Under the pieces are notes generated by a model. The model had not been told where the DNA came from. It did no database searches and worked only from the letters and a program-made list of their open reading frames with translations. A stretch of DNA of 64,000 nucleotides from Paraphysomonas bandaiensis. Taxonomy: Eukaryota > Protista > Chrysophyceae. How positions within the stretch are numbered: the stretch's first letter is position 1; every line of letters begins with the position of its first letter. Of the stretch, positions 1 through 64,000 are shown in pieces. The stretch spans positions 1 through 64,000 of the forward strand of contig CBFFRP010000164.1 in assembly GCA_965644295.1 (NCBI GenBank). The letters are read 5' to 3'. Made by a program: the position numbers and the translations under genes.

Positions 1-412
1 TGTAGAAAAAGCATCATACGGTATGCTGCACACTCACATACATGTTGGTCCATTGTAATACAGTAGCAGTACTCTGAATACGCAGTATTCAACGGCTAAT
101 TTACAAACTGGCGAGTGTGGTGTGTGGTGTCATCGCGAGTGTGGTGTGTTGTGCTTGTTCTATGTTGCATTGCTTTACAGCTCAGTGTTTTGTTAAGTGT
201 TGTTCTGTTTGTACACTAGTGTTCTGACTTCACTGGAGGTGGGGTTTGCGCGGTGATTCTTGGAGGGAGTCACTAGTACAAGCTTGCAACGCTTGACATA
301 CTGTTTAGAGTAATAATCATCCTGTTCTCCTGCAATCAGACGTACATATAGCTCTGGTTAACTCATTGTGTTTGTTTCTGCTGCACAGCCTTGGTTATCA
401 AACCTGGCTGTG

Positions 413-1400
413 TCATAGAGTGGTCTTGGTACAAAGGGCCCGTCGTAACCCCAGTTGCAGGGGAAGAGGGATTTTCGAGCGGGGGTGGAGTGGTTCCTGG
501 CATGTCGCTGAGCCCGGATCAAGAAGGGATTTCCACCATGTAGGGTCATCCTGGAGCTGTTGTGCTACAGGGTCAAGTCCAGGAGGTTTGGCATGATGTT
601 CACGGAAGTGCGCATTAATGCCTTCATGAATGTCTTGCGGTGTTGTGAGGATGTGTCCGTCAGTTGTTTTCACCGTGGTAAGTCGGAGTGGTGTTTTGAC
701 CTTGAGACCAATTTTCTGAAGAATTGCTTGAAGTCTTTTCTGCTGTAGCAGTGCCTCCATCTGATTGGTGCGAGCCGTGAGTCTAGTCCGCATTTCTGTC
801 CTGGCTCTTCCATGAAGAAGTCCTCTCAGTCGCAAGGCAATTCGGAGAAGGTTTTTCTTGGTGGCTTGCTTTTCGTTCCAACCCAGGATTACTCGTGGGT
901 CCGCGTTGCGATGGCTGCACCAGAAGTTGATGTCTGATATGCCTTTGATGTGACCCTGAGAACTCCTGAGATAGGAGTCCCATCGGATGAACCATGCAGT
1001 GATGATTTCGTGGGTGGGGGTGGTTGCCGGGGGGCCGCGCCATCCATGCCGTTTGTATCCGGCAGAATTGAACATCTTTTGGATAATCCGCAAAACCATG
1101 ATCATTCCTTCCTGTATTACTCTCATTTCCGGGGAAAAGCCATTCTTGAACTTTGAGCGTTTGCGCTGACAACGTTCGTGTAGTCGTGTGCTATAAGTAC
1201 ATGCAGGACGCTTCGCTTCAAGCGAAGCCTGGAGGGTTATGTGATGGATGGCCGCTAGTCTGTTGGCTGCCACCTCAGGAGGGAGTATGGCAGACGATCC
1301 GTTGTCTAAATGTGGTAGTTGTGCATGAAGTTGGAGGAGTCTTGCGGTGTATGCCTGTACTTCCTTGGAGTCCTTCGGGTTTACATTGAGACGGGGGGAT
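413..1400 (-). pseudogene. LINE polyprotein part 2 (APE-to-RT linker), frameshifted and ending before any RT
   Basis: Removing one G from G6 at 1393-1398 joins ...HLRIP to RLNVNPKDSKEVQAY.... The frame stops at 413 and no RT motifs were seen in 1-412. Confidence 0.75.
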
Positions 1401-4400
1401 TCGGAGGTGCGACTCAGGTGGTCGAGGGTCAAGATTGACTGGTACAGTGAAACCGACCCAGACCGGTCGATGATCGAAGGCTGCTGCGAGTAGTGAGGGG
1501 GAGTCAAGGCAGCCAGTGTCCGTAACAGACATGTTCGGAAGTAACGGCGTGTGTAGAATATGATCGATCCGCGATATTCCTTTGTCTAATCTGTGGAAGG
1601 TATGATATGTTTTCCTGGGTAGGAGAAGCTCATGGAGTGGTGCAGCCAGTTGGAGTTTGTCGGCAAGTGGTCGTATGTCTCTGCCTTTCGGATTTGTCTC
1701 CATGGAGCCATTGAAGTCGCCGGCGACAATGACAGTATGGTCCTTGGCTCTGGCTTTAGTGACCCATTTCGTAAGGATGTTGCATAGGAGCTTGTAGGGG
1801 TCAGCAGTACAGATACCACGGGACGCTCTCCCTAGCTTGGTCAATTTGCTCCATAATGTGCAAGAGCCTGGCGTGGATGGCTTCGGGGGTAGATAGACGC
1901 TTATTAGTACTAGGGTGTGCGCCACCGACGTTTTGAACTCTAGTCGGCTCACTAAACCAAGTCCCGTAAAGTCAGCCTTTGTGAAGGCGAGACGGCGCTT
2001 CCAGTATTCGCTGATTATGACTACTGTACCCCCCATTAGTGGGTCTCTTGAAGTCAGTTTTGGCTGCTTGCTGAGGAAGAGGCATATTCTTGATCCCTGG
2101 ATTGCATCTTCTATGATACGTGTGAAGAAGTTGGCCTGAGTTTCTGTTAGACGGACATCCTGTAATAGGAGCACGTCCAATTTTTGCCGCTTAAAGTGTC
2201 GGATGATAGCTTGGACTTTGCCTGTGTGAGATGCCGGATTGCCATTTGTGTTCCATGTGGAGAGTCGGAGTCCCATGGCTGCTCCCGAGGGAGCCTTGGG
2301 GATGCTGCTGGAGGTCTCTGTAGGAGTTCCACTCTTGTCTGCAAGGAGTCTGTCCCATACTGCTTTATTGGCACCGCCTATGTCGCTGTCGTACGCAGCC
2401 CTGGCTTGGATTAATATCTCAAGTGGCCAGCGTTGATCACACCAGTAATGATGCCCGTAGTTGATGAGAAGTTCTTCATCCTTAGCAATGGGACGTATTG
2501 TACGGACATAGAGGCATTTATTTTTCGTGACAAACTTGACATTAGCCATGTTTGTGGCTAGGGGGTCATTAATATACCCAGCTTCGCATGTTACACATTG
2601 TCGGACTTGGTCAAAGCCATCTATTGCGAAGGTACCAGTACTGTCTTGAACTATGTAATCAGAACGCCTTGCAGACTGACTCAGCTTTGTTAGTGGATAG
2701 CGTTTGCCTTTGTACTCAGCAATGATGACGTCTGCTGGGAATGTGTTCTTCGCATAAAGGGATAGTCCTTTGGCAGTGTTATCGGCGTACGCAATGTAGA
2801 ACTTTCTTGACCAGTCCTTGTCCCAGCTGGTGGTATCAAGTGCTGGAGTTGGTCTGATCGTTCGTGTGGTCGTGGATTGGTGTGAGTTGTGAAGGTTCGT
2901 TGGTTGGTCACTTTCATCGTAATTTACGACCTTTTTGGCTTTCCGGGTTGGCTGGCATCGACTTGTCAACGCAGTTTGGGCGTGTTTCAACTGCATCTTC
3001 TTGTGCGATGGTAGTGCTCCAGGGGTTGAAGCCTGCAGAATCTGTCGATTTGTTCGTGCTAACTTGGTGCTGCTGGACGAGGTTGTTCCGGTGCTGGTCG
3101 TCTTTGATGTCCTATTGTTGTTCGTGATTGAGTCCGCGGGAAGTGTAGGTGGAGCGATGGGGTCAGACGTTGAGAGTATACTGGTGGCCAAGGTGTTTTC
3201 AAGAGATAGTAGGGCGTTGTCTAGGGCAGTAGAAAGACCGGCAGGGTCTAAGAGGAAGTAGTGAGCATCTTGTAGTATGACATGGTAGTAGTTATCACGA
3301 ATAGCGTTCCTAAGTTCCTCCACCTTCCATGCGATGTTATAAGCTGCTTTGTCAGTAGGGATGCCTACAATGCTGAGATAATTACCATTTTGCGCCCACG
3401 TCGTGCAGGGGTTGATAGTAGAGGCTAAAAGGTGGACCTCTCGCACTGAGAGCCAGTGAGTTATGTCGTCCTCCGTAGTGTATGTTGTTTTGGCAGGTAT
3501 TAAAAGTGCGGCCTGTGCGTGATCCAACTTATGTCGTAGTGGCTGAAGTGTGTGATGGGCCATGCACTCCCGTTGCATTGTGTCGAACGCTTGGGTGCCT
3601 AATGTATTTATAAAAGATGCTAGCGTGTGACGGTCCTTGCGTTGTTTGAGGTCTAATTTCAGACAGGAGCGAGTGTGTCGCCTGCTTGAAGCAAGAATGT
3701 GCAGATGATAGAGTGTGCTGTATGCGCAGTATCCATCACTTGGGATATGTTGTTGTGTGCGAAGGGCTGAGGGTCTGAGGGTGAGGCGATAGACTCTGCT
3801 CATGTCGCACATATGGAGCCTGAGTTGTCGACGGTCCGTGGGGTTCATCTGCCGTAGTTGACGTCGAGCTCTCGGTGACAAGGAGACTGCAATTACTTCC
3901 CTCTGTTCCTGTTGCTCTCTTTGCTCATGTAGCATAGATGGTACAGTTGACGGTTCAGAAGTCCAGATGATGTTGGTGCTCTGTCTGGAGGTCTGGTGTT
4001 GTAGAAAACAGGATAGCCGCTCCTGAGTTCGTGTTAGAGCGTGCATGATGGAGGTGGGGATATTTGTTGCATTTAGTATGTGAAACCCATGCTGGCTGCG
4101 TATGATGTCATGGGTTACCACAGTGTTGGTAGAAGCGTGCACTGTTAGTGCCTGTCTGGAGAATGGTGATAGCTGTGCCCAACCAGGCGCCAGGTGCGGT
4201 TGAACAGCGTCCCATAGTCTGTATGGTATGGAGAGAAGATCGAGTAGCAGTTGGAAATCCTCCGTGTCTAGATGTAGTCCTGTGTGTGGATTCGAGGATT
4301 CATATTGCATAAGTGTCTTACGGAGAGTGACAGTGGCTGTTGAGGGAATACCCTTTGTCAGGCAAAGGGTCCGCACATGCCTAGATACAACATGAGTGGA

Positions 4401-5954
4401 GTCTGCCCAGGGTTTGTTGCCATTCGCGAGATGCTGGGCAACTAGTAGGGCGCTGTGCGTGGTGTCCAATTTGTGCTCTGGTAGCGTGAATGATATCATG
4501 AGATCATAGTTGTCCGTCCTGGAAGCCTTGGCTATGAATCCTTCCCATATGTCTAAACAGGCAGGGGATAGCATGTGTGCGTATATTTCTTTTAAAAGGT
4601 TTCCCTGTGGGGAGGCAGCAATAGTTTGGGTTTCATCATATCTAACCCAGTTGTTCAGCAGATCGGAGTGAAAGGGCGTGTGACCCCGGCCCTCTGTGTA
4701 GTGTAGGGGGTATGTGGCAATATCCTTGGGCAGTACATCCGGCCTGAGGTCAGGAGTGGTAGTGGAGAGTGAGGATGGGCCGTCTGGGGCTAATGCTGGA
4801 GTTCCCATGGTGTTCAGTTGAGTAAGGTTGGTGGTAGGTGGCTTCCGTTTGACTGGGAAATAGTCAAATAACGTTGCATACGGTGTGGTGGCATCCTTAG
4901 TGGGTAAGGGTAATGTGTGGGTGGATTTGCTAGGTCCGTCACCGCTGTTATCGGAGGAGAATTCCTTCCCCTGAAGGGCGTGGGAGGGATGGTTGATGGA
5001 CCTGGCACGGTGGACTCCTTGCATTCCCTTGGAATGACATTGCAACACATTTTGGAGACGCATGATGACGAGGTCAGGAATTCTCTCGAGTAGCGCGTGT
5101 AGTTCCAACTCCACCGGGTATTTGGTGTCCAGGAAGAAGTGATCGTTGGAGCAAAACACATCATAAGATGGAAGGAATTGAGTTTGTGGAAGGAAGGAGG
5201 AATAGTGGGTGGACCAGTTCGCCCAGTAAGGGAGAGGCGATAGTTTGTCTGGGGGTTTTCTAGGAGGAGGTAGAGTGTACTGTGTGTGTGTATGACACTG
5301 CAGTGGTGTTATGAGTGTGTTGGACAGTGAGAGAGAGCTGGTGATGTGTCCAACAGTACAGGTAGACAGGTACATGGACATGGTGATGTGTCCAACAGTA
5401 CAGGTAGACAGGTACATGGACATGGTGATGTGTCCAACAGTACAGGTAGACAGGTACATGTATATGGTGATGTGTCCAACAGCAGTAGAGGTATACACGG
5501 AATGGTATACATCCTGTAGGACACAGTAGTACAGTAGTCGAGTATACCGTATGCGGAATACAGTGTCTATCCAATGAGATGGATGGGCTATGGGGGTGAT
5601 AGGTGAACAGGGTGAGGGGGTAGCCTGCTGGGTGGATGGACCACAGACAAACCATGTTGGGTTGGGTTGAGTGGGCGGCAGAAGGCAGCCCTGTTGCACA
5701 GTTGAGAGGGATCGAGAGTATTCAGTGATTGCATAGGGGGTCCATGGGGGTCGTTTTCGTGAGCCTGCTCGCACGAGCCATGTTCTGAGAGGTTGTAGCC
5801 GTAGAAAGCGATGGGTGAGACGAAGTTGTCTGCTGAGGGGATAGCACGTAGGTGCGGTCAGCGCTGCATTGGTGCAGGCACGTGGTTTAACTGAAGTAGT
5901 TGAGTAGGGTGAAGGTTGCAAGGCCAGGCAGGGGGCTTGGAGCGTGTACAACAT
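1275..5954 (-). CDS. LINE polyprotein part 1: OTU-like protease (~3250-3750), SET domain (~2440-2790), APE endonuclease (~1455-2275)
   Basis: OTU: IPSDGYC ... HWLSVREV ... DAHYF. SET: KGLSLYA, IAEYKG, AGYINDP, IAKDEELLINYGHHYW. APE: STWNTNG, LLLQD, SVYLPP, AGDFNG, SRIDHI, FDHRPV. The true start may lie downstream of 5954. Confidence 0.85.
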   Translation of the reverse strand: MLYTLQAPCLALQPSPYSTTSVKPRACTNAALTAPTCYPLSRQLRLTHRFLRLQPLRTWLVRAGSRKRPPWTPYAITEYSRSLSTVQQGCLLPPTQPNPTWFVCGPSTQQATPSPCSPITPIAHPSHWIDTVFRIRYTRLLYYCVLQDVYHSVYTSTAVGHITIYMYLSTCTVGHITMSMYLSTCTVGHITMSMYLSTCTVGHITSSLSLSNTLITPLQCHTHTQYTLPPPRKPPDKLSPLPYWANWSTHYSSFLPQTQFLPSYDVFCSNDHFFLDTKYPVELELHALLERIPDLVIMRLQNVLQCHSKGMQGVHRARSINHPSHALQGKEFSSDNSGDGPSKSTHTLPLPTKDATTPYATLFDYFPVKRKPPTTNLTQLNTMGTPALAPDGPSSLSTTTPDLRPDVLPKDIATYPLHYTEGRGHTPFHSDLLNNWVRYDETQTIAASPQGNLLKEIYAHMLSPACLDIWEGFIAKASRTDNYDLMISFTLPEHKLDTTHSALLVAQHLANGNKPWADSTHVVSRHVRTLCLTKGIPSTATVTLRKTLMQYESSNPHTGLHLDTEDFQLLLDLLSIPYRLWDAVQPHLAPGWAQLSPFSRQALTVHASTNTVVTHDIIRSQHGFHILNATNIPTSIMHALTRTQERLSCFLQHQTSRQSTNIIWTSEPSTVPSMLHEQREQQEQREVIAVSLSPRARRQLRQMNPTDRRQLRLHMCDMSRVYRLTLRPSALRTQQHIPSDGYCAYSTLYHLHILASSRRHTRSCLKLDLKQRKDRHTLASFINTLGTQAFDTMQRECMAHHTLQPLRHKLDHAQAALLIPAKTTYTTEDDITHWLSVREVHLLASTINPCTTWAQNGNYLSIVGIPTDKAAYNIAWKVEELRNAIRDNYYHVILQDAHYFLLDPAGLSTALDNALLSLENTLATSILSTSDPIAPPTLPADSITNNNRTSKTTSTGTTSSSSTKLARTNRQILQASTPGALPSHKKMQLKHAQTALTSRCQPTRKAKKVVNYDESDQPTNLHNSHQSTTTRTIRPTPALDTTSWDKDWSRKFYIAYADNTAKGLSLYAKNTFPADVIIAEYKGKRYPLTKLSQSARRSDYIVQDSTGTFAIDGFDQVRQCVTCEAGYINDPLATNMANVKFVTKNKCLYVRTIRPIAKDEELLINYGHHYWCDQRWPLEILIQARAAYDSDIGGANKAVWDRLLADKSGTPTETSSSIPKAPSGAAMGLRLSTWNTNGNPASHTGKVQAIIRHFKRQKLDVLLLQDVRLTETQANFFTRIIEDAIQGSRICLFLSKQPKLTSRDPLMGGTVVIISEYWKRRLAFTKADFTGLGLVSRLEFKTSVAHTLVLISVYLPPKPSTPGSCTLWSKLTKLGRASRGICTADPYKLLCNILTKWVTKARAKDHTVIVAGDFNGSMETNPKGRDIRPLADKLQLAAPLHELLLPRKTYHTFHRLDKGISRIDHILHTPLLPNMSVTDTGCLDSPSLLAAAFDHRPVWVGFTVPVNLDPRPPESHLRIPPSQCKPEGLQGSTGIHRKTPPTSCTTTTFRQRIVCHTPS
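5339..5482. repeat. 42-bp tandem repeat, ~3.4 copies, within the LINE 5' region
   Basis: Unit TGGTGATGTGTCCAACAGTACAGGTAGACAGGTACATGGACA starts at 5339, 5381 and 5423, with a partial copy at 5465. It encodes TVGHITMSMYLSTC on the minus strand. Confidence 0.95.
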
Positions 5955-6126
5955 GGTGTGACAGGTAATTTGTCAGAAGCGTGGTGGTCAACAAAATGCA
6001 GCAGTAAGGGAGTGTAAAAGGCCCTGGGCACACTGATGTGACTCAGCCACAGTCTCAATAGAGACATTGGGCTTGGAGCTGGTTAATAGAGTGAAACTTT
6101 ATGTTGGACTGTATTTGCCATCGTAG

Positions 6127-6425
6127 GGCAGAGAATTCTGCATCAAATGATACCTCACCATGAAAATGCCATCAACATGGCAAAATTGCTGTTAAAAACA
6201 GGACCCGACAGTGGTATTAGTTGCCCTCAAGAGCAGCTTGACTGTGATATAGTTGACATGCTCCACGAAATTATCAACAGTCAGAATCATCAGATCACTC
6301 TAATGCGAATGTGGTTAAACGAATATGGATATCCACAACACAATCATTGTAAAAGCATGCCCACATCAAAACGAAAACACGACCATCGCAATTGGTTTTC
6401 ATGGCTTCCACGTCTCTTTCGATAG
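6127..6425 (+). CDS. Last exon of a DUF305 (ferritin-like) protein
   Basis: ILHQMIPHHENAINMAK ... EIINSQNHQITLMRMWL matches the DUF305 helix pair. Candidate acceptor TTTGCCATCGTAG ends at 6126. Confidence 0.75.
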
Positions 6426-6987
6426 ATTGATAAGTGCTTCACTACACCGCCAATAGTCGTTGAAATTCGAAATACAATTGTCAATTGTGTATGTAGTAGG
6501 AATGCAGTGGTTGGCATATGATATATTTCAATACGAATTGATGCTTGTTGAGCTATATCGAATTCGTAATATTTTAGCGACAGAATCTAATTTTTTAATC
6601 AAAACAGCATTACATGATAATAAGTATAAAACTAATAAATCTTAGCTTCCCAAGTTCATATGTACAAGCATCTTACGGACTAATGAGAGATAAACTCTAT
6701 GATTGAATGTGTAGCAGTGTGTAAAATGCTAGTTTCAGTTCTTATGTCAGCCATGGAATCATTTATACACTGACAATTAATAATATTGAGTACGCGATTA
6801 ACACATTCTAGTGGTAGCGATACTTCTTGTTAATTAATCAGAACAGCATTGCCCCTTCTTCTGAATATATAGCCATACGCAAAAAGCAGAGCAGCAATGT
6901 GTGCATTCAGTAAAGTTACCAAACAGACTGCATTTACAAATTCCATTCGAACAGTACGTTCGCTAATAAAACCGCATAAATGCGAGC

Positions 6988-8214
6988 TTACTTCTTTGTG
7001 CCAACAAAGAAGAAAGAAGGTGTAAAGATAGATTCCTTGCCACCATCAACGAGGTCGATAGCAGTGGCATTGAGGAGGGCAGAGATCTTGGTGCTTCCTG
7101 GAGGAGCAATGAAAAGAGTTTCAAGAAGCCACACCATGGCGTGAGTGCAAACACGGCCAATGTGGGTCATACGGAATCCGCTAATAGACATCTTTCCGCT
7201 GAGTGTATCGTACCAAGGAATTTCATGGGGGCTATGAGAGCCGCGGTTAGCGTCATAGAACTCAATATCAGTGAACCCAGCAGCCTTCATGCAACGAACA
7301 ATCTCCTGGTAGTGGACAAGTGTGGGAAGGGCATTTCCGACTTCAATTCCTTCCTTGATGCGGACGTGGTCCTTGTTGCTAGGATCATAGCTATCAAGCA
7401 TCACCCACTCATAACCGGCGAATTTGGCACCTGGTTTCAGCACACGGTAGATGCCGGAAAAGCATTTCACACGGTCAGGAGAGTGGCAAGTAGCCTCAAT
7501 CTCGTATGCAGCATCAAAAGACTCATCAGGGAAGGGAAGCTCTTGGAAATCTCCCTGGACAATTTTGCACTGATCGCCAAGTCCCATATTCGCGTTGTAC
7601 TGGTTGCCAATATTTACTTGGTAGTTGTTAATTGTGATACCCGTCACGCTTGCACCACTGAAAACAGCTATGTTACGCATTGGGCCGCCGACACCACATC
7701 CAACGTCAAGGCATTTCATGCCAGGCTTGAGTCCTACACGAGATGCGAGGTAGTGCTCAGCGCGTTTGATTGATTCCATGAAGGTCTCATTCTTGTAGCG
7801 AGGAGCAAAGTGAAATGACTGACCCCAACCATATTCGTAAAAATCAGTGACGATATTATAAAAGTGGTCAACCATAGTGGCATAGCGCTGCTTTCTCTCT
7901 TCCACAGACTCGGTGGAAGTAATAGCACCAGTCTGCTCGCGGGCTCCACTGAACATACCTTCGTAGTCGTTGATTGTGCTACCAAACTCTCCGCCTTTAA
8001 GAGTATGGTCCTTTCCAGCAAACAACTTATTCACTCCAGTGACACTGTCATAACCATGTCCGGTGCGTTCCACATCGCCACGACGCCTTAGGAGTAAAGC
8101 CCCTGCGAAGAGGGCAGCTGCCGCACCACCACCAACAATGACAACATTGTTCTCGGCGTATTTGACAACATCCTCAACCAATTTATCCACTTTGATGTCT
8201 CTAAGAGCTTCCAT
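6988..8214 (-). CDS. SMT1: Sterol 24-C-methyltransferase (SMT1/ERG6 family), intronless
   Basis: DFYEYGWGQSFHFA, LDVGCGVGGP, IEATCHSP and YEW motifs, plus an N-terminal membrane anchor. Start taken at MEALRD (8214); the ORF is open to 8283. Confidence 0.95.
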   Translation of the reverse strand: MEALRDIKVDKLVEDVVKYAENNVVIVGGGAAAALFAGALLLRRRGDVERTGHGYDSVTGVNKLFAGKDHTLKGGEFGSTINDYEGMFSGAREQTGAITSTESVEERKQRYATMVDHFYNIVTDFYEYGWGQSFHFAPRYKNETFMESIKRAEHYLASRVGLKPGMKCLDVGCGVGGPMRNIAVFSGASVTGITINNYQVNIGNQYNANMGLGDQCKIVQGDFQELPFPDESFDAAYEIEATCHSPDRVKCFSGIYRVLKPGAKFAGYEWVMLDSYDPSNKDHVRIKEGIEVGNALPTLVHYQEIVRCMKAAGFTDIEFYDANRGSHSPHEIPWYDTLSGKMSISGFRMTHIGRVCTHAMVWLLETLFIAPPGSTKISALLNATAIDLVDGGKESIFTPSFFFVGTKK

Positions 8215-10697
8215 TATCCTAACGTGTAATATCTGCAGCAAGTTTGGTGTCGATGACAATGTGACAAGTTGAGATATCATCATGTTGAGCCACTCCTGTA
8301 CATACTCCGGAAGGCAGTGGATGAGTGGTTGTCATGGTTTCACCGTTCACAACATATGAAAAAAAAAGTTACTGCAACAAGCTGTGGATATATTTCCTCA
8401 AATTTTCAATGTACTTTCATAGAAAAATTATAGATGGAAAATATGGAGGTTTTTAATATAAAAGCTGAAAAGGCAATATTTTTTATACTTCAACTTTAGG
8501 AAAAATGAATGTTTGTTTGTCGTCGTGAGTATTGAGAAGGATTTTCAGTGGACATATATATATATATATATTTGCGTTATATATCCATCAATTTTGCTAT
8601 ATTTTGTGTATGTGATGCAATTAGATCTCCTCACTCTCTTCTTACAGGACTCTGTTTTTTATTCCAATAAACAATATACACATATGTACTCTGTTGATAT
8701 GGATACAAAGTGAAACAGTTGTCAAGAGAAACAGCGAGGACTTAATAGCATTGATTCGCCTTCAAGGAGATAGTGAGAATAGCTTGCGACAGAAACTAGT
8801 ATTATTAGGTGGCAGTACACATGTCCTCGTACCAGCTCTATGTTAAGAGGGACCTTACATTGTGAAAGTTTGAGTATACTCAGCGTATTGTGGAATAGTG
8901 TCGTTAAAGTAAAATGAATCAACACCGTATAGTACAGTAGGACTTGTAAACTATACAATTGGAGTCTCTGTAAGAACACGACGTTCTCTAATTGTGTGCG
9001 TTTTCTCAGAGGATATAGCAATCTAATTTTGCTGCGGTAAGTAATCATAATGAGAGTAGCGTAAATAGTCACTGGTTACTATCCGCTGTATTTCAAGAAT
9101 CCAGCGGAAGGTGCAAAAGAATGTAGACGACATAGGAGACATATTAATTATTAGAACATCAGTATGACAACAGAAAATGAATATGTAAGGAGTTAAAAAA
9201 AACGAAAGACACCGTTGTTGCAGTTGATATCTTATCATATTTGGGAGGATATGAGATGGATATTAAGTTGACATTGACCACTTCAAGGTTATGAGAACCC
9301 TAGGCTGAAACTTATATGCGGTAATCGCTGCAGTGTGACATATATGGGAGAGAAAACGACCCCTTCAGTAGAGTAGTACCGCTAAGTAGTGTGTAATGTG
9401 TGTTACAGTATATAGACATGTGTACATATATATAATATATATTACCTGGTAGGGAATACGATGATAGGGTGTATGCAATATTTGGAAATAGATACATGGA
9501 GATATAATAATTCAAAAGTACTTATTGTTAAGTAAGTCTCACATGTTGTAATTTTCTGTTCGCATGGATGGAAGCGGAAAATAAGGCAATCAAAATGACT
9601 CATGGAAGGCGTAGGGAAAACTATATTGCAGAAGCATTATAAGTTGCTTCCAATCAATAATATATATTGAATTGTAGACATACACAAGTAGTGACTCTCA
9701 CTACCTTTGTAACAAAATTCACTGGCACTTTATTTGTTGGTTTCTTCTATTGCACAGAATATAATATAGATATATATCACAGCGTAGTGCAGAGCTGAAC
9801 AAATTTAGTAATCCTTATCAACGAAGAAAATGTCTAGATGACAGATAACAAATAACGAACGGAATAACAAGTAACAGTTCATGACTAATTACATATTATA
9901 AAATATTAAAAGCATTGGAGTAAATATCTCCGCACTACTCTTTGGTCACTCCTCTGCAGTACTCTACGCCTTCAGATAGTAAACCAACCTAAATAAAGGT
10001 CCCCAGAATTCCATCTAATAATATTTTCATGGTATCCCGTACATGCATTAAAGTCATGAGCTTCTTGTCCACTTTCTTTCCCTATCCATTCTTCATCTTG
10101 AGCCATTCTAAAGAAATTCAGGACAGTAAGCTTGTTCATTCGAATATGACAGTCGACAATGAAAGCACTCTACTATCTATTAGGTCATTCATTATTCAAT
10201 ATAATATAATATATTTGATTTTAATGCATATAGTCTTCAGTCTTTGATCTTTGAATCTTATAACGCTTGTAGGAGTGACTATAAAGGAGGTCCCCCCCCC
10301 CCTCCGCCCTGAAAAAGATACACCACATTTTGGAGATGATTGTTGGATACTATTTTTTTAGGGATCAGTGGTGTTTGAGGGATATGGAAATTAGGTGGAT
10401 TCTTGCAAATTCCGCGGTTTTTAGACCTGCCAATTCTCTTCATCTCCGGGACGTTTCCTCGTTTTCTGATGTTCTGTGTGAATACAAAGTTCTGTAGAAA
10501 AAAGATTGTTGATGGGATAATTGTGTATGATCCTATGAGCGAAGTGGTGTGAGGAATGCATGCACATCATACATAAGTATATATATGTCAGTGTTGGCAA
10601 ACAATAGACAATATCTCACATATATATACAACATACATTTCCAGCTCTATAAATATAACTATTTAGATTCGAGCAGCACTGGTTAAACGTAGTCACA

Positions 10698-13600
10698 ATG
10701 AGCACGAATTGGGTTTGTCCTATATGTCAAACTTCTTGCTCTGGACATAACTGCAGCACGTGTCACCTCAATCATAACGTGGTACAATTTTCAACGACCA
10801 GTGAATGCACTACTGTACTCGATACTGCAGAATCTATTTTTATGAAGTGTGTATGGTATCATACATCTTCACCACACGCATCAGATGAACTTCCGTTAAA
10901 TATGAATGAACTCTCTATTAAAATCCAGGAGTTTATTCAATCTACTGAGGTTTCCACTCTTAATGAATCGAACTGGAAGATCAGAGATGCTCTTTATGAC
11001 ACTTTACGATCAGCGTTACGTGGAAAAAAACATATTTCACTGCTTCAAACGGACATGGACCGTAATTCCATCTCACTTTATGCTGTATTTGTAGCCAGAG
11101 TCAGAAACCGATTAGAACGTGAGGCTGATATCCATCAGGATGATTCACTTCCAGTCGTCGATAAACCTGTAATCCCAGCTGAAGAAACTTGGCCGTGTCC
11201 AATATGCAAACGCTTAATAGCTAAATGTGAATCCTCATGCTCGACCTGTGATGTACGTCAAGATGTGATTGATATGGCCACTATCGGTACGGCAGCCCCA
11301 TTACTGGAGTCAGTTGAGAGTGTATTTATGAAGTGCGTTGACCACTATGAAAGCAGTAGTGAGAATAATACTCTGGCTCATAGTGAGCTAGTTGCTAAAG
11401 TGGAAGACGTGCTATCGTCGGCTGACATGGTTTGTGTTATTGCTGCAAACTGGCATATAAAGGATTTGGTGGCTCATTTACTGAGATCTATTCTCGGAAA
11501 TGAGAAACAGATAACCTTCAGCTCGCACATACTTGAATGGATCGATGTAAATTCCACTGCCTTATTTACAATACTGGTTGACAGAATTAACGAGAAATTG
11601 GAAAATAGAAGTCTGAGTGCTAGATATTCTGTGCAGCGGCCCCTCGTTTTCACGGAATCTTGGTGCTGCCCATGCTGTGGCGATGTAAATGCTATTTCAA
11701 CTCAGGAGTGTCCCGCGTGTGCCGTGCACAAAAAAGTGATATCTATTTGTAAAGCAGGCAATGTTGCTATTGTAATTCACGCTGCGTACAGTCTCTTTAT
11801 GGCATGCGTCGATTTCCTCGAGGGAGAAGGATGCGATGATGCACGTCGATTGGAACTCACTGAAACTGGAGAAGCCCTCCTTTCGTCAGAAGATATGACC
11901 ACGGCAGTACAGTCCGGATGGAATATTAAAGATTCAATAGCGCATTTATTACGGTCTATTATCTCCGGCATAAAGCATGTAACTGTAAATTCATCGATAA
12001 TGATGGATAAAAATTCCACTGCTCTGTATATGTTACTAGTCGATAGAATAAATGAAAATTTGAACAACCGAAAGCTTCAGAGTATATATAGTGTTGAGCG
12101 TCCTGTGGTATACCGGTTAGAGATCGGTGACACTTGGGCGTGCCCTAACTGTTCCATGTCCGCGATTCCTTCCGACACGAATAATTGTCCGGCTTGCAAC
12201 ACATGCCAAAACGTTCTGAGTATGTCGACGACGGGGCAAGCAGCCCCAGTGCTAAGGTCTGCTGAGAAAATGTTCATGGAATGCATTGACTTTCAGGAAA
12301 ATTGTGCCCTTAGTAGTGTTGAAAAAGCGCTGAAGCTTGATGAGCTGACAGCTAAAGTGGAGACGTTATTGCTATCCCCGGAAATGGCGTCCACAGTAGA
12401 GTCCAATTGGCTCATCAAGGACGCTGTGGCACACTTACTAAGGAGCGCACTCGAAGGTACCAAAAATATCAGCTTCACTTCGTCTTCATGGATGGATTTG
12501 AATTCCACTGCTCTATATAAAATACTTGCAACGAGAATAAATTGTTCCCTGGATCGGAGTAACCTAAGTGGAAGTTATGTTGTCGAATGTCCTGACACTC
12601 CTTCCATGACTTGGACCTGTCCTGGGTGTAAATCGGACATCCCAAATGCCACAGCTGCTTGTGGTAAGTGCAATGTACAGAAGAGAGTGGTGTCGATATC
12701 TTGTAGCGGTCAAGTTTCTCCTTTATTGCAGTCAGCAGAAAGTGTTTTTTTATCTTGTGTGGAGAGTCAGAATAGCGACGAGGCACAATTCAACTGTGAT
12801 GTATTGGCAGCTCAAATCGAGAATATTTTAACATCTGAGCTCATGAATGATCTACTTGAAGCCGGTTGGCACGTGCAGGGTGCTTTTGCACATGTACTGC
12901 GCTCCGCACTCAAGGGAGAAAAATTGATTGAGCTCGATCCCACGACATGGGCTGATGAAGACGACTATTGGTTGACAACGATATTTGTTGATCGCATTGA
13001 ATGCAGACTTAAAGCATCACAGGATAATGCCTCCTTGTCTCAATACCGGTTTAATATCCCACCTGTGGGGCAGCTCCGTTGGGCATGCCCACTCTGCTGT
13101 GCTAGAGTCTCGCTACAAGTCGAAAAATGTGAGTGCGGTGTCGACAAGAAGGTCACAATCATTGCACGTCTAAAGCGTAACACTGATCTTTTCAATCGGG
13201 CCAAACATATTATACGAAGTATAAAAAGCATATACTCTTCAGAAGAGGATTTCAGCGTGTTGACAGATAGTATAGAGTCATTTTTAAATAGTTCCGAGAT
13301 GTGGGACCTAGAATCTAGAAATTTTCATTTACGGGATATATTCATTGTCTTATTTCATCGGCTAATGAATAGGATGACAACTTCGATTGATTTCGATACT
13401 GGTGCAGCGGATATCAATTCACGTGCTCTATATGGAACGTTCATTCGTTGGTTTCAATCAGAGTGTGACAGGGAAGGTATTGAGCTGCATAAAGCACTCC
13501 AGATGCCTTGCGAAGAGGCTTATGTTGATTTGTCGAAACAACAATTTCCTGTTCCTACGAATGCCATGAACTTACTCCTTCGAAGCAAGACATTGATTCT

Positions 13601-15788
13601 ATGTATAGCGAAGGATATCGTGGGTAATGATGATATGTCTGAAGGAAAGGAACATAGAGAAGGCATTGATATGATAGTTGAGAAATTACAGAACAGCGGG
13701 TGGTGCATTCGGGACGCCGTGCAGCTCATGCGTTTTCAGGTTCGAGACTTGGACAATCTGACGAATCAGTGCGATCAAAGCTCGAAGGCTGTTATTGAGG
13801 CTATATATCGTTTCGTTTTATGCGCAGATAGTTTTAAAAAAGAATCTGAGGTACCATTTTCGCGCCCCAAGTGTTCTACGGGCTCAGATGACGAGAGCGA
13901 GGAAGATATGCTTCGACGAGCCATTGCAGAAAGTCTAAAGGTTCAACCTGACACTGAAACGACGACAAATGAAACTCTGAATCCAATCAATACCACAGCC
14001 GAAGTTCTTCAGTGTCTTGTTAGTGAAGCCCATTCATATGACGAGACCGAGGAAGATATGCTTCGACAAGCCATTGCAGAAAGTCTAAAGGATCAACCTG
14101 GCATTAGTTCTGTAACAGAGAGTATTGCAACTCCGAATTCAGCCCATACGACAGTCGAAGATCTTCCGAGTACGACGGAAGCTACCGATATGGATGATTT
14201 ATATGTCACCGTTGAGTGTCGTCATCAGAAGATAATGTCCCAGCCGTCGATATCAAGACAGTCATCCGGGCAAGATGTTCCTAAGTTTAAATGGGAAGAT
14301 ATTGAAAGCATTGTTTGTGACAAGAATTTGGGAGAGGGATCGTATGGCATAGTCGTGGAGGGTACTTGGAAGAAACACACGATCGCTATTAAAGTTCTCA
14401 GACAGGTTGAAGGTGTGTCGTATGATCAGTGTGTTGAAGTTGCGATGAAAGAGGTCGACATCATCATGTTTGCTCAGCGAAATATTGTAAACAAGAATTC
14501 AATCATCTGCGTTCATGGAATCGTCGAAGGTGAGATTCCGGACTCCCTTTGTCATCTTAGATCTATGACAATGAAAAGTAAAGCTGTTGGTATAATGATG
14601 CGAAAGGAGAAACAGTCTTTAGATTCCCTGCTTCATAGTTGCGAAGCGCCAAGGATGGATTTTCCATTTCTTGTGTATTTATTGAAAATTATATGCGATG
14701 TCATGATGGAGTTGCATGAGGTGTGTGTTGTCCATGGGGACTTGAAGCCGAAAAATATTCTTGTGACACATTACAATCCACCTGAGATACGACTAATAGA
14801 TTTCGGCAACGCCGACGTAAAAGTGGAGGATATGCAGCTGTCAGCAACTATGAATTTTACTGCTAATAAACATGGAACACGCGTTTATTCTGCGCCGGAG
14901 ATGCTGAATCCACGTCGTATCGCGAAAGCTTCTCGTGTGACTGATGTTTATGCATTTGGAATTATCATGTGGGAAGTTCTATCACGCCAGAAACCGGCGA
15001 ATCACATTGATTGCAAGGGCAATACTTTTGAATATGCAGTTGCGAGTGGGGCAAGGCCATCCTTGTGTGAATTGCATGATAGTACGCCTCAATCACTGGT
15101 TGATTTGTTGACCGCATGCTGGCATTTCGATGCCAATAAACGACCATCATTTCAAGAAATATTCGCCGTGTTGAGTCACTATCATAATGTACTGATGGGA
15201 TGCAAGTTTGACATTTTCTTTTCTCATGCCTATTCTTCTAAAGCCTTCTTGTCCCACGTATATTGCTACCTTTCCAAGATAGGTTTTAGGTAAGTGTTTC
15301 AGTTCCGGTGGAGTGTAATGTGACTTTTCTGTGATCTAGGGTATGGTACGATGAGAACGAAATGGTATATATTGGCAAACATGTAGTATTAAAGTGTACT
15401 AATATTTAATTTATAGGGATACAATTTGGAACGATCAATGGTAGAAGGGATTCAAAATAGTACAGTATTTATGGCATGTATCAACCGCACTTACCAGTGC
15501 AGAGAATTCTGTAGGAAAGAGCTCCAATGGGCGCTAGATTATAAGAAACCGATTGTGGTATTAGTCACGGAGGAGGACCCATCTACATGGGCTAACAGCG
15601 AAATTATGTCAAGCTGTCGGCTGATTGACAGACTCTACGTTGATCTATCAAGCCTCGCAACAAAGTATGAATGGGAAAATATGAGGGAAGAAGTTGACCA
15701 AGATGCGAAAAGAAGTTTACGTCAAAAGCTGGGTAAACTTATTTTGATACTTAAAGAACTTAATTGCCACGCATCGCTGTTACCGTAG
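10698..15788 (+). CDS. Six RanBP2/NZF-type zinc finger + helical repeats, 2 UIMs, TKL-like protein kinase, C-terminal TIR domain; exons 10698-15289, 15340-15364, 15417-15788
   Basis: WxCxxC...CxxC units about every 157-160 aa. EEDMLRxAIAESLK occurs twice. Kinase motifs GEGSYG, IAIK, HGDLKPKN, DFG, APE. GT-AG introns 15290-15339 and 15365-15416 splice in frame to give DIFFSHA...GFRVWYDENEMGYNLERSMVEGIQNS...FCRKELQWA. Confidence 0.92.
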
Positions 15789-16061
15789 TAGTGATATTCA
15801 TAATTCGTGGTATAGTGAAACTGTACGTCATTGTTCATCTGTCCTTCAGCCAGTGATTATTTTCATTATTATTAATTTTATATTCTTGTGTATACAGAAC
15901 TATTTTATATGACACTGAACTACAACACTTTGTTAGTTTAACTTGCCACAATAAACGTTAATGGGCACAATTCGTCATTGTGTGTGTCGTAAGGTAGGAA
16001 CTCAGGAAGTTATAATGCAGATTAAGCTTAGAAATAGTAAGAAGAATCAGGCTTGCGTAGC

Positions 16062-16297
16062 AATTAATTGGCTTTCAATTTATTGGCATTAATTGCCAAC
16101 TAATTGGATTACCAATTAAATTAATTGGTTTTAGAAGTGATAATTTCAATTATTATTATTCGTAATTGTTGCCAATTAAATTAATTGGTTTTAGAAGTGA
16201 TAATTTCAATAATTATTATTGGTAATTGTTACCAATTAAATTAATTGGTTTTAGAAGTGATAATTTTAATTATTATTGGTAATTGCTGCCAATTAAT
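16062..16297. repeat. AT-rich 60-bp tandem repeat (~3 copies) built of palindromes
   Basis: Units start near 16111, 16171 and 16231. Each contains CCAATTAA-A-TTAATTGG. Confidence 0.9.
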
Positions 16298-16523
16298 AGG
16301 CTTCTGAAGATATGTAGTTATCCCCATTCTGTCTCAAAAAAAGCTTTTTTTTGACCTGATTTGGGCTCAACAGAACGCTCATATTAGCACCGGGCTAATA
16401 TAGACATTCAACTTCAATATTCGGTTCGAACAGAACATATCGTTTATTGAATACGATATTGACAGTTATTTAAAAAAAAATTTAAACCGACTTTATCATT
16501 ACATTACTCAATTTAGGAAGATA

Positions 16524-17355
16524 ATGAATAAACTTTCAGCCGCAGATATCCAAACACTCCGAGAAATATTTGGCTCGTCGTCTGATGAAGAAGACCACGA
16601 TGACGTCAATGCAAGGGATCTCACTTCTAACTCAGGACTTCGCAGAAATACGTCCAGCGTTTTGATGGAGAGTTCAAATTCCAAAGCCGATGCTGAAGGT
16701 GATTTGGAGCAGTGGCACTCATTCCTTTCAGGGTTTGGGTTACGGCGAGCCTGCATCGACAAGTTCTTTTCTTGGCGTGCCTCATACGATACAGTGAACA
16801 CATCACTTTTTATGTCCCTTTTGAAGTATTTTGACTTTCAGAGAGAACAACTGAATAATGATAACCAACGTATGTATGCACCAACAACAATGCAATTTTT
16901 TCAAGATATTGGGCTTTTACGGGACGTGGAGATCTGAAAATGTTGTGCCCACTTCTTGAAACTAATCTGAGTAAGTGGGAAAAGACATATAAAGTTAAAA
17001 AGGCCTATACATTTGAAAAAGAACATCTCGGTAAGCAATAGCTAAAAAGCTTAAACTTTGACAGTATATTTTGTAGCACAATATTTGCGTCTGCCTGATA
17101 CTGAAATTCGTTCTCCTCGCAAGGCATATATTTGCGTTGGAAGTGCACTTGTGGCGCACGCAGTAACTTGCATCAATTTCAATTTGAGGACATTGAATTA
17201 TGATATTCTGCAGCCCGAAGAAGTCACTGCTACCATGTCACAGGGAATCCAATGAAACAGCAACACAGACCGTACTTGGCAAATAATATCTGGGACGCTT
17301 GAAATTAAAACTCTTGATAATTATATTGCTGCCTTTCCACCTGAATTACAAACAG
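16524..17355 (+). pseudogene. Tyrosine recombinase, 5' part (frameshifted; intron 17031-17076)
   Basis: MYAPTT ... KWEKTYKVKKAYTFEKEHL ... RKAYICVG ... GARS (catalytic Arg region) ... PPELQT, then a donor GT at 17356. Confidence 0.75.
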
Positions 17356-17389
17356 GTATGTACTCTCAACAACCTCAATATAGTATTAT

Positions 17390-18300
17390 GGACAATACCA
17401 CGCATCCTAGTGACAGTAACAATTTCGTCACCAGGAGAATACGCGATAGAGGAGTTACCATCATCATCAGACGATGATGACTCCACCTCTTGCGCTGATT
17501 ATACAGATATAAACATGTCATAATAATATAATATCTACAACACAACAACATACCAGAGATTGATTACTATCGTCTGAGTCATTGACGATTATATCACCAC
17601 AATCCCAGCCCTCCTCCCTCCTCCTGGCATCAAGCCTCGCCTTCTTTGCACGTGCTTCTCTCTTCTTTCAACATTTGTCTTCTTCCTCGCCGCACGCTGC
17701 TCTTCTCTGCCGGGGTATACATTGGGCAAGACTCCGACCATATCGGTAGGTGTGTAGAACCATCACAATTCCGGACGACAACTCGTGGAGGTATCTTCCT
17801 TGCGTCGGAAGTTTTGTTCTCGTTGTGTAGAACACAAGCCGTAGCCTTGACCCTCCTAATTCCGTCTGCATGGGATCCACATAGCCCTCCGCGTACTCCT
17901 CTATGTCTGCATTCCACTTCAAAATCGGACACTCCAGTCCCACTGAATAGGACATCTCTTAGTGGAATAAATATTCCACCAATTTTGGTGACAAAATCTT
18001 GAGCACTATTACTCTTGGGAGAAATCTCCAGCCACTCTTTCCATTGCTCGGCCACCTTCGGCTTATGCGTTGAATATTGTTCTATCATTTTCTTGCACAG
18101 AGCTCTGAAGTTAACTCAAAAGATCCAGCTATGAAGGGGGCTGGGGAAAAGTCACCGCTTGGAAGATTCTTCAAGAAGTTCAAGGGCTTCTCACTAGGGA
18201 GAGGATAACTCTGCACTTCACAAAGTTGAGCAACGAGGCCACAGAGAGACTGCTGGTTAGTGTCCTCGACAATTTCGATGTATTCCTCTGATGTATGCCC
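17390..18300 (-). pseudogene. Putative transposase C-terminal remnant of the TIR element
   Basis: Frameshifted reading SEEYIEIVED...FLKNLPSGDFSPAPFIAGS / KKMIEQY...EQWKEWLE. From memory it resembles the C-terminus of DUF7869-type putative transposases (unverified). No DDE core is visible. Confidence 0.4.
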
Positions 18301-19593
18301 GATATGATGTCGTTTAGGAGTGATCCTGACAACACCCCACTTAAATTGTACATTGACTTAGAGGTCCATGATAAGTGCGGGTCACTATATAACTATATCG
18401 TATTGTCTGCTCATTTCAACACGAGGTTGGATAGGTTGGCCATAGGTCGTGCCGTCGTCGAAGACAGGAGAGGCCAGAGGTTTTATGTGGGATGCTTACT
18501 CCGGACCAAGTGCGTCTACCCACTGTACGACATCATGCTGCTACCGTTAGCAGATGGCACAATGGAACAGTGGTTCCGCTTACCAGGGATCACGAAGTGC
18601 AGGAGTGATTACCTATATATTCCTCTGGAGTTTGAGGACCACGATAGAGTGATATCTTCCTTGAGCCATTGGTTTAAAGTCCAAGGCTTTACCTATGATC
18701 CGGAAAGAGGATCTAACCAGGATGATTCGGGGTCGCTAGTTTTTGAACCGGATGACTTGAACCTGGAACCCTCTAGGATTAATAAACGAAAGGGGGCTGG
18801 CCGGAGAACCAACAAGGCCTCTGCACGCAACAGTTTAGTGGTGCCGAAGAAGGTGGGTGTAAGCTGCAAGAAGGCCCGTGCCACGAAGAAAGCGCAGGAA
18901 CTGACCGAGAAGATTACTTCCAAGAAACCCAAGCGGAGTAAAAAGTCGTGAAAAATGTCTGCTTTTATGCTTCTGATGTATTATTTAACTTTTCACTTCT
19001 TGTGCAGGGGCACCACCATCGTGAAGAAGTAATCACGATTGAGGATATGGGTATTTCTCCTCCACCCTCTCTCCCATCCACCAGCAGAATGGGGGTATTC
19101 CTCACCCACCCCCTCCCCTCCACCAGGATGCTGTCGTTAAAGAGTTGATGCAGCAACTGAAAGAGTCCCAGGCTATGAATAAGGAGATGAGAGACGAGAT
19201 GATGAAGCAGATCGTATCAAGCAAAGAAGTGGCTCCCTCACCTGTACAGCAGGACCGTCCTGCTCATCAGCCTGCTTCTATTGTTGGTGCTTCCGAACCG
19301 CCTGTACCTCCTACCATCCCCGTCGTGCCATGCACTACTTCTCTTGGTGCATGTGGCGTTACTGGGGGGCCACTTGTACCTCACGCTGTTCGTTTTGATG
19401 CAACAAGTTCTCTCATGTAATACTCAGATCTTTATTATACTAATACTGTTCGTTTTGACAATGATCATTATTCTTATATGTTTATGTTAGCAATTCAAGA
19501 TCAAAGCGAACGACTGCATCGACTGCATGATGCTGAGAAGAAGAATGTCTTGTATGAGAACTTAGTATAATATTGCAGAATTATTTCAAATGA
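18295..19593 (+). pseudogene. Accessory gene of the TIR element (basic K-rich region, Pro-rich region, coiled-coil C-terminus), copy 1
   Basis: ORFs 18295-18951 and 19145-19420 plus a terminal piece QDQSERLHRLHDAEKKN. Homologous to 25955-26907 on the minus strand. Confidence 0.65.
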
Positions 19594-19929
19594 AATATCT
19601 TTTATGATGAATCGTAATTAATTTATGGATATTGTCTGCAATTTATTACTTCTTCATGTATGTGTTGTCTGTGTATAATATATAGTAGTTACTTTGATGT
19701 GAGATATTACAGTAGATTTATATATGAAAAGTAACTATATGAAACAATATTTTAGTAAAATATTTTAAAAATATATATAATTGAAAATATACAACAACTA
19801 TATTGTAATTAACATTAACCCTAGTCTTCAAATAAGTACTTATATGACACTTTTCCAAACCTGTGGTGAAATCGCTTTACCAGGTTTCACGATCATATCG
19901 ACTTTTAGTGTTACTATATATATGTCCAG

Positions 19930-20043
19930 GTCAATTTTTTCGAAAGTTTATATGTGACACGTTACGATAAACTTGTAGCAACTCAATCTGTCATTGGAAA
20001 AAATGTAACTTCAAACTTCGGGAAGAATATTGCCCGAGACTTA
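19930..20043 (+). pseudogene. Tyrosine recombinase, middle exon
   Basis: After acceptor TGTCCAG (19929) it reads GQFFRK(L)YVTRYDKLVATQSVIGKNVTSNFGKNIARDL with one extra T. It continues in frame into GLPTPEMYTGH at 27688. Confidence 0.8.
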
Positions 20044-20336
20044 AAGTCGGTGTGATCATGAAACCTGGTAAAGTGATTTCACCAGGTTTCATATATGGAA
20101 AAGTTTCATATAAGTGCTTATTTGAAGTCTGTATTAATATTAGTTATAACTTAGTTGTTGTATATTATCAATTATATATATTATTTTAAAAATATTTTAC
20201 TAAAATACTGTATTATATTGTTACTTCTCATATAAATCTACTGTATTACTACTTATGAAAATCTCACATCAACGTAACACTACTATATATATATTATGCA
20301 CAGACAACACATACACGAAGTAATAAAATGCAGACA

Positions 20337-20723
20337 TGTAATCTTTCTGATGAGAAAGACCGTGTTTACAACGTTTTATATGAATTTAAAGTGCTTCCCA
20401 AACCGAGAATACACTGTCCAGAACACCAAACCGGTGAAACTGCCTCCTAACACAAGCAAACCGCGAGTATAGAATGAATTAAATTACGTTAAAACGTGTA
20501 AAGAAAAAGTGAAAACATACAACACTCTATCTTGCTGTGAATCATCTACAGTTTACAGTATCATACTTGTACATATACGGGACTTATATCCCTTCAAGAA
20601 TACAGTAACCGCAATGTATACTAAATAAACTGAAAATGAAAGTACAACAGCATGCTACCTAGAGTACCGCAGTATAACACCGTATAACTCCACGTATAAC
20701 AGTAACTACAGGTATGCGTGACA
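20337..20723 (-). repeat. 3' LTR
   Basis: Direct repeat of 25523-25909, adjacent to the PPT. Confidence 0.95.
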
Positions 20724-20976
20724 CTACCCCTTCTCCCTCCAGCTAGAGAAAAGAAATAGGAATACATATCTGGGATAAATAGAAATAATACTTGTATCAG
20801 CCAATAAAGCGTCATTCCAAGCATTAGCAAATAAAAATCCAATTCATGAAATAAAAGTAATAAACATACGTAGAGCAATATTATGATAATAAGTATGAAT
20901 AATAGTATGAATGTTATAATATATATATGTGATATAAGCATGAGATATTAAATAAATAAATAAAAGTAATCAACAA

Positions 20977-22200
20977 TTAGAGGAGAATATTAGGATATTG
21001 TTGGCAGAATGCAGCATCCACCAATACCATAGTAGAAGGATCAAATTCCGTGACTCGACCATAGCAGTGAACGTCATAGGCACTCCATTCATATGTAGAT
21101 TGAAACAACGGGCAATAGAGGTCTATACGTAACTGGCGACGGCCAGCCCACCGCACATAAGAACATTCGACAACATACATCGTTGTATAACAATTCGGCA
21201 GATTAAGTTCATCATAGAAATCTGAACCCCATGCACGCAAATCTACATAAATTGTTTGACCAGGTGACACCCCTTCAATAGGAATACGTTTCAAACGTGC
21301 ACGTTCAGATTTTGCCATAGCAGCAGAAAACAACAGAGGGAACAATTGAGGTTTCTGCTCACAGAACGACTGAAATTGCGAGGTGGAAGCGATATCCTGT
21401 GACCATGGAAGCCATAATAACGAACCATCCTCAAACTGAACTTGGAATTCCATTCGAGAACGAACCTCCGGATCTCCTCGGTATGCAATCACAGCAACCA
21501 CAGTATACTGGTTAAAATCAATTTGCGCAACACGATATGCCTGCTCGGGCGTACCAAAGAACGGTTTGAGCCATGACATGTGCAGCACAACTTCAAAACG
21601 CATCACAACATGCATGCATGTGACATCAGCCTTATACGTGGAAACCACTTCGTAAGGACCTTTGAAACGAGGGTACAATTTGCTGGGCTTGTGTTGAGTT
21701 GGATCCAGCCGCAACAAAACTAAATCACCAGGCTGATATTCGTTCAAAGTATGTGCAGGCGTGGCAGACTTGCGCTTGTCTTGGATCTTGCGCTGAACAT
21801 CCATGGCAACCGCTCGAATCTTCTGTAAGTTCTCATTCAAAATAGACACATAACCCGCAGCAGAAGATTCATCCATAGTTAGTTCACCCAAACGAAAATA
21901 TGGAATATCAACGGTACCAAACACATATTGAAAAGGAGAGAGTCCAGTCTCACTACTGACTTCATCATTCAAAATGAACTGAATCAACATGTAACACTCA
22001 ATATCCCCCCATGAATCTTGCAACCTCTCATCGTGGACTAAACCCTGTAGAAATCGCAACAGCTCTCGATGAGATCGCTCGACCATGTTGGACTCATGAC
22101 GATTAGTTAATGACCCTCGAAATCGAACTTCAAACCACTTCAATAGAAACTCCTCATAGAACTCAGCACTCACGAAAACCAATAATAGCAGTAGATTCAA
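20977..22200 (-). CDS. 5'-truncated Gypsy integrase with GPY/F motif and chromodomain
   Basis: HESNMVER (Glu of DDE), TGLSPF, GDLVLL, KLYPRFKGPYEV, HMSWLKPF, and chromodomain YTVVAVIAYRG...EFQVQFEDGSLLWLPW. The first two Asp residues and the Zn finger are absent. Confidence 0.88.
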   Translation of the reverse strand: MNLLLLLVFVSAEFYEEFLLKWFEVRFRGSLTNRHESNMVERSHRELLRFLQGLVHDERLQDSWGDIECYMLIQFILNDEVSSETGLSPFQYVFGTVDIPYFRLGELTMDESSAAGYVSILNENLQKIRAVAMDVQRKIQDKRKSATPAHTLNEYQPGDLVLLRLDPTQHKPSKLYPRFKGPYEVVSTYKADVTCMHVVMRFEVVLHMSWLKPFFGTPEQAYRVAQIDFNQYTVVAVIAYRGDPEVRSRMEFQVQFEDGSLLWLPWSQDIASTSQFQSFCEQKPQLFPLLFSAAMAKSERARLKRIPIEGVSPGQTIYVDLRAWGSDFYDELNLPNCYTTMYVVECSYVRWAGRRQLRIDLYCPLFQSTYEWSAYDVHCYGRVTEFDPSTMVLVDAAFCQQYPNILL

Positions 22201-24826
22201 AAACTAATACCATCCACACAATAGCAAGATAAGCCCTCGGATAACGCCTTAACATCAATCTCTGTAGTTCCAGTCGGGAAAAACTTAACATGACAAATTG
22301 CATCCTCGCTTCAACCACAGAATTCGCTTGTAGTTAAATAGAATACCACAGTGAAATTAAAAGATACTGAATTCTCAAATGCTCATAAGATTTTGGATTA
22401 ACCTTTGCCTTATATATCCAGTATATAACCAAATGAGAATTACGTAGAGCCACTAATGGTCATGTAAATAGATTCCGCACTCAATGACATTAACCACAAG
22501 TATTTGATCATCATAACCTTCACGCAATTCAATTGCAGGAAATACGCTTCAACTCAAACACTTGTTCATTTCACCCGCCATTAGACACAATTGAATATCC
22601 GTGAATACAAGTCCGAAGTAAATCAGAGAGACACTAACCTTAGGACTGAATAACATTCCACCAAATACTCGTAACAGCCAAGTTGAGCAAGTCTTAGCAT
22701 AAACCTTGTTGTAACCAGACATACTACAACAACGTTGTAAAACTCTTATTTCATTCATCATAAACAATAGAAGCGAGTTCACAAAAGGAACTTAATCACT
22801 CCACTATTCTGAATTTTAATCCATAATATTAACAACCTTAACTGCACAAACTTCACATCGACTCAATTCATCATCCGGAACTTAATATAGACTCATCAAC
22901 TCTCGTAAACTCAATTCAAAGATTTGATTCTTGCAACATTCTAACACAAAATCATATTCGTAAGTTGAAAATCAACTCAAAGCACTCTCCAAACATTACA
23001 AGAAAATTCACTCCAACAACTCCTCAACTTGATTTCAACACTTGAACTCATCATCAACATTACTGACACCGTTGTAACTTTGAATGTAGAACTTTGCATC
23101 AAAATTAAGAATTACCCACCAAAGAAACACCAAGAATAATACTTTCCATATTATTCACAATCACACTTCTTTAATTCCATAATATACAACCTCGAATCTC
23201 GAATTTTAAACATGAACAACCAGAAGTTCACACATTCCGAATATCGAACAAATAAATCAAGTTTGAACAATCGAACATGCTCCGCTTTTGAAATATCAAG
23301 ACTCCAAACTTCTCAAATCTTTTCAACCAATGTAATAATACCATAATATTGTCTCAAATCTCTCGTACAACCTTTTCAAGAAGACACACACAACTGAAAA
23401 CCGTAAGTGTCTTATAACCCGTTTTGACAACTGAATCTGAAAGGTAATCAACAACCATCATACAAATATTTGTGCACCAAACTCTACTTTGACATATCTT
23501 ATTTTGTACAATAATTGTAATTCATCCTCTCGATTTTAGAACGAAACAATATTTGATTAATGAAAATATCACCGGACGGACCAATCAATAACCACCCCAA
23601 TCAAAACATCATTCATCTCATTCTGAATATATACGAACATAGTGCACTGGTCTTATATTTCAGTAACCATACGTAACGATTTCCCTCAGATACAACATTA
23701 TAATATTGTAAACAATAGAATGATCCACTCAACGCAATCTCATTGAAAAGAATCCAACAATAGAAATATCAACTGAAATAACAACAAGCTCGCAAAGTAA
23801 TAACTCCCATTTTTAGTCTCGAAGTTAACCATCACTAGCATATATAATTCTTTCGCATGCAATAGTATTATCAACACCATACCTCCAAATATCATTGACA
23901 CTTAACCATCGATCTCATACCCGATGCATAATACAGTCAAACAATTGAAAAATACCAGCGACAAAGTTTTCAAAATTTCATTGACATGTTGTATCACTGA
24001 ACCATATTCACTTCAACGTAACAGAAACTTCAATTTCGAACAACTTTCAATCAACAACTAACCATGAATTTAGACAAGTTAATTCGTTGCATTTATGGAT
24101 ACCATATATTCAAATTCAATCCCATTGCAGATCCAAAAAACTGAGTAACCATTTTATAAGCATCAACAAGACAATGAATATCTCCAACTCCTTCCTGTTT
24201 CTATTCATTCTCTTTAATACAAAATGCAAAGCACACTGAAAACATATTGCTCCAAATATACTTTCCTCATACTGAAATTACAACATCAAAATTTACATTC
24301 TGTTCACATAGAGGCAATCGCGTTCATTAAAAACTGTTTACTTCCTCTGAAATTAAACTTTCGTATATGAATCATATAGTATTGCAAAACTTATCCAAAC
24401 CATACATGACCCTTGCAAAACTATAACAATAATTGCTTGCCATTGATGTTGAAACCATACCATTGATATTGAACAACTCTTTGCAGACTTTTTACCAATC
24501 TCAGACAATACTGTCATTCATTGAAACTTGATAAATTCACTGAAACCCATTCTTATACATTGAACTTAAAACCGAATTATTCTCTCGTAGTAGTCAGTAT
24601 CACACAGGACTATTGAGCATAATTTTAACTAGACATTATTGAATATGGATCACACTTCTCAAAAACTCAGAACTCCCATATTGTAACTCCCATCACAACG
24701 GTAAGGCTCACAACAACCTCAATCCATTCCGAAATAAAATGAATAAAACCATGATAAATATTGCATCATCATAAATAATAAGATGAACTTTGAAACAAAA
24801 GACACTTGCTGGATTTGGAATTGAAC

Positions 24827-25474
24827 TTACTGAATTAATGGCGGCCCTGGCCCATGCTCCGCAATAAACACAAGATTTGAAAGCAATAAACTCAAACTCT
24901 TGTTCAACGTAAGAAACTGAAAAACGTAACAAGCTGCATCTTGCTTTATCAGCATAAACAAGGAATATTCAAACACCGAATAATTGAACACTGAAAAAGG
25001 TACGACTGACATGCGCTCGATTACATCTGTAGCATCATTGGCAGTAGTCTCTTTTCCAAAGGAATTTGGAATTACCATTTCAGGATCAATGGCAACATGC
25101 TGCATAACAACTTGAGAATTATCAACAAAAATCTCAGCCTCGAATGACTCTGACTGAACGTCCTGCTGCTCAACAAATTCCAACATATCATTGACAACAT
25201 TCTGCACAATACAGTTCTCATCGGTTCTGGTCTGAAGTAGATCTGAATTAACTGGAATCGCTCGTCTTGAGGAACGTCGAGACTCCAACTGCTGCAATCT
25301 TTGTTCGAACATTTCGAAATGAAGATCGATGGACTCAAAACGCTTGTTCAGCTGCTCTTGTTGTTCAGCAAACCGCTGCTTTTGTTCAGCAAACTGTTCA
25401 TTTTGTTCAGCAAACCGCTGCTGAAGGAACTCCATAATCTTTGAAACCTCTTCTTCCGAACTCATAGTCGACAA
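24827..25474 (-). pseudogene. Gag-like N-terminal remnant with heptad (21-nt) repeats
   Basis: First ORF after the 5' LTR. QRFAEQNEQFAEQKQRFAEQQ coiled coil; the sequence decays downstream. Confidence 0.55.
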
Positions 25475-25522
25475 TAATATAAATAAACAATGTTTCTTTC
25501 TATCCGACTAAAGTATTAATAC

Positions 25523-25909
25523 TGTAATCTTTCTGATGAGAAAGACCGTGTTTACAACGTTTTATATGAATTTAAAGTGCTTCCCAAACCGAGAATACAC
25601 TGTCCAGAACACCAAACCGGTGAAACTGCCTCCTAACACAAGCAAACCGCGAGTATAGAATGAATTAAATTACGTTAAAACGTGTAAAGAAAAAGTGAAA
25701 ACATACAACACTCTATCTTGCTGTGAATCATCTACAGTTTACAGTATCATACTTGTACATATACGGGACTTATATCCCTTCAAGAATACAGTAACCGCAA
25801 TGTATACTAAATAAACTGAAAATGAAAGTACAACAGCATGCTACCTAGAGTACCGCAGTATAACACCGTATAACTCCACGTATAACAGTAACTACAGGTA
25901 TGCGTGACA
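25523..25909 (-). repeat. 5' LTR
   Basis: Direct repeat of 20337-20723. Confidence 0.95.
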
Positions 25910-25954
25910 GACACAATATCCCTGAATTAATTACGCTTCACCGAAAACGATATT

Positions 25955-26907
25955 TTATTTGAAGTAATTCTGCAACACTAAGTTCTCGTACAAAATATTC
26001 TTCTTTTCCGCATCATGTAATCGATGCAGTCGATCAGTTTGATCTTGCACTGTAGACATAAGCATAAAAGAATTTCGACCATCACTACAATGAACAGCTT
26101 GTTGAGGTGCAAGAGACACACCAGTATCATCACAAGCACCAAGAGAAGCAGTACGTGCCACAGGGATAGTAGGAGGTACAGGCGGTTCGGAAACACCAAC
26201 AATAGATGCAGGCTGAGCAGAGGGATCGTGCTGTACAGGTGAGGGAGCCACTTCTCTGCTTGATACGATCTGCTTCATCTCGTCTCTCAACTCCATACAC
26301 ATAGCCTGGGACTCTTTCAGTTGTTGCATCAACTCTTTGACGACAGCATCCTGGTGAAGGGGAGGGGGTGGATGAGGAATACCCCCATCCTGGTGGGTGG
26401 GAGGGGATGCATGAGAAATACTTCTATCCTCAATCGTGATTACTTCGTCATCATGGTACTTCCCCTGCACAATAAAAGTCAAAAGTTAAATAAAATATCC
26501 AAAGCATAAAAGCAGACATTTCTTACGACTTTACTCCGCTTCGGTTTCTTAGAAGAGATCTTCTCGACCAGTTCCTGCGCCTTCTTCATGGCGCAGGCCT
26601 TCTTGCGCCGCCCACACACTTTTGGCACCACTATACTGTTGTCCGAATGAACTTTCTTGGTTCTCCGGCCAGCCCCCTTTCGCTTTCCTTCAGAGGGTTC
26701 CTGGTCCCAGCCATCCGTCTCAACAACAACAAATGACCCCGTTTCATCCTTGTTTGGTCCTCTCTCCGGGACATAGGTAAAGTCATGGATTTCAAACCAA
26801 TTACCTAAGGAAGATATCAGTCTATCATGGTCCTCAAACTCCAGAGGAAGATATCTGTATTCCTTCTTAAACTTCGAGATCCCCTGTACGCGGAACCACT
26901 GTTCCAT
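25955..26907 (-). pseudogene. Accessory gene of the TIR element, copy 2 (5'-truncated; intron near 26466-26530)
   Basis: MEQWFR...KKPKRSK and HQDAVVKELMQQLKESQA...LHDAEKKNILYENL. Homologous to copy 1. Confidence 0.65.
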
Positions 26908-26991
26908 TGTGCCACGATAGTAATCAATCTGGTATGTTATTGTGTTGTAGATATTATATTATTATGCCATGTTTATATCTGTACAATATCA

Positions 26992-27427
26992 GGACAAGAG
27001 GTGGAGTCATCATCGTCTGATGACGATGGTAACCCCTCTATCACGTATTCTCCTGGGGACGAAATTGTTACTGTGACTAGGATGCGTGGTATTGTCCATG
27101 CTGTCAATGATGATGGTACCTATCATCTTGTTTACAAAAGCAAGAAGAGATGTGGTGCCACCAGGGAGGATAAGTCAGTGCGCTCCAAATACTTCTCGCT
27201 TGCATCTGGTATACTTTATATATATGCTTGTTTGTGTACTGTACCTAATATTGAATATAGCCCACCAGGATAAGCCTCATAATATTCCCTCCAGTAAAAG
27301 AGACAATATTCCGAGGTGGAGATATATCCAGGAACCCACTAAGGAGTGGGTAGACACAGGTGCAGTTGATTCTGCTTCTATTATTACTGGTAAACGTACC
27401 AGAAGTTCAGTTGATTATCGCTTGTAA
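26992..27427 (+). pseudogene. 3' exons of the TIR-element putative transposase, with a Tudor/SH3-like module
   Basis: YSPGDEIV...RGIVHAVNDDGTYHLVY between GT-AG introns. Reverse-complement match to 17389-17572. Confidence 0.5.
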
Positions 27428-27687
27428 GTATAGATAGCACTTTGTAATATATATAATAGTGCTATCTATAGTATGCATGTATTAACCGTTACATTAACCG
27501 TTACATTCTCACTTTTTGGACCTGTAACTAATATAAAACTTATTAAATGTCTCCAAAAACATGTTCTCTTTACACCTACTACATTACTTATTGCAAAACA
27601 TATAAAAAACACAACTTAAATCGACATTTTCAAAATTTCACCAGGTTTAGAGCGCTTCTCCAGGTTTGTTCATCACATCAACTTTTA

Positions 27688-27906
27688 GGGCTTCCGACAC
27701 CAGAAATGTACACAGGACATTGGATACGTCGACAAACATGCTCAATGATGGCTAATGCAGGCTGCACTTTAAGTGAAATTAAATCTGTATCTAAGCACAA
27801 GAGTGACAGAACTGTACAAGGTTATATAGATTCTGCTATCCCTATGAAGATCAAAGCGTCCGAGTCAGTTGCACTGGCTGGAGTTAAGCGTATATATTGT
27901 TCATAG
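27688..27906 (+). pseudogene. Tyrosine recombinase, catalytic C-terminus
   Basis: YTGHWIRR (HxxR), KHKS (H/W position) and QGYID (catalytic Tyr). Confidence 0.88.
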
Positions 27907-29149
27907 TAGTGATGACAATGATGATGATGCAAGTGACATAAAAAGCTTCGTGCGACTACAATATTGCACATTCACGGAAACATCACTTGCACGAATTTCA
28001 ATACCTCGCAGTTGCCATTCCCTCAACTTCCTTCTGCGGATTAGGGGTGCAGTTGTTGTAGCTATTGTCTATTGTTATATAATATAGCACAGTTGAGTCG
28101 ACACTCCCTCGTCATGTAGATAAATTTGATTTGAGATTGGATATTTCATTAGTTTCTTGATAATCTGATTAGCTATTTTTTCTTCTACCAGCAAGCTACA
28201 AACATGTCATAAGTACTAAATAGTAGATATTCAACCTCATGAGGATAAGCTACAATTTAACCTAGGGATAAGGAGTATCGTCCCTTGTCTAAATTTTAAA
28301 ACTCGGGCTTTTCGCCCTCGTTTCAAAATTTTGAGCGCGGGACGATATATAGCCTCCTTATTATTGCCCGTGGTTAAATATAACTATACTGATCATTGGT
28401 ACAAACCCATTATCTGTAGGCACAGAATTTTGGATGTATGTGCACAGTGATGTTATCATTTTATTAATCATAATTTTGTGTAACAGTCAGTGTAAAAGGG
28501 TTAGTATACACTTATAAACCGTAGTGAGTGTACAACAATACTAGACTAGAATGCTTATCATTATTATTTATTCAACAGGATGGCATCGTATGAACAAATT
28601 TCACGAGTATTTTTTGAACTAAAAGAGGAACTACAAACCGGGGGGTTTGAAAATGGCAATGCAGTCGGGTAGGGCCTATTGAGGCGAAAGAATGGATCAG
28701 GGTAGATGCAATTCGCAAACCACGCCAAGTCCCATGTGGGTTAGAGTGACAAGGTTCAAGCTGCATTAACTGGAAGTGGTTATATGTCCAGCGCACGTCT
28801 GGAACGTTAATCGCTGGTACAAGTAAGAAGGTGATTGCCGAAGGGCAAAAAAGCACTCATCAAACTGCCAACACGATATCATCGCAGCATGAAGCATTTG
28901 TATAGCACTACCAATGTTTGTGAGAAGTTGTTTAGCAGAGCTTAGATTGTTATGACTGATTTTTGCAAGCGAATGACACCTAGACACCATGAAAATTTAA
29001 ATGGTAATATTTCTGCGTGAAAATCGTCATCTTTGGGATGAGAATATAGTTCAGAAAGTTATTCTATAATCTAGAAATTGAAGGAAATTAATTAGATGTT
29101 TGATTACAGTAATAATTGCAATATTATTATTGTTGGACATCTGTGTCAC

Positions 29150-31481
29150 CCAACCCTGAGAAGAATGTTGTGATTATTAGAGTGTAAAAAGTGATGCAGG
29201 GTCGTAGAGCAACATTTGTGTAAACATTGGTTATAGTTAGACGTGTATTGAATTTGTCCAGTATTTTGGTGCCATATTGTTCCTGACTTTTAGAGTCGTG
29301 ATATTCTTATCGAAGTCCTGGTGGATGGAAATGCCTATATTACAAGTAATAATCTAAAAAAGAGTCCGAGATGACCCGTGTTTTCGAACTTTTTGGCTAG
29401 TAGAGGCAGTTTTTAAAGTCTTGAATATCAGTGTCTGATGCAGATGTGATGATAATAATGTTGTCATCAACAACATAATACATCATTGGCGATTAACATA
29501 ATCTTGCCATCGATCTGTTTTTTAAATAATATTATAATATATATATTATATATATACAAGGATCAGAATCTGTTAGTCTTGTGAAACCCATCTATTGAAA
29601 GAAGTCTTTTCTTAACAATAGCCGTTAAAAACGTGCACCCACTTAGTAGCTAGATGAATGCTAGACAACAAACTAGTTACATCAATGCAGTTCGCAATAT
29701 GTGAAGAAGATAGTTGCTCCTAGTAGTTTCGTACACAAGAAGATCGGCCAACATTAACTTGGTGGGTGTATATATTATGATCAACAGTCAATAGGTTTTG
29801 GCAATATATTCTCGAATGAAGTGATTTCGAAACGCCATAATATGTTTTGTACGGCGATGATGAGTATAGATAGGATTTCATTCTAATTTTTGCTGGGTTT
29901 GTTCGGTAAAGTTTTTGATCGAGAATTAATATGTTGTTTACAACCAATTGCTTTGGGTATCGTGTACTCTTCTGTATATATTATAATAGCAGCTTTCAAT
30001 GTCTGCAGCGTGAAACGGGTCGTCGAGTTCAATGAGACGCGTGGTTTTGCCAGTGTTGTCTACTAGGCCACGGTGCGCTGCAATCATTTCTTTCCTGAGC
30101 TTTATTTTGGTTGTTTCATATAAGTTAATCCGTCGTCCGGATCTACATGTGCGAGGCCTATTCGATATTTGAACTCTCTATTGATTGGTAGTCTCATTCT
30201 CTTTGAATATCTCATTAAAATCTCTCTGAAATACCTTTTGTCCGTTGCTGGAACACACTCATTGAAGAAGACATGTCTCGTTATCACAAGATATGCACAA
30301 TTGGATGATTTACTAAGTTACCTGGACGAGTATTCACTCATGAATCAAGTTAAGATAAGAGAAGATTATAATAAATATAATAAGCGATATATCACGTTAT
30401 CTCTACTATACCACTCATTTCTAGTACGATCTTACATCGTCATGATATCACTTCTCATAATACAGCTCATCACTACTGTATTCTTCGACAAACGGTCATA
30501 ATTCCAACACCTTAGAATTACAGCTTTTAATTGCTCAAACAGCAAAACTCAACACGCCCCCCTTTTCCATAACTCCCGTGCTACCGGGCGTATTCCTGGT
30601 CATCGACTCTATAGTATTATCTTCTATAAATATTGAAGTCTTCTGCGCGATGTGGGTTCTCCCCGTTGTTACAAGTGACCGATACCCTACTATGATGCCC
30701 TTTCTCTCTATCACTCTGGTGGTCTTTTATATAATAGTTCATCTTCGTCGTCTATGTGAAACGTCTTTACGAGATGTTGGAAATCGTACACTGATTTCGG
30801 TCTTGATGCTATCCTCACCCGTAGTGCATCGATTTGCGAGAAGTATTCCTCCGAGCGCGGGGGTAAATTATCATCCGTTAATATATGGACAGATGTGAAA
30901 ACCTTATTTTATGTAGCTGGAATAAATATCTGGTATCCCATCAGTTTCCGAATAACCCATGAGAAATCCACCTTCGCTTTTTGTCATCCCAGTCTTTGCG
31001 CCTGTTAGCCTTTTAGGAGTCAGTACATGCGGTCTACACCCCCACACTCTAAAACATTTCAGGCTAGGCGGTTGTCCTGTGACATATTTTATGAAATTGC
31101 ATACACAAATGTGTGTGTTGTCATGTAAAACATGTCAACAACATGATAATTGTTTCGTTCATGTCAACTACTGATCATCTTCCGTATCTTGAATCGTCAC
31201 GATACAATACTTCAGTTTCACAGTTATAGCTATATAGTATCTTTCACTACGTATTACCGATTTTACATTGTATTTAAGATATTCTACAGTACTATCTTAG
31301 AAAACCATACGTATTCCAACATCATCAACTAATGTAATATGAGTTTAAACTACTGTATTCTTCAAGAGGTTAAAGATAGCGGCACACGCCACGTTAAGAC
31401 ACACATCGCATTAAGAGCAAATTCAAGAACTGTATTCTACAGCATTGAATTGAACTTTTGAACTTTAAGCAAAACTCATCA
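29150..31481 (-). mobile_element. Degraded Ty1/Copia relics (two integrase-tail fragments, an RT fragment, PPT and LTR starts)
   Basis: Broken frames: FRVWG...KDWDDK...GFLMGYSE (~31000); FQHLV..HIDDEDELLY.TTRV (~30750); RHVFFNE...HVDPDDGLTY (30102-30287); MGFTRL.SDPCIY and VDD (~29460-29600). AAGGGGGCG-TGTTGAG at ~30554 and a related TGATGAGTTTTGC at 31481. Confidence 0.7.
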
Positions 31482-31778
31482 CAGAGTCTACGAAATTATC
31501 GCATTAGGTGTAGGTCAGATTTCGGGCCAAACTATGGGGTAGATTGCAATAGATAATGTTGCCTACAATATATTTGACCCGAAACTTTTATCGCCCACAC
31601 ATATTCGACTAAATTGAGTATTGTGACTGATGAGTTATTCACATGTTCACATAAATATAAAATATGCTCAAATTAAAATTTCGACAAAGTAGTACACTTC
31701 ACACAACAAAGTTAAACCTACATGCTGCTCTTGTAAATTCATATTCTATTTGCTATTTTAAAAATATGGTAAGAAATA

Positions 31779-34700
31779 CTACATTCGGCCGGAGTGAATA
31801 ATATCGGACTGCATTTGTCTTCCCTTTAACGAACCTAAACTTTGCTTCACTAGCCGTTCATTTAAAGGTAATGCGTAACCCTGCTCCACAAAAAAAGTGT
31901 AAAAAACACTGGAATCAACACAACAACTAACCTTAAGTTTGTTTTCATGCAACAGACGAGCAATAAAATTATCTACAGGGGCATTGATAGGCATGGACGA
32001 CAGAAGCTTTCTCGCGCCGGTTGGGGACAGTAAATACGCATGTAGTTGCCATAAGTAGTTCACTCGCAAAAGTTTGTGTTCATATTTTATATTCGCATTT
32101 CGCGGCTTGACATAACCGAGGAAGCATATATCCGTGTCACTAGGCAGCTTTCCTATTACATCACATACATTTGATAAGAAGTTTACAGTACTCTTTATTT
32201 CTGCGTCATCCTCCATCACAAGAAAGTATTTCGATTTGTTAGACTGCCACTGACTAAAGAGGTGAATATTGTCGATGATATCTCTTTCACCATTTCTTTC
32301 AAACTTTAACAACTGACGGGGATAGTCGATACATATCGGGGGCATGTGCTTCATGGCTTTGACACCGTTACCTCCAAGCTTAAATTTACAGGTATTCTGT
32401 GTCCAATTGTATATACACTTCCATACTATTGCATGACTAGCCGCACATGCTCTTTCAGAAGGTGTCATCGGAGTTGCAGTATTCACAGCGCATGATGTGT
32501 CGAACTTTGCGTTCAACGTTGAGTCCCAGTGGGTACCCACCGCCTCAGAATGTATGGACTCGGTTGTGGTCGTTGAATCGGTCAATGTGTTTAATGAATT
32601 TGGTGCACGGTGTCCTCTAGCATCCACTGCAGACACACGGATCCCAAGGAGATTGTGCTGCTCACATTGGTGTAGGCACTGCCTCCATCTGTAACGAACC
32701 CAAACCATAAACACCCATACACCGTAGCATATTCAGAAGTATACCTGTCGGCCCTAGCATCTAGGTTAATTATAAAGGCGGGACATTGTCTATACAGAAG
32801 TTGCCATGCCCAGTTTAACAGCTTGGTGGCAGGGGTCGAAGAAATGGAAAACGAAATACGACAGGGATTGAACAAGCATTCAGCACATGTGAACATATCC
32901 ATCAACACATCTCTTCTAGATTTACCTACCCATGGCTTAGGAATCCGCAGCAACCCTCTGTTGATAGCATTAATATACCTTGCGATCATGGAAATGCGGA
33001 ATTTACCTGATTGCTTCAGATGCAACTATGTGAAGGTTTCGTAGTGTCACATTGGACTGAGAGTCAAGCCGCAGTTCCGCCGTAGCTATGGAGGTGCATT
33101 CACGTAGAAGGCCACGCAACGAACAAGTGTACAGTGCTACGACAACCTCAAACATGCACACAGACAAAGCGGTGAGAATATGAAGCACTGCCTGAGCAAG
33201 ACAGTCAGGAAGGTGATCATCTTCATCTTGCTTCAGCAATTCAGAGTAAGCCACCTTCATAATGTGATTGACAGAAAGAACAGCATCTTTGAATACTTTC
33301 GGTGATACCGACGTGCACTGAACAAAGTCTATCGGCAAAACCAAGTCATCGGAACCGTCCATGCCTATAGGCCGAATGTCTTGATCAAGAGGTGATGCAC
33401 TTGGATACCGCATTGCCTGCAGAGAAAGCGTACAATTGCTAGTGGCAGACGATACATACGTCTCAAGTACTTTCGTCCACCCCTCATAACCGCGTCCCTC
33501 ATACTCCATCAGACCACTCTGCAGAACACCGTCCAAAAATCGTAGATTCTTAATAATATCTGATACATCTGCAATTTCAATACTTCCATTCGTATTACGT
33601 AAAATAGATTTCCAGTGGTTTTGCAAAGACGAAACAGCGTAGATCTCTAAATAGGGCACACTAGTAGTAGTTTCTGTTTTCTCCATAGTAGATTGAGCCA
33701 TTCCATTGATTGAAATCAAACGATCAATACAATAAACTGTTGGTGTAGCGCCAGGTGTACCCGTTTCACTCCCACGCTTCAACATAGTATACCAGGCCTT
33801 GTATATAGCACAAAGAGATTGAGCCATGCTGCCTACATTCATAACTCCCAGATGCGCAAATATATCTGGTGATGATATACAGTGCTTCGTATCACTTTCC
33901 GTTGAACATCGAGTTAACGCCTTGTGAATAATGTTCCACAAACCCTCATGCCTGGTAGTAACTGTAATTTCATTCAGAAATACCTCGTCCAGTAATGACA
34001 CATCACCAACGGAAGTAATTGGGATTGAAGAGCTTTCCCTATTCCACTTGCGCAGGACATTGCGAATGTCTTGTCCAGGAGTATTTTTATTCATGTGTGG
34101 TGAATAAGTTTCAAGTGTAACATCAGCACATATTTGCACGTAGTGCTCAATGTGTTCATAACAATACACAACTTCTGTTTCATTCAATAACTGGAGCAAC
34201 TCTTTAGTACTGTGTGGTGCATACTCTTCAGCAACCTTGACGAGCTGGCTTCTTAATGGCACCAATGTCTCTATCAATTTCATCTGCACATCGTGTAAGG
34301 AAAACGAATTTCAATGAATAGCACGCATACATATTTATACTTCCGTATTTGGAACATAGCTGCCCGAAAAGCTGGTATTAAGTAAAAACACTGACGAAAT
34401 CTGGAACAGTTACTGAAAGATGATATTCGAGACATTAGCTCTGGTAAAGCGCATAGCACACCAACAGCACATCCGCGTACATCTACATTGACGCTCAAAC
34501 AAGCAAACTTTTTGAGAAAATAAGTCAAAGTGTCTAATTTATCCTGGATGACGACTTTCAGTTATAAGAACATCATATAGCAATATACATACCGACAAGA
34601 CGGTCGACTTTAGTATAACAGCAGTGGCAATGCAAGTTTTGAGGTGCGATACAACCATACCAGAGCTCTCCAATGGAGGTAGGTGTTCATCGTCACTATC

Positions 34701-36243
34701 CGAATCACGTTCGTTTTCTGCTTGTTCCTGCACTGGGGGAATGTCGCTGCTGTTAGCACGATAGCGCAAATTGCATTCCTTATCTTCAGCAGAGCAAGGG
34801 TCACAAAGAGAAGTCCATTCATCAGTGGTCAGGAGGTCCTCCTCAAACTCATCACCGCGGTCGCCCCCACTCTCACTTTCAGAACTTGAGCTTGAGTCTC
34901 CAAACATGGCGTTCATTTCACTAAGAAGACTCTTTTCTCGTCGGGGCATTCTCGATTCCGTACTAGTCGTACATAATCTGCCATCGGTGATGCTGTTTTG
35001 ACCTTTGTCATATGCACTTGAATCCAAGCTGGTGGTACAATTCGAAGTAACAGTGCCATTCGAGGCACTGCTGTCTGACATATCGCCACCAAACATTGCG
35101 AGACGCATTCTAGCCTTCTGTCTCGATAAATTTCCTGAACCCGCTGAAAAAGCTCGGAGTTGCAGCGTACTCAGTGTTGTTTGATACACCATTTGCTGGG
35201 TTTCTGAAGAAGATACCGCTGATAAGGACAATAAAAGGGTTGTAAGTAGATCAATATACTTTTTCACAGGAACAAATGAACCTTCCGTAATAATATATTC
35301 CCATTGGGTTGCATGAGTTCCACAAAACTCACATACGTGTCGATATATAGCGTCGGCAGATATCTGCGCTGGGAGCACGACAAGGGCCCGAGAAACAGAG
35401 TAAACAGTTTCATGAGATAGTTGAGACATAATATGCCTTGCCGCTTCTTCGTGAGAGCATCCCCCATTTCCTTTCTTCTTATCATGCTTAGATTTTTTTT
35501 TGGAAGAAATCGGTCTTATGTGAAGTTGTGAAATTTTACCCCAGCCAATCCCCGTTGGTTCTGACCGTGTGAGGGTTGCAGTGCTACTTTTAGAATGCAC
35601 TAAGTTCGAGGAAGGTATTTCACATCGCTCTTCCAGAGTTCCCTCTTTGGCAACAGGAAGCACTAAGTGTGCGCTGTCCTGCACGTGTAGACCATCTGGT
35701 ACTGCAGTGGAAGCTTCATTACTACCGTCCGACTGATTGTCACTGTCACTGTCCCATGACATATTGTCCAATGCATTATCCACAGCACTTCCAATATCAT
35801 AATTAAAAGCAGATGTACTATCAGCAGGTGGAGCCGGAACAGAGAGTGGACGCGCAAGTGAATCGCAAGACACTGCAGGCAACCAACCTTTATTCGTGGT
35901 AGAAGTAGCATCGAGATCTGATACACGAGATTTTTTGGAAGGAGGTACAATATCAATTTGATCACTATTTCTAGAAAATTTCCTACGGTTCCATTCATAC
36001 ATAAACCAGTATATACTTGATAGAATTACAGGTATACCTGCTTGATTGCTTTGAGAGGGATGTATCAGTGAATGATGGTTCTGCAAATCCAGATAATGTC
36101 TTCTGTCTTGATAATGCAAGTTTTTTCTCTAAACTTTCTATTTTTTCTTTTAAATTTGTATTCTCTTGACGAAGTTTTTCCATTGCTTTACTTGCATTGA
36201 CCACCGCAGCTTCCATACGTTTGATATATGCATCTTTATCCAT
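31779..36243 (-). CDS. Multi-exon large protein: N-terminal coiled coil, long unknown region, C-terminal glycosyltransferase family 25 domain
   Basis: ORFs 35995-36243, 34539-36119, 34280-34528, 33003-34289, 32591-33025 and 31779-32714 appear joined by ~50-nt GT-AG introns. Junctions at 36037-35983, ~33000 and ~32720 were checked in frame. GT25 motifs FIINLDARADRW, SAVD, ERACAASH, VMEDDA, HAYLLS, PVDNF. Confidence 0.75.
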
Positions 36244-36786
36244 GTTATTATAGATATTTCGATGAGATATTACAGTGTGCTAGAACATGATAATATGATG
36301 CTATGTATCGTATAGAGCACGACTAGTTTGCTCATGTGGACTCTGCATGTTAGAATGATGATTCGATGTGTAGATGGGCCGGTGACCAATAGTACAGTAG
36401 TACAATGCAGTTGTCACCTATATATACATTGTACTGCTGTACATAATCCAGGAGTACAACATCTGCTGGTGTCCACTTCGCTTTGCTAGGAATTCCTATG
36501 TGTCATCAGATACACTGTATACTGCACTGCTGTACTAATGTACCCCTGTACTGCTCCACTATGTATGTACCAGGATCATGATCATTTTGTGGAGGAGCGC
36601 TGCAGTGTATACCAGTATACCAGTATACGAGTATACGTATACCCCCCTAATCCTCGTGTGCCTACGGCTGTATATGACACTTGCAAGGTCATGCATACCA
36701 TACTGTCCATATATATATAACTCCATTGCTCATATTGCTGCATCTATCACACACAGACATATTCAACTCGAACTAATCTATCTAAA

Positions 36787-37453
36787 ATGACAATTTCTGC
36801 ATGGTATATGGACAATGAAGAAACAGATCAGGTGGGATATCATCTCATGACTTGTGTGCGCTATGTCATATACACTATCACAGAGGTTGCCCCACAAGAC
36901 TGACCCGGTACGTCCTGTACCAAAGCAGAAGTTGATCGATCTCGGTGTTCTTTTCTGGGAAAATATTCAAGGTATAATATGTTTGTGATGTGGTATTATG
37001 TTTCATAGTTTGACAGGTGAGGATGATCCCAAGCTTGCAGAAATCAAAGCAGAGAGAGGATACACCTATTCAGATGTTATTGAGTGCTGTCCAGAGAAGT
37101 TACCTGGATATGAAACTAAAATCTTGAATTTTTTTGAGGAGCATATTCATCGTGACGAAGAGATTCGATTCTGTGTGGACGGATCCGGATATTTTGATGT
37201 GAGAGACGAAAACGATGAGTGGATCCGAATTGAGCTTGGAAAAGGCGATATGATTATATTGCCTGAAGGAATTATGCACCGCTACACAAACGATATGAAC
37301 AACTATATCAAAGCTATGCGTCTGTTCGTTGGAGAGCCTGTCTGGACTCCTTACAATAGAAACGAGATTGCCGATGATGACGACAGCGTTGTCAAGTACA
37401 AGGAGAACTTCATTGTGAAGAACAAAAAGGCCAAAGTTGAAGCATCCGCGTAG
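36787..37453 (+). CDS. ADI1: Acireductone dioxygenase (introns 36832-36883, 36972-37016)
   Basis: AWYMD...[41 protein letters not shown]. Confidence 0.95.
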
Positions 37454-38093
37454 GCTAATGGTAATGTTGTGATGCTTTCGTAGTTGGGGAGTCGATTAAT
37501 TAACTCACGAACCTTACTAATAATTCATGACTATTATTTTGTTGAAGTCAAGTGTCAACATTTTTAAGACATCAGGCTTTCAAAACCAATATATACGATG
37601 TATGTATACCATATACTCCACTAATATATATCTTACTGACTGATTCCCAAAATACGATAGTTGTGATGAGGGGTTTGACTTCGATAAATGCAATTGCGAA
37701 TAGCCCGCTATTTAGCATTGCAATATTCATTATTGAAGATTGGCAATTGAGCCAGCTATATATCTCAAGTGCCTTAAAGCATTGTTTGAATTTCGCTATA
37801 TATGGAATGCAACCGTAATAAACACTAACTTCACCGTTGAACACACAGGTGAAGTGTCTTCATGAGCAACGAAGTCACTGCGTAGTTGATGACAAATAGT
37901 ATATTATTTATTCACGGAAACACTCTCATTAGCCTAAATCTAGCTATGAACTACGAGCCACCACAATTAGACAGTCTTCACTACACTGATATCAAAAATA
38001 TGTACTTGTGTGCGCGCATTAGTGCACCGATGCAAAGTGTGGGTCCGTCAGAGGTCATAGTCTATTTTCCTATATATGTCCCCGCCGCGATAA

Positions 38094-40122
38094 CTATTTA
38101 ATCAAACCACTGGTGTTTCTCTCGATAATGTATTTTGACATATCGCTCGGGTATACAAATGAGCCGTAATTCAAACCCGAATTAAGTCTATCGCGCTTAA
38201 TTCGGGATGCTATATACGCTTCTGCAACCTACGTATAAATACAGTAAATATGACTGAATGGTTAGAAAATCGAAAGTATATACCATCGGGTCTCCATATC
38301 GTGCCATGACAGAGGCTTGCATTGCCAATGCGAGCATGTCTACTAACCGCCTGGCCTCACGCTGTATCATAGGACTCATTATGTTCTCAGACGCTGCACG
38401 GGAAACTCTTTTCTCTATATCCGATATAAACTCGTCTAGAGAAGGATCCATTCCGCATGCGAGCTTTATGTCCCTCAATAATACCGGGAAAGATTTGTGA
38501 GCACGCAGAACATCCAGCGCAATTATATTCCCAGACCCCTCCCATATTGCGTTCAGAGGACTTTGACGATAGAGCATTCCCATGTTAAAATCTTCGACAT
38601 AGCCATTGCCCCCAAACGCCTGATTGACGCAGTATAAATATCAATATAAAAGGAACGTAAAAACATGTGCACACCTCCATGCACTCGTATGCGAATCCAG
38701 GATATCTCTTCGTTACCCAGTACTTTCCAACTGCAACCCCAATTCGGAAGAGTTCCTGTGCCTCTGTATACTCTGTATCAGTGCGCTTCAGTTTCTCCAC
38801 CATTGGCCCAGCCCCAGATGTCAAAAACGCGGCAGGAATATTACGATGATGCAGAGATGAATCATAAGCGCCGGCCAAGTGCAGGGCAGTCAATGTATGA
38901 GCTTCAGACTCCACACACAGATCAGTCAGTAAATTTTCCATAAGTGGATGCGCAATGAGAGGTGAGCCAAACGACTTTCGATGCGTCTACAAAGCAAATA
39001 AAACAATTGTAAAACAAATCCAGAAAGATATCGCAGTGTGAGCTCACCACGTGATTGAGGGCTTGTTGCAAAGCTCGTCGTGCCCCCCCTGCACTCCCAA
39101 GGACACAATCTAGCCTGGTACTCTGTACCATCTCAATGATAGTCTTCACACCTCTGCCCTCCTCACCAAGCATAACAGCATGTGCATCATCATACTCCAC
39201 TTCACTGGACGCGTTTGCTCGATCTCCGACTTTGTCTTTGAGTCGCATTACTCTAAAGCCCGTGTTACGAGTACCATCAGGTAGCCACCGGGAGACGATG
39301 AAGCATGATGGGGTATCCTTTCCACGAGTCATAGCCAGTGTTAAAAATATATCGCTCATCGGAGCGGAGGTGAACCACTGTGAATACCGTTATTCCACTG
39401 TAGAAATTAAGAAATGTACATTGTATCATCCATACCTTGTGGCCGCGCAGCGTGTATGATGCATCATGACCAGTGCGAGCAGGATCCAGTGGAGTTGCCA
39501 ATGTCGTGTTTGCTCTCACGTCAGACCCGCCTTGTTTCTCGGTCATCGACATTCCTGCTGTTATAGCCACCTTTTCTTCAATCGGTACATCCCGAGGATC
39601 GTAATCCATGGTACACAACTTGTCAACGAGGTCAGTCCTTCCCCACTTTAGCAAAGGTGGAACAGCCGCGGTGGTCATTACCAAAGGACAGCAGTGTCCA
39701 GGCTCGAGCTGATTCTCCATATAAATCAGTCCCGCTCGAGCAACATGTGAACCGGCTTCAGCAGTAGCGTGACCAAATGCCGATACACCATTGCGAAGGC
39801 CTTGCTGCATTAAGTGGTGGTAGCTGTCGTGATAATCAATCACATCAATTCTACGTCCATAGGAGTCAAACTGACGTAATGTGGGTTTATTCTTCTCCGC
39901 CAAAGTAGCATGCTTCATGTTCGCTGCTGTGCCACATAACTCCCCATACTTATGAAGTCTGTCTCTGTGAGTCTCAAGGATGAATTCTGAACTCGATAGT
40001 ACAGGATCTGCAGTGCATAAATTAATATTCTCCAGTGGAGATGATTGATTGAAAACAGTATGTGTCACACTGGAGAATCCTCTCATGGAGCATCTCCTCA
40101 TCACTCTATTTAGTTTCAGCAT
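38094..40122 (-). CDS. AidB-like acyl-CoA dehydrogenase, multi-exon, probable mitochondrial presequence
   Basis: EPGHCCPLVMT, GMSMTEKQGGSDVRAN, RLKDKVGDRANASSEVE, GKYWVTKR, PLNAIWEGSGNIIALD. Confidence 0.92.
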
Positions 40123-43100
40123 ATATATAATTGAATTCGTTATGTATTATCACAATCGTATTGTACTTAATCAAACAAATCTCTACTGTTTTGAATGAGC
40201 TGATTAGCTTCTTATACACAGAGTTGTAGAATAAATACCAGTATGAACTATGAACACAAGCAACTTATATGACAGTCTATAGACATACTATACTATAGTA
40301 CTATACTATATGTACAGTAGTATGATACTATCATTGCTGTATGATAGATTCTCGTAGAGTGGTCTATACAGCAGTGTATGGTATACCACTTTCTAGCTAT
40401 TATTTCAATCAATATCCCCTAAAAAACTAAATAACAGGGTTTTATCATAATAGTCAGTATTTATAGTACAAAATATGATAAAAATCTGATATTTTGATGT
40501 CATGTCTGTTGAACTGTACAGTATCTTGTAACTGTAAATAGATGACACTGATATCTTGTTAAGCCAACTTGCAAATGCTGACCGTTCAATTCAATTGACC
40601 TCAAGCATTGAGCAAACTATTAAAACTCAAACTTAGTAGAGAATTCATAATAAATATAACATTGATGTTGATTTCTATATCAGTCATTGATAGTGTATAG
40701 TTAAGAGTGAGGATCATATGTACAAAATCAATAAACAAAATACATAGAGATAACTCCATCTATATCAGTTGAATCAGATTAATGGAGAAAAAGGATTACC
40801 TTATATGGAACTCTTTTTCTTTTGCTCTCGACGCCGATGCTCGGATTGGATCATTTCTTCCCATCCACTCCATATAAGGAGACTTTCTAATATGGACTCT
40901 CGGCGCCGATTGTAAAGTGTTTTCATTTTCTTTTTGAAGAGTTCCGTATAAGGCGCCTCTAAGCTGTATTGCCTAAGTGTTTCCGTGTTGGACCATATTA
41001 AATACCGCAATTCAGGTCACCCAAATATACATGTATAAATCCGTTGCGTAGAATGGCATGAAAACACACATTTCTATGAAAATATAGGAGTTCTAGGGAT
41101 ACGGCAGCTTCGATCAGTGTCTACTAAGAAGTCAATACAGATCACTCTGCCTTCATTGAATCTTAATGGATACAGGAGATGATAAGGGGTCCTCATTCGG
41201 AGGTATAGATATGACCACATATGGCAATCTAATAGTATACAGTAAATAGATTGAGTGAAATGACGTTTGATCTGATGCATTGTATTAGCTATTGGGTTTA
41301 ATAAACAATATAATACTCAAGCTATGAATTAATTCATATGATTGGGTGCTGTTACCTACAGGAGAATTCTGAAAGCACGTCCTATGTGTGCCATTCCAAG
41401 TTGAACTTGTAGGTAGCTAGATGTTCTCTGCAAAATCAAACTAATATAAGTGGATATGCTTTCTTAAAAAACATAAATGAAAAGAACATAGATGACATTG
41501 CATCTGCGTACATTACAAATATCTACCTCGAAATGACTTCGTTTAGCATATTAGAATTTCACTCAATATCTTGGTATCGCCAAATATGAGATCAGGGTTA
41601 TGATATAGGAGGGTGCAGAGCTACAACCGCCATGAGTCCCTCTACAGCACCTTCTTATCTTATTCTACTGCTATGACTGATTCCTCTCTGCCCCTCATAT
41701 TTTCTTTCTTTCTTCTCCTTTTATTCAATGCAGATTGAAGCTTAGTAATAGTAAGAAGAATGTTGTGATTATTAGAGTGTAAAGTGATGAATACAATAAT
41801 ATCGGAAAGAGTGAATAATAATGCAGAACATAACTATTATGCACAACGGAATAGTTAGAAGTATAACTGACAATGACGATCAAATATCTTTCACATATAC
41901 TATAATTAATTCAGCTCATGATATATTTATTGAACATTATATTTCACATATTATGCTATCTTATATTAATAATAATGAATATGATGAATCCACTCAATGA
42001 AATATACTCCACCTCAATGAAATAATCAGTAAACTGTGGATTATAGTTGGACACGAGCACCTTGCCTTCGGGAATTTTTCATACCAGGAGGGGGTACATG
42101 TATATATGTCTTCCTCGAGGCCGGTATTTATATAAGTAGTTGTGAAGTCAATCTGAGGGAATTTGAGTTTCATAATAGATTAGTGTTCGCAGTGATGTCG
42201 CCTTTTAGCTACAGGGCTGTACATGTCTTTGGGTGAATCCCTGAGCGACCAGTCGAGCCTTGAACTTAACTTCATTTTGTTTCCTTTATATTTTGAAGAT
42301 AAGCTTTCCTTTAATGGCTAGTGCTCCCGGTGGTAAAGGGGCATATCTCCAACATCCTTTCCTTTGAAGAGCGGATACTACTCTGTTTATTGTGTTTATT
42401 CACTGCTGTTGATGTTTCCCTGAGATCGCATCTTGTACACACTTTGGTGTATTCGTTAGTTCCTCAATATCATTACGACTACTAGCATGCATATAACAAT
42501 ATCGATATTGTGTATTTTACGTATGTATTGTTTGTCATGTGCCATATGATACACTGTGCAATAACATCACATCTGTTTGCACCATTACCAAATTTGCGTA
42601 GATTTACCATTATATTATCATTGAACATTCTATTATTTCACATGTACTATCTTAAATTATGATGAATCCTAATATATTCATTGTTGTAACGACATCAGCA
42701 CCAAAGCAACCCCTAACTTCACAAGTCATATTGTACCGAAGTGAAGGATTAGTCACCTAGTAGCTTCTCAAAGTAAAATTACATAGGAACTAGCTTGGGA
42801 TAATCTCACGTCGTGCTCATCTCACCAAAACACAAAACATAAAATATATACACACTAAAGACAACATCCTACTCTGACACTGCTGACGAAACTGATAACA
42901 CTGAGCGATGTTATAGTAGACATGACAACAACATAATACACGACCACCAAAACCGATAAATTAGACTTATCTCACCATTAATAGTTAACACTCTTAAGCT
43001 GATCTAGGTCATTTAAAGAAACTTTCTATGATCACTTCGAACATCTCTGACTCTCTCCTAATTACTTTTTCAAATGCTTTTTTATCATATATAACAACTC

Positions 43101-43691
43101 TACACAGGGTTTTTGTAGAGATATCAGAGGATAAATTACCAGCAATTTGATATAGATTAAAGGATAATATGATACAATATATTGCGATTTTGAACAGTCC
43201 GTCGGGGTCTACACATTCATGCTCTATTCCTAATGATACTCTATCTCTAATCTTAATATGTTCATAAAAATAGGTCCCAACAATTATAATGACATTACCG
43301 TTACTGGTTACCAGGCTCTGGCTCAGATAAGACTAGTTTGTCGCAGTTGTGAATTATAAAGATTGAGATTTATAACTTCCTAAATTTCAGCTCTTCAATG
43401 GAAAGTAACTTTGAAACTGAAGTTACCATATTGAGAAAAGTTGTGAAGTTAAGATGACTAACAACCACCTTGCCAGCTGAAGAGAGGGGTTTTATTATTT
43501 CACTGAACTGTTCGTAAGGCTACACAGCTGAGTGGAAAATGTTTTGTAATACACAGGAAAGGTATGACTATCTCGCCCCAGTTTTTGTTAGTGTAGAAAG
43601 ATCAAAAGAATCTGCTATGTCACTTATATGTAGAAGCTAACTATCGTATGTGTGAATACAGAATAATGACATCAAAAGTACACAAGAGTTA

Positions 43692-46600
43692 CTATCCGCG
43701 TAGTTTGCTTTGTGCCTTCGCTACAACAGGGTCAACCGTATCTGCGAACCCTTCTCTTCGTTTTTCCCACTTTGCAATAGACTCCTCCACGGCGACACTC
43801 CCTGCATCTTCCGACGACTGTAGTCGCTGCACCACCATAGAGTGCCACTCATCGCGGTTAGTCTTCAAGTGTGTAACAGCATTGATAAGCTTAGGGAAGA
43901 TATGGGTGAGTGCCAAAAAGAAAGGAGCAACAATGAAATCTGTAAAGTTGACAGATAATTCATCTTGGCGAGTGGTATTTCTATCCATGTTGGGTGACAC
44001 CGGTAGGCCCTCACGCTTCTCTCTGTCTCCCTGTGAAAAAAATTCTTCTACGACCAGATCACTCCACTTTTTAGAGACTTTCCAGCATTTCGCAGGATTG
44101 CTTATATCCGCTGTGTGAAGGATGGCCTTGAGGAGAGTCTCGCGATCCTTGTCCTCCAGAGATACCTTCTCGATAGTATCTTCTTTATTGTCTGCAGACA
44201 CTGTAGACGCACATCCACGGCTGTCCAGAGCCATATCATCCATAAACTTTCTCCCAACCAGATCGTCCACATCGCTCTTTAGAGAAAAATGACACGTCAT
44301 GTCAGTAGCCAGAACGATACTTATCATGGTCTTTCGAACGATTTTGTAAGTTGCGTTATCAAGTGATGAAAATATGTTACATTTCGGTTGATTCGCTGTT
44401 TTGAACGCCAGTGCACAGTGATGATTTTCTAGCACACTTATGTCATTGTACTGGATTGCCAAGTTTGTCTTCGCGTTGACGTGGTAGAGGTTATTCGTAC
44501 CAGTATGGTCAAGGTCGTGAATAATTGCTCCTACAACAAGGGCCAAAATATCATGTGACCTTAACAATTCGAAAGCGCCTAGCTCAGACACAAACACGAA
44601 ACATGTCTGGGCCACGTCAGATATGTGGTAATAGTTGTGGTATGGGTTATTATGTCGGGTCATAAACTCCTGTACTTTATCCATAAAGCACCGCCACACA
44701 GTGGCTTCTATTTCAAATCCATCTGAGAGCCCCAAACTAGACAGAATCATCATCGACAATGGAAGAAGTTCGTGTGGTTCTAAGTCCCAGACATCGAAAT
44801 CCCAGCTATAGCAGTTACGAATTGGATGGTTATTATCCCGGAATATTCCTATCGACATGGGTATATGCCCCCCCTCTCTGGCTACAGAGGGCCACTCCTC
44901 AATAGTAGAAGTCATAATCCGCCTCAATGATCGTTCGAACATAGCAAGAGGAAAGTATTCACCGTCTTCGGAGTCACCATGGTGTACGAGAGCCTGCCCG
45001 TGAAGCTGATGCGATACCATCCAGTCATAGATTTGATGTGCCGTGAATGGCCCTTGGGGTACACCCTCTTTATCCTTGCAGTAGTACCCTCCGCTTTCGG
45101 CAACTGCAAGGCTCAGTACGGGTGGTTCGTTTTCACCCCATACACTCACAGAAAGGCGCTTGAAGCTCATATCAGAGGTTGGAGAGCCAGCCTGAAGCTG
45201 CACAACACTCGCACGACGCGCTTTCAAATTGACCGACTTCTCGCGGGTCAGGATCAGATTTCTCTCTGCAGTTTCTGTAGGCGTGCTCTCTCTCGTATAC
45301 TGCGAGGCTAACCAGTCAAGATGTTGTTGATCCAGAGTGCTGGCCTGTTCTAGAACGTGCTTGAATGGATTCCTCATATCATCGTCCGTGGTGGCATTCT
45401 CGGGGCTAACCCCTAAGTCACTGATTACCTCTCTCAGCTGCCGACATATCCACATTTTGTTCACGCTGCCGGACTCTGCTGTAGCAACAACCTCTCCGGA
45501 GTAGTTATTTACATTTCGGAGAATAGATTGCAGCTTGGATCCTGCCTGCTTCACTTGCACGGACTGGGCCGCAGTGTCCCCCCCGTGTCTGGATCTGCTG
45601 TTCATGCGACGAGCCACGTAACGGTTAGGCCCAGGCCCAACATTATCACTGTCGTCATCAGAAATATCAGAGTCAGGGCTATCCGCGAGTTTCAACAGAA
45701 ATATTAAGTCTTCTATTGTGCCAATTCGACCTGCTGGCGCTGGTACAGGATTCATACTTTTAAGTTCATCTTCTTCTTTCAACTCTGTTCGGATTCTACT
45801 TTTCATTTTGTCTAGTGATCCATCGCTTGCTAGGAGTGACTCCTTCAGATGGGGGCTGAGTACAGCCTCCAAAACAACGCATATTTCTCCACACTGCGGC
45901 TGCTGTGACTCATCAAGAGAGTGGTCATTTCGAGTACGGGTTTCTAGTGGATACCAAGTCCCTTCCACACTGTCATCCGCGGTACTATCAGACGCATTTT
46001 CCACAATTCTCACGTCCGATATTGCCAAATCAATATAACCAATTAAATCATCCGTTAAAAATATGTCCATACTGTTAATAGAAATCGTCAGCTTACTGCA
46101 GAGCCACTGCCGCTGAGATAGTGGAAATTCAAACTTATGCTTGAAAAAGATTTCTTCAGTAGAATCGAATGACAGGTGGCTTCTCATAGATTCGCCATCA
46201 ACGAGCCCCTTCACATAGCAGTTACCAGACCCGTACACATCAGGGCATATAATGTTACGAGCACTTAGAATAGTGACATGAAGCTCCACATCAGACTTCC
46301 CAGCATTAGAATTGGTAGTATTCGCTAAGGAGGCAGGATCTACTATATCGATGGTTTCCTCCGTATCCATATCACACTCCCCTGACAATTCATTCGCGTA
46401 CTTAATCATGTATACCCAGTCTGTGATATCAGCTTCAGAGGCACCGGCAAAGAGAAAACTTCTATTTTCATCCTGACAGCTTTTATCTTTCAAGTACTGT
46501 TGTGCATCAATTCGGAACACAAATTCTTTTTCGTGTTGAACATAACTTGGTTCAATTTGAACAAACGAACCACGGAGAAAAATTACTTGGGTAGGGGTGG

Positions 46601-49600
46601 CGGGAGAGGTGCTGTAATGATGCTTGTCACGATATAATGAAATATTGCCCGGAGTATTCGACGTACTTGCTGTTACCACGCAGTACCTTTGTTTCCAATC
46701 ACCTCCCTGAATTCTACGCTTGATGTTCTTTGTCAGAAAGTTGGTCGTCACCTTCTTCTGGATATCTAGCATGCCTGCTTTGAGAAAAGCAGGTCCCATG
46801 CCGCTGACTGGCATGACTTTTTCCGCGAATATTTTCCTTTGTCGTGCTTCGATATCGGATTTGTGCTTCATTACTAGAGTAGATATTTTCTCCTTTTGCT
46901 CCGTGAGCATGCGGTGAGTCACAAGACTGAACAAAAAGTCTGAAACAAAATGGTAGTTCTGGCTGTAGTCGACAACCTTCTGCAGATTCGGGACCTCTAC
47001 AAGGTAACCAAGCACCAGGAGTCCGTGCATTTCTCGCTGTAGACGGTACTTATGTCCACTTAGAGGATAGCAGTGATAAAGCGATTTCCAGCTAAATTGC
47101 TTGCCTATATGGGCAGCAGTCTTCAGAATCATCTGCTGGCAGCTACTAAGGCGATCTAATAGCGATCCATACGACTTATCGATAGCAACAGGAAGTGGAC
47201 ACGATGCTAATCCGAAGTCCTCAGTTAGACTAACATACACCTCATTGAGTGCTCCCGCGCCCCCTTCGGTAACTCCAGAGGTGGAACTCGTTGTGGTCAT
47301 GATGCTCCCTCTTCTCGCTGCTGCGACAAGACTACCGGCACTGAAAGATCCATCCTCGTTCAGTGTTGGGAGACTCGATCCATCTACGCCGGAAAGGGTA
47401 GTAAACACAAGTACGGGCGGCTGGGCTGCCTGAAGTGTCTCAACAAGCTGGATTATCATCCACGGATTTCCCATGCACTTTTGGTCAACAAGTGTGATGA
47501 TTTGTTCACTGATACTCGTCACATTCCCTCCAAGCTTTGAGAGAAGAAGGTCCTCAGTCTCCTCAGGAGGGAGGCCATCCAGCTTCAAGAAGGTAACACC
47601 AGGGGACCCAGCAAGAGCTTCGTAAACCGAATATGGTCCGCGAAATAAACTTCTGTGCTTAGCTATTGGGCGAAGTGACACAATGAGCATGATAGATGGG
47701 GATCCCAATCCAATGTCCGGGAGCTGAGCGTCCCCTAATATCTTCTGTGTGTCGGCCTTACTTCGAACACCAGCCAATGTTAGCATAAGAATCAAAACCC
47801 ATGACTCATCATCCACTCTGTGTGCATCATCTATCACCACTATGACTTCTTGCTCACACGATATGTTATACAGTAGATAGTAGTATAACTGCAACCGCCG
47901 GCAAGTCTTCTGCGACGCAGAGAGGTCATCAAGAAGGGTTCGCGCCTCCTCTGCAATATCCTCGTATTTATCGCCGTCATTGCGACACTCCTTGAGTAAA
48001 ACCTCTCCGAGTGAGGTTCCCAAAGCCCTGTCTAAAAGAGGACCATCGCATAGCAATTTGTAGCTTCCCCTTTGTAGCATGTCTCGCAGTACCTCAGTTC
48101 GGGTGGAACAGCCATTGTGGCCGCGAAGTGCTTTGCTATCAAGATACTGTTGAATAATCATGCTAAATGGTCCGTAAGCTTCAAGCGAATATGGACTGGC
48201 AGGAGCATAGTATACAGGTGCGGTGTTAGGAATAGTATTTTTGATAAATCTGCCAATCATGTGGGTTTTTCCGACACCTGCCTCACCTTCGATGATGATG
48301 GTGCTCGATTTTCGAGATTCAACGAGTGCGATCTTAGCTTGAAGAAGCGTCCGAAAGGCTAGAGCCAGTCTACTCTGAACCTTCCGTAGCTCTGACTTGC
48401 GGCAAACTATCAGTTCGATAGGATCACCAAACTTCCAGGGGTCATTGAGTGCACTTTTAGCGTCATGATAAAACACAGAAAGCCATTTCATCTTTATCGG
48501 GACATCGGGTAGAAAGAAACGTGTTCCTGATACATTGAGCGCTATCTCGTTCTCTGTGACTGGGGTCGATAGGGCTTTGGCCACAGTGGCAACCTCTATC
48601 ACCTTTCTCCGCAAAGACACAAAGTCAGACACCTCAGATGCAATGATGGGTCGAATGGTAAATGCTTCCGTGAAATCCATGGCTAGGTTATGTGGAACGA
48701 GTACGTGAATTTCAACCGAGGTCCCACTGATCCGATTTAAGCTTCGAAATGATGTCAGCTTTTGCACGGGTGACATGTCCTTTCTCGTGGCACCTGTGCC
48801 GACTGGAAGTTTGAAACTAGTAGTAGATCCGCGCCGGGCCGCGTCAGAGACTTCCCCACCTGGCAGAACCTCGGATCCTGAATTATGGGCGATAGATGCA
48901 CGTAGAATAGACTTACGAGGTCGAGCTAATGGTGCACTTAGTCGCATATGGTCCATCATAGCGTTACTTTGTCGACGAGGAGCATATGAGACACGTTCCG
49001 CGCCACCAAGGCTACTCCCAGGTGAATGCATGCTCTGAGAGCTGGACTGGATAATGTGGGAAGGCCTTGTAGGGGTAAACATACCCTGTAGAGACAGAAG
49101 AGACCGATGAACAACAGCATTCTGCAGCTGCTGCATATGGATGTCGTGATATATGTTTGGTCCCTTAACTCCAGTAATGGTGGTGCAGGCGTCCATGGGA
49201 TACGGGCGGAATACCTTAACTGGCATCGTTTTCCCCTTCACCTTGATTTCGTCGAGCGTCATGAAGTTGAGGGTCCCGTTACATGAGTTCTTCGTTTCCC
49301 AGTCGCACAACACTCCTCCGCCATCAGCATTAGCTTTTTGCATTAGTCGGGCAGAGAGATTCACCGAGTCTCCTAAAACCGTATACTCTCTCCTCGTCTT
49401 TCCGCCGACGACCCCGCAAAATACATCCCCAGTGGTAATACCCACTGATGCAATAAGTCCCAAGTCGTAAAGCCCCTCACAGAGTAGCAGAGAGGCTAGT
49501 ACCGCTCGTGTTGGATCATCATCATGCGACACAGGAGGAAGTCCAAAACACGCGATAAGTGTAGACCCTTTGTCATCCATCAGAAACTTGTTAATTGAAC

Positions 49601-50552
49601 CCTCGTATTGGTACACAGACTTCTGGACGGCCATCAGTACCTCATGAACTTGCACCATAGCCTCGTCGTAGACCGCTGCAGCCAGCAAATGCTGCTCCTT
49701 CAATCCCAGGTTTACGAACAACACACAACAACGTCGCAGTTCGTTTCCCCATTGCTCGTCCTCCGGACTGTCTCGATTAAGGTTAGGGAGGACCGCGCCT
49801 GCAACGTAGCTCTTAATTCTCGTCTCCAGCATGCGGTCCGTATCTGACATATTATTTCGCAAAGTGTTCATCTTTGAAGTTTTACGGACTAGCTTTATCT
49901 TGTTCCGACCATCCATATCAAACCGGGCATAACCATCGGGAAAAATATGATCTGCAGTGACGTACTCGCTGATAATTTTCCACACCTCCTTCGAACACAC
50001 AACCTGACCAGAGACTGATTTGTGCTCCGCACTGAAAGCCTGTATAAGCGGCTCACCCACAGCTAGGTACTCCACACGACCAAACACACCGCCCACGTGC
50101 AACACACTAACTCGACCGAATCCTATACCAATCTTAACACTCAGTTGAACGCCTTCTTCCATTAGAGATTGATCAAGATTTTCTTGAATTGCATATGCGC
50201 ACTGCGCAGCACGACGAACAGTAGTTTCCATGTCACCACTCTGACTCTCTGGCCACAGAACAATCATAGCATCTCCGGCGAACTTAAATACATCCCCACC
50301 ATCACTAGCAATGAGACGGACCATTTGACTGAAGTAAGAATTTAAATGCTTTGCTAAACCCTCCGCACCTTTGCCATTCAGCGCCATTGCCTCACTCAGC
50401 GCAGTAAATCCACTCACATCACAAAACAAGCAAACCGTTTCATATTCTTGACGCCAGGGAACAGTAGGTGTTTTCTTCTGATCACAGTCTTTGATTAGCC
50501 TGTCGACTATCAGTCCCGGCACATAACTCGCCAGACACTCGATAAATTTCAT
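43692..50552 (-). CDS. Soluble adenylyl cyclase (ADCY10-like, two class III domains) - STAND/AAA - PH - C2 - GYF-like - class I cyclic nucleotide phosphodiesterase fusion, intronless
   Basis: Cyclase: CDVSGFT, KFAGDA, NKFLMDDKG, REYTVLGDSVNLSARLM, KVKGK. NTPase: GEAGVGKT, VVIDDAH. PH: WKQRYCVV...DWVYMI. C2: VTILSARNI...DDLIG. GYF: YYCKD...QGPF...DW. PDE: NPYHNYYH, HDLDHTG, LENHH, LATDM, HTADISN. Confidence 0.95.
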   Translation of the reverse strand: MKFIECLASYVPGLIVDRLIKDCDQKKTPTVPWRQEYETVCLFCDVSGFTALSEAMALNGKGAEGLAKHLNSYFSQMVRLIASDGGDVFKFAGDAMIVLWPESQSGDMETTVRRAAQCAYAIQENLDQSLMEEGVQLSVKIGIGFGRVSVLHVGGVFGRVEYLAVGEPLIQAFSAEHKSVSGQVVCSKEVWKIISEYVTADHIFPDGYARFDMDGRNKIKLVRKTSKMNTLRNNMSDTDRMLETRIKSYVAGAVLPNLNRDSPEDEQWGNELRRCCVLFVNLGLKEQHLLAAAVYDEAMVQVHEVLMAVQKSVYQYEGSINKFLMDDKGSTLIACFGLPPVSHDDDPTRAVLASLLLCEGLYDLGLIASVGITTGDVFCGVVGGKTRREYTVLGDSVNLSARLMQKANADGGGVLCDWETKNSCNGTLNFMTLDEIKVKGKTMPVKVFRPYPMDACTTITGVKGPNIYHDIHMQQLQNAVVHRSLLSLQGMFTPTRPSHIIQSSSQSMHSPGSSLGGAERVSYAPRRQSNAMMDHMRLSAPLARPRKSILRASIAHNSGSEVLPGGEVSDAARRGSTTSFKLPVGTGATRKDMSPVQKLTSFRSLNRISGTSVEIHVLVPHNLAMDFTEAFTIRPIIASEVSDFVSLRRKVIEVATVAKALSTPVTENEIALNVSGTRFFLPDVPIKMKWLSVFYHDAKSALNDPWKFGDPIELIVCRKSELRKVQSRLALAFRTLLQAKIALVESRKSSTIIIEGEAGVGKTHMIGRFIKNTIPNTAPVYYAPASPYSLEAYGPFSMIIQQYLDSKALRGHNGCSTRTEVLRDMLQRGSYKLLCDGPLLDRALGTSLGEVLLKECRNDGDKYEDIAEEARTLLDDLSASQKTCRRLQLYYYLLYNISCEQEVIVVIDDAHRVDDESWVLILMLTLAGVRSKADTQKILGDAQLPDIGLGSPSIMLIVSLRPIAKHRSLFRGPYSVYEALAGSPGVTFLKLDGLPPEETEDLLLSKLGGNVTSISEQIITLVDQKCMGNPWMIIQLVETLQAAQPPVLVFTTLSGVDGSSLPTLNEDGSFSAGSLVAAARRGSIMTTTSSTSGVTEGGAGALNEVYVSLTEDFGLASCPLPVAIDKSYGSLLDRLSSCQQMILKTAAHIGKQFSWKSLYHCYPLSGHKYRLQREMHGLLVLGYLVEVPNLQKVVDYSQNYHFVSDFLFSLVTHRMLTEQKEKISTLVMKHKSDIEARQRKIFAEKVMPVSGMGPAFLKAGMLDIQKKVTTNFLTKNIKRRIQGGDWKQRYCVVTASTSNTPGNISLYRDKHHYSTSPATPTQVIFLRGSFVQIEPSYVQHEKEFVFRIDAQQYLKDKSCQDENRSFLFAGASEADITDWVYMIKYANELSGECDMDTEETIDIVDPASLANTTNSNAGKSDVELHVTILSARNIICPDVYGSGNCYVKGLVDGESMRSHLSFDSTEEIFFKHKFEFPLSQRQWLCSKLTISINSMDIFLTDDLIGYIDLAISDVRIVENASDSTADDSVEGTWYPLETRTRNDHSLDESQQPQCGEICVVLEAVLSPHLKESLLASDGSLDKMKSRIRTELKEEDELKSMNPVPAPAGRIGTIEDLIFLLKLADSPDSDISDDDSDNVGPGPNRYVARRMNSRSRHGGDTAAQSVQVKQAGSKLQSILRNVNNYSGEVVATAESGSVNKMWICRQLREVISDLGVSPENATTDDDMRNPFKHVLEQASTLDQQHLDWLASQYTRESTPTETAERNLILTREKSVNLKARRASVVQLQAGSPTSDMSFKRLSVSVWGENEPPVLSLAVAESGGYYCKDKEGVPQGPFTAHQIYDWMVSHQLHGQALVHHGDSEDGEYFPLAMFERSLRRIMTSTIEEWPSVAREGGHIPMSIGIFRDNNHPIRNCYSWDFDVWDLEPHELLPLSMMILSSLGLSDGFEIEATVWRCFMDKVQEFMTRHNNPYHNYYHISDVAQTCFVFVSELGAFELLRSHDILALVVGAIIHDLDHTGTNNLYHVNAKTNLAIQYNDISVLENHHCALAFKTANQPKCNIFSSLDNATYKIVRKTMISIVLATDMTCHFSLKSDVDDLVGRKFMDDMALDSRGCASTVSADNKEDTIEKVSLEDKDRETLLKAILHTADISNPAKCWKVSKKWSDLVVEEFFSQGDREKREGLPVSPNMDRNTTRQDELSVNFTDFIVAPFFLALTHIFPKLINAVTHLKTNRDEWHSMVVQRLQSSEDAGSVAVEESIAKWEKRREGFADTVDPVVAKAQSKLRG

Positions 50553-51012
50553 ACTCTCTAAGTAATATCTCGTCTACCAGTAAGTAACATACATGAACAT
50601 GATAAGATGAGTATAAAATTAATCTGTTATCTATCTAATGCTTTATATTTATTGCTCTTATATTTGAAAGATGGATCTTTGATTGTGTGTATATGTTACA
50701 TAATCAACAATACCAACATATACATATACATATACATATATATATATACTGCTATACATCATGAATTTTAGATATAGCAACAGACGTATATATATCCTGG
50801 CTATATGCATGCCCCATGGTACAAGTGTACGTGTTTTTTAGTGTTGAAATTTTTTGACAATATATCTAATATACAAAAACTGAAATTATATTGATGTGAC
50901 GATTCAAGATATATAAATGGAATGTGGTTGTTGCTGAGTGTGTATTTAGGTAACAAAAAGGTGAATATGATAAAGAGGAATTGTGGTTAGCCAATACATA
51001 ATATACTTGACA

Positions 51013-51609
<597 letters not shown>

Positions 51610-51988
51610 ACTAGTTCCATCTGCTGCCTTCTTGTTATGCTAACTAAATAACTACTCCATTGCTCATTTAGCGCAGTTACTACAAAACACCGAAGAGTAT
51701 TTGCTTATATAACCACTAGGAAACGCTTCAATGAGCTAGTAACTTTGTTAAGAGATTTCTTGTACAGATTTTGCTGTCGCACTCGTGCCTAAAATAGACG
51801 TGTCCTTGCATAGTATCATGAACACTACAATCTAGTTCAGATCGAGGGTGCAAGTATATGTAATAGCTGTAGAAATCAAACAGTTATAGTATGAGGAGTA
51901 AGACAAAAACAACTGTAAAGTAGTAATTGCATGAGTAATACGTTCTGACCATTGAAATAAGCTAGGAAACAGTATAACAATATATATA

Positions 51989-52123
51989 TCAGGGATAGAG
52001 AAAACTATATTGTTAGATAGCTTTCCATCAATGGTATTGATGGACTTTTTAAACCGGTCCTACAATACTATTGCAATATATTGTATGGTATATATCAATT
52101 CAATATATTGTTCCCTAGCCATG
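51989..52123. mobile_element. Small MITE-like relic; related termini at ~9601-9630 and ~56532-56570
   Basis: CAGGGATAGAGAAAACTATATTG / CAATATATTGTTCCCTAGCCATG imperfect inverted repeats. Confidence 0.45.
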
Positions 52124-53644
52124 AAGCAAGTTAACTGTACTCTGATATCAACTGCAATTTTATAACTTGACCTTTGAACTTTGGATTAGCTTCACTATTC
52201 ACTATCAACAATTTACAATCATATTAAATATATTTCATAAGAACACTTTATCATAAACTATTTTACAAATACAAAACTGTACTCATCACTATAGATATTT
52301 TTGTGGAAGCCCACGTTCCAAAAATCAAGCTAGAATCAAATTAAAACCCTAATATTTTAGCTGGCTTAACCATAGTCTATGACATTGTGTCATACCAATC
52401 TACGTCACTAAGAGGAATAGTTTGCAATAATTTGCTCACAGATAATCTTTTTTGGATTCTTCTGGTATATAACTCAACAAAGTGATTTCGTAAAATGTAT
52501 CAACAGTCTGCACACCAGTATAGATATAGTGCTACAGTTTGAATGGTCTCACCCGATGATACTTCATGTCTCTATGTTTCGAACACGTATGATAGACCAC
52601 AAATTCAAATTATGCTTGCGGTGCAATTGCAGAAAAATAGACAGCTGCTGACATCACCGACAGTCCCTATCAAATCAAGATCAGAACATCCTGGTATTTA
52701 CCTGCTACCCAATAACACAGAAAATGTTTTCAACTGGCTTACTAAGGCAACAATTCGATGGCATCTTAAACTCAACAAGGAGTGCAGTCGTTCACATCTT
52801 ATGAATCTCTTTTCGCATATGAAATTTAATCTACACTCAGGATTCGCTCTAACTTGAAATCTACAGCAATCGTATGTCAACTGAATGGACACTCGAACCA
52901 GCTGTACTAGGCAAAAGGTTCGCTTTCCCCAGTAAATGCGCTAAACAATCCTAATATAAATTTTGCAAATGGATCAATAGTCATACTGCACCGGGCCAAC
53001 CTCCATTTTTTATTACTCTGACCGCAATACTACTCCATGGTGAATGTGAACATGCCACTGGATCACATCACCCAACTCAAAACATACTGCATGAGAGACT
53101 TGTGGACAAATTATATGATCCCAACTCGGGAGGAACATTCTAACGCTTACGTGATCGTTTTCCCATAAAGCATAATATGAGTTTCTAAACGAGAGTTTCA
53201 ACAGATGGGGTCTCTTCCGTTGAAGGAGAGTTCATACAATGTATGTAGCTTGTGGTAGGGAGTTTTGTCGTGGCTGGACACCTATGATAAGGTTTTAAAG
53301 AGTCACAAGCGCCTCATTATTAAGGTTTCCGACACAATATCGTTTGAGGAATAGTATGACAGTCGGTATCCATCACCACAACAGTTAAAATATTCATGGT
53401 ACTGAACGGTACACCATCTTCATGATGTCGCTCCACGGATGTGGTGGTACGTTCGTAGATACAGAGTGAAATGCAGGCAGGAAAAATCTTGTACTCTTCT
53501 TTGGTATACTGAGCGGGTATACCGTATACCATACACATATACACAGTACAGCAGTATAAGACTCTGCCTGTATGTACATAGACACATATATAGAGAGGTC
53601 ATTAAAGCATAGTGAGAGCACAGAAATTAATACAAGTAGACATT

Positions 53645-54775
53645 ATGAGCCTCATGGTGGGTCATGTAAATATATGTAATGATAGTTATGAAGATCTTAT
53701 ATTTGTTTTCTTTTCATTTACGGACACTATTCAAGCATTTCCACTGGCTAAAGAGAAGATATCATCACGAGTAGAGAAACCAGTTAGAATACAGCCCACT
53801 GATGTGGAAACAGGGTACTATATGCATGTACATCGGCCTGGCTTCATTGGTCTAATCAGCCCACGCACGCGGCTATCAGCTGGATATGGTTTTTTAGTTC
53901 ACGCAGGCGAAAGATATCATGTCGATATTGCGGATCGCGATGAATTGGGTAACTGTTGTATTGTTGCTACTGAAGGTGAAAATGACCATTTGGATTATCT
54001 CTCTTCGAAGCCATATAGTATTGGAGATATGATTATCAGGCCAACAGCGAAAATGTTGAAACAGGCGATTCATTTTTCTAACCTGAAACTCGACCAGTAT
54101 ATATACCGAGACTACCTTGCTCGACGCCAATCCCAAAGTTCTTCATCTCATGAGACAGCAGATTTTGCGGGAGGTGATTCTTCTATGACTACACCGTCTG
54201 TTACACCGGACCCGATTCCCGAAAGAGAACTTTGGGGTGTGTTCTTTGACCAGGTCTACCAAGCAGGCCTAATAGCACTACAGACGGAGAACTTCATAAG
54301 TTTTGATGATGTAGGGTTCCAAGAACCTTTCCTTTTTATTGGTCTACCAGCACTTTCACTGTTCAACACCATCATTCGCTCTCTACCAGAGCATCAAGGA
54401 CTTCGGCTAGTTGATGGACGTTTGGTCGTGTACGACACTTGTCCAGAAGCCTTCAAAGATATGTTTTCAATGCTATGTGCCACAAAAGAAAAGCTGAAGC
54501 ACACCTCACCTTTATCGGAAGATGAAAAACGGTGGATGCGTCAAGTTTTGCTTTATGCTAGCTCCTCGAAAGATATCCAAGGTATATTTTGTGTAGAACG
54601 GTAATGCTTTTCGTGTCTAATATTGGCGTCTCAAGGAGGAGAAGCAATACCTATTGGCAGGCAAAATGAACTTCGGAAAGCATTCTCGCATCTTGTCGGT
54701 GTGTCAACTCAGCTCACTCAACAGTGCTATTTCAAAGAGAACTTCTTGGCAGTTTTGGAACATTTAGAGAGTTGA
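53645..54775 (+). CDS. Hypothetical protein (intron 54582-54635)
   Basis: Long ORF plus a spliced last exon. The C-terminal LWGVFF...LFIGLPALSL...RQNEL... region resembles, from memory, the C-terminal domain of plant At3g27390-like proteins. Confidence 0.75.
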
Positions 54776-54947
54776 AGATGCCAATGTTAGGTTGAAAGTG
54801 TATATATATTGAAGGCAGTAGTGTTTATATAATTTCTTCAGCCACTATATTTTAATGATTTTTGTTATAGCTGGTCCACATAGTTGCTAAGTTTAACACT
54901 AAAATTTATATATGGTTTAAGCCAATCATGCGCCATATATGGATGAG

Positions 54948-55351
54948 TAGTGAATGTCTGATTATTAGCAATAAGCTCCCACATACAGAACTAATATAGC
55001 AAAACAGTTTAACTAAGTAGTGCATAACTCTGATATCCTACTATTTAGCACTACGAAAGCTGCTTGGTATCGCCGCAAGCACCAAGGTGCAACCACTTTC
55101 GCCCTCTGTCCTTAAGGTGAACTAGCCCGGATCATTGACTTCAGTAGGCAGCCAAATACCTCGGACGCCCTTGAGGTGGGCCCATTCCGAATAAATATTA
55201 TTCGTCAAGGCCCAAAGACGTCTACATTAGTGACACTAATTAGTGTCTCTTACTTGTACCACACAAGCACTTGGCTATGAGTGAATTTTCTTCTAGCCAC
55301 TAATTGATGCAAGGTCTCAACGCCTATTGCTAAATAATCAGACATTCACTA
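54948..55351. mobile_element. MITE, ~400 bp
   Basis: ~26-bp TIRs TAGTGAATGTCTGATTATTAGCAATA / TATTGCTAAATAATCAGACATTCACTA. The terminal TA may be the TSD. Confidence 0.8.
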
Positions 55352-56944
55352 TATGAGTGGATAGAACGATAGAACAACATCTGCTGACTATATATCTATA
55401 TATGCGCTTCACTTAGTTTCACGGAGAAATATCTACGGCACTTATCCCTCAGAAAACCACTAAAAGTTGCAAGTCCGACTTTGTTGAGGGTCTATGGATG
55501 TATCGCTCTTCACATACCTTTAGTATATTTCATTAATATTTTATATCTAAATATGTCCCTAAATATGTCCACAGTGTAGGCCAGAGTTGGGGTATAATGT
55601 TAAAAAGTATTCTATCCGCTTTCTCCCTCTACCACGACTTCCTTACATTGGAGAAGGTATTATTAAATATATTCAAAGTAGTCAAATTATATCATTACAC
55701 TAATTCTAGTAGAACTACCTCTTCAAGCATATAAAAATAAGCATATTCACAAATTAATTAAGGATTAGAGTAATAATATGCATGGTGTGCAGATGAACTA
55801 GGTATTTATAATAAGTATTGAGATTAGCTAGATAATTCGATACACAGAGTTCTATAGCTGAAACTAGCTTATAAAAGAACAGGATTAACTTATTGAGCAA
55901 ATATTGGCTACAGTTTAGAATCTATGAATTATAACCGCTTGTCACAAAAAGTTTTATTGAAGCTTAATAGTGTGCTATGTGATATTGAATAGAGTGACTA
56001 GTGACTGGTGTATAAGATTGTAACTGTCTAACATTGTAAAGTATTCATTGCGGACTGTGTAGTCAATACTAGTAACAAGTATTAAGACTCACTAATTTAC
56101 TACGTCAATAACATATATATAAAATGCATGTGCTTACAACAGGGTACAATGAAATAACAATTGTCGGAATTATCATCAGACTGTATAAGATACGTAAATG
56201 TGCACGAAATGCTATTATGAGATTGATTCTAGTGCTCCTTCATGTTTTACCGTCATACTATTAGGCTCTACTTTTTATGTAAAGTCTCTTTATTTTCTCT
56301 TTAACTAATACAAAGGGTATAATTCATTGAATATTACAACTAGCTATCAGAAATCTTAGTTACAAATTGCAATGAATAGCGGGAAAATGGTAATATTAAC
56401 CGAATATTAATCAATTGAGTTTGACGTTAACCGCATTCAGTTAACTTATTATAAGTGTCGAAATAGCTCCAAACAGTCAGTGCGCAGTGCCGCGTATACA
56501 GAAAACTTTCGAAATGAAATATAGTGTGTAGCAGGGATAGGGAACAATATATTGTATTGCAATATATTGTAAAATATATTGATTGGTGGACTGGTCTACA
56601 CTACATTATATATTGATTACTACACTGTGTAGTATGTAGACATCTGAAACTGACGCCAGGTAGAATTTTACGTAGTGATCCATCTGTACTTGATTGTGGC
56701 ACAGTGAGTTAATTGATTACCAAGAAGGACGGTTCTTAAAAAGTACAACGAAGTGTCATGCATGGCACCTGTTAGAACATAAAAATGTATCAATAAAAGC
56801 CTCAGGGGCTACTACTCTTAAGATTACAATTAAAATACTTACAGCTTGATTATTGTATGCTACGAAAATCACCATTATGACAGTCATACATAATTCATAA
56901 CAATAAACAAGTCTTTTAACGTGATATATATATCGAAATTTAGT

Positions 56945-57211
56945 TTAAAAGACGAAAGATTTAGAGGTTGGTGTTGAAGGGAATGTACAAGTAGGTGATG
57001 GTGCAGTGGACGGAGATGGAAGGCAGGGGCAGGACTTAACTTCTGCGAGATTAACGCGAGACTTCACTTGCGGGGGAGATTTTGTACTGCGGTCACCACT
57101 TGATGTGGAATTCATGATGTTACGTTGATTCTGCATTATCAGCGCGTACTTCTTCTCGGGGACTGATGGCGAACCCTCCTCCTTGCTCGACGGGTTATCT
57201 TTATTTTTCAT
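56945..57211 (-). CDS. Small hypothetical Ser/Pro/Thr-rich protein
   Basis: 88-aa ATG ORF with coding-like GC in an AT-rich context, head-to-head with the gene at 57657. Confidence 0.45.
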   Translation of the reverse strand: MKNKDNPSSKEEGSPSVPEKKYALIMQNQRNIMNSTSSGDRSTKSPPQVKSRVNLAEVKSCPCLPSPSTAPSPTCTFPSTPTSKSFVF

Positions 57212-57656
57212 CGTTTATGTCTTATATCCCATTGGCAAAACAGACATTAAAGTAGTGATTGATGGGAAAAGTATGTTGGATAAATGCGACTGTTGTTCCA
57301 TCTCCTGCTGTTCTCCATATGTTGCAACCGTATGCATATATACACCAGTACGTACCACATACGATGCTTCAATGTCACAGGGACACCAATATATGGTATA
57401 CCAGTATATACCGTATGTATACTGTATATGAAACGACATTCAATGGATTGTATTGTAATCGGTATTCTACGTATTAATGTATGGTATGTATGGTGTGCAG
57501 TATATATGTATACCTATACGTGTATATGGGTATATGGCATGTTTGGTATCTGTGTTTATATGTGTAGATAGAAGGTTGTGGTGGCTGGAAGTAGTCAGTC
57601 AGTTCATATCGTTTACTTGTTTGTATTGAATAATATTGTATTCGTATAGTAATTGA

Positions 57657-58385
57657 ATGATTACAATGCGCAGTCTTATGAGAGGAAACTTTATCTTTCG
57701 AAAGATTGAGTCAGTGCCTATAAGACTAACCCACACGAGATCGTTGCCACGACTACAAGTTGTCATGGATATTGACGAGTGTATGATTCATACTGTAGAT
57801 ATGGCAGGCTATTACCGTCAAAATGAAGATAGAAAGGAAGGAGTCAGTAGAATAATTGAAGGTATTGACTCGCATGTACTGAAATGTGAAGACGGTGTTG
57901 AAGCTATAGTTCATCATAGACCTGGTCTACTTGATTATCTTCGAATGATCAGTGAGTTTACGGATGTATACGCATTTACTGCGGCAATGCCTGTATATGC
58001 GCGTCCATTGATAAAGCATTTGGACCCCGACCAAAGTATATTTAAAAACGTTTGGTACAGAGAATCGTGTACGAAGATTAAAATTCCTGAAGGAGAATTT
58101 TACACTAAGGATCTTGCCAAAGCTATGGGGGAAGTGTTTAATGACAAACGTACAATTTTGGTTGATAACAATATATTATCATTTATTCCACAGCCCATGA
58201 ATGGAATTCCAGTACCATGCTTTTACGATAACCCTAACGACTTCGTACTTGCAACTGTTCACAGTGTTTTGCAGACGCTGGACAATGAAAGTGATGTAAA
58301 GCCTCTACTGCACCAGGCATATAGAGTACGTACAAGAATAGATTCGATACCAGAAATTAGAGAGCTTTGGCAACAGTCACAGTAA
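57657..58385 (+). CDS. FCP1/NIF-domain (HAD, CTD small phosphatase-like) protein, probable mitochondrial presequence
   Basis: VVMDIDECMIHT, RPGL, FTAAMPVYA, YRESC, YTKDL, ILVDNN, PMNGIP. Confidence 0.92.
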   Translation: MITMRSLMRGNFIFRKIESVPIRLTHTRSLPRLQVVMDIDECMIHTVDMAGYYRQNEDRKEGVSRIIEGIDSHVLKCEDGVEAIVHHRPGLLDYLRMISEFTDVYAFTAAMPVYARPLIKHLDPDQSIFKNVWYRESCTKIKIPEGEFYTKDLAKAMGEVFNDKRTILVDNNILSFIPQPMNGIPVPCFYDNPNDFVLATVHSVLQTLDNESDVKPLLHQAYRVRTRIDSIPEIRELWQQSQ

Positions 58386-60836
58386 TTATGTTTGCATATC
58401 TGAGTGATAATAATATTATTTAGTTTACACTTTACACATCACTGTTTATTGATGAAGCAAGGATCACATAGATATATTTTATTGTGGAAGTTACATATAG
58501 ACTATCACCAACTGCACTGGAATTATATTTTATAGAATATTCTATATACCATATATAATTCCAAACCATTTTACTATGAGCAATGACATGGATGGATATA
58601 TATTGAAAGTCTTTAGCAATAGGCGTTAAAAATCTGCACCAGCTTAGTGGCTAGATGGGCAAACTAGTCAAGCTAGACAAGCATCTACCATTTACTAACT
58701 AGTGTAAACTCTTGTACGCTACGAGAACTATGTAGGGGCGTTGAACAACGTACACTGCCTACTGCCTACAGCATGACAAGTGAAAGCAGTGATCTAAGTC
58801 AACTACTGCCACACTGGAATGCTTAAGACTACACATACATTTTGTGCAGTTTGCATCTGGGACTTCCTTATGTGCCTCACGGCAACCAGGGGAAGCAGCG
58901 ATATACCATATATAATTCCAAACCATTGTCCTATGAGCAATGATATGTATGTATAAGTGTATATGCATAATGCATACGGTAACGTTTAAAATCAAATATT
59001 GCTTCACTGCACAAACTCACCGGAAGGTACGAATAATCAATCCGAAGGCAATGAAGTACCCCAAAAATGTCGACATCAATCTGATAACTGTTAATGATTG
59101 ATCATGAGTTACGTGCGATCATGATCAATAGAACATAACATGACATACATAATAGGCAGAGCGTACTGATCTAAACTTACCTGCTCTATTCATAAGAAAG
59201 CCGACTAAGCATATACATATGTTTTTATAATAATACATATTATGTGTGGTGGTGTACCCTATGCCCCTGCACACACAACCAGTAAGAAGAATCCACACTA
59301 CAATACACATACCATACACATGCAATACCATACAATGCGCTTACCAAGCAATGGATACCAACGAGCACGAGCAGAAGCCCCCAGCTGCTCCACAAGCACC
59401 ATGTTCAACACGACCCCGGCTTCCGGCCTACGTGCAGCAGCTATACATACTAGAGGTGCGGGGAGTGCTGGCATGGATTGGGTAGCATATATAGCAACGT
59501 AGTCTGTCTAGGGTATTTATGGAGAGTATAGATAGTATATAAATTATATAAAGAAATAAGATAGATATTTTTATTTAGTAATATTCAGCTTAGATAGCTA
59601 AATTATTTCATACGATTGTTGGGTATTGTATTAAAGCTGAGGATCTGCTGATGCTATTTATTTCACTGATATGCCTATCTTTCTCTACCTATCATAATCG
59701 AACATAGGGCAACACGGTCAGCCATCGCGCCGCTTCTCATATGTAATGTACTCATGTATATGTTAAGAGGTACAGTACATATCTGACTATATAAATTGTT
59801 AAAAAGAATCAGGATATATATTCAGGACTCTTCCAAACAGTTATATTATTTTTTTATTTATTGACAATGAGTTTGATTTCATTTGCATTAACTTTTGTAC
59901 TCTCTAAACTTAACTGATATTTTACGAGTATAAGCATTTATAGCATTTTTTATCCTAGATATATGTATGTGCTTGAAAAAGTAGATGCGCAGTGAAATAT
60001 TGATTATAAATGTACAATATGCTTACGGACATACAATCTATGATAACACGTATCCAATATCTTCAAATAAAAGAGCTCAAAATCCTCCAGACTTTGATTT
60101 TGAAAACATTCGTTCAATATTATAGGCCCACCTTCAATCCTTGGAAGTATTGAATGCTTAACGTTTCATAGATCATGTATGTTTCACTAACATGTAAGAG
60201 AGCAAGAATGGCTTTACTACTATACATGTATGATGAATGCACTGGAACTGTATAGTATATTATTTTCCAAATCACAAACCAACTCTACGTGTTATATTAT
60301 TTAGACACCACTACGACATACTGTCATGGAATGTTGAAAGCAAACTCGTAGAGTAATACAGTAATACTATTCCTTTATCAGGCACAGAAATAATGTGGAT
60401 GCTTCAACCACTCGTTGATGTGCATCTAATTTCTATGTAAATTAAATTATATAATACTATTCACTATACAGCCATGCAGTGTTGTTTCATAAGATTTGTC
60501 AGATACGTATATACGCTATGTTGTATAAGGGCGTAGTAACGAAGTGATTGTTGCCAACGAGCGCAGAGTATGCTATAGCACTTGAGATACACACCACAAA
60601 GTGGTTTGCTACCGCAATGTGAATTATGCTCAGCAGTACTCAATTACAAAATACGCACAATGATATTAATTATTCCATATTCGTTGAGTAAGCTATATTT
60701 ATTACAGCGACCGCCAGATATCAAGGAATGGAGGCAGCATATATTTTTATATGAGTATACCAAGAGTTCGATCATAAAACGATAAAATAGTATGTGCTAA
60801 CATGCATTGCGAACAACTCAGTTCTCGCAAAAAGAA

Positions 60837-61694
60837 TCATAGTAAGTTACTGTTGTCATCACCTCGGGATTTCATCCATCCTCTGTTTGTTAGAACAAGT
60901 CCTCCAATCAGCAGACCAGCAACTAACACAACTCCAACAGAGAGTAGTATTTTGGTTAGTGTATTCCACTCGTTGATCGACCATTCATCATCATCGTCAC
61001 TTTTATCAGATAAAGGCACAACGCCACACTCATCAGATTCCACAAGCTCTGCACACACAAGACGCGCGCCCCCATTTTTGCAGTGGAAGACAATCGACTG
61101 CCACTGGTGAGACACCGCATCCCCTTGCTTGAAATTTGCAATATAAGGTGGTTGATAGTCAATGTATCCTGTTAGCTCTTCATATACTCTTCCTGTAGAT
61201 GTGGTAGCACCAAATTTTCCCGATAGATCTCCAACTTCACAAAAGGCATATCTACCGTTTTCATAGTTGGAAGTGTTGCAAGAATATTCATATGGTGGTG
61301 TGCTTGTAGCTGTGCGTCCCAAATCTTCACAAAGTCCACCGCTTCCAGAATCCTCAGAGGCCTGACTGCACGCAAGGTTAGGGTCGAAATGGTTTCCAGT
61401 ATAACTCAAACCACAATAGGCATTAGCTCCCGAAGAAACAGAATTATTGTTCCAATATGTATGAATATGATAACTCATTCCTGATGATAAATCACAACTT
61501 CCTTCATCATAATTTGTAAGATCAATAGAAAAGCTGTATACTGCTGTTCCATTATTAATATTCATGTTAAACCAGCCGGTAGCTCCAGCAGCATCAATGC
61601 TGTCAAATGTTGCACAATACTGTTCCCCTAATGTTAATTGAAACATGAGAGGGAACAATAGACACCATGAATTGAAGTGTATTATAGATATCAT
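60837..61694 (-). CDS. Cu/Zn-SOD-fold protein, Cu-only (SOD5-like) type, with signal peptide and C-terminal TM helix
   Basis: SYHIH, GNHFDP, CEVGDLSGKFG, SIVFHC, RLVCA; hydrophobic N-terminus and TM segment ILLSVGVVLVAGLLIGGLVL. Confidence 0.88.
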   Translation of the reverse strand: MISIIHFNSWCLLFPLMFQLTLGEQYCATFDSIDAAGATGWFNMNINNGTAVYSFSIDLTNYDEGSCDLSSGMSYHIHTYWNNNSVSSGANAYCGLSYTGNHFDPNLACSQASEDSGSGGLCEDLGRTATSTPPYEYSCNTSNYENGRYAFCEVGDLSGKFGATTSTGRVYEELTGYIDYQPPYIANFKQGDAVSHQWQSIVFHCKNGGARLVCAELVESDECGVVPLSDKSDDDDEWSINEWNTLTKILLSVGVVLVAGLLIGGLVLTNRGWMKSRGDDNSNLL

Positions 61695-62453
61695 GATGCT
61701 TGATCGTGTTAGTATTATGATTAGTGAGATAGAGGAGTCTGTCTGTATATATATATGTATGTATGTATGCTATGTTGATATCTGCCTATAGATATGGCTG
61801 GTACATGCATCATGTATGCGAATATCGTCTCAGACTTCACATCATCATGATGCATGAAGCAATATGCAGAATATCTTGATGTATGTATCATGTATACCGG
61901 TATATACTGCTGTACTCCGATCTGCTATATCTTGCGCAGCTATATGTATACAGATGTATTTCAATGTATTCCTCGTACTATTGCTATGATATGATTGGCT
62001 GGTTAATGATATACGATATACACACATGATTGATACATCGCATCACTTAACTATGAGAATACACGCATAAGTTAATGATCTTCTAACATCAATCAGTATA
62101 GCACGAATCACAAGCTCTTCTATGAACCATTTCAATGATGTTGTATGTCACTATCATCAAACTTCAATGCTCATCATCTGATATATCAGTGGATCCAATG
62201 GATAATCATACACATGCTTTGGATATATTGTTTCAGTAGTTTGACCACACTGATACACCCTTCTTCATATTATGTTGTTGTTACTGAGATATTTCTACTT
62301 ACTATATTCCAATATTATAACATGAACAGCAAGTTGATATGATATGGAGTGGAGTCATAGACGGCCTCTGGAATAGACGAGACAATCTTTCGAAACACTA
62401 TATCATTGTAATATATCTCTTTTCTTCATAGAGTGGCGTTTGACACTCAGCCC

Positions 62454-62608
62454 TTACTCCAATTGTTGATACCGCTTTATTCTTTTGTTGTGTAGATTCA
62501 TGCGCCTCAGTTGAGATATTGTCTTTGCTTACTCCGATTGTTGATGCAGCTTTATTCTTTTGTTGTGTAGATTCATGCGCCTCAGTTGAGATATTGTCTT
62601 TGCTTACT
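62454..62608. repeat. 75-bp tandem duplication
   Basis: TTACTCC.ATTGTTGAT...GAGATATTGTCTTTGC occurs twice, nearly identical. Confidence 0.9.
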
Positions 62609-63387
62609 GCCGTTGTATAAATATTTTCTTTATATAGTCACCTCCTTTACCGATACGATCAAAAACTCAATTTGGAATTGGTAAAGCAACCTCACCAATA
62701 TGAGAGTGGTACATGTGTTAAGAGAATAGTTTCATCGTGCCACCGTAGTGCCTCCTTTTCTTCGTGAATAAACGTTTTGGTGTCGACATTTCAGTGGTAT
62801 TAAATGATAGTACCGTTAGTATATAATGATATATAGTAACGTTTCACTCCTTTACATTTGTGCAGTGTTGCTGCATGTTCTTATTGCATTTTTGATTTTT
62901 TAGTGTTCCTAATATATCTCTATAAAGAGTGATTCAACGCGGTCCAAAGATAGTTTTGAAAATAGAAAGGTCGAAATGACTAACTTCGTCGAAGTATCTA
63001 CTATCCATTATCCGTAGTTTTCGTAATTGCTGAATGAACGACCTGATTTAGGCTGCGCGGGTGTAACCTTACTGCTACAACCTCACCGTTCTGTAATACG
63101 TAGCAATACATGAGGACACTTAGTGCATGTTTAAACCAAAATAGGCTAGTTTGAATGTTTGAATCCTTAACCCTTTACTATTTTGGCAAGATCGAGTCCA
63201 TAATATATAGTAGCCCTAGGGAGCAAGTCCTTCATACATTTATACATATTGACTCGGTTTAATATTGAAAAAGAACACCATTATCCACATACTTTTGATA
63301 CATAAATTATCTTAAGAATTTCAGAACTGACAGCAATAACACCGGTGTAAAGCGGTCAGCTCTCTTACACAAAAACTCCACAAACTC

Positions 63388-64000
63388 TTACTTTTTACCT
63401 TTACCTTTCTTGTCATCCTCGTTAGCACCGTCCTTTTGCATGCTTTCAATTTTCTTTATCCTGTCGTCCAGACCCGTCACAGCCAGCATGAAGGAAGTGA
63501 ATACTGCCTTATCGTCCTGGTATGTCACCGCTTGAAGAGCTAAGTTCTCAATAAACTCCATCGTGGTTAACGGTCTTGCCTTAATCATTGCCACGCGTCG
63601 ATTAGAAACTATCGTGCGCACGGTTCTCGCAATAGCACCAGCACTATACCCTTCCGATATATGAGCAAGCGAGGACAGATCGATCTTATCTACGCAAGAT
63701 TGTACCAGTTCAGTAATTTGTTGAGGTGTCGGTGGTGGTTGAGGTTTTGTAGCACTGTCAACAGCAGCAAGACGTTCTGCTTGTTTCTTACACCCAATAC
63801 GGATCTGTTCATCGATGTAGTGTCGCCATACAAGTACACGGGACGAGTAGTCTGGATAAGGGAAAAATAGAAAGCGATCAAAGAAATTCTTCAAATCTTT
63901 GACATCACCATTCTCTGGGCTTTTCGATGTTCCAATTATTATTACACGGTGGTGAGTCTCTAACGCTTGATTTTTATACAATAGCAGATCCTTTTTGAAC
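63388..64000 (-). CDS. IQCA1: IQ and AAA domain protein (dynein regulatory complex DRC11), 3' end; runs off the window
   Basis: FKKDLL...RVIIIGTS..P...FFPYPDYSSR...DLSSLAHISEGYSAG and a KKGKGKK tail. Confidence 0.85.
   Translation of the reverse strand, partial: FKKDLLLYKNQALETHHRVIIIGTSKSPENGDVKDLKNFFDRFLFFPYPDYSSRVLVWRHYIDEQIRIGCKKQAERLAAVDSATKPQPPPTPQQITELVQSCVDKIDLSSLAHISEGYSAGAIARTVRTIVSNRRVAMIKARPLTTMEFIENLALQAVTYQDDKAVFTSFMLAVTGLDDRIKKIESMQKDGANEDDKKGKGKK

Follow-up and report, generated by a model that had tools for sequence, protein, structure and literature searches.

The window, a 64,000-nucleotide stretch of the genome of Paraphysomonas bandaiensis (contig CBFFRP010000164.1), carries on its forward strand a gene of three coding exons whose spliced product is 1662 amino acids long. 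The product combines a repeat array, two UIMs, a protein kinase domain and a TIR domain, and its features are the following.

10548–10697, + strand: 5′ UTR, from the start of the longest RNA contig (run X1)
10698–15289, + strand: coding exon 1 (aa 1–1530 and two bases of codon 1531), from the open reading frame, the donor GTAAGT at 15290 and spliced RNA
10698–13523, + strand: six tandem Zn-ribbon and helical units, starting at 10698, 11178, 11649, 12123, 12600 and 13068 (motifs, alignment, profile search, AF2)
13524–13874, + strand: seventh unit, helical part only (aa 943–1059; hmmsearch E 1e-24, profile positions 37–149; alignment)
13884–13940, + strand: UIM 1 (aa 1063–1081; Pfam RAP80_UIM and UIM; motif EEDMLRRAIAES)
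14046–14096, + strand: UIM 2 (aa 1117–1133; Pfam UIM positions 1–17 of 17; motif EEDMLRQAIAES)
14316–15167, + strand: protein kinase domain (aa 1207–1490), TKL-like, non-RD (HGD), from Pfam (E 1e-29) and motifs
15204–15785, + strand: TIR domain and conserved C-terminal helix (aa 1503–1662), split by two introns (Pfam TIR_2, AF2, Foldseek)
15290–15339, + strand: intron 1, 50 nt, GT..AG (joint in runs X1, X5 and X7; none in X18)
15340–15364, + strand: micro-exon, 25 nt, encoding (R)VWYDENEM, the TIR strand beta-B (RNA; sequences of P0001 and P0153)
15365–15416, + strand: intron 2, 52 nt, GT..AG (joint in X1, X5 and X7)
15417–15788, + strand: coding exon 3, including the stop codon (ORF list, RNA)
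15519–15521, + strand: codon of E1574, putative catalytic Glu (FxxxE, helix alpha-C; alignment column E80)
15789–15892, + strand: 3′ UTR to the polyA addition site (23-A loose end in X1)

The gene is genuine: it is transcribed, and its RNA is spliced. An initial annotation, made from the DNA letters, had proposed that the TIR domain is split by two introns and therefore escapes the list of open reading frames, which in this window contains 10698–15293 (1531 aa) and 15426–15788. RNA contigs of runs X1, X5 (a polyA marine metatranscriptome) and X7 bear this out, as both introns are absent from them, while the DNA-like run X18 is colinear with the genome over 10310–16130 and has no splice joint. 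The existence of spliced polyA RNA excludes that the gene is an artefact or a pseudogene. The longest RNA contig, from X1, begins at 10548, RNA depth is zero at 10300–10496, and a loose end of 23 A's after 15892 in X1 marks the polyA addition site. Retention of intron 1 leads to a stop at 15291 and to a 1531-aa product without the TIR domain, the length of a public protein call (P0154). The initial annotation had named transcripts ending at this stop as evidence against its gene model; X1 contains minor unspliced contigs, beside the spliced contigs of three runs.

Among public proteins, an unannotated one from an MMETSP transcript, tagged Paraphysomonas, matches the 1662-aa product. Its genus tag agrees with the protist origin that had been proposed and rules out a diatom as the source, and, together with the spliced RNA, the match places all domains on a single polypeptide. 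Pfam was run on the exons separately, and searches and folds of the spliced product were run with two public transcript-derived proteins, P0001 and P0153; in a scripted local comparison, the conceptual splice differs from P0153 at six residues.

The N-terminal array consists of six units of 155–160 aa, each marked by a W-x-C-x2-C...C-x(1-2)-C motif (starting at aa 5, 165, 322, 480, 639 and 795) and 22–35% identical to unit 1. The six units of about 158 aa described earlier are thus recovered by motifs, alignment and profile search, with the correction that a seventh copy, lacking the zinc ribbon, follows at aa 943–1059. A profile made solely from the units of the window recovers, with E values from 1e-27 to 1e-45, all six units of P0002, an unrelated protein from a metagenome, which places the repeat far beyond chance. 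In an AF2 model of unit 4 (pLDDT 93.5, pTM 0.87) the ribbon and the helical domain form one rigid body, and the unit is best described from this model as a RanBP2-like C4 zinc ribbon packed on a five- to six-helix domain, probably a lineage-restricted module. The helical part appears to have no known fold relative among the structures searched: no Foldseek match in the PDB was better than E 0.2, a wide VIA-align search reached a best Z of 6.1 with generic helical bundles only (spectrin, GAT, BAG), a shape search of the ESM Atlas returned TM ≤ 0.39 and a feature search there nothing usable. The likeness to GAT was considered as a sign of ubiquitin binding and rejected, the matches being too weak.

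The W and the four Cys are invariant across 15 aligned units, with a spacing of 8–11 residues between the Cys pairs. These ribbons are RanBP2-like by profile–profile comparison only. In hhalign they match, at 95.5% (E 1.5e-8), a set of 14 fingers from PF00641-positive proteins, which had themselves been collected with the unit profile; the ribbon part of the unit profile retrieves PF00641 proteins; and the top PDB profile matches, which are weak, are Nup153, YAF2, RBM10 and NPL4, with ZRANB2 also among the nearest solved fingers. The RanBP2 zinc finger model itself (PF00641) has no match at E ≤ 1 on the 1531-aa ORF, and Pfam returns nothing at E ≤ 1 for the N-terminal 1050 aa. Ubiquitin-binding NZF fingers, such as those of Npl4 and TAB2, are recognised by Thr-Phe directly after Cys2 (TF/Phi). 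This pair occurs in 0 of 15 aligned units, including all six here, where the residues after Cys2 read QT, KR, GD, SM, KS and CA in units 1 to 6. The NZF identity given to the fingers in the initial annotation is therefore not supported. The Asn found four residues after Cys2 in RanBP2 fingers, invariant in the reference fingers, is present in unit 3 only (GDVN).

The predicted link to the ubiquitin system rests on the UIMs and on the domain fusions of unit relatives. Both UIMs share the core EEDMLR(R/Q)AIAES and fit the canonical acidic run followed by Phi-x-x-Ala-x-x-x-Ser-x-x-acidic, and the Pfam scores exceed their cut-offs (UIM, 22 bits against 21; RAP80_UIM, 32.5 bits against 27.3), in agreement with the two motifs noticed at the outset. 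RAP80 and other tandem-UIM proteins likewise contain two canonical UIMs, and RAP80_UIM is the best Pfam model here, but the short fixed helical linker of RAP80 sets its K63 specificity, whereas the linker in the present protein spans about 35 low-complexity residues, so that a linkage preference is not inferable for it. Within the unit family, RING is carried by 10 of 58 members, PUB, a p97-binding domain, by 7 and WWE by 1; one protein joins RING, unit and PUB, and a thioredoxin domain is also found fused to unit relatives. The combination of a RanBP2-like ribbon with RING and PUB recalls PUB/RanBP2-finger/RING ligases such as HOIP of LUBAC, which carries a RanBP2-type finger, RING and PUB domain set. 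The likeness to HOIP is one of domain set, not of sequence homology, and the helical part of the unit lacks a counterpart there.

The kinase domain is predicted to be catalytically complete, non-RD and TKL-like. Every motif expected by the initial annotation is found: the G-loop (1212–1217), AIK (1230–1232), HGDLKPKN (1346–1353), DFG (1368–1370) and APE (1399–1401). The best solved relatives are TAK1 (E 1.2e-21), RIPK1/3, BRAF and RIPK2. The Arg that precedes the catalytic Asp in RD kinases is absent (HGD), as it is in 11 of 11 kinases checked from the wider family of kinase–TIR proteins. Non-RD kinases are linked with innate immune signalling in different kingdoms (PMC8463890).

The TIR domain proposed from the DNA is recovered both as a profile match and as a fold. 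Pfam TIR_2 (PF13676) matches P0001 at E 1.7e-14 (54.8 bits against a cut-off of 28; profile positions 1–116 of 122), and exon 3 by itself scores 28.8 bits. The AF2 model (pLDDT 87.7) has a flavodoxin-like alpha/beta fold that Foldseek places, at probability 1.00 and TM 0.53–0.66, with SPARTA, RPS4, RPP1, AbTir, TIR-1, SARM1 and RUN1. The NADase activity of TIR domains depends on a Glu in the C-helix (PMC11374754), and the Glu of FCRKEL singled out in the initial annotation, E1574, is invariant in 13 of 13 aligned TIRs and aligns with the EL of AbTir ('yEL') and PdTIR. The model thus suggests that the domain belongs to the structural class of NAD+-cleaving TIRs, with a Glu at the catalytic position. 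SARM1/TIR-1, AbTir, the TIR-APAZ protein of SPARTA and ThsB of Thoeris share with it this fold class, the alpha-C Glu and regulatory domains N-terminal to the TIR. Unlike them, the present protein has no ARM, SAM, APAZ or SLOG domain, shows FxxxE in place of WxxxE and bears a kinase immediately upstream. In Pfam, SARM1-type ARM and SAM domains and TNL-type NB-ARC and LRR domains are all absent from the protein.

Kinase and TIR recur together in more than 15 metagenome relatives, with 25–41% identity over up to 99% of aa 1195–1662, and they are best read from sequence as a conserved cassette joined to varied N-terminal inputs: LRRs, a transmembrane segment or, here, the repeat array and UIMs. 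Two paralogues of the cassette in the same genome have LRR_6 ORFs directly upstream, and one relative (P0170) has a transmembrane segment. No such segment is predicted in the 1662-aa protein, whose most hydrophobic window (hydropathy 1.98) lies in a helix of unit 3 that is modelled as buried, and the protein is probably soluble and cytosolic. The full architecture was not found in other organisms by a word-based search with the N-terminal region, which returned the protein's own transcript protein and a units-only protein. Choanoflagellate 'Kinase TIRs' and 'Kinase TLRs' have been named and reported as unique to choanoflagellates (Richter et al., 2018, PMC6040629). The Kinase TIRs resemble the present protein in domain architecture, with a kinase directly before a TIR in one chain that lacks a transmembrane domain; for both, the fusion is proposed to spare the step in which a TIR platform has to recruit a kinase. 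The present protein differs in its stramenopile origin and in the upstream zinc-ribbon/helix array and two UIMs.

We consider that the chances are about even that this soluble protein acts as a ubiquitin-linked signalling switch, and we infer for it a role in stress, danger or anti-pathogen responses. Paraphysomonas is a colourless phagotrophic chrysophyte, a marine flagellate that eats bacteria, and for a cell that feeds by engulfing bacteria, a stress, danger or anti-pathogen setting is judged the most likely. The UIMs would dock the protein on ubiquitin-decorated targets or on the ubiquitin/p97 machinery, and the repeat units might contribute, given that their relatives are fused to RING, PUB and WWE. 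Multivalent docking would concentrate many copies of the protein, and crowding could then drive trans-activation of the kinase, as polyubiquitin does for TAK1 via TAB2/3, and self-association of the TIR domains. The NAD+ site of known TIR enzymes is built by self-association. Phosphorylation would be one output of the protein, and NAD+ consumption or an NAD+-derived signal the other. Clustering on polyubiquitin coupled to NAD+ cleavage, as the initial annotation pictured it, would be coherent with precedent, and we infer it purely by analogy. One such precedent is TAK1 (MAP3K7) with TAB2/TAB3, in which a TKL kinase likewise forms a functional unit with zinc fingers of the RanBP2 family and with elements that bind ubiquitin. 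In that animal system, however, a true NZF (TF) and the kinase lie on separate proteins and there is no TIR, whereas here everything lies on a single chain, the fingers do not carry the NZF signature, and it is the UIMs from which ubiquitin binding is predicted.

Several observations count against the switch. UIMs often regulate the ubiquitination of their own protein rather than sense a ligand; the zinc ribbons lack Thr-Phe, and the helical domain has no informative match; the full architecture is confined to this protein in the searches made, and tblastn of the contigs of two six-unit proteins (P0002 and P0003) finds no kinase or TIR downstream, which gives no sign of selection on the combination as a whole; the gene is single-copy in a genome of about ten TIR loci, unlike expanded families of immune receptors; and the Trp of bacterial WxxxE is Phe here (FCRKE) and Asn in the closest relatives (NCxFE).

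A rather unlikely alternative takes the protein for a regulator of proteostasis or trafficking in ubiquitin/p97 machinery, ERAD-like or endolysosomal, and not for an immune sensor. The units would be protein–protein adaptors, the UIMs would serve coupled ubiquitination of the protein itself or cargo binding, the kinase would phosphorylate components of the pathway and the TIR would be a regulatory or metabolic NAD+ module. The RING, PUB, thioredoxin and WWE domains of unit relatives are consistent with this, as are the single copy of the gene, its housekeeping neighbour (a sterol methyltransferase gene) and the 21–46% identity among units, which marks them as old and diverged and shows no recent diversification. 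The occurrence of the cassette with LRRs and, in one relative, a membrane anchor, both typical receptor layouts, argues against it, and consistently non-RD kinases with an NADase-type TIR fold point to danger signalling.

That the TIR has a scaffolding and no enzymatic function, assembling TIR to TIR as in TLR/MyD88 with the fused kinase in the role of IRAK, seems to us unlikely. Richter et al. (2018, PMC6040629) put forward such a 'streamlined pathway' for the Kinase TIRs of choanoflagellates, about nine other TIR proteins in the genome could act as partners, and the Trp of WxxxE is not conserved. Yet none of 13 diverse TIRs, from cassettes and paralogues, departs from the Glu, and the best sequence and fold matches are the enzymatic TIRs AbTir, PdTIR, SPARTA, RPS4/RPP1, SARM1 and RUN1, with the scaffold TIRs of animal TLR adaptors ranking lower.

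Non-NZF RanBP2-type fingers include those of ZRANB2 and RBM10, which bind RNA, and that of Nup153, which binds Ran. An RNA-triggered kinase–TIR sensor whose ribbons bind nucleic acid or Ran would suit these nearest solved fingers by profile and the missing NZF signature, but is highly improbable, since five of the six units lack the conserved RanBP2 Asn, the ribbon is modelled as rigid with the helical domain (pTM 0.87) and the domain partners of the family belong to the ubiquitin system, not to RNA binding.

Returning to the ubiquitin-linked switch, a bolder form of it is a long shot: the unit would be a new ubiquitin-system recognition domain, and the phagotrophic protist would possess, in a single chain, a 'ubiquitin-coat sensor' whose seven units and two UIMs read polyubiquitin. 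If so, the polyubiquitin would lie on prey bacteria that have escaped, on damaged phagosomes or on viral factories, and its recognition would directly switch on both kinase signalling and the TIR, which would deplete NAD+ or make a signal from it. One molecule, outside animals and plants, would then do the combined work of TAB2/3-TAK1 and of SARM1.

Much is known about immunity based on TIR domains in bacteria, plants and animals, and free-living protists are almost unexplored in this respect. Work on Gephyrocapsa published in 2025 states that a TIR-based antiviral system had not previously been described in microalgae (PMC12489294), and our literature search returned nothing specific on TIR proteins in stramenopiles or Paraphysomonas. 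The kinase–TIR cassette, reported as specific to choanoflagellates, also occurs in a stramenopile and in many uncultured eukaryotes, with interchangeable inputs, and the present gene would be the first case in which it is wired to predicted ubiquitin-binding motifs. The domain family that the repeat unit represents has no name so far, is modelled with confidence and is linked to proteins with RING and PUB domains.

The surroundings of the gene had been described as the TE-rich setting common for immune genes. This holds by half: transposable elements are present, as debris downstream of the gene from about 16100 and as a LINE at 1275–5954, but the nearest upstream gene is the sterol methyltransferase, and the roughly ten TIR loci of the genome do not amount to an expanded receptor family.

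The repeat array, two UIMs, a kinase and a TIR domain lie on a single polypeptide, as the initial annotation proposed. The gene (10698-15788, + strand) has three exons, and its conceptual product of 1662 aa differs by six residues from P0153, a public protein entry of the same length. The TIR is interrupted by two introns, located between two ORFs.

Features of the kinase-TIR gene
10698-15293, + strand: ORF of 1531 aa, from the ORF reading of the window
15426-15788, + strand: ORF of 120 aa, from the ORF reading of the window
15290, + strand: splice donor GTAAGT, in the sequence between the two ORFs
15290-15339, + strand: intron 1, 50 bases, skipped in RNA contigs of X1, X5 and X7
15340-15364, + strand: micro-exon of 25 nt, in the sequence between the two ORFs
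15365-15416, + strand: intron 2, 52 bases, GT..AG, skipped in RNA contigs of X1, X5 and X7
15519-15521, + strand: codon of E1574, the Glu of FCRKEL, invariant in 13 aligned TIRs

Splicing was checked by placing public runs on 10300-16200. Contigs of the RNA runs X1, X5 (a marine metatranscriptome of polyA RNA) and X7 lack exactly the 50 and 52 intron bases. The DNA-like run X18 follows the window without a break between 10310 and 16130 and has no joint at either intron. The longest RNA contig has its 5' end at 10548, and a polyA tail directly follows 15892. Unspliced X1 contigs also cross each of the two introns (15261-15445) at a depth of ~29, about a tenth of the 229-286 of spliced contigs, so some intron-retaining RNA exists. 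If intron 1 is kept, the product would stop at 15291, without the TIR, and this form may be a TIR-less isoform or merely pre-mRNA. Retention of intron 1 also accounts for public ORF calls that are 1531 and 1543 aa long. P0001 (1639 aa) and P0153 are MMETSP transcript ORFs reading through both splice sites, and P0154 (1531 aa) is an unspliced call among public proteins; a functional name is absent from all three entries. The tag MMETSP1103 points to taxon 36769, which is the genus Paraphysomonas, a colourless, bacterivorous chrysophyte of the Stramenopiles.

On the spliced protein, Pfam recognizes TIR_2 over profile positions 1-116 of 122 (E 1.7e-14), in addition to a kinase at aa 1207-1490 (E 1e-29) and UIMs at aa 1063-1081 and 1117-1133, and has no match in the first 1050 residues. 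Both UIMs display the textbook core, an acidic run followed by M-L-R-x-A-I-A-E-S-L, and are spaced ~35 residues apart by a Ser/Thr-rich linker. The kinase possesses every catalytic motif, though its catalytic loop reads HGD, making it a non-RD kinase; its nearest solved relatives (TAK1, RIPK1, RIPK3, BRAF and RIPK2) place it in the TKL group. The highest hydropathy window (1.98) falls in a helix buried by the unit model, and the protein is thus predicted to be soluble.

By sequence the TIR is closest to the bacterial-type TIRs PdTIR, AbTir, TcpB and Cat1, and its AlphaFold model (pLDDT 87.7) matches SPARTA TIR-APAZ, RPS4, RPP1, AbTir, TIR-1/SARM1 and RUN1 with a Foldseek probability of 1.00. 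The alpha-C Glu is preserved as E1574, one of five invariant positions in an alignment of 13 TIRs (A4) drawn from relatives of the kinase-TIR cassette and paralogues of the same genome. This residue lines up with the WxxxE Glu of AbTir, which is required for NADase activity (PMC11374754). The Trp of the motif is replaced by Phe in the window's TIR, and a TIR serving as a non-enzymatic scaffold is a serious rival to one that cleaves NAD+.

The array consists of ~158-aa units, each combining a zinc ribbon with a helical domain. Six W-x-C-x2-C...C-x(1-2)-C motifs recur with a period of 156-160 residues, followed by a seventh, zinc-less copy that comprises the helical part only (aa 943-1059). Identity to unit 1 is 22-35%, and a profile built from the window's units alone matches the six units (E 1e-27 to 1e-45) of P0002, a 955-aa metagenome protein composed solely of units. 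Across 15 aligned units, W, C, P, C, C and C are invariant, with a second Trp and an Asn nearly so. The AlphaFold model of unit 4 (pLDDT 93.5, pTM 0.87) contains a zinc knuckle and then five to six helices; fold searches with the unit gave no meaningful match.

The fingers had been labelled NZF, which is not supported. None of the units has the Thr-Phe pair that defines NZFs able to bind ubiquitin, the conserved Asn of RanBP2 fingers is missing in five of six, and Pfam's RanBP2 finger model gives no score on the window's fingers. By profile comparison, the ribbon acts like a divergent RanBP2-type finger. Its weak top PDB profile matches are Nup153, YAF2, RBM10, NPL4 and ZRANB2, and the proteins matched through profile positions 3-32 only, among 1.84 billion representatives, carry several PF00641 fingers, and one is a RanBP2-like nucleoporin. 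An hhalign comparison of the ribbon with 14 fingers of such proteins returns a probability of 95.5%.

The unit matches 171 of the 1.84 billion representatives at E<0.001, ~60 of them along its whole length. In 58 of these whole-unit proteins, RING fingers are present in 10, PUB in 7, WWE in one and thioredoxin in one, and none has a kinase or TIR. In single proteins the domains are arranged as RING+units, units+PUB, RING+unit+PUB, units+thioredoxin or units only. The same genome encodes three paralogous unit genes; of the two that were read, one specifies RING-H2 plus units and the other ZZ-like/RING plus units. The unit is therefore found alongside domains of ubiquitin ligases and p97 adaptors, and these partners, together with the UIMs, suggest a ubiquitin link by association, short of proof. 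The UIMs, and perhaps the units too, would recruit the protein to ubiquitin; proximity would then switch on the kinase, as polyubiquitin does for TAK1 via TAB2/3, and self-association of the TIR would turn on NAD+ cleavage. In a cell constantly taking in bacteria a defence or danger role is plausible, and a function in proteostasis or trafficking is a serious alternative to it. Of the immune receptor reading first put forward, the domain set, the TIR Glu and the splicing stand, while the NZF identity does not.

The TE-rich setting also attributed to the gene holds on the downstream side only, and carries little weight. From about 16100 (16100-16300 and beyond), ~200 bp after the polyA site, the sequence is a tandem AT-rich repeat of ~60 bp with units starting ccaattaaattaattgg. 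There the X18 depth jumps from ~107 over the gene to ~4600, indicating a very high-copy element. Upstream, the nearest gene is an intact sterol C-methyltransferase.

Upstream neighbours
6988-8283, - strand: intact sterol C-methyltransferase gene, the nearest upstream neighbour
1275-5954, - strand: LINE-like ORF of 1558 aa with APE-type endonuclease and SET methyltransferase domains, further upstream

Kinase-TIR fusions are already known; what is new in this one is its input region, which consists of members of a domain family without a name. The layout 'Pkinase, TIR without transmembrane domain' was named Kinase TIR and described as occurring in choanoflagellates alone (Richter et al. 2018, PMC6040629), a claim that fails. 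Searching with the cassette (aa 1195-1662) retrieved more than 15 clusters in which a kinase precedes a TIR; all are metagenome or assembly proteins without names, 25-41% identical to the query across as much as 99% of its length. The cassette is reused in a modular fashion: some relatives lack an N-terminal region, one has a coiled coil there, and P0170 has a transmembrane segment and is thus a membrane-anchored form. The P0170 segment is strong (hydropathy 3.15). All 11 cassette kinases checked are non-RD. Cassette relatives also have in common a conserved C-terminal helix with a Cys-containing ending. In the window this helix follows the TIR and ends in roughly L-x-(E/D)-L/A-x-C-x-(P/A)-S (15720-15785), a motif common to at least five metagenome relatives (last ~25 columns of A4). 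Its Cys may be lipidated or redox-active.

The same genome has ~10 TIR loci, two of which combine a kinase with the TIR and have LRR_6 ORFs immediately before them. The ORFs at each of these two loci probably belong to one LRR-kinase-TIR gene with introns between them, and the two kinases carry HCD instead of HRD and DMD/DLD instead of DFG.

LRR_6 ORFs upstream of kinase-TIR ORFs
L020, 6673-9640 (G000:C395), same strand as the kinase-TIR ORF
L021, 7343 onward (G000:C15), same strand as the kinase-TIR ORF

Two more TIR genes, L015 (G000:C111:15749-19033) and L016 (G000:C280:31350-34616), encode ~500 aa of helical-repeat appearance before the TIR. Pfam gives TIR_2 only for both, so that their SARM1-like domain set is a loose resemblance; the tail after the TIR of L015 looks SAM-like by eye.

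Follow-up and report, generated by a model that had tools for sequence, protein, structure and literature searches.

A chrysophyte protein joining a tandem sAC-type cyclase, a STAND NTPase and a class I phosphodiesterase, with relatives in stramenopiles and Rhizaria

The window analyzed here, a stretch of 64,000 nucleotides from the chrysophyte Paraphysomonas bandaiensis (assembly GCA_965644295.1, contig CBFFRP010000164.1, positions 1 to 64,000), carries an intron-free open reading frame of 2286 amino acids on its minus strand (43692..50552), whose coordinates exactly match those of a preliminary description made from the letters alone. From N- to C-terminus, the encoded protein is composed of a tandem sAC-type cyclase, a conserved domain of 115 residues, a STAND NTPase, PH, C2 and GYF domains, and a class I phosphodiesterase (PDE). 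A single RNA contig from run X5 covers positions 43044-50673 without a joint, the adjoining gene being spliced in the same run, and the Paraphysomonas transcript product P0002 is identical to the predicted protein at 2223 of 2231 residues (99.6%, gap-free), which upholds the earlier proposal of a single transcribed chain. Hydropathy over 19 residues peaks at only 1.75, at a position within the cyclase, and therefore there is no clear transmembrane helix. The product, a single polypeptide from one expressed gene of a flagellate protist, is probably soluble. We found nothing in favor of a chimera of two neighboring genes created by assembly or gene calling; it is ruled out by the one open frame of 2286 codons, the RNA contig across it, and the recurrence of the identical module order in dozens of independent records, leaving it a negligible probability.

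The N-terminal 467 residues have human ADCY10 as their top PDB match (E 1e-43), and the Pfam family Guanylate_cyc matches two stretches (E 1.8e-18). The C1 domain (residues 28-205; 49938..50471, minus strand) holds the metal-binding Asp45 and Asp94 together with Lys90 (sAC K95) and Lys140, and the second catalytic domain (residues 238-452; 49197..49841, minus strand) holds Lys322, Thr391 (adenine), Asn398 and Arg402. In the PDB alignment D45, D94, K140, K322, T391, N398 and R402 correspond to sAC D47, D99, K144, K334, T405, N412 and R416, in agreement with the metal Asp, Lys/Thr and Asn/Arg residues described earlier for the two cyclase domains; the catalytic and bicarbonate roles of these residues in sAC follow PMC12867704 (Table 1). 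The catalytic set is present in every non-gapped row among 118 relatives, with the K, N, R and Asp326 (at the sAC Phe338 position) found in 118/118 and T or S at the Thr391 position in 116. Judged by these residues, the tandem cyclase likely makes cAMP. Bicarbonate control, also considered in the preliminary description, is weakened, since the Arg176 position is occupied by Phe (Phe173 in the window protein) in 115 of the 118 relatives and by Arg in none, with the K95 equivalent K90 retained. Non-mammalian sACs with a neutral residue at this position are insensitive to HCO3- (PMC12867704). HCO3- is hence an unlikely trigger, and pH is a possible one.

Behind the cyclase lies a STAND NTPase (residues 725-1246; 46815..48380, minus strand) with the customary STAND motifs, GK[T/S] in Walker A, DD in Walker B, Arg961 as sensor and Pro1030 of GxP, together with helical and winged-helix domains. 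Pfam AAA_16 matches residues 744-924 slightly under its curated cut-off (E 2.3e-7), and among 44 members GK and the following T/S are found in all, R961 in 42 and P1030 in 43. The sequence of this region has no match in the PDB, and its placement comes from fold search only: a model of STAND plus PH (pLDDT 85.6) matches CED-4, Apaf-1, resistosomes and PH domains, in agreement with the P-loop module described earlier. The C-terminal end of the STAND model consists of a winged helix, a long helix and the PH domain, and neither the Pfam scan nor the model contains a repeat sensor (LRR, WD40, TPR) C-terminal of STAND. Gating by this module is plausible, and the STAND ATPase is likely an on/off switch between cyclase and PDE.

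Three small modules separate the STAND core from the PDE. The PH domain (Pfam, residues 1279-1386; 46368..46790, minus strand) carries a conserved basic motif W-K-x-R (W in 41, K in 36 and R in 39 of 44 members) and matches the PH folds of Akt (Z 15.7) and TAPP1 (Z 15.6). The C2 domain (Pfam, residues 1423-1534; 45873..46295, minus strand) has an incomplete Ca2+ ligand set: of the five canonical acidic loop-ligand positions, three are kept, the window protein having D1438, N1444, S1494, D1496 and D1501/D1502. C2 is found in stramenopile members and was not detected in the Plasmodiophora and Hondaea proteins. A GYF-fold domain packed ahead of the PDE (44913..45107, minus strand) is seen by Pfam at residues 1823-1859 under cut-off (E 0.007) and by a fold match to U5-52K (chain 4bws_C; Z 7.2, rmsd 2.7, 61 aligned); several members are without C2 and GYF. 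The PH, C2 and GYF modules of the preliminary description are thus present, but Ca2+ control through C2 is weakened, as the second loop-1 position is Asn in 11 of 24 proteins with no Asp among the residues listed. Membrane binding is plausible, and the PH/C2 modules likely hold the protein at the membrane.

At the C-terminus, PDEase_I matches residues 1971-2228 (E 6e-80), and the class I PDE (43803..44840, minus strand) retains H1972, H1976, H2012, D2013, H2016, E2042, H2045 and D2149, the eight metal-pocket residues listed in PMC5617230, and the hydrophobic clamp V2167/F2203. Among the fused proteins seven of these eight residues are found in 43/43 and the eighth in 42/43. The model superposes on PDE9A (Z 42.7, rmsd 2.3, 323 aligned), Foldseek also returns the class I fold, and the nearest solved relative by sequence is the cGMP-specific PDE9. 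The metal ligands seen earlier are therefore confirmed, and, judged by sequence, the two catalytic sites of the chain are both intact, as had been proposed from the letters. The purine pocket, in contrast, is remodeled: the invariant purine-binding Gln (Q453 of PDE9) aligns gap-free to Ser2200, and 40 of 43 fused proteins are without Gln at this position (S 30, T 5, A 4, G 1, Q 3). Four pocket positions have changed jointly to conserved polar residues, namely N2188 (33/43), Q2196 (29/43), S2200 (30/43) and N2202 (34/43). Outside the clade 40 of 102 PDE rows also lack this Gln, and the feature is therefore not universal in protists; the PDEs from brown algae and from Chrysoparadoxa stand out as divergent. 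PMC3069055 describes the Gln as critical for substrate binding and reports that PDE5 Q817A loses about 60-fold in cGMP affinity with unchanged cAMP kinetics. RegA of Acanthamoeba is enzymatically active and specific for cAMP, with a KM of 19 uM (PMC3906536), and receiver-PDE proteins of RegA architecture, which lie in the wider PDE lineage adjoining the family, are likewise without Gln. By this analogy, drawn through the receiver-PDE proteins and not through RegA's own sequence, we infer a precedent for an active window PDE; RegA-type enzymes differ in having receiver-domain control and no cyclase. The domain likely destroys cAMP, and as a tethered enzyme it would probably be of low affinity and cAMP-preferring. 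A complex prediction of cyclase-PDE contact, run without alignments, scored 0.00, which speaks neither for nor against such contact.

Both enzymes adjoin clusters of PKA-type RRxS sites. Across 42 linkers, which are related sequences, 129 such sites were observed against 33 expected (3.9-fold), with control motifs in the linkers at 0.9-1.9x and RRxS in other window ORFs at 1.1x. The Ser-rich, poorly conserved linker after the cyclase (48732..49172, minus strand) carries RRQS (526) and RRGS (573), in a region (residues 500-599) that holds 43 of the 129 family sites, and RRAS (1779; 45207..45218, minus strand) stands ahead of GYF and PDE, where residues 1750-1799 hold another 29. The motif is equally enriched, 4.2x in each case, among oomycete cyclases without a PDE and among unrelated PDEs, and its enrichment is therefore a mark of cAMP enzymes generally; the clusters behind the cyclase and ahead of the PDE suggest some self-limitation. 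N-terminal of the PDE also lies a conserved D-x-x-x-x-x-W-L helix (45288..45350, minus strand; Trp in 35/42), which may resemble the N-terminal element of PDE1: PDEase_I_N has a match in one member, P0033 (E 0.017), and none in the window protein's own stretch. Between linker and STAND, the preliminary description had overlooked a conserved domain of about 115 residues (608-722; 48387..48731, minus strand), whose family profile matches non-seed members at E 1e-34 to 1e-6 and zero non-family proteins. Of 12 weakly matching Pfam families three are ubiquitin-like, each matched by a single member out of 17, the best E being 0.014 (PI3K_rbd); a profile search of the PDB gave nothing under E 0.5, and the Atlas search gave low-recognition matches only, or none. 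A ubiquitin-like or Ras-binding pattern is a weak lead.

The fused architecture extends well beyond Paraphysomonas. The 43 fused proteins fall in one PDE clade, with named records from chrysophytes, brown algae, labyrinthulids, Cafeteria and Plasmodiophora, so that the relatives foreseen in other stramenopiles exist and are joined by Rhizaria; the homologue list comprises the best 120 of 2194 matches. In the PDE tree 24 fused and 8 stand-alone proteins form one clade (support 95/88), the main splits recur in the cyclase tree, and the fused order is kept from Plasmodiophora to chrysophytes. Because these splits are shared, the fusion likely predates the divergence of stramenopiles and Rhizaria. 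The cyclase tree shows five or more separate losses of the PDE, some of them possibly cut gene models, and given these repeated losses the fusion is dispensable; oomycetes likely lost the PDE. Stand-alone PDEs of ~410 residues nest within the family, and a clade of fused proteins only is rejected (p-AU 0.0017), as is the notion that the stand-alone PDEs donated the fused domain. An MGxxxS-type start is present in 57 of 82 stand-alone PDEs and 9 of 196 other proteins; the short PDEs likely budded off the fusion and are likely myristoylated, and their nesting and common start indicate that the PDE was retained as a unit useful by itself. A second cyclase-STAND group is fused to a Gln-type PDE, and its union with the main family, that is, a single origin of all cyclase-STAND-PDE fusions, is rejected (p-AU 0.001). 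In both AU tests, run under LG+G4 with no mixture model, the groups were named after tree inspection. A flagellar role, as once suggested, has no support so far: oomycetes that form zoospores are without the PDE, and the cyclase-STAND-PH core persists in Hyaloperonospora, which has no flagella.

The closest known counterpart in composition is streptophyte CAPE, which likewise places a class III cyclase and a class I PDE9-like PDE in one chain, has both activities, is required for sperm motility, and has a PDE that prefers cAMP (PMC5159850, PMC8115329, PMC11032487). In CAPE, however, as given in PMC8115329, the PDE is N-terminal and the cyclase C-terminal, whereas the window protein starts with a tandem ADCY10-like cyclase, continues through STAND, PH, C2 and GYF, and ends with the PDE. 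Because domain order and cyclase type differ, we regard the two as independent, as the preliminary description had argued; our trees were built without CAPE sequences. That same source already describes cyclase-PDE fusion in stramenopiles, namely CAPE-like proteins of Saprolegnia, Achlya and Thraustotheca that combine a cyclase of class III with a PDE of class I; compared by description only, these have the CAPE organization, unlike the window protein, and none is named among the best 120 of our 2194 matches. The PMC8115329 supplement has no entry for Plasmodiophora, Hondaea or Cafeteria, and our literature search found no description of a cyclase-STAND-PDE family. ADCY10 shares the tandem C1-C2 class III cyclase, the catalytic residues and the STAND NTPase behind them, and ends in helical repeats without a PDE; the window protein differs from it in Arg176 to Phe, Phe338 to Asp, and in bearing PH-C2-GYF-PDE in place of the repeats. 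The STAND/NLR switches CED-4, Apaf-1 and resistosomes share an N-terminal effector and the NTPase-helical-winged-helix core, but here a cyclase takes the place of the effector, and PH, C2, GYF and an opposing enzyme, with no repeats, make up the sensor end. The family is neither CAPE nor ADCY10.

On balance we favor, as somewhat probable, a self-limiting, membrane-local cAMP module, in which one chain would make cAMP through its cyclase and destroy it through its PDE, with the STAND switch between them and PH/C2 holding the protein at the membrane. The anatomy, the intact catalytic residues, the transcript, the range of the family and the joint inheritance of its two enzymes are observed; the activities and regulatory steps, as we infer them, would form a cycle. 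With STAND at rest, the cyclase would be kept low; the basic PH domain at the STAND sensor position would recruit the protein to the membrane, promoting nucleotide exchange, perhaps aided by a partner on the 608-722 domain, and releasing the cyclase. The resulting cAMP would activate PKA, which would phosphorylate the RRxS clusters that follow the cyclase and precede the PDE; synthesis would be damped and/or hydrolysis boosted, and the tethered PDE would clip the signal in space and time.

A plainer reading, in which the two enzymes are active, separately regulated and merely co-localized without a coupled pulse, is credible though unlikely: repeated PDE loss, fission to stand-alone PDEs, long variable linkers and the second, independent fusion to a Gln-type PDE all suit it. 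Against it stand the fused order, conserved all the way between Plasmodiophora and the chrysophytes, the agreement of the trees, and the conserved helix and PKA-site cluster ahead of the PDE. The jointly altered pocket and the absence of a repeat sensor after the STAND winged helix would also fit a PDE that, placed at the sensor end of the STAND module, is mainly a nucleotide sensor, binding cAMP, AMP or another nucleotide with slow turnover and feeding back on STAND; with all metal ligands retained, the same pocket in stand-alone copies that have no STAND, and a distance of about 660 residues, PH and C2 among them, between STAND and PDE, we find this quite improbable. More doubtful again is a cross-talk node that makes cAMP and removes another cyclic nucleotide, whether cGMP or some non-canonical kind. 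Its purine pocket does differ from the consensus of human, Giardia and Toxoplasma PDEs, and PDE9 is cGMP-specific; yet loss of the Gln in PDE5 hurts cGMP binding more than cAMP binding (PMC3069055), and CAPE-PDE is PDE9-like and still cAMP-preferring.

The self-limiting module also has a bolder, rather unlikely extension: an NLR-like machine ancestral to stramenopiles and Rhizaria, with the cyclase as effector, in which the Gln-free PDE pocket would read the protein's own cAMP and reset STAND, giving an oscillator, or a generator of cAMP pulses, in one protein, which a small GTPase might set off via the 608-722 domain. Cyclase-PDE fusion has arisen repeatedly, in CAPE, the saprolegnian CAPE-like proteins, the present family and the second cyclase-STAND-PDE group. 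The large PDE clade without the 'invariant' Gln offers a natural experiment on purine recognition, and a sAC-STAND protein with identifiable sensor-end modules could open the role of STAND in cyclases of the sAC type to direct tests; a cAMP module that terminates its own signal might, in addition, serve as a synthetic-biology part. In stramenopiles and Rhizaria, where cAMP signaling is little studied, the family is a concrete, expressed candidate in a free-living flagellate, and likely an ancient route to short, local cAMP signals.

The fusion gene is a single open frame on the minus strand, from ATG to stop (43692-50552(-); 2286 aa). Along it Pfam places two stretches of cyclase, then an AAA_16 P-loop, PH, and C2, followed by GYF as a weak match and PDEase_I as a strong one. 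P0002, a transcriptome product labelled by its source as Paraphysomonas (chrysophyte, taxid 36769), matches the window protein at 2223 of 2231 residues with zero gaps, and a 2286-aa transcript product shares its cluster. Comparison of four sequencing runs revealed one 7644-nt contig in X5 that spans 43044-50673 without a joint; because the introns of the gene adjoining the fusion gene are skipped in X5, this run represents RNA reads, possibly forming one data set with the transcript products. In run X11, three contigs tile the ORF with overlaps too short to serve as bridges, and X16, a poly(A) metatranscriptome, covers its 3' part. The cyclase-PDE fusion is real and transcribed: the single ORF, the X5 contig across all of it, and P0002 bear out the preliminary description, which had placed both catalytic halves in one chain.

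Pfam scans of 15 window ORFs gave no indication that cAMP genes cluster here. Head-to-head with the fusion gene, ~460 bp apart, lies a gene for ribosomal protein S9/S16, interrupted by three GT-AG introns (51013-51609(+)). Pfam also identified a sterol methyltransferase (6988-8331(-)), a 1544-aa ORF with ubiquitin-interaction motifs before a C-terminal protein kinase domain (10659-15293(+)), a family 25 glycosyltransferase (31779-32732(-)), an AidB-like acyl-CoA dehydrogenase (39277-40146(-)), and a NIF phosphatase (57657-58385(+)). A non-LTR retroelement with a SET domain is suggested at 413-5972(-), where two ORFs overlap in a skewed stretch of higher GC and the longer one has SET directly before an endonuclease/exonuclease/phosphatase domain, and weak Tf2-like SH3/integrase C-terminal Pfam matches probably mark an LTR retrotransposon remnant (20977-22203(-)).

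The first 467 aa best match human ADCY10 (E 1e-43), and the alignment pairs D45/K90/D94/K140/K322/T391/N398/R402 with sAC D47/K95/D99/K144/K334/T405/N412/R416. In an alignment of 118 relatives K322, N398, and R402 never vary, both metal Asp (D45, D94) are kept in every non-gapped row, and the T391 position is T or S in 116, so that the sAC-type metal Asp, Lys/Thr, and Asn/Arg residues reported from the sequence alone were all recovered. T405 of sAC is an adenine-recognition residue. The roles of the other sAC residues are given in Table 1 of PMC12867704. Bicarbonate activation of sAC needs both K95 and R176 (PMC12867704, PMC12250328); since 115 of the 118 relatives carry Phe at the R176 position and none carries Arg, bicarbonate control of the window cyclase is unlikely. 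The F338 position is Asp in all 118. Sea urchin sAC, which keeps the Lys and is neutral at the Arg position, is bicarbonate-insensitive and pH-activated (PMC12867704, PMC12250328), and pH control here would be a guess by analogy. The first half appears to work similarly to sAC; the fusion protein is not an sAC member.

Between cyclase and STAND sits a conserved domain of 115 residues (aa 608-722). From 17 members we built a profile, which matched family members outside its seed at values down to E 1e-34 and zero non-family proteins in the protein set searched. The pattern of this domain looks ubiquitin-like; since the support is one PI3K_rbd match (E 0.014) among 12 weak Pfam families, we offer this as a lead only. 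The predicted model of aa 720-1400 (pLDDT 85.6) resembles, by fold search, CED-4, Apaf-1, plant resistosomes, and archaeal ATPases in its NTPase part and Akt/TAPP1-type PH domains at its end, with one long helix separating the winged helix from PH, which takes the position usually occupied by the sensor in STAND proteins. Fused proteins retain Walker A GK[T/S] (44/44), R961 (42/44), P1030 (43/44), and the PH W-K-x-R motif (W 41, K 36, and R 39 of 44). The window C2 keeps 3/5 canonical acidic ligand positions, so Ca2+ binding is doubtful, and the predicted fold bears out GYF (Z 7.2 to 4bws_C, which is middling for a domain of small size).

RRxS, the PKA consensus, occurs 129 times in 42 cyclase-to-PDE regions versus 33 in local shuffles (3.9x), with 43 sites in aa 500-599 and 29 in aa 1750-1799; the control motifs RRxA and SxRR reach 0.9x and 1.4x in the same regions, and RRxS 1.1x in 11 other window ORFs. 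As RRxS reaches 4.2x both in 12 cyclases from oomycetes and in 95 PDEs unrelated to the family, the enrichment marks cAMP-pathway enzymes in general.

The same domain order occurs, among the best 120 of 2194 matches, in records named Chrysoparadoxa, Nemacystus, Cladosiphon, Hondaea, Cafeteria, Plasmodiophora, and a Durusdinium assembly, and in a shorter Chrysophaeum protein; the brown algal, Hondaea, and Cafeteria records confirm the expectation of similar proteins in other stramenopiles. Within these 120, public records name family members no more precisely than 'phosphodiesterase' or 'class 3 adenylate cyclase'. C2 and GYF are absent from some members, and P0033, P0047, and P0064 are family variants that show a GNAT acetyltransferase insertion, a WW domain at the C-terminus, or a triple PH without PDE. 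FastTree analysis of 281 PDE domains gave one 179-member clade that includes 43 cyclase-fused proteins, with the long-branched P0048 outside. IQ-TREE recovered the fused-family clade at 95/88 from 50 selected rows, of which 24 were fused, 8 stand-alone, and the remaining 18 other PDEs; the brown algal, Chrysoparadoxa, Cafeteria, and Chrysophaeum sequences, whose branches are long, were omitted. A 48-row cyclase tree, likewise of selected sequences, gave the same main groups, namely Plasmodiophora and kin, labyrinthulids, a group with Cafeteria, and ochrophytes, its deep nodes unstarred at 84-94. Cyclases without a PDE, from oomycetes, Paulinella, and Amorphochlora, are nested between the fused proteins; this forces no fewer than 5 changes on the tree, for which PDE losses are the best reading. 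Given these shared groups and nested losses, the fusion is likely older than the stramenopile-Rhizaria split, the alternative being transfer between the two groups. In oomycete orthologues (P0057-P0097) the PDE is missing, and a FYVE finger is often present besides PH. P0027, filed under Durusdinium trenchii, falls within the labyrinthulids with full support in each of the two trees and probably reflects a contaminating contig or a transfer.

Around 80 stand-alone PDEs of ~410 aa (P0142-P0225 and related matches; named records are chrysophyte: Chlorochromonas, Mallomonas, Ochromonadaceae) nest inside the fused family, and a fused-only clade was rejected (p-AU 0.0017). They likely arose by fission; 57/82 have an MGxxxS-type start, and their pocket, as in the fused family, lacks the purine-binding 'invariant' glutamine of class I PDEs. 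A second cyclase-STAND-PDE group (P0054, P0070, P0080, P0102, P0108; one named Cercozoa sp. M6MM) mostly keeps this Gln. A shared PDE origin for both groups was rejected (p-AU 0.001), and on these trees the second group's PDE is separately derived. P0121 (cyclase-ankyrin-PDE) may be a third fusion.

CAPE is similar in concept, but the fusion protein is not a member: the cyclase comes first and the PDE last, the reverse of CAPE (PMC5159850, PMC8115329), in keeping with the independence proposed earlier. Independent CAPE-like proteins were noted in four saprolegnian species in 2021 (PMC8115329). Our searches of the open-access literature, PMC5447177 and PMC13466520 included, yielded no description of the cyclase-STAND-PH-C2-GYF-PDE architecture. 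The suggested flagellar role is only an analogy, to CAPE (PMC11032487) and to Phytophthora, whose cyclic nucleotide genes peak in spores (PMC5322657). Among the best 120 of 2194 matches, zoosporic oomycetes without the PDE count against a strict link, as does Hyaloperonospora, which has lost zoospores (PMC3471859) and keeps the cyclase-STAND-PH core.

The predicted model of the PDE half (aa 1801-2271; pLDDT 90.8) superposes on PDE9A, PDE4, and PDE1, and the eight metal-pocket residues listed for a Giardia PDE (PMC5617230) are kept in 43/43 fused proteins, save D2149 in 42/43, upholding the claim of intact metal ligands. S2200 aligns gap-free with the Gln of PDE9 (Q453), and this position is S in 30, T in 5, A in 4, G in 1, and Q in 3 of the 43, the last being divergent brown algal and Chrysoparadoxa proteins. 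In P0015, P0016, and P0017, from these lineages, the PDE evolves fast: its M-loop is shortened, its metal ligands are kept, and a Gln has returned close to the canonical site. Because three neighbours (N2188, Q2196, N2202) changed together with the Gln position, the pocket looks rebuilt rather than decayed. That the PDE serves as a sensor is an improbable reading, and action on a different substrate seems more improbable still. The Gln has been termed a hallmark of PDEs (PMC7720076) and critical for binding (PMC3069055); PDE5 Q817A lowers cGMP affinity ~60-fold and leaves cAMP kinetics unaltered (PMC3069055). It is also missing in 40 of 102 PDE rows outside the clade, including receiver-PDE proteins that group with Synstelium and Dermamoeba records. 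RegA, of receiver-PDE architecture, is an active cAMP-specific PDE (KM 19 uM; PMC3906536) and, by inference, a precedent for an active Gln-less PDE.

Simple tethering of the two enzymes is a minority possibility. We lean, with slightly better than even confidence, towards a regulated cycle acting on cAMP in both halves: the cyclase would make cAMP and the PDE break it, STAND would gate the cyclase upon PH-mediated membrane recruitment, and PKA feedback at the two RRxS clusters would lower synthesis or raise hydrolysis, so that the protein may generate a local, self-limiting cAMP signal.
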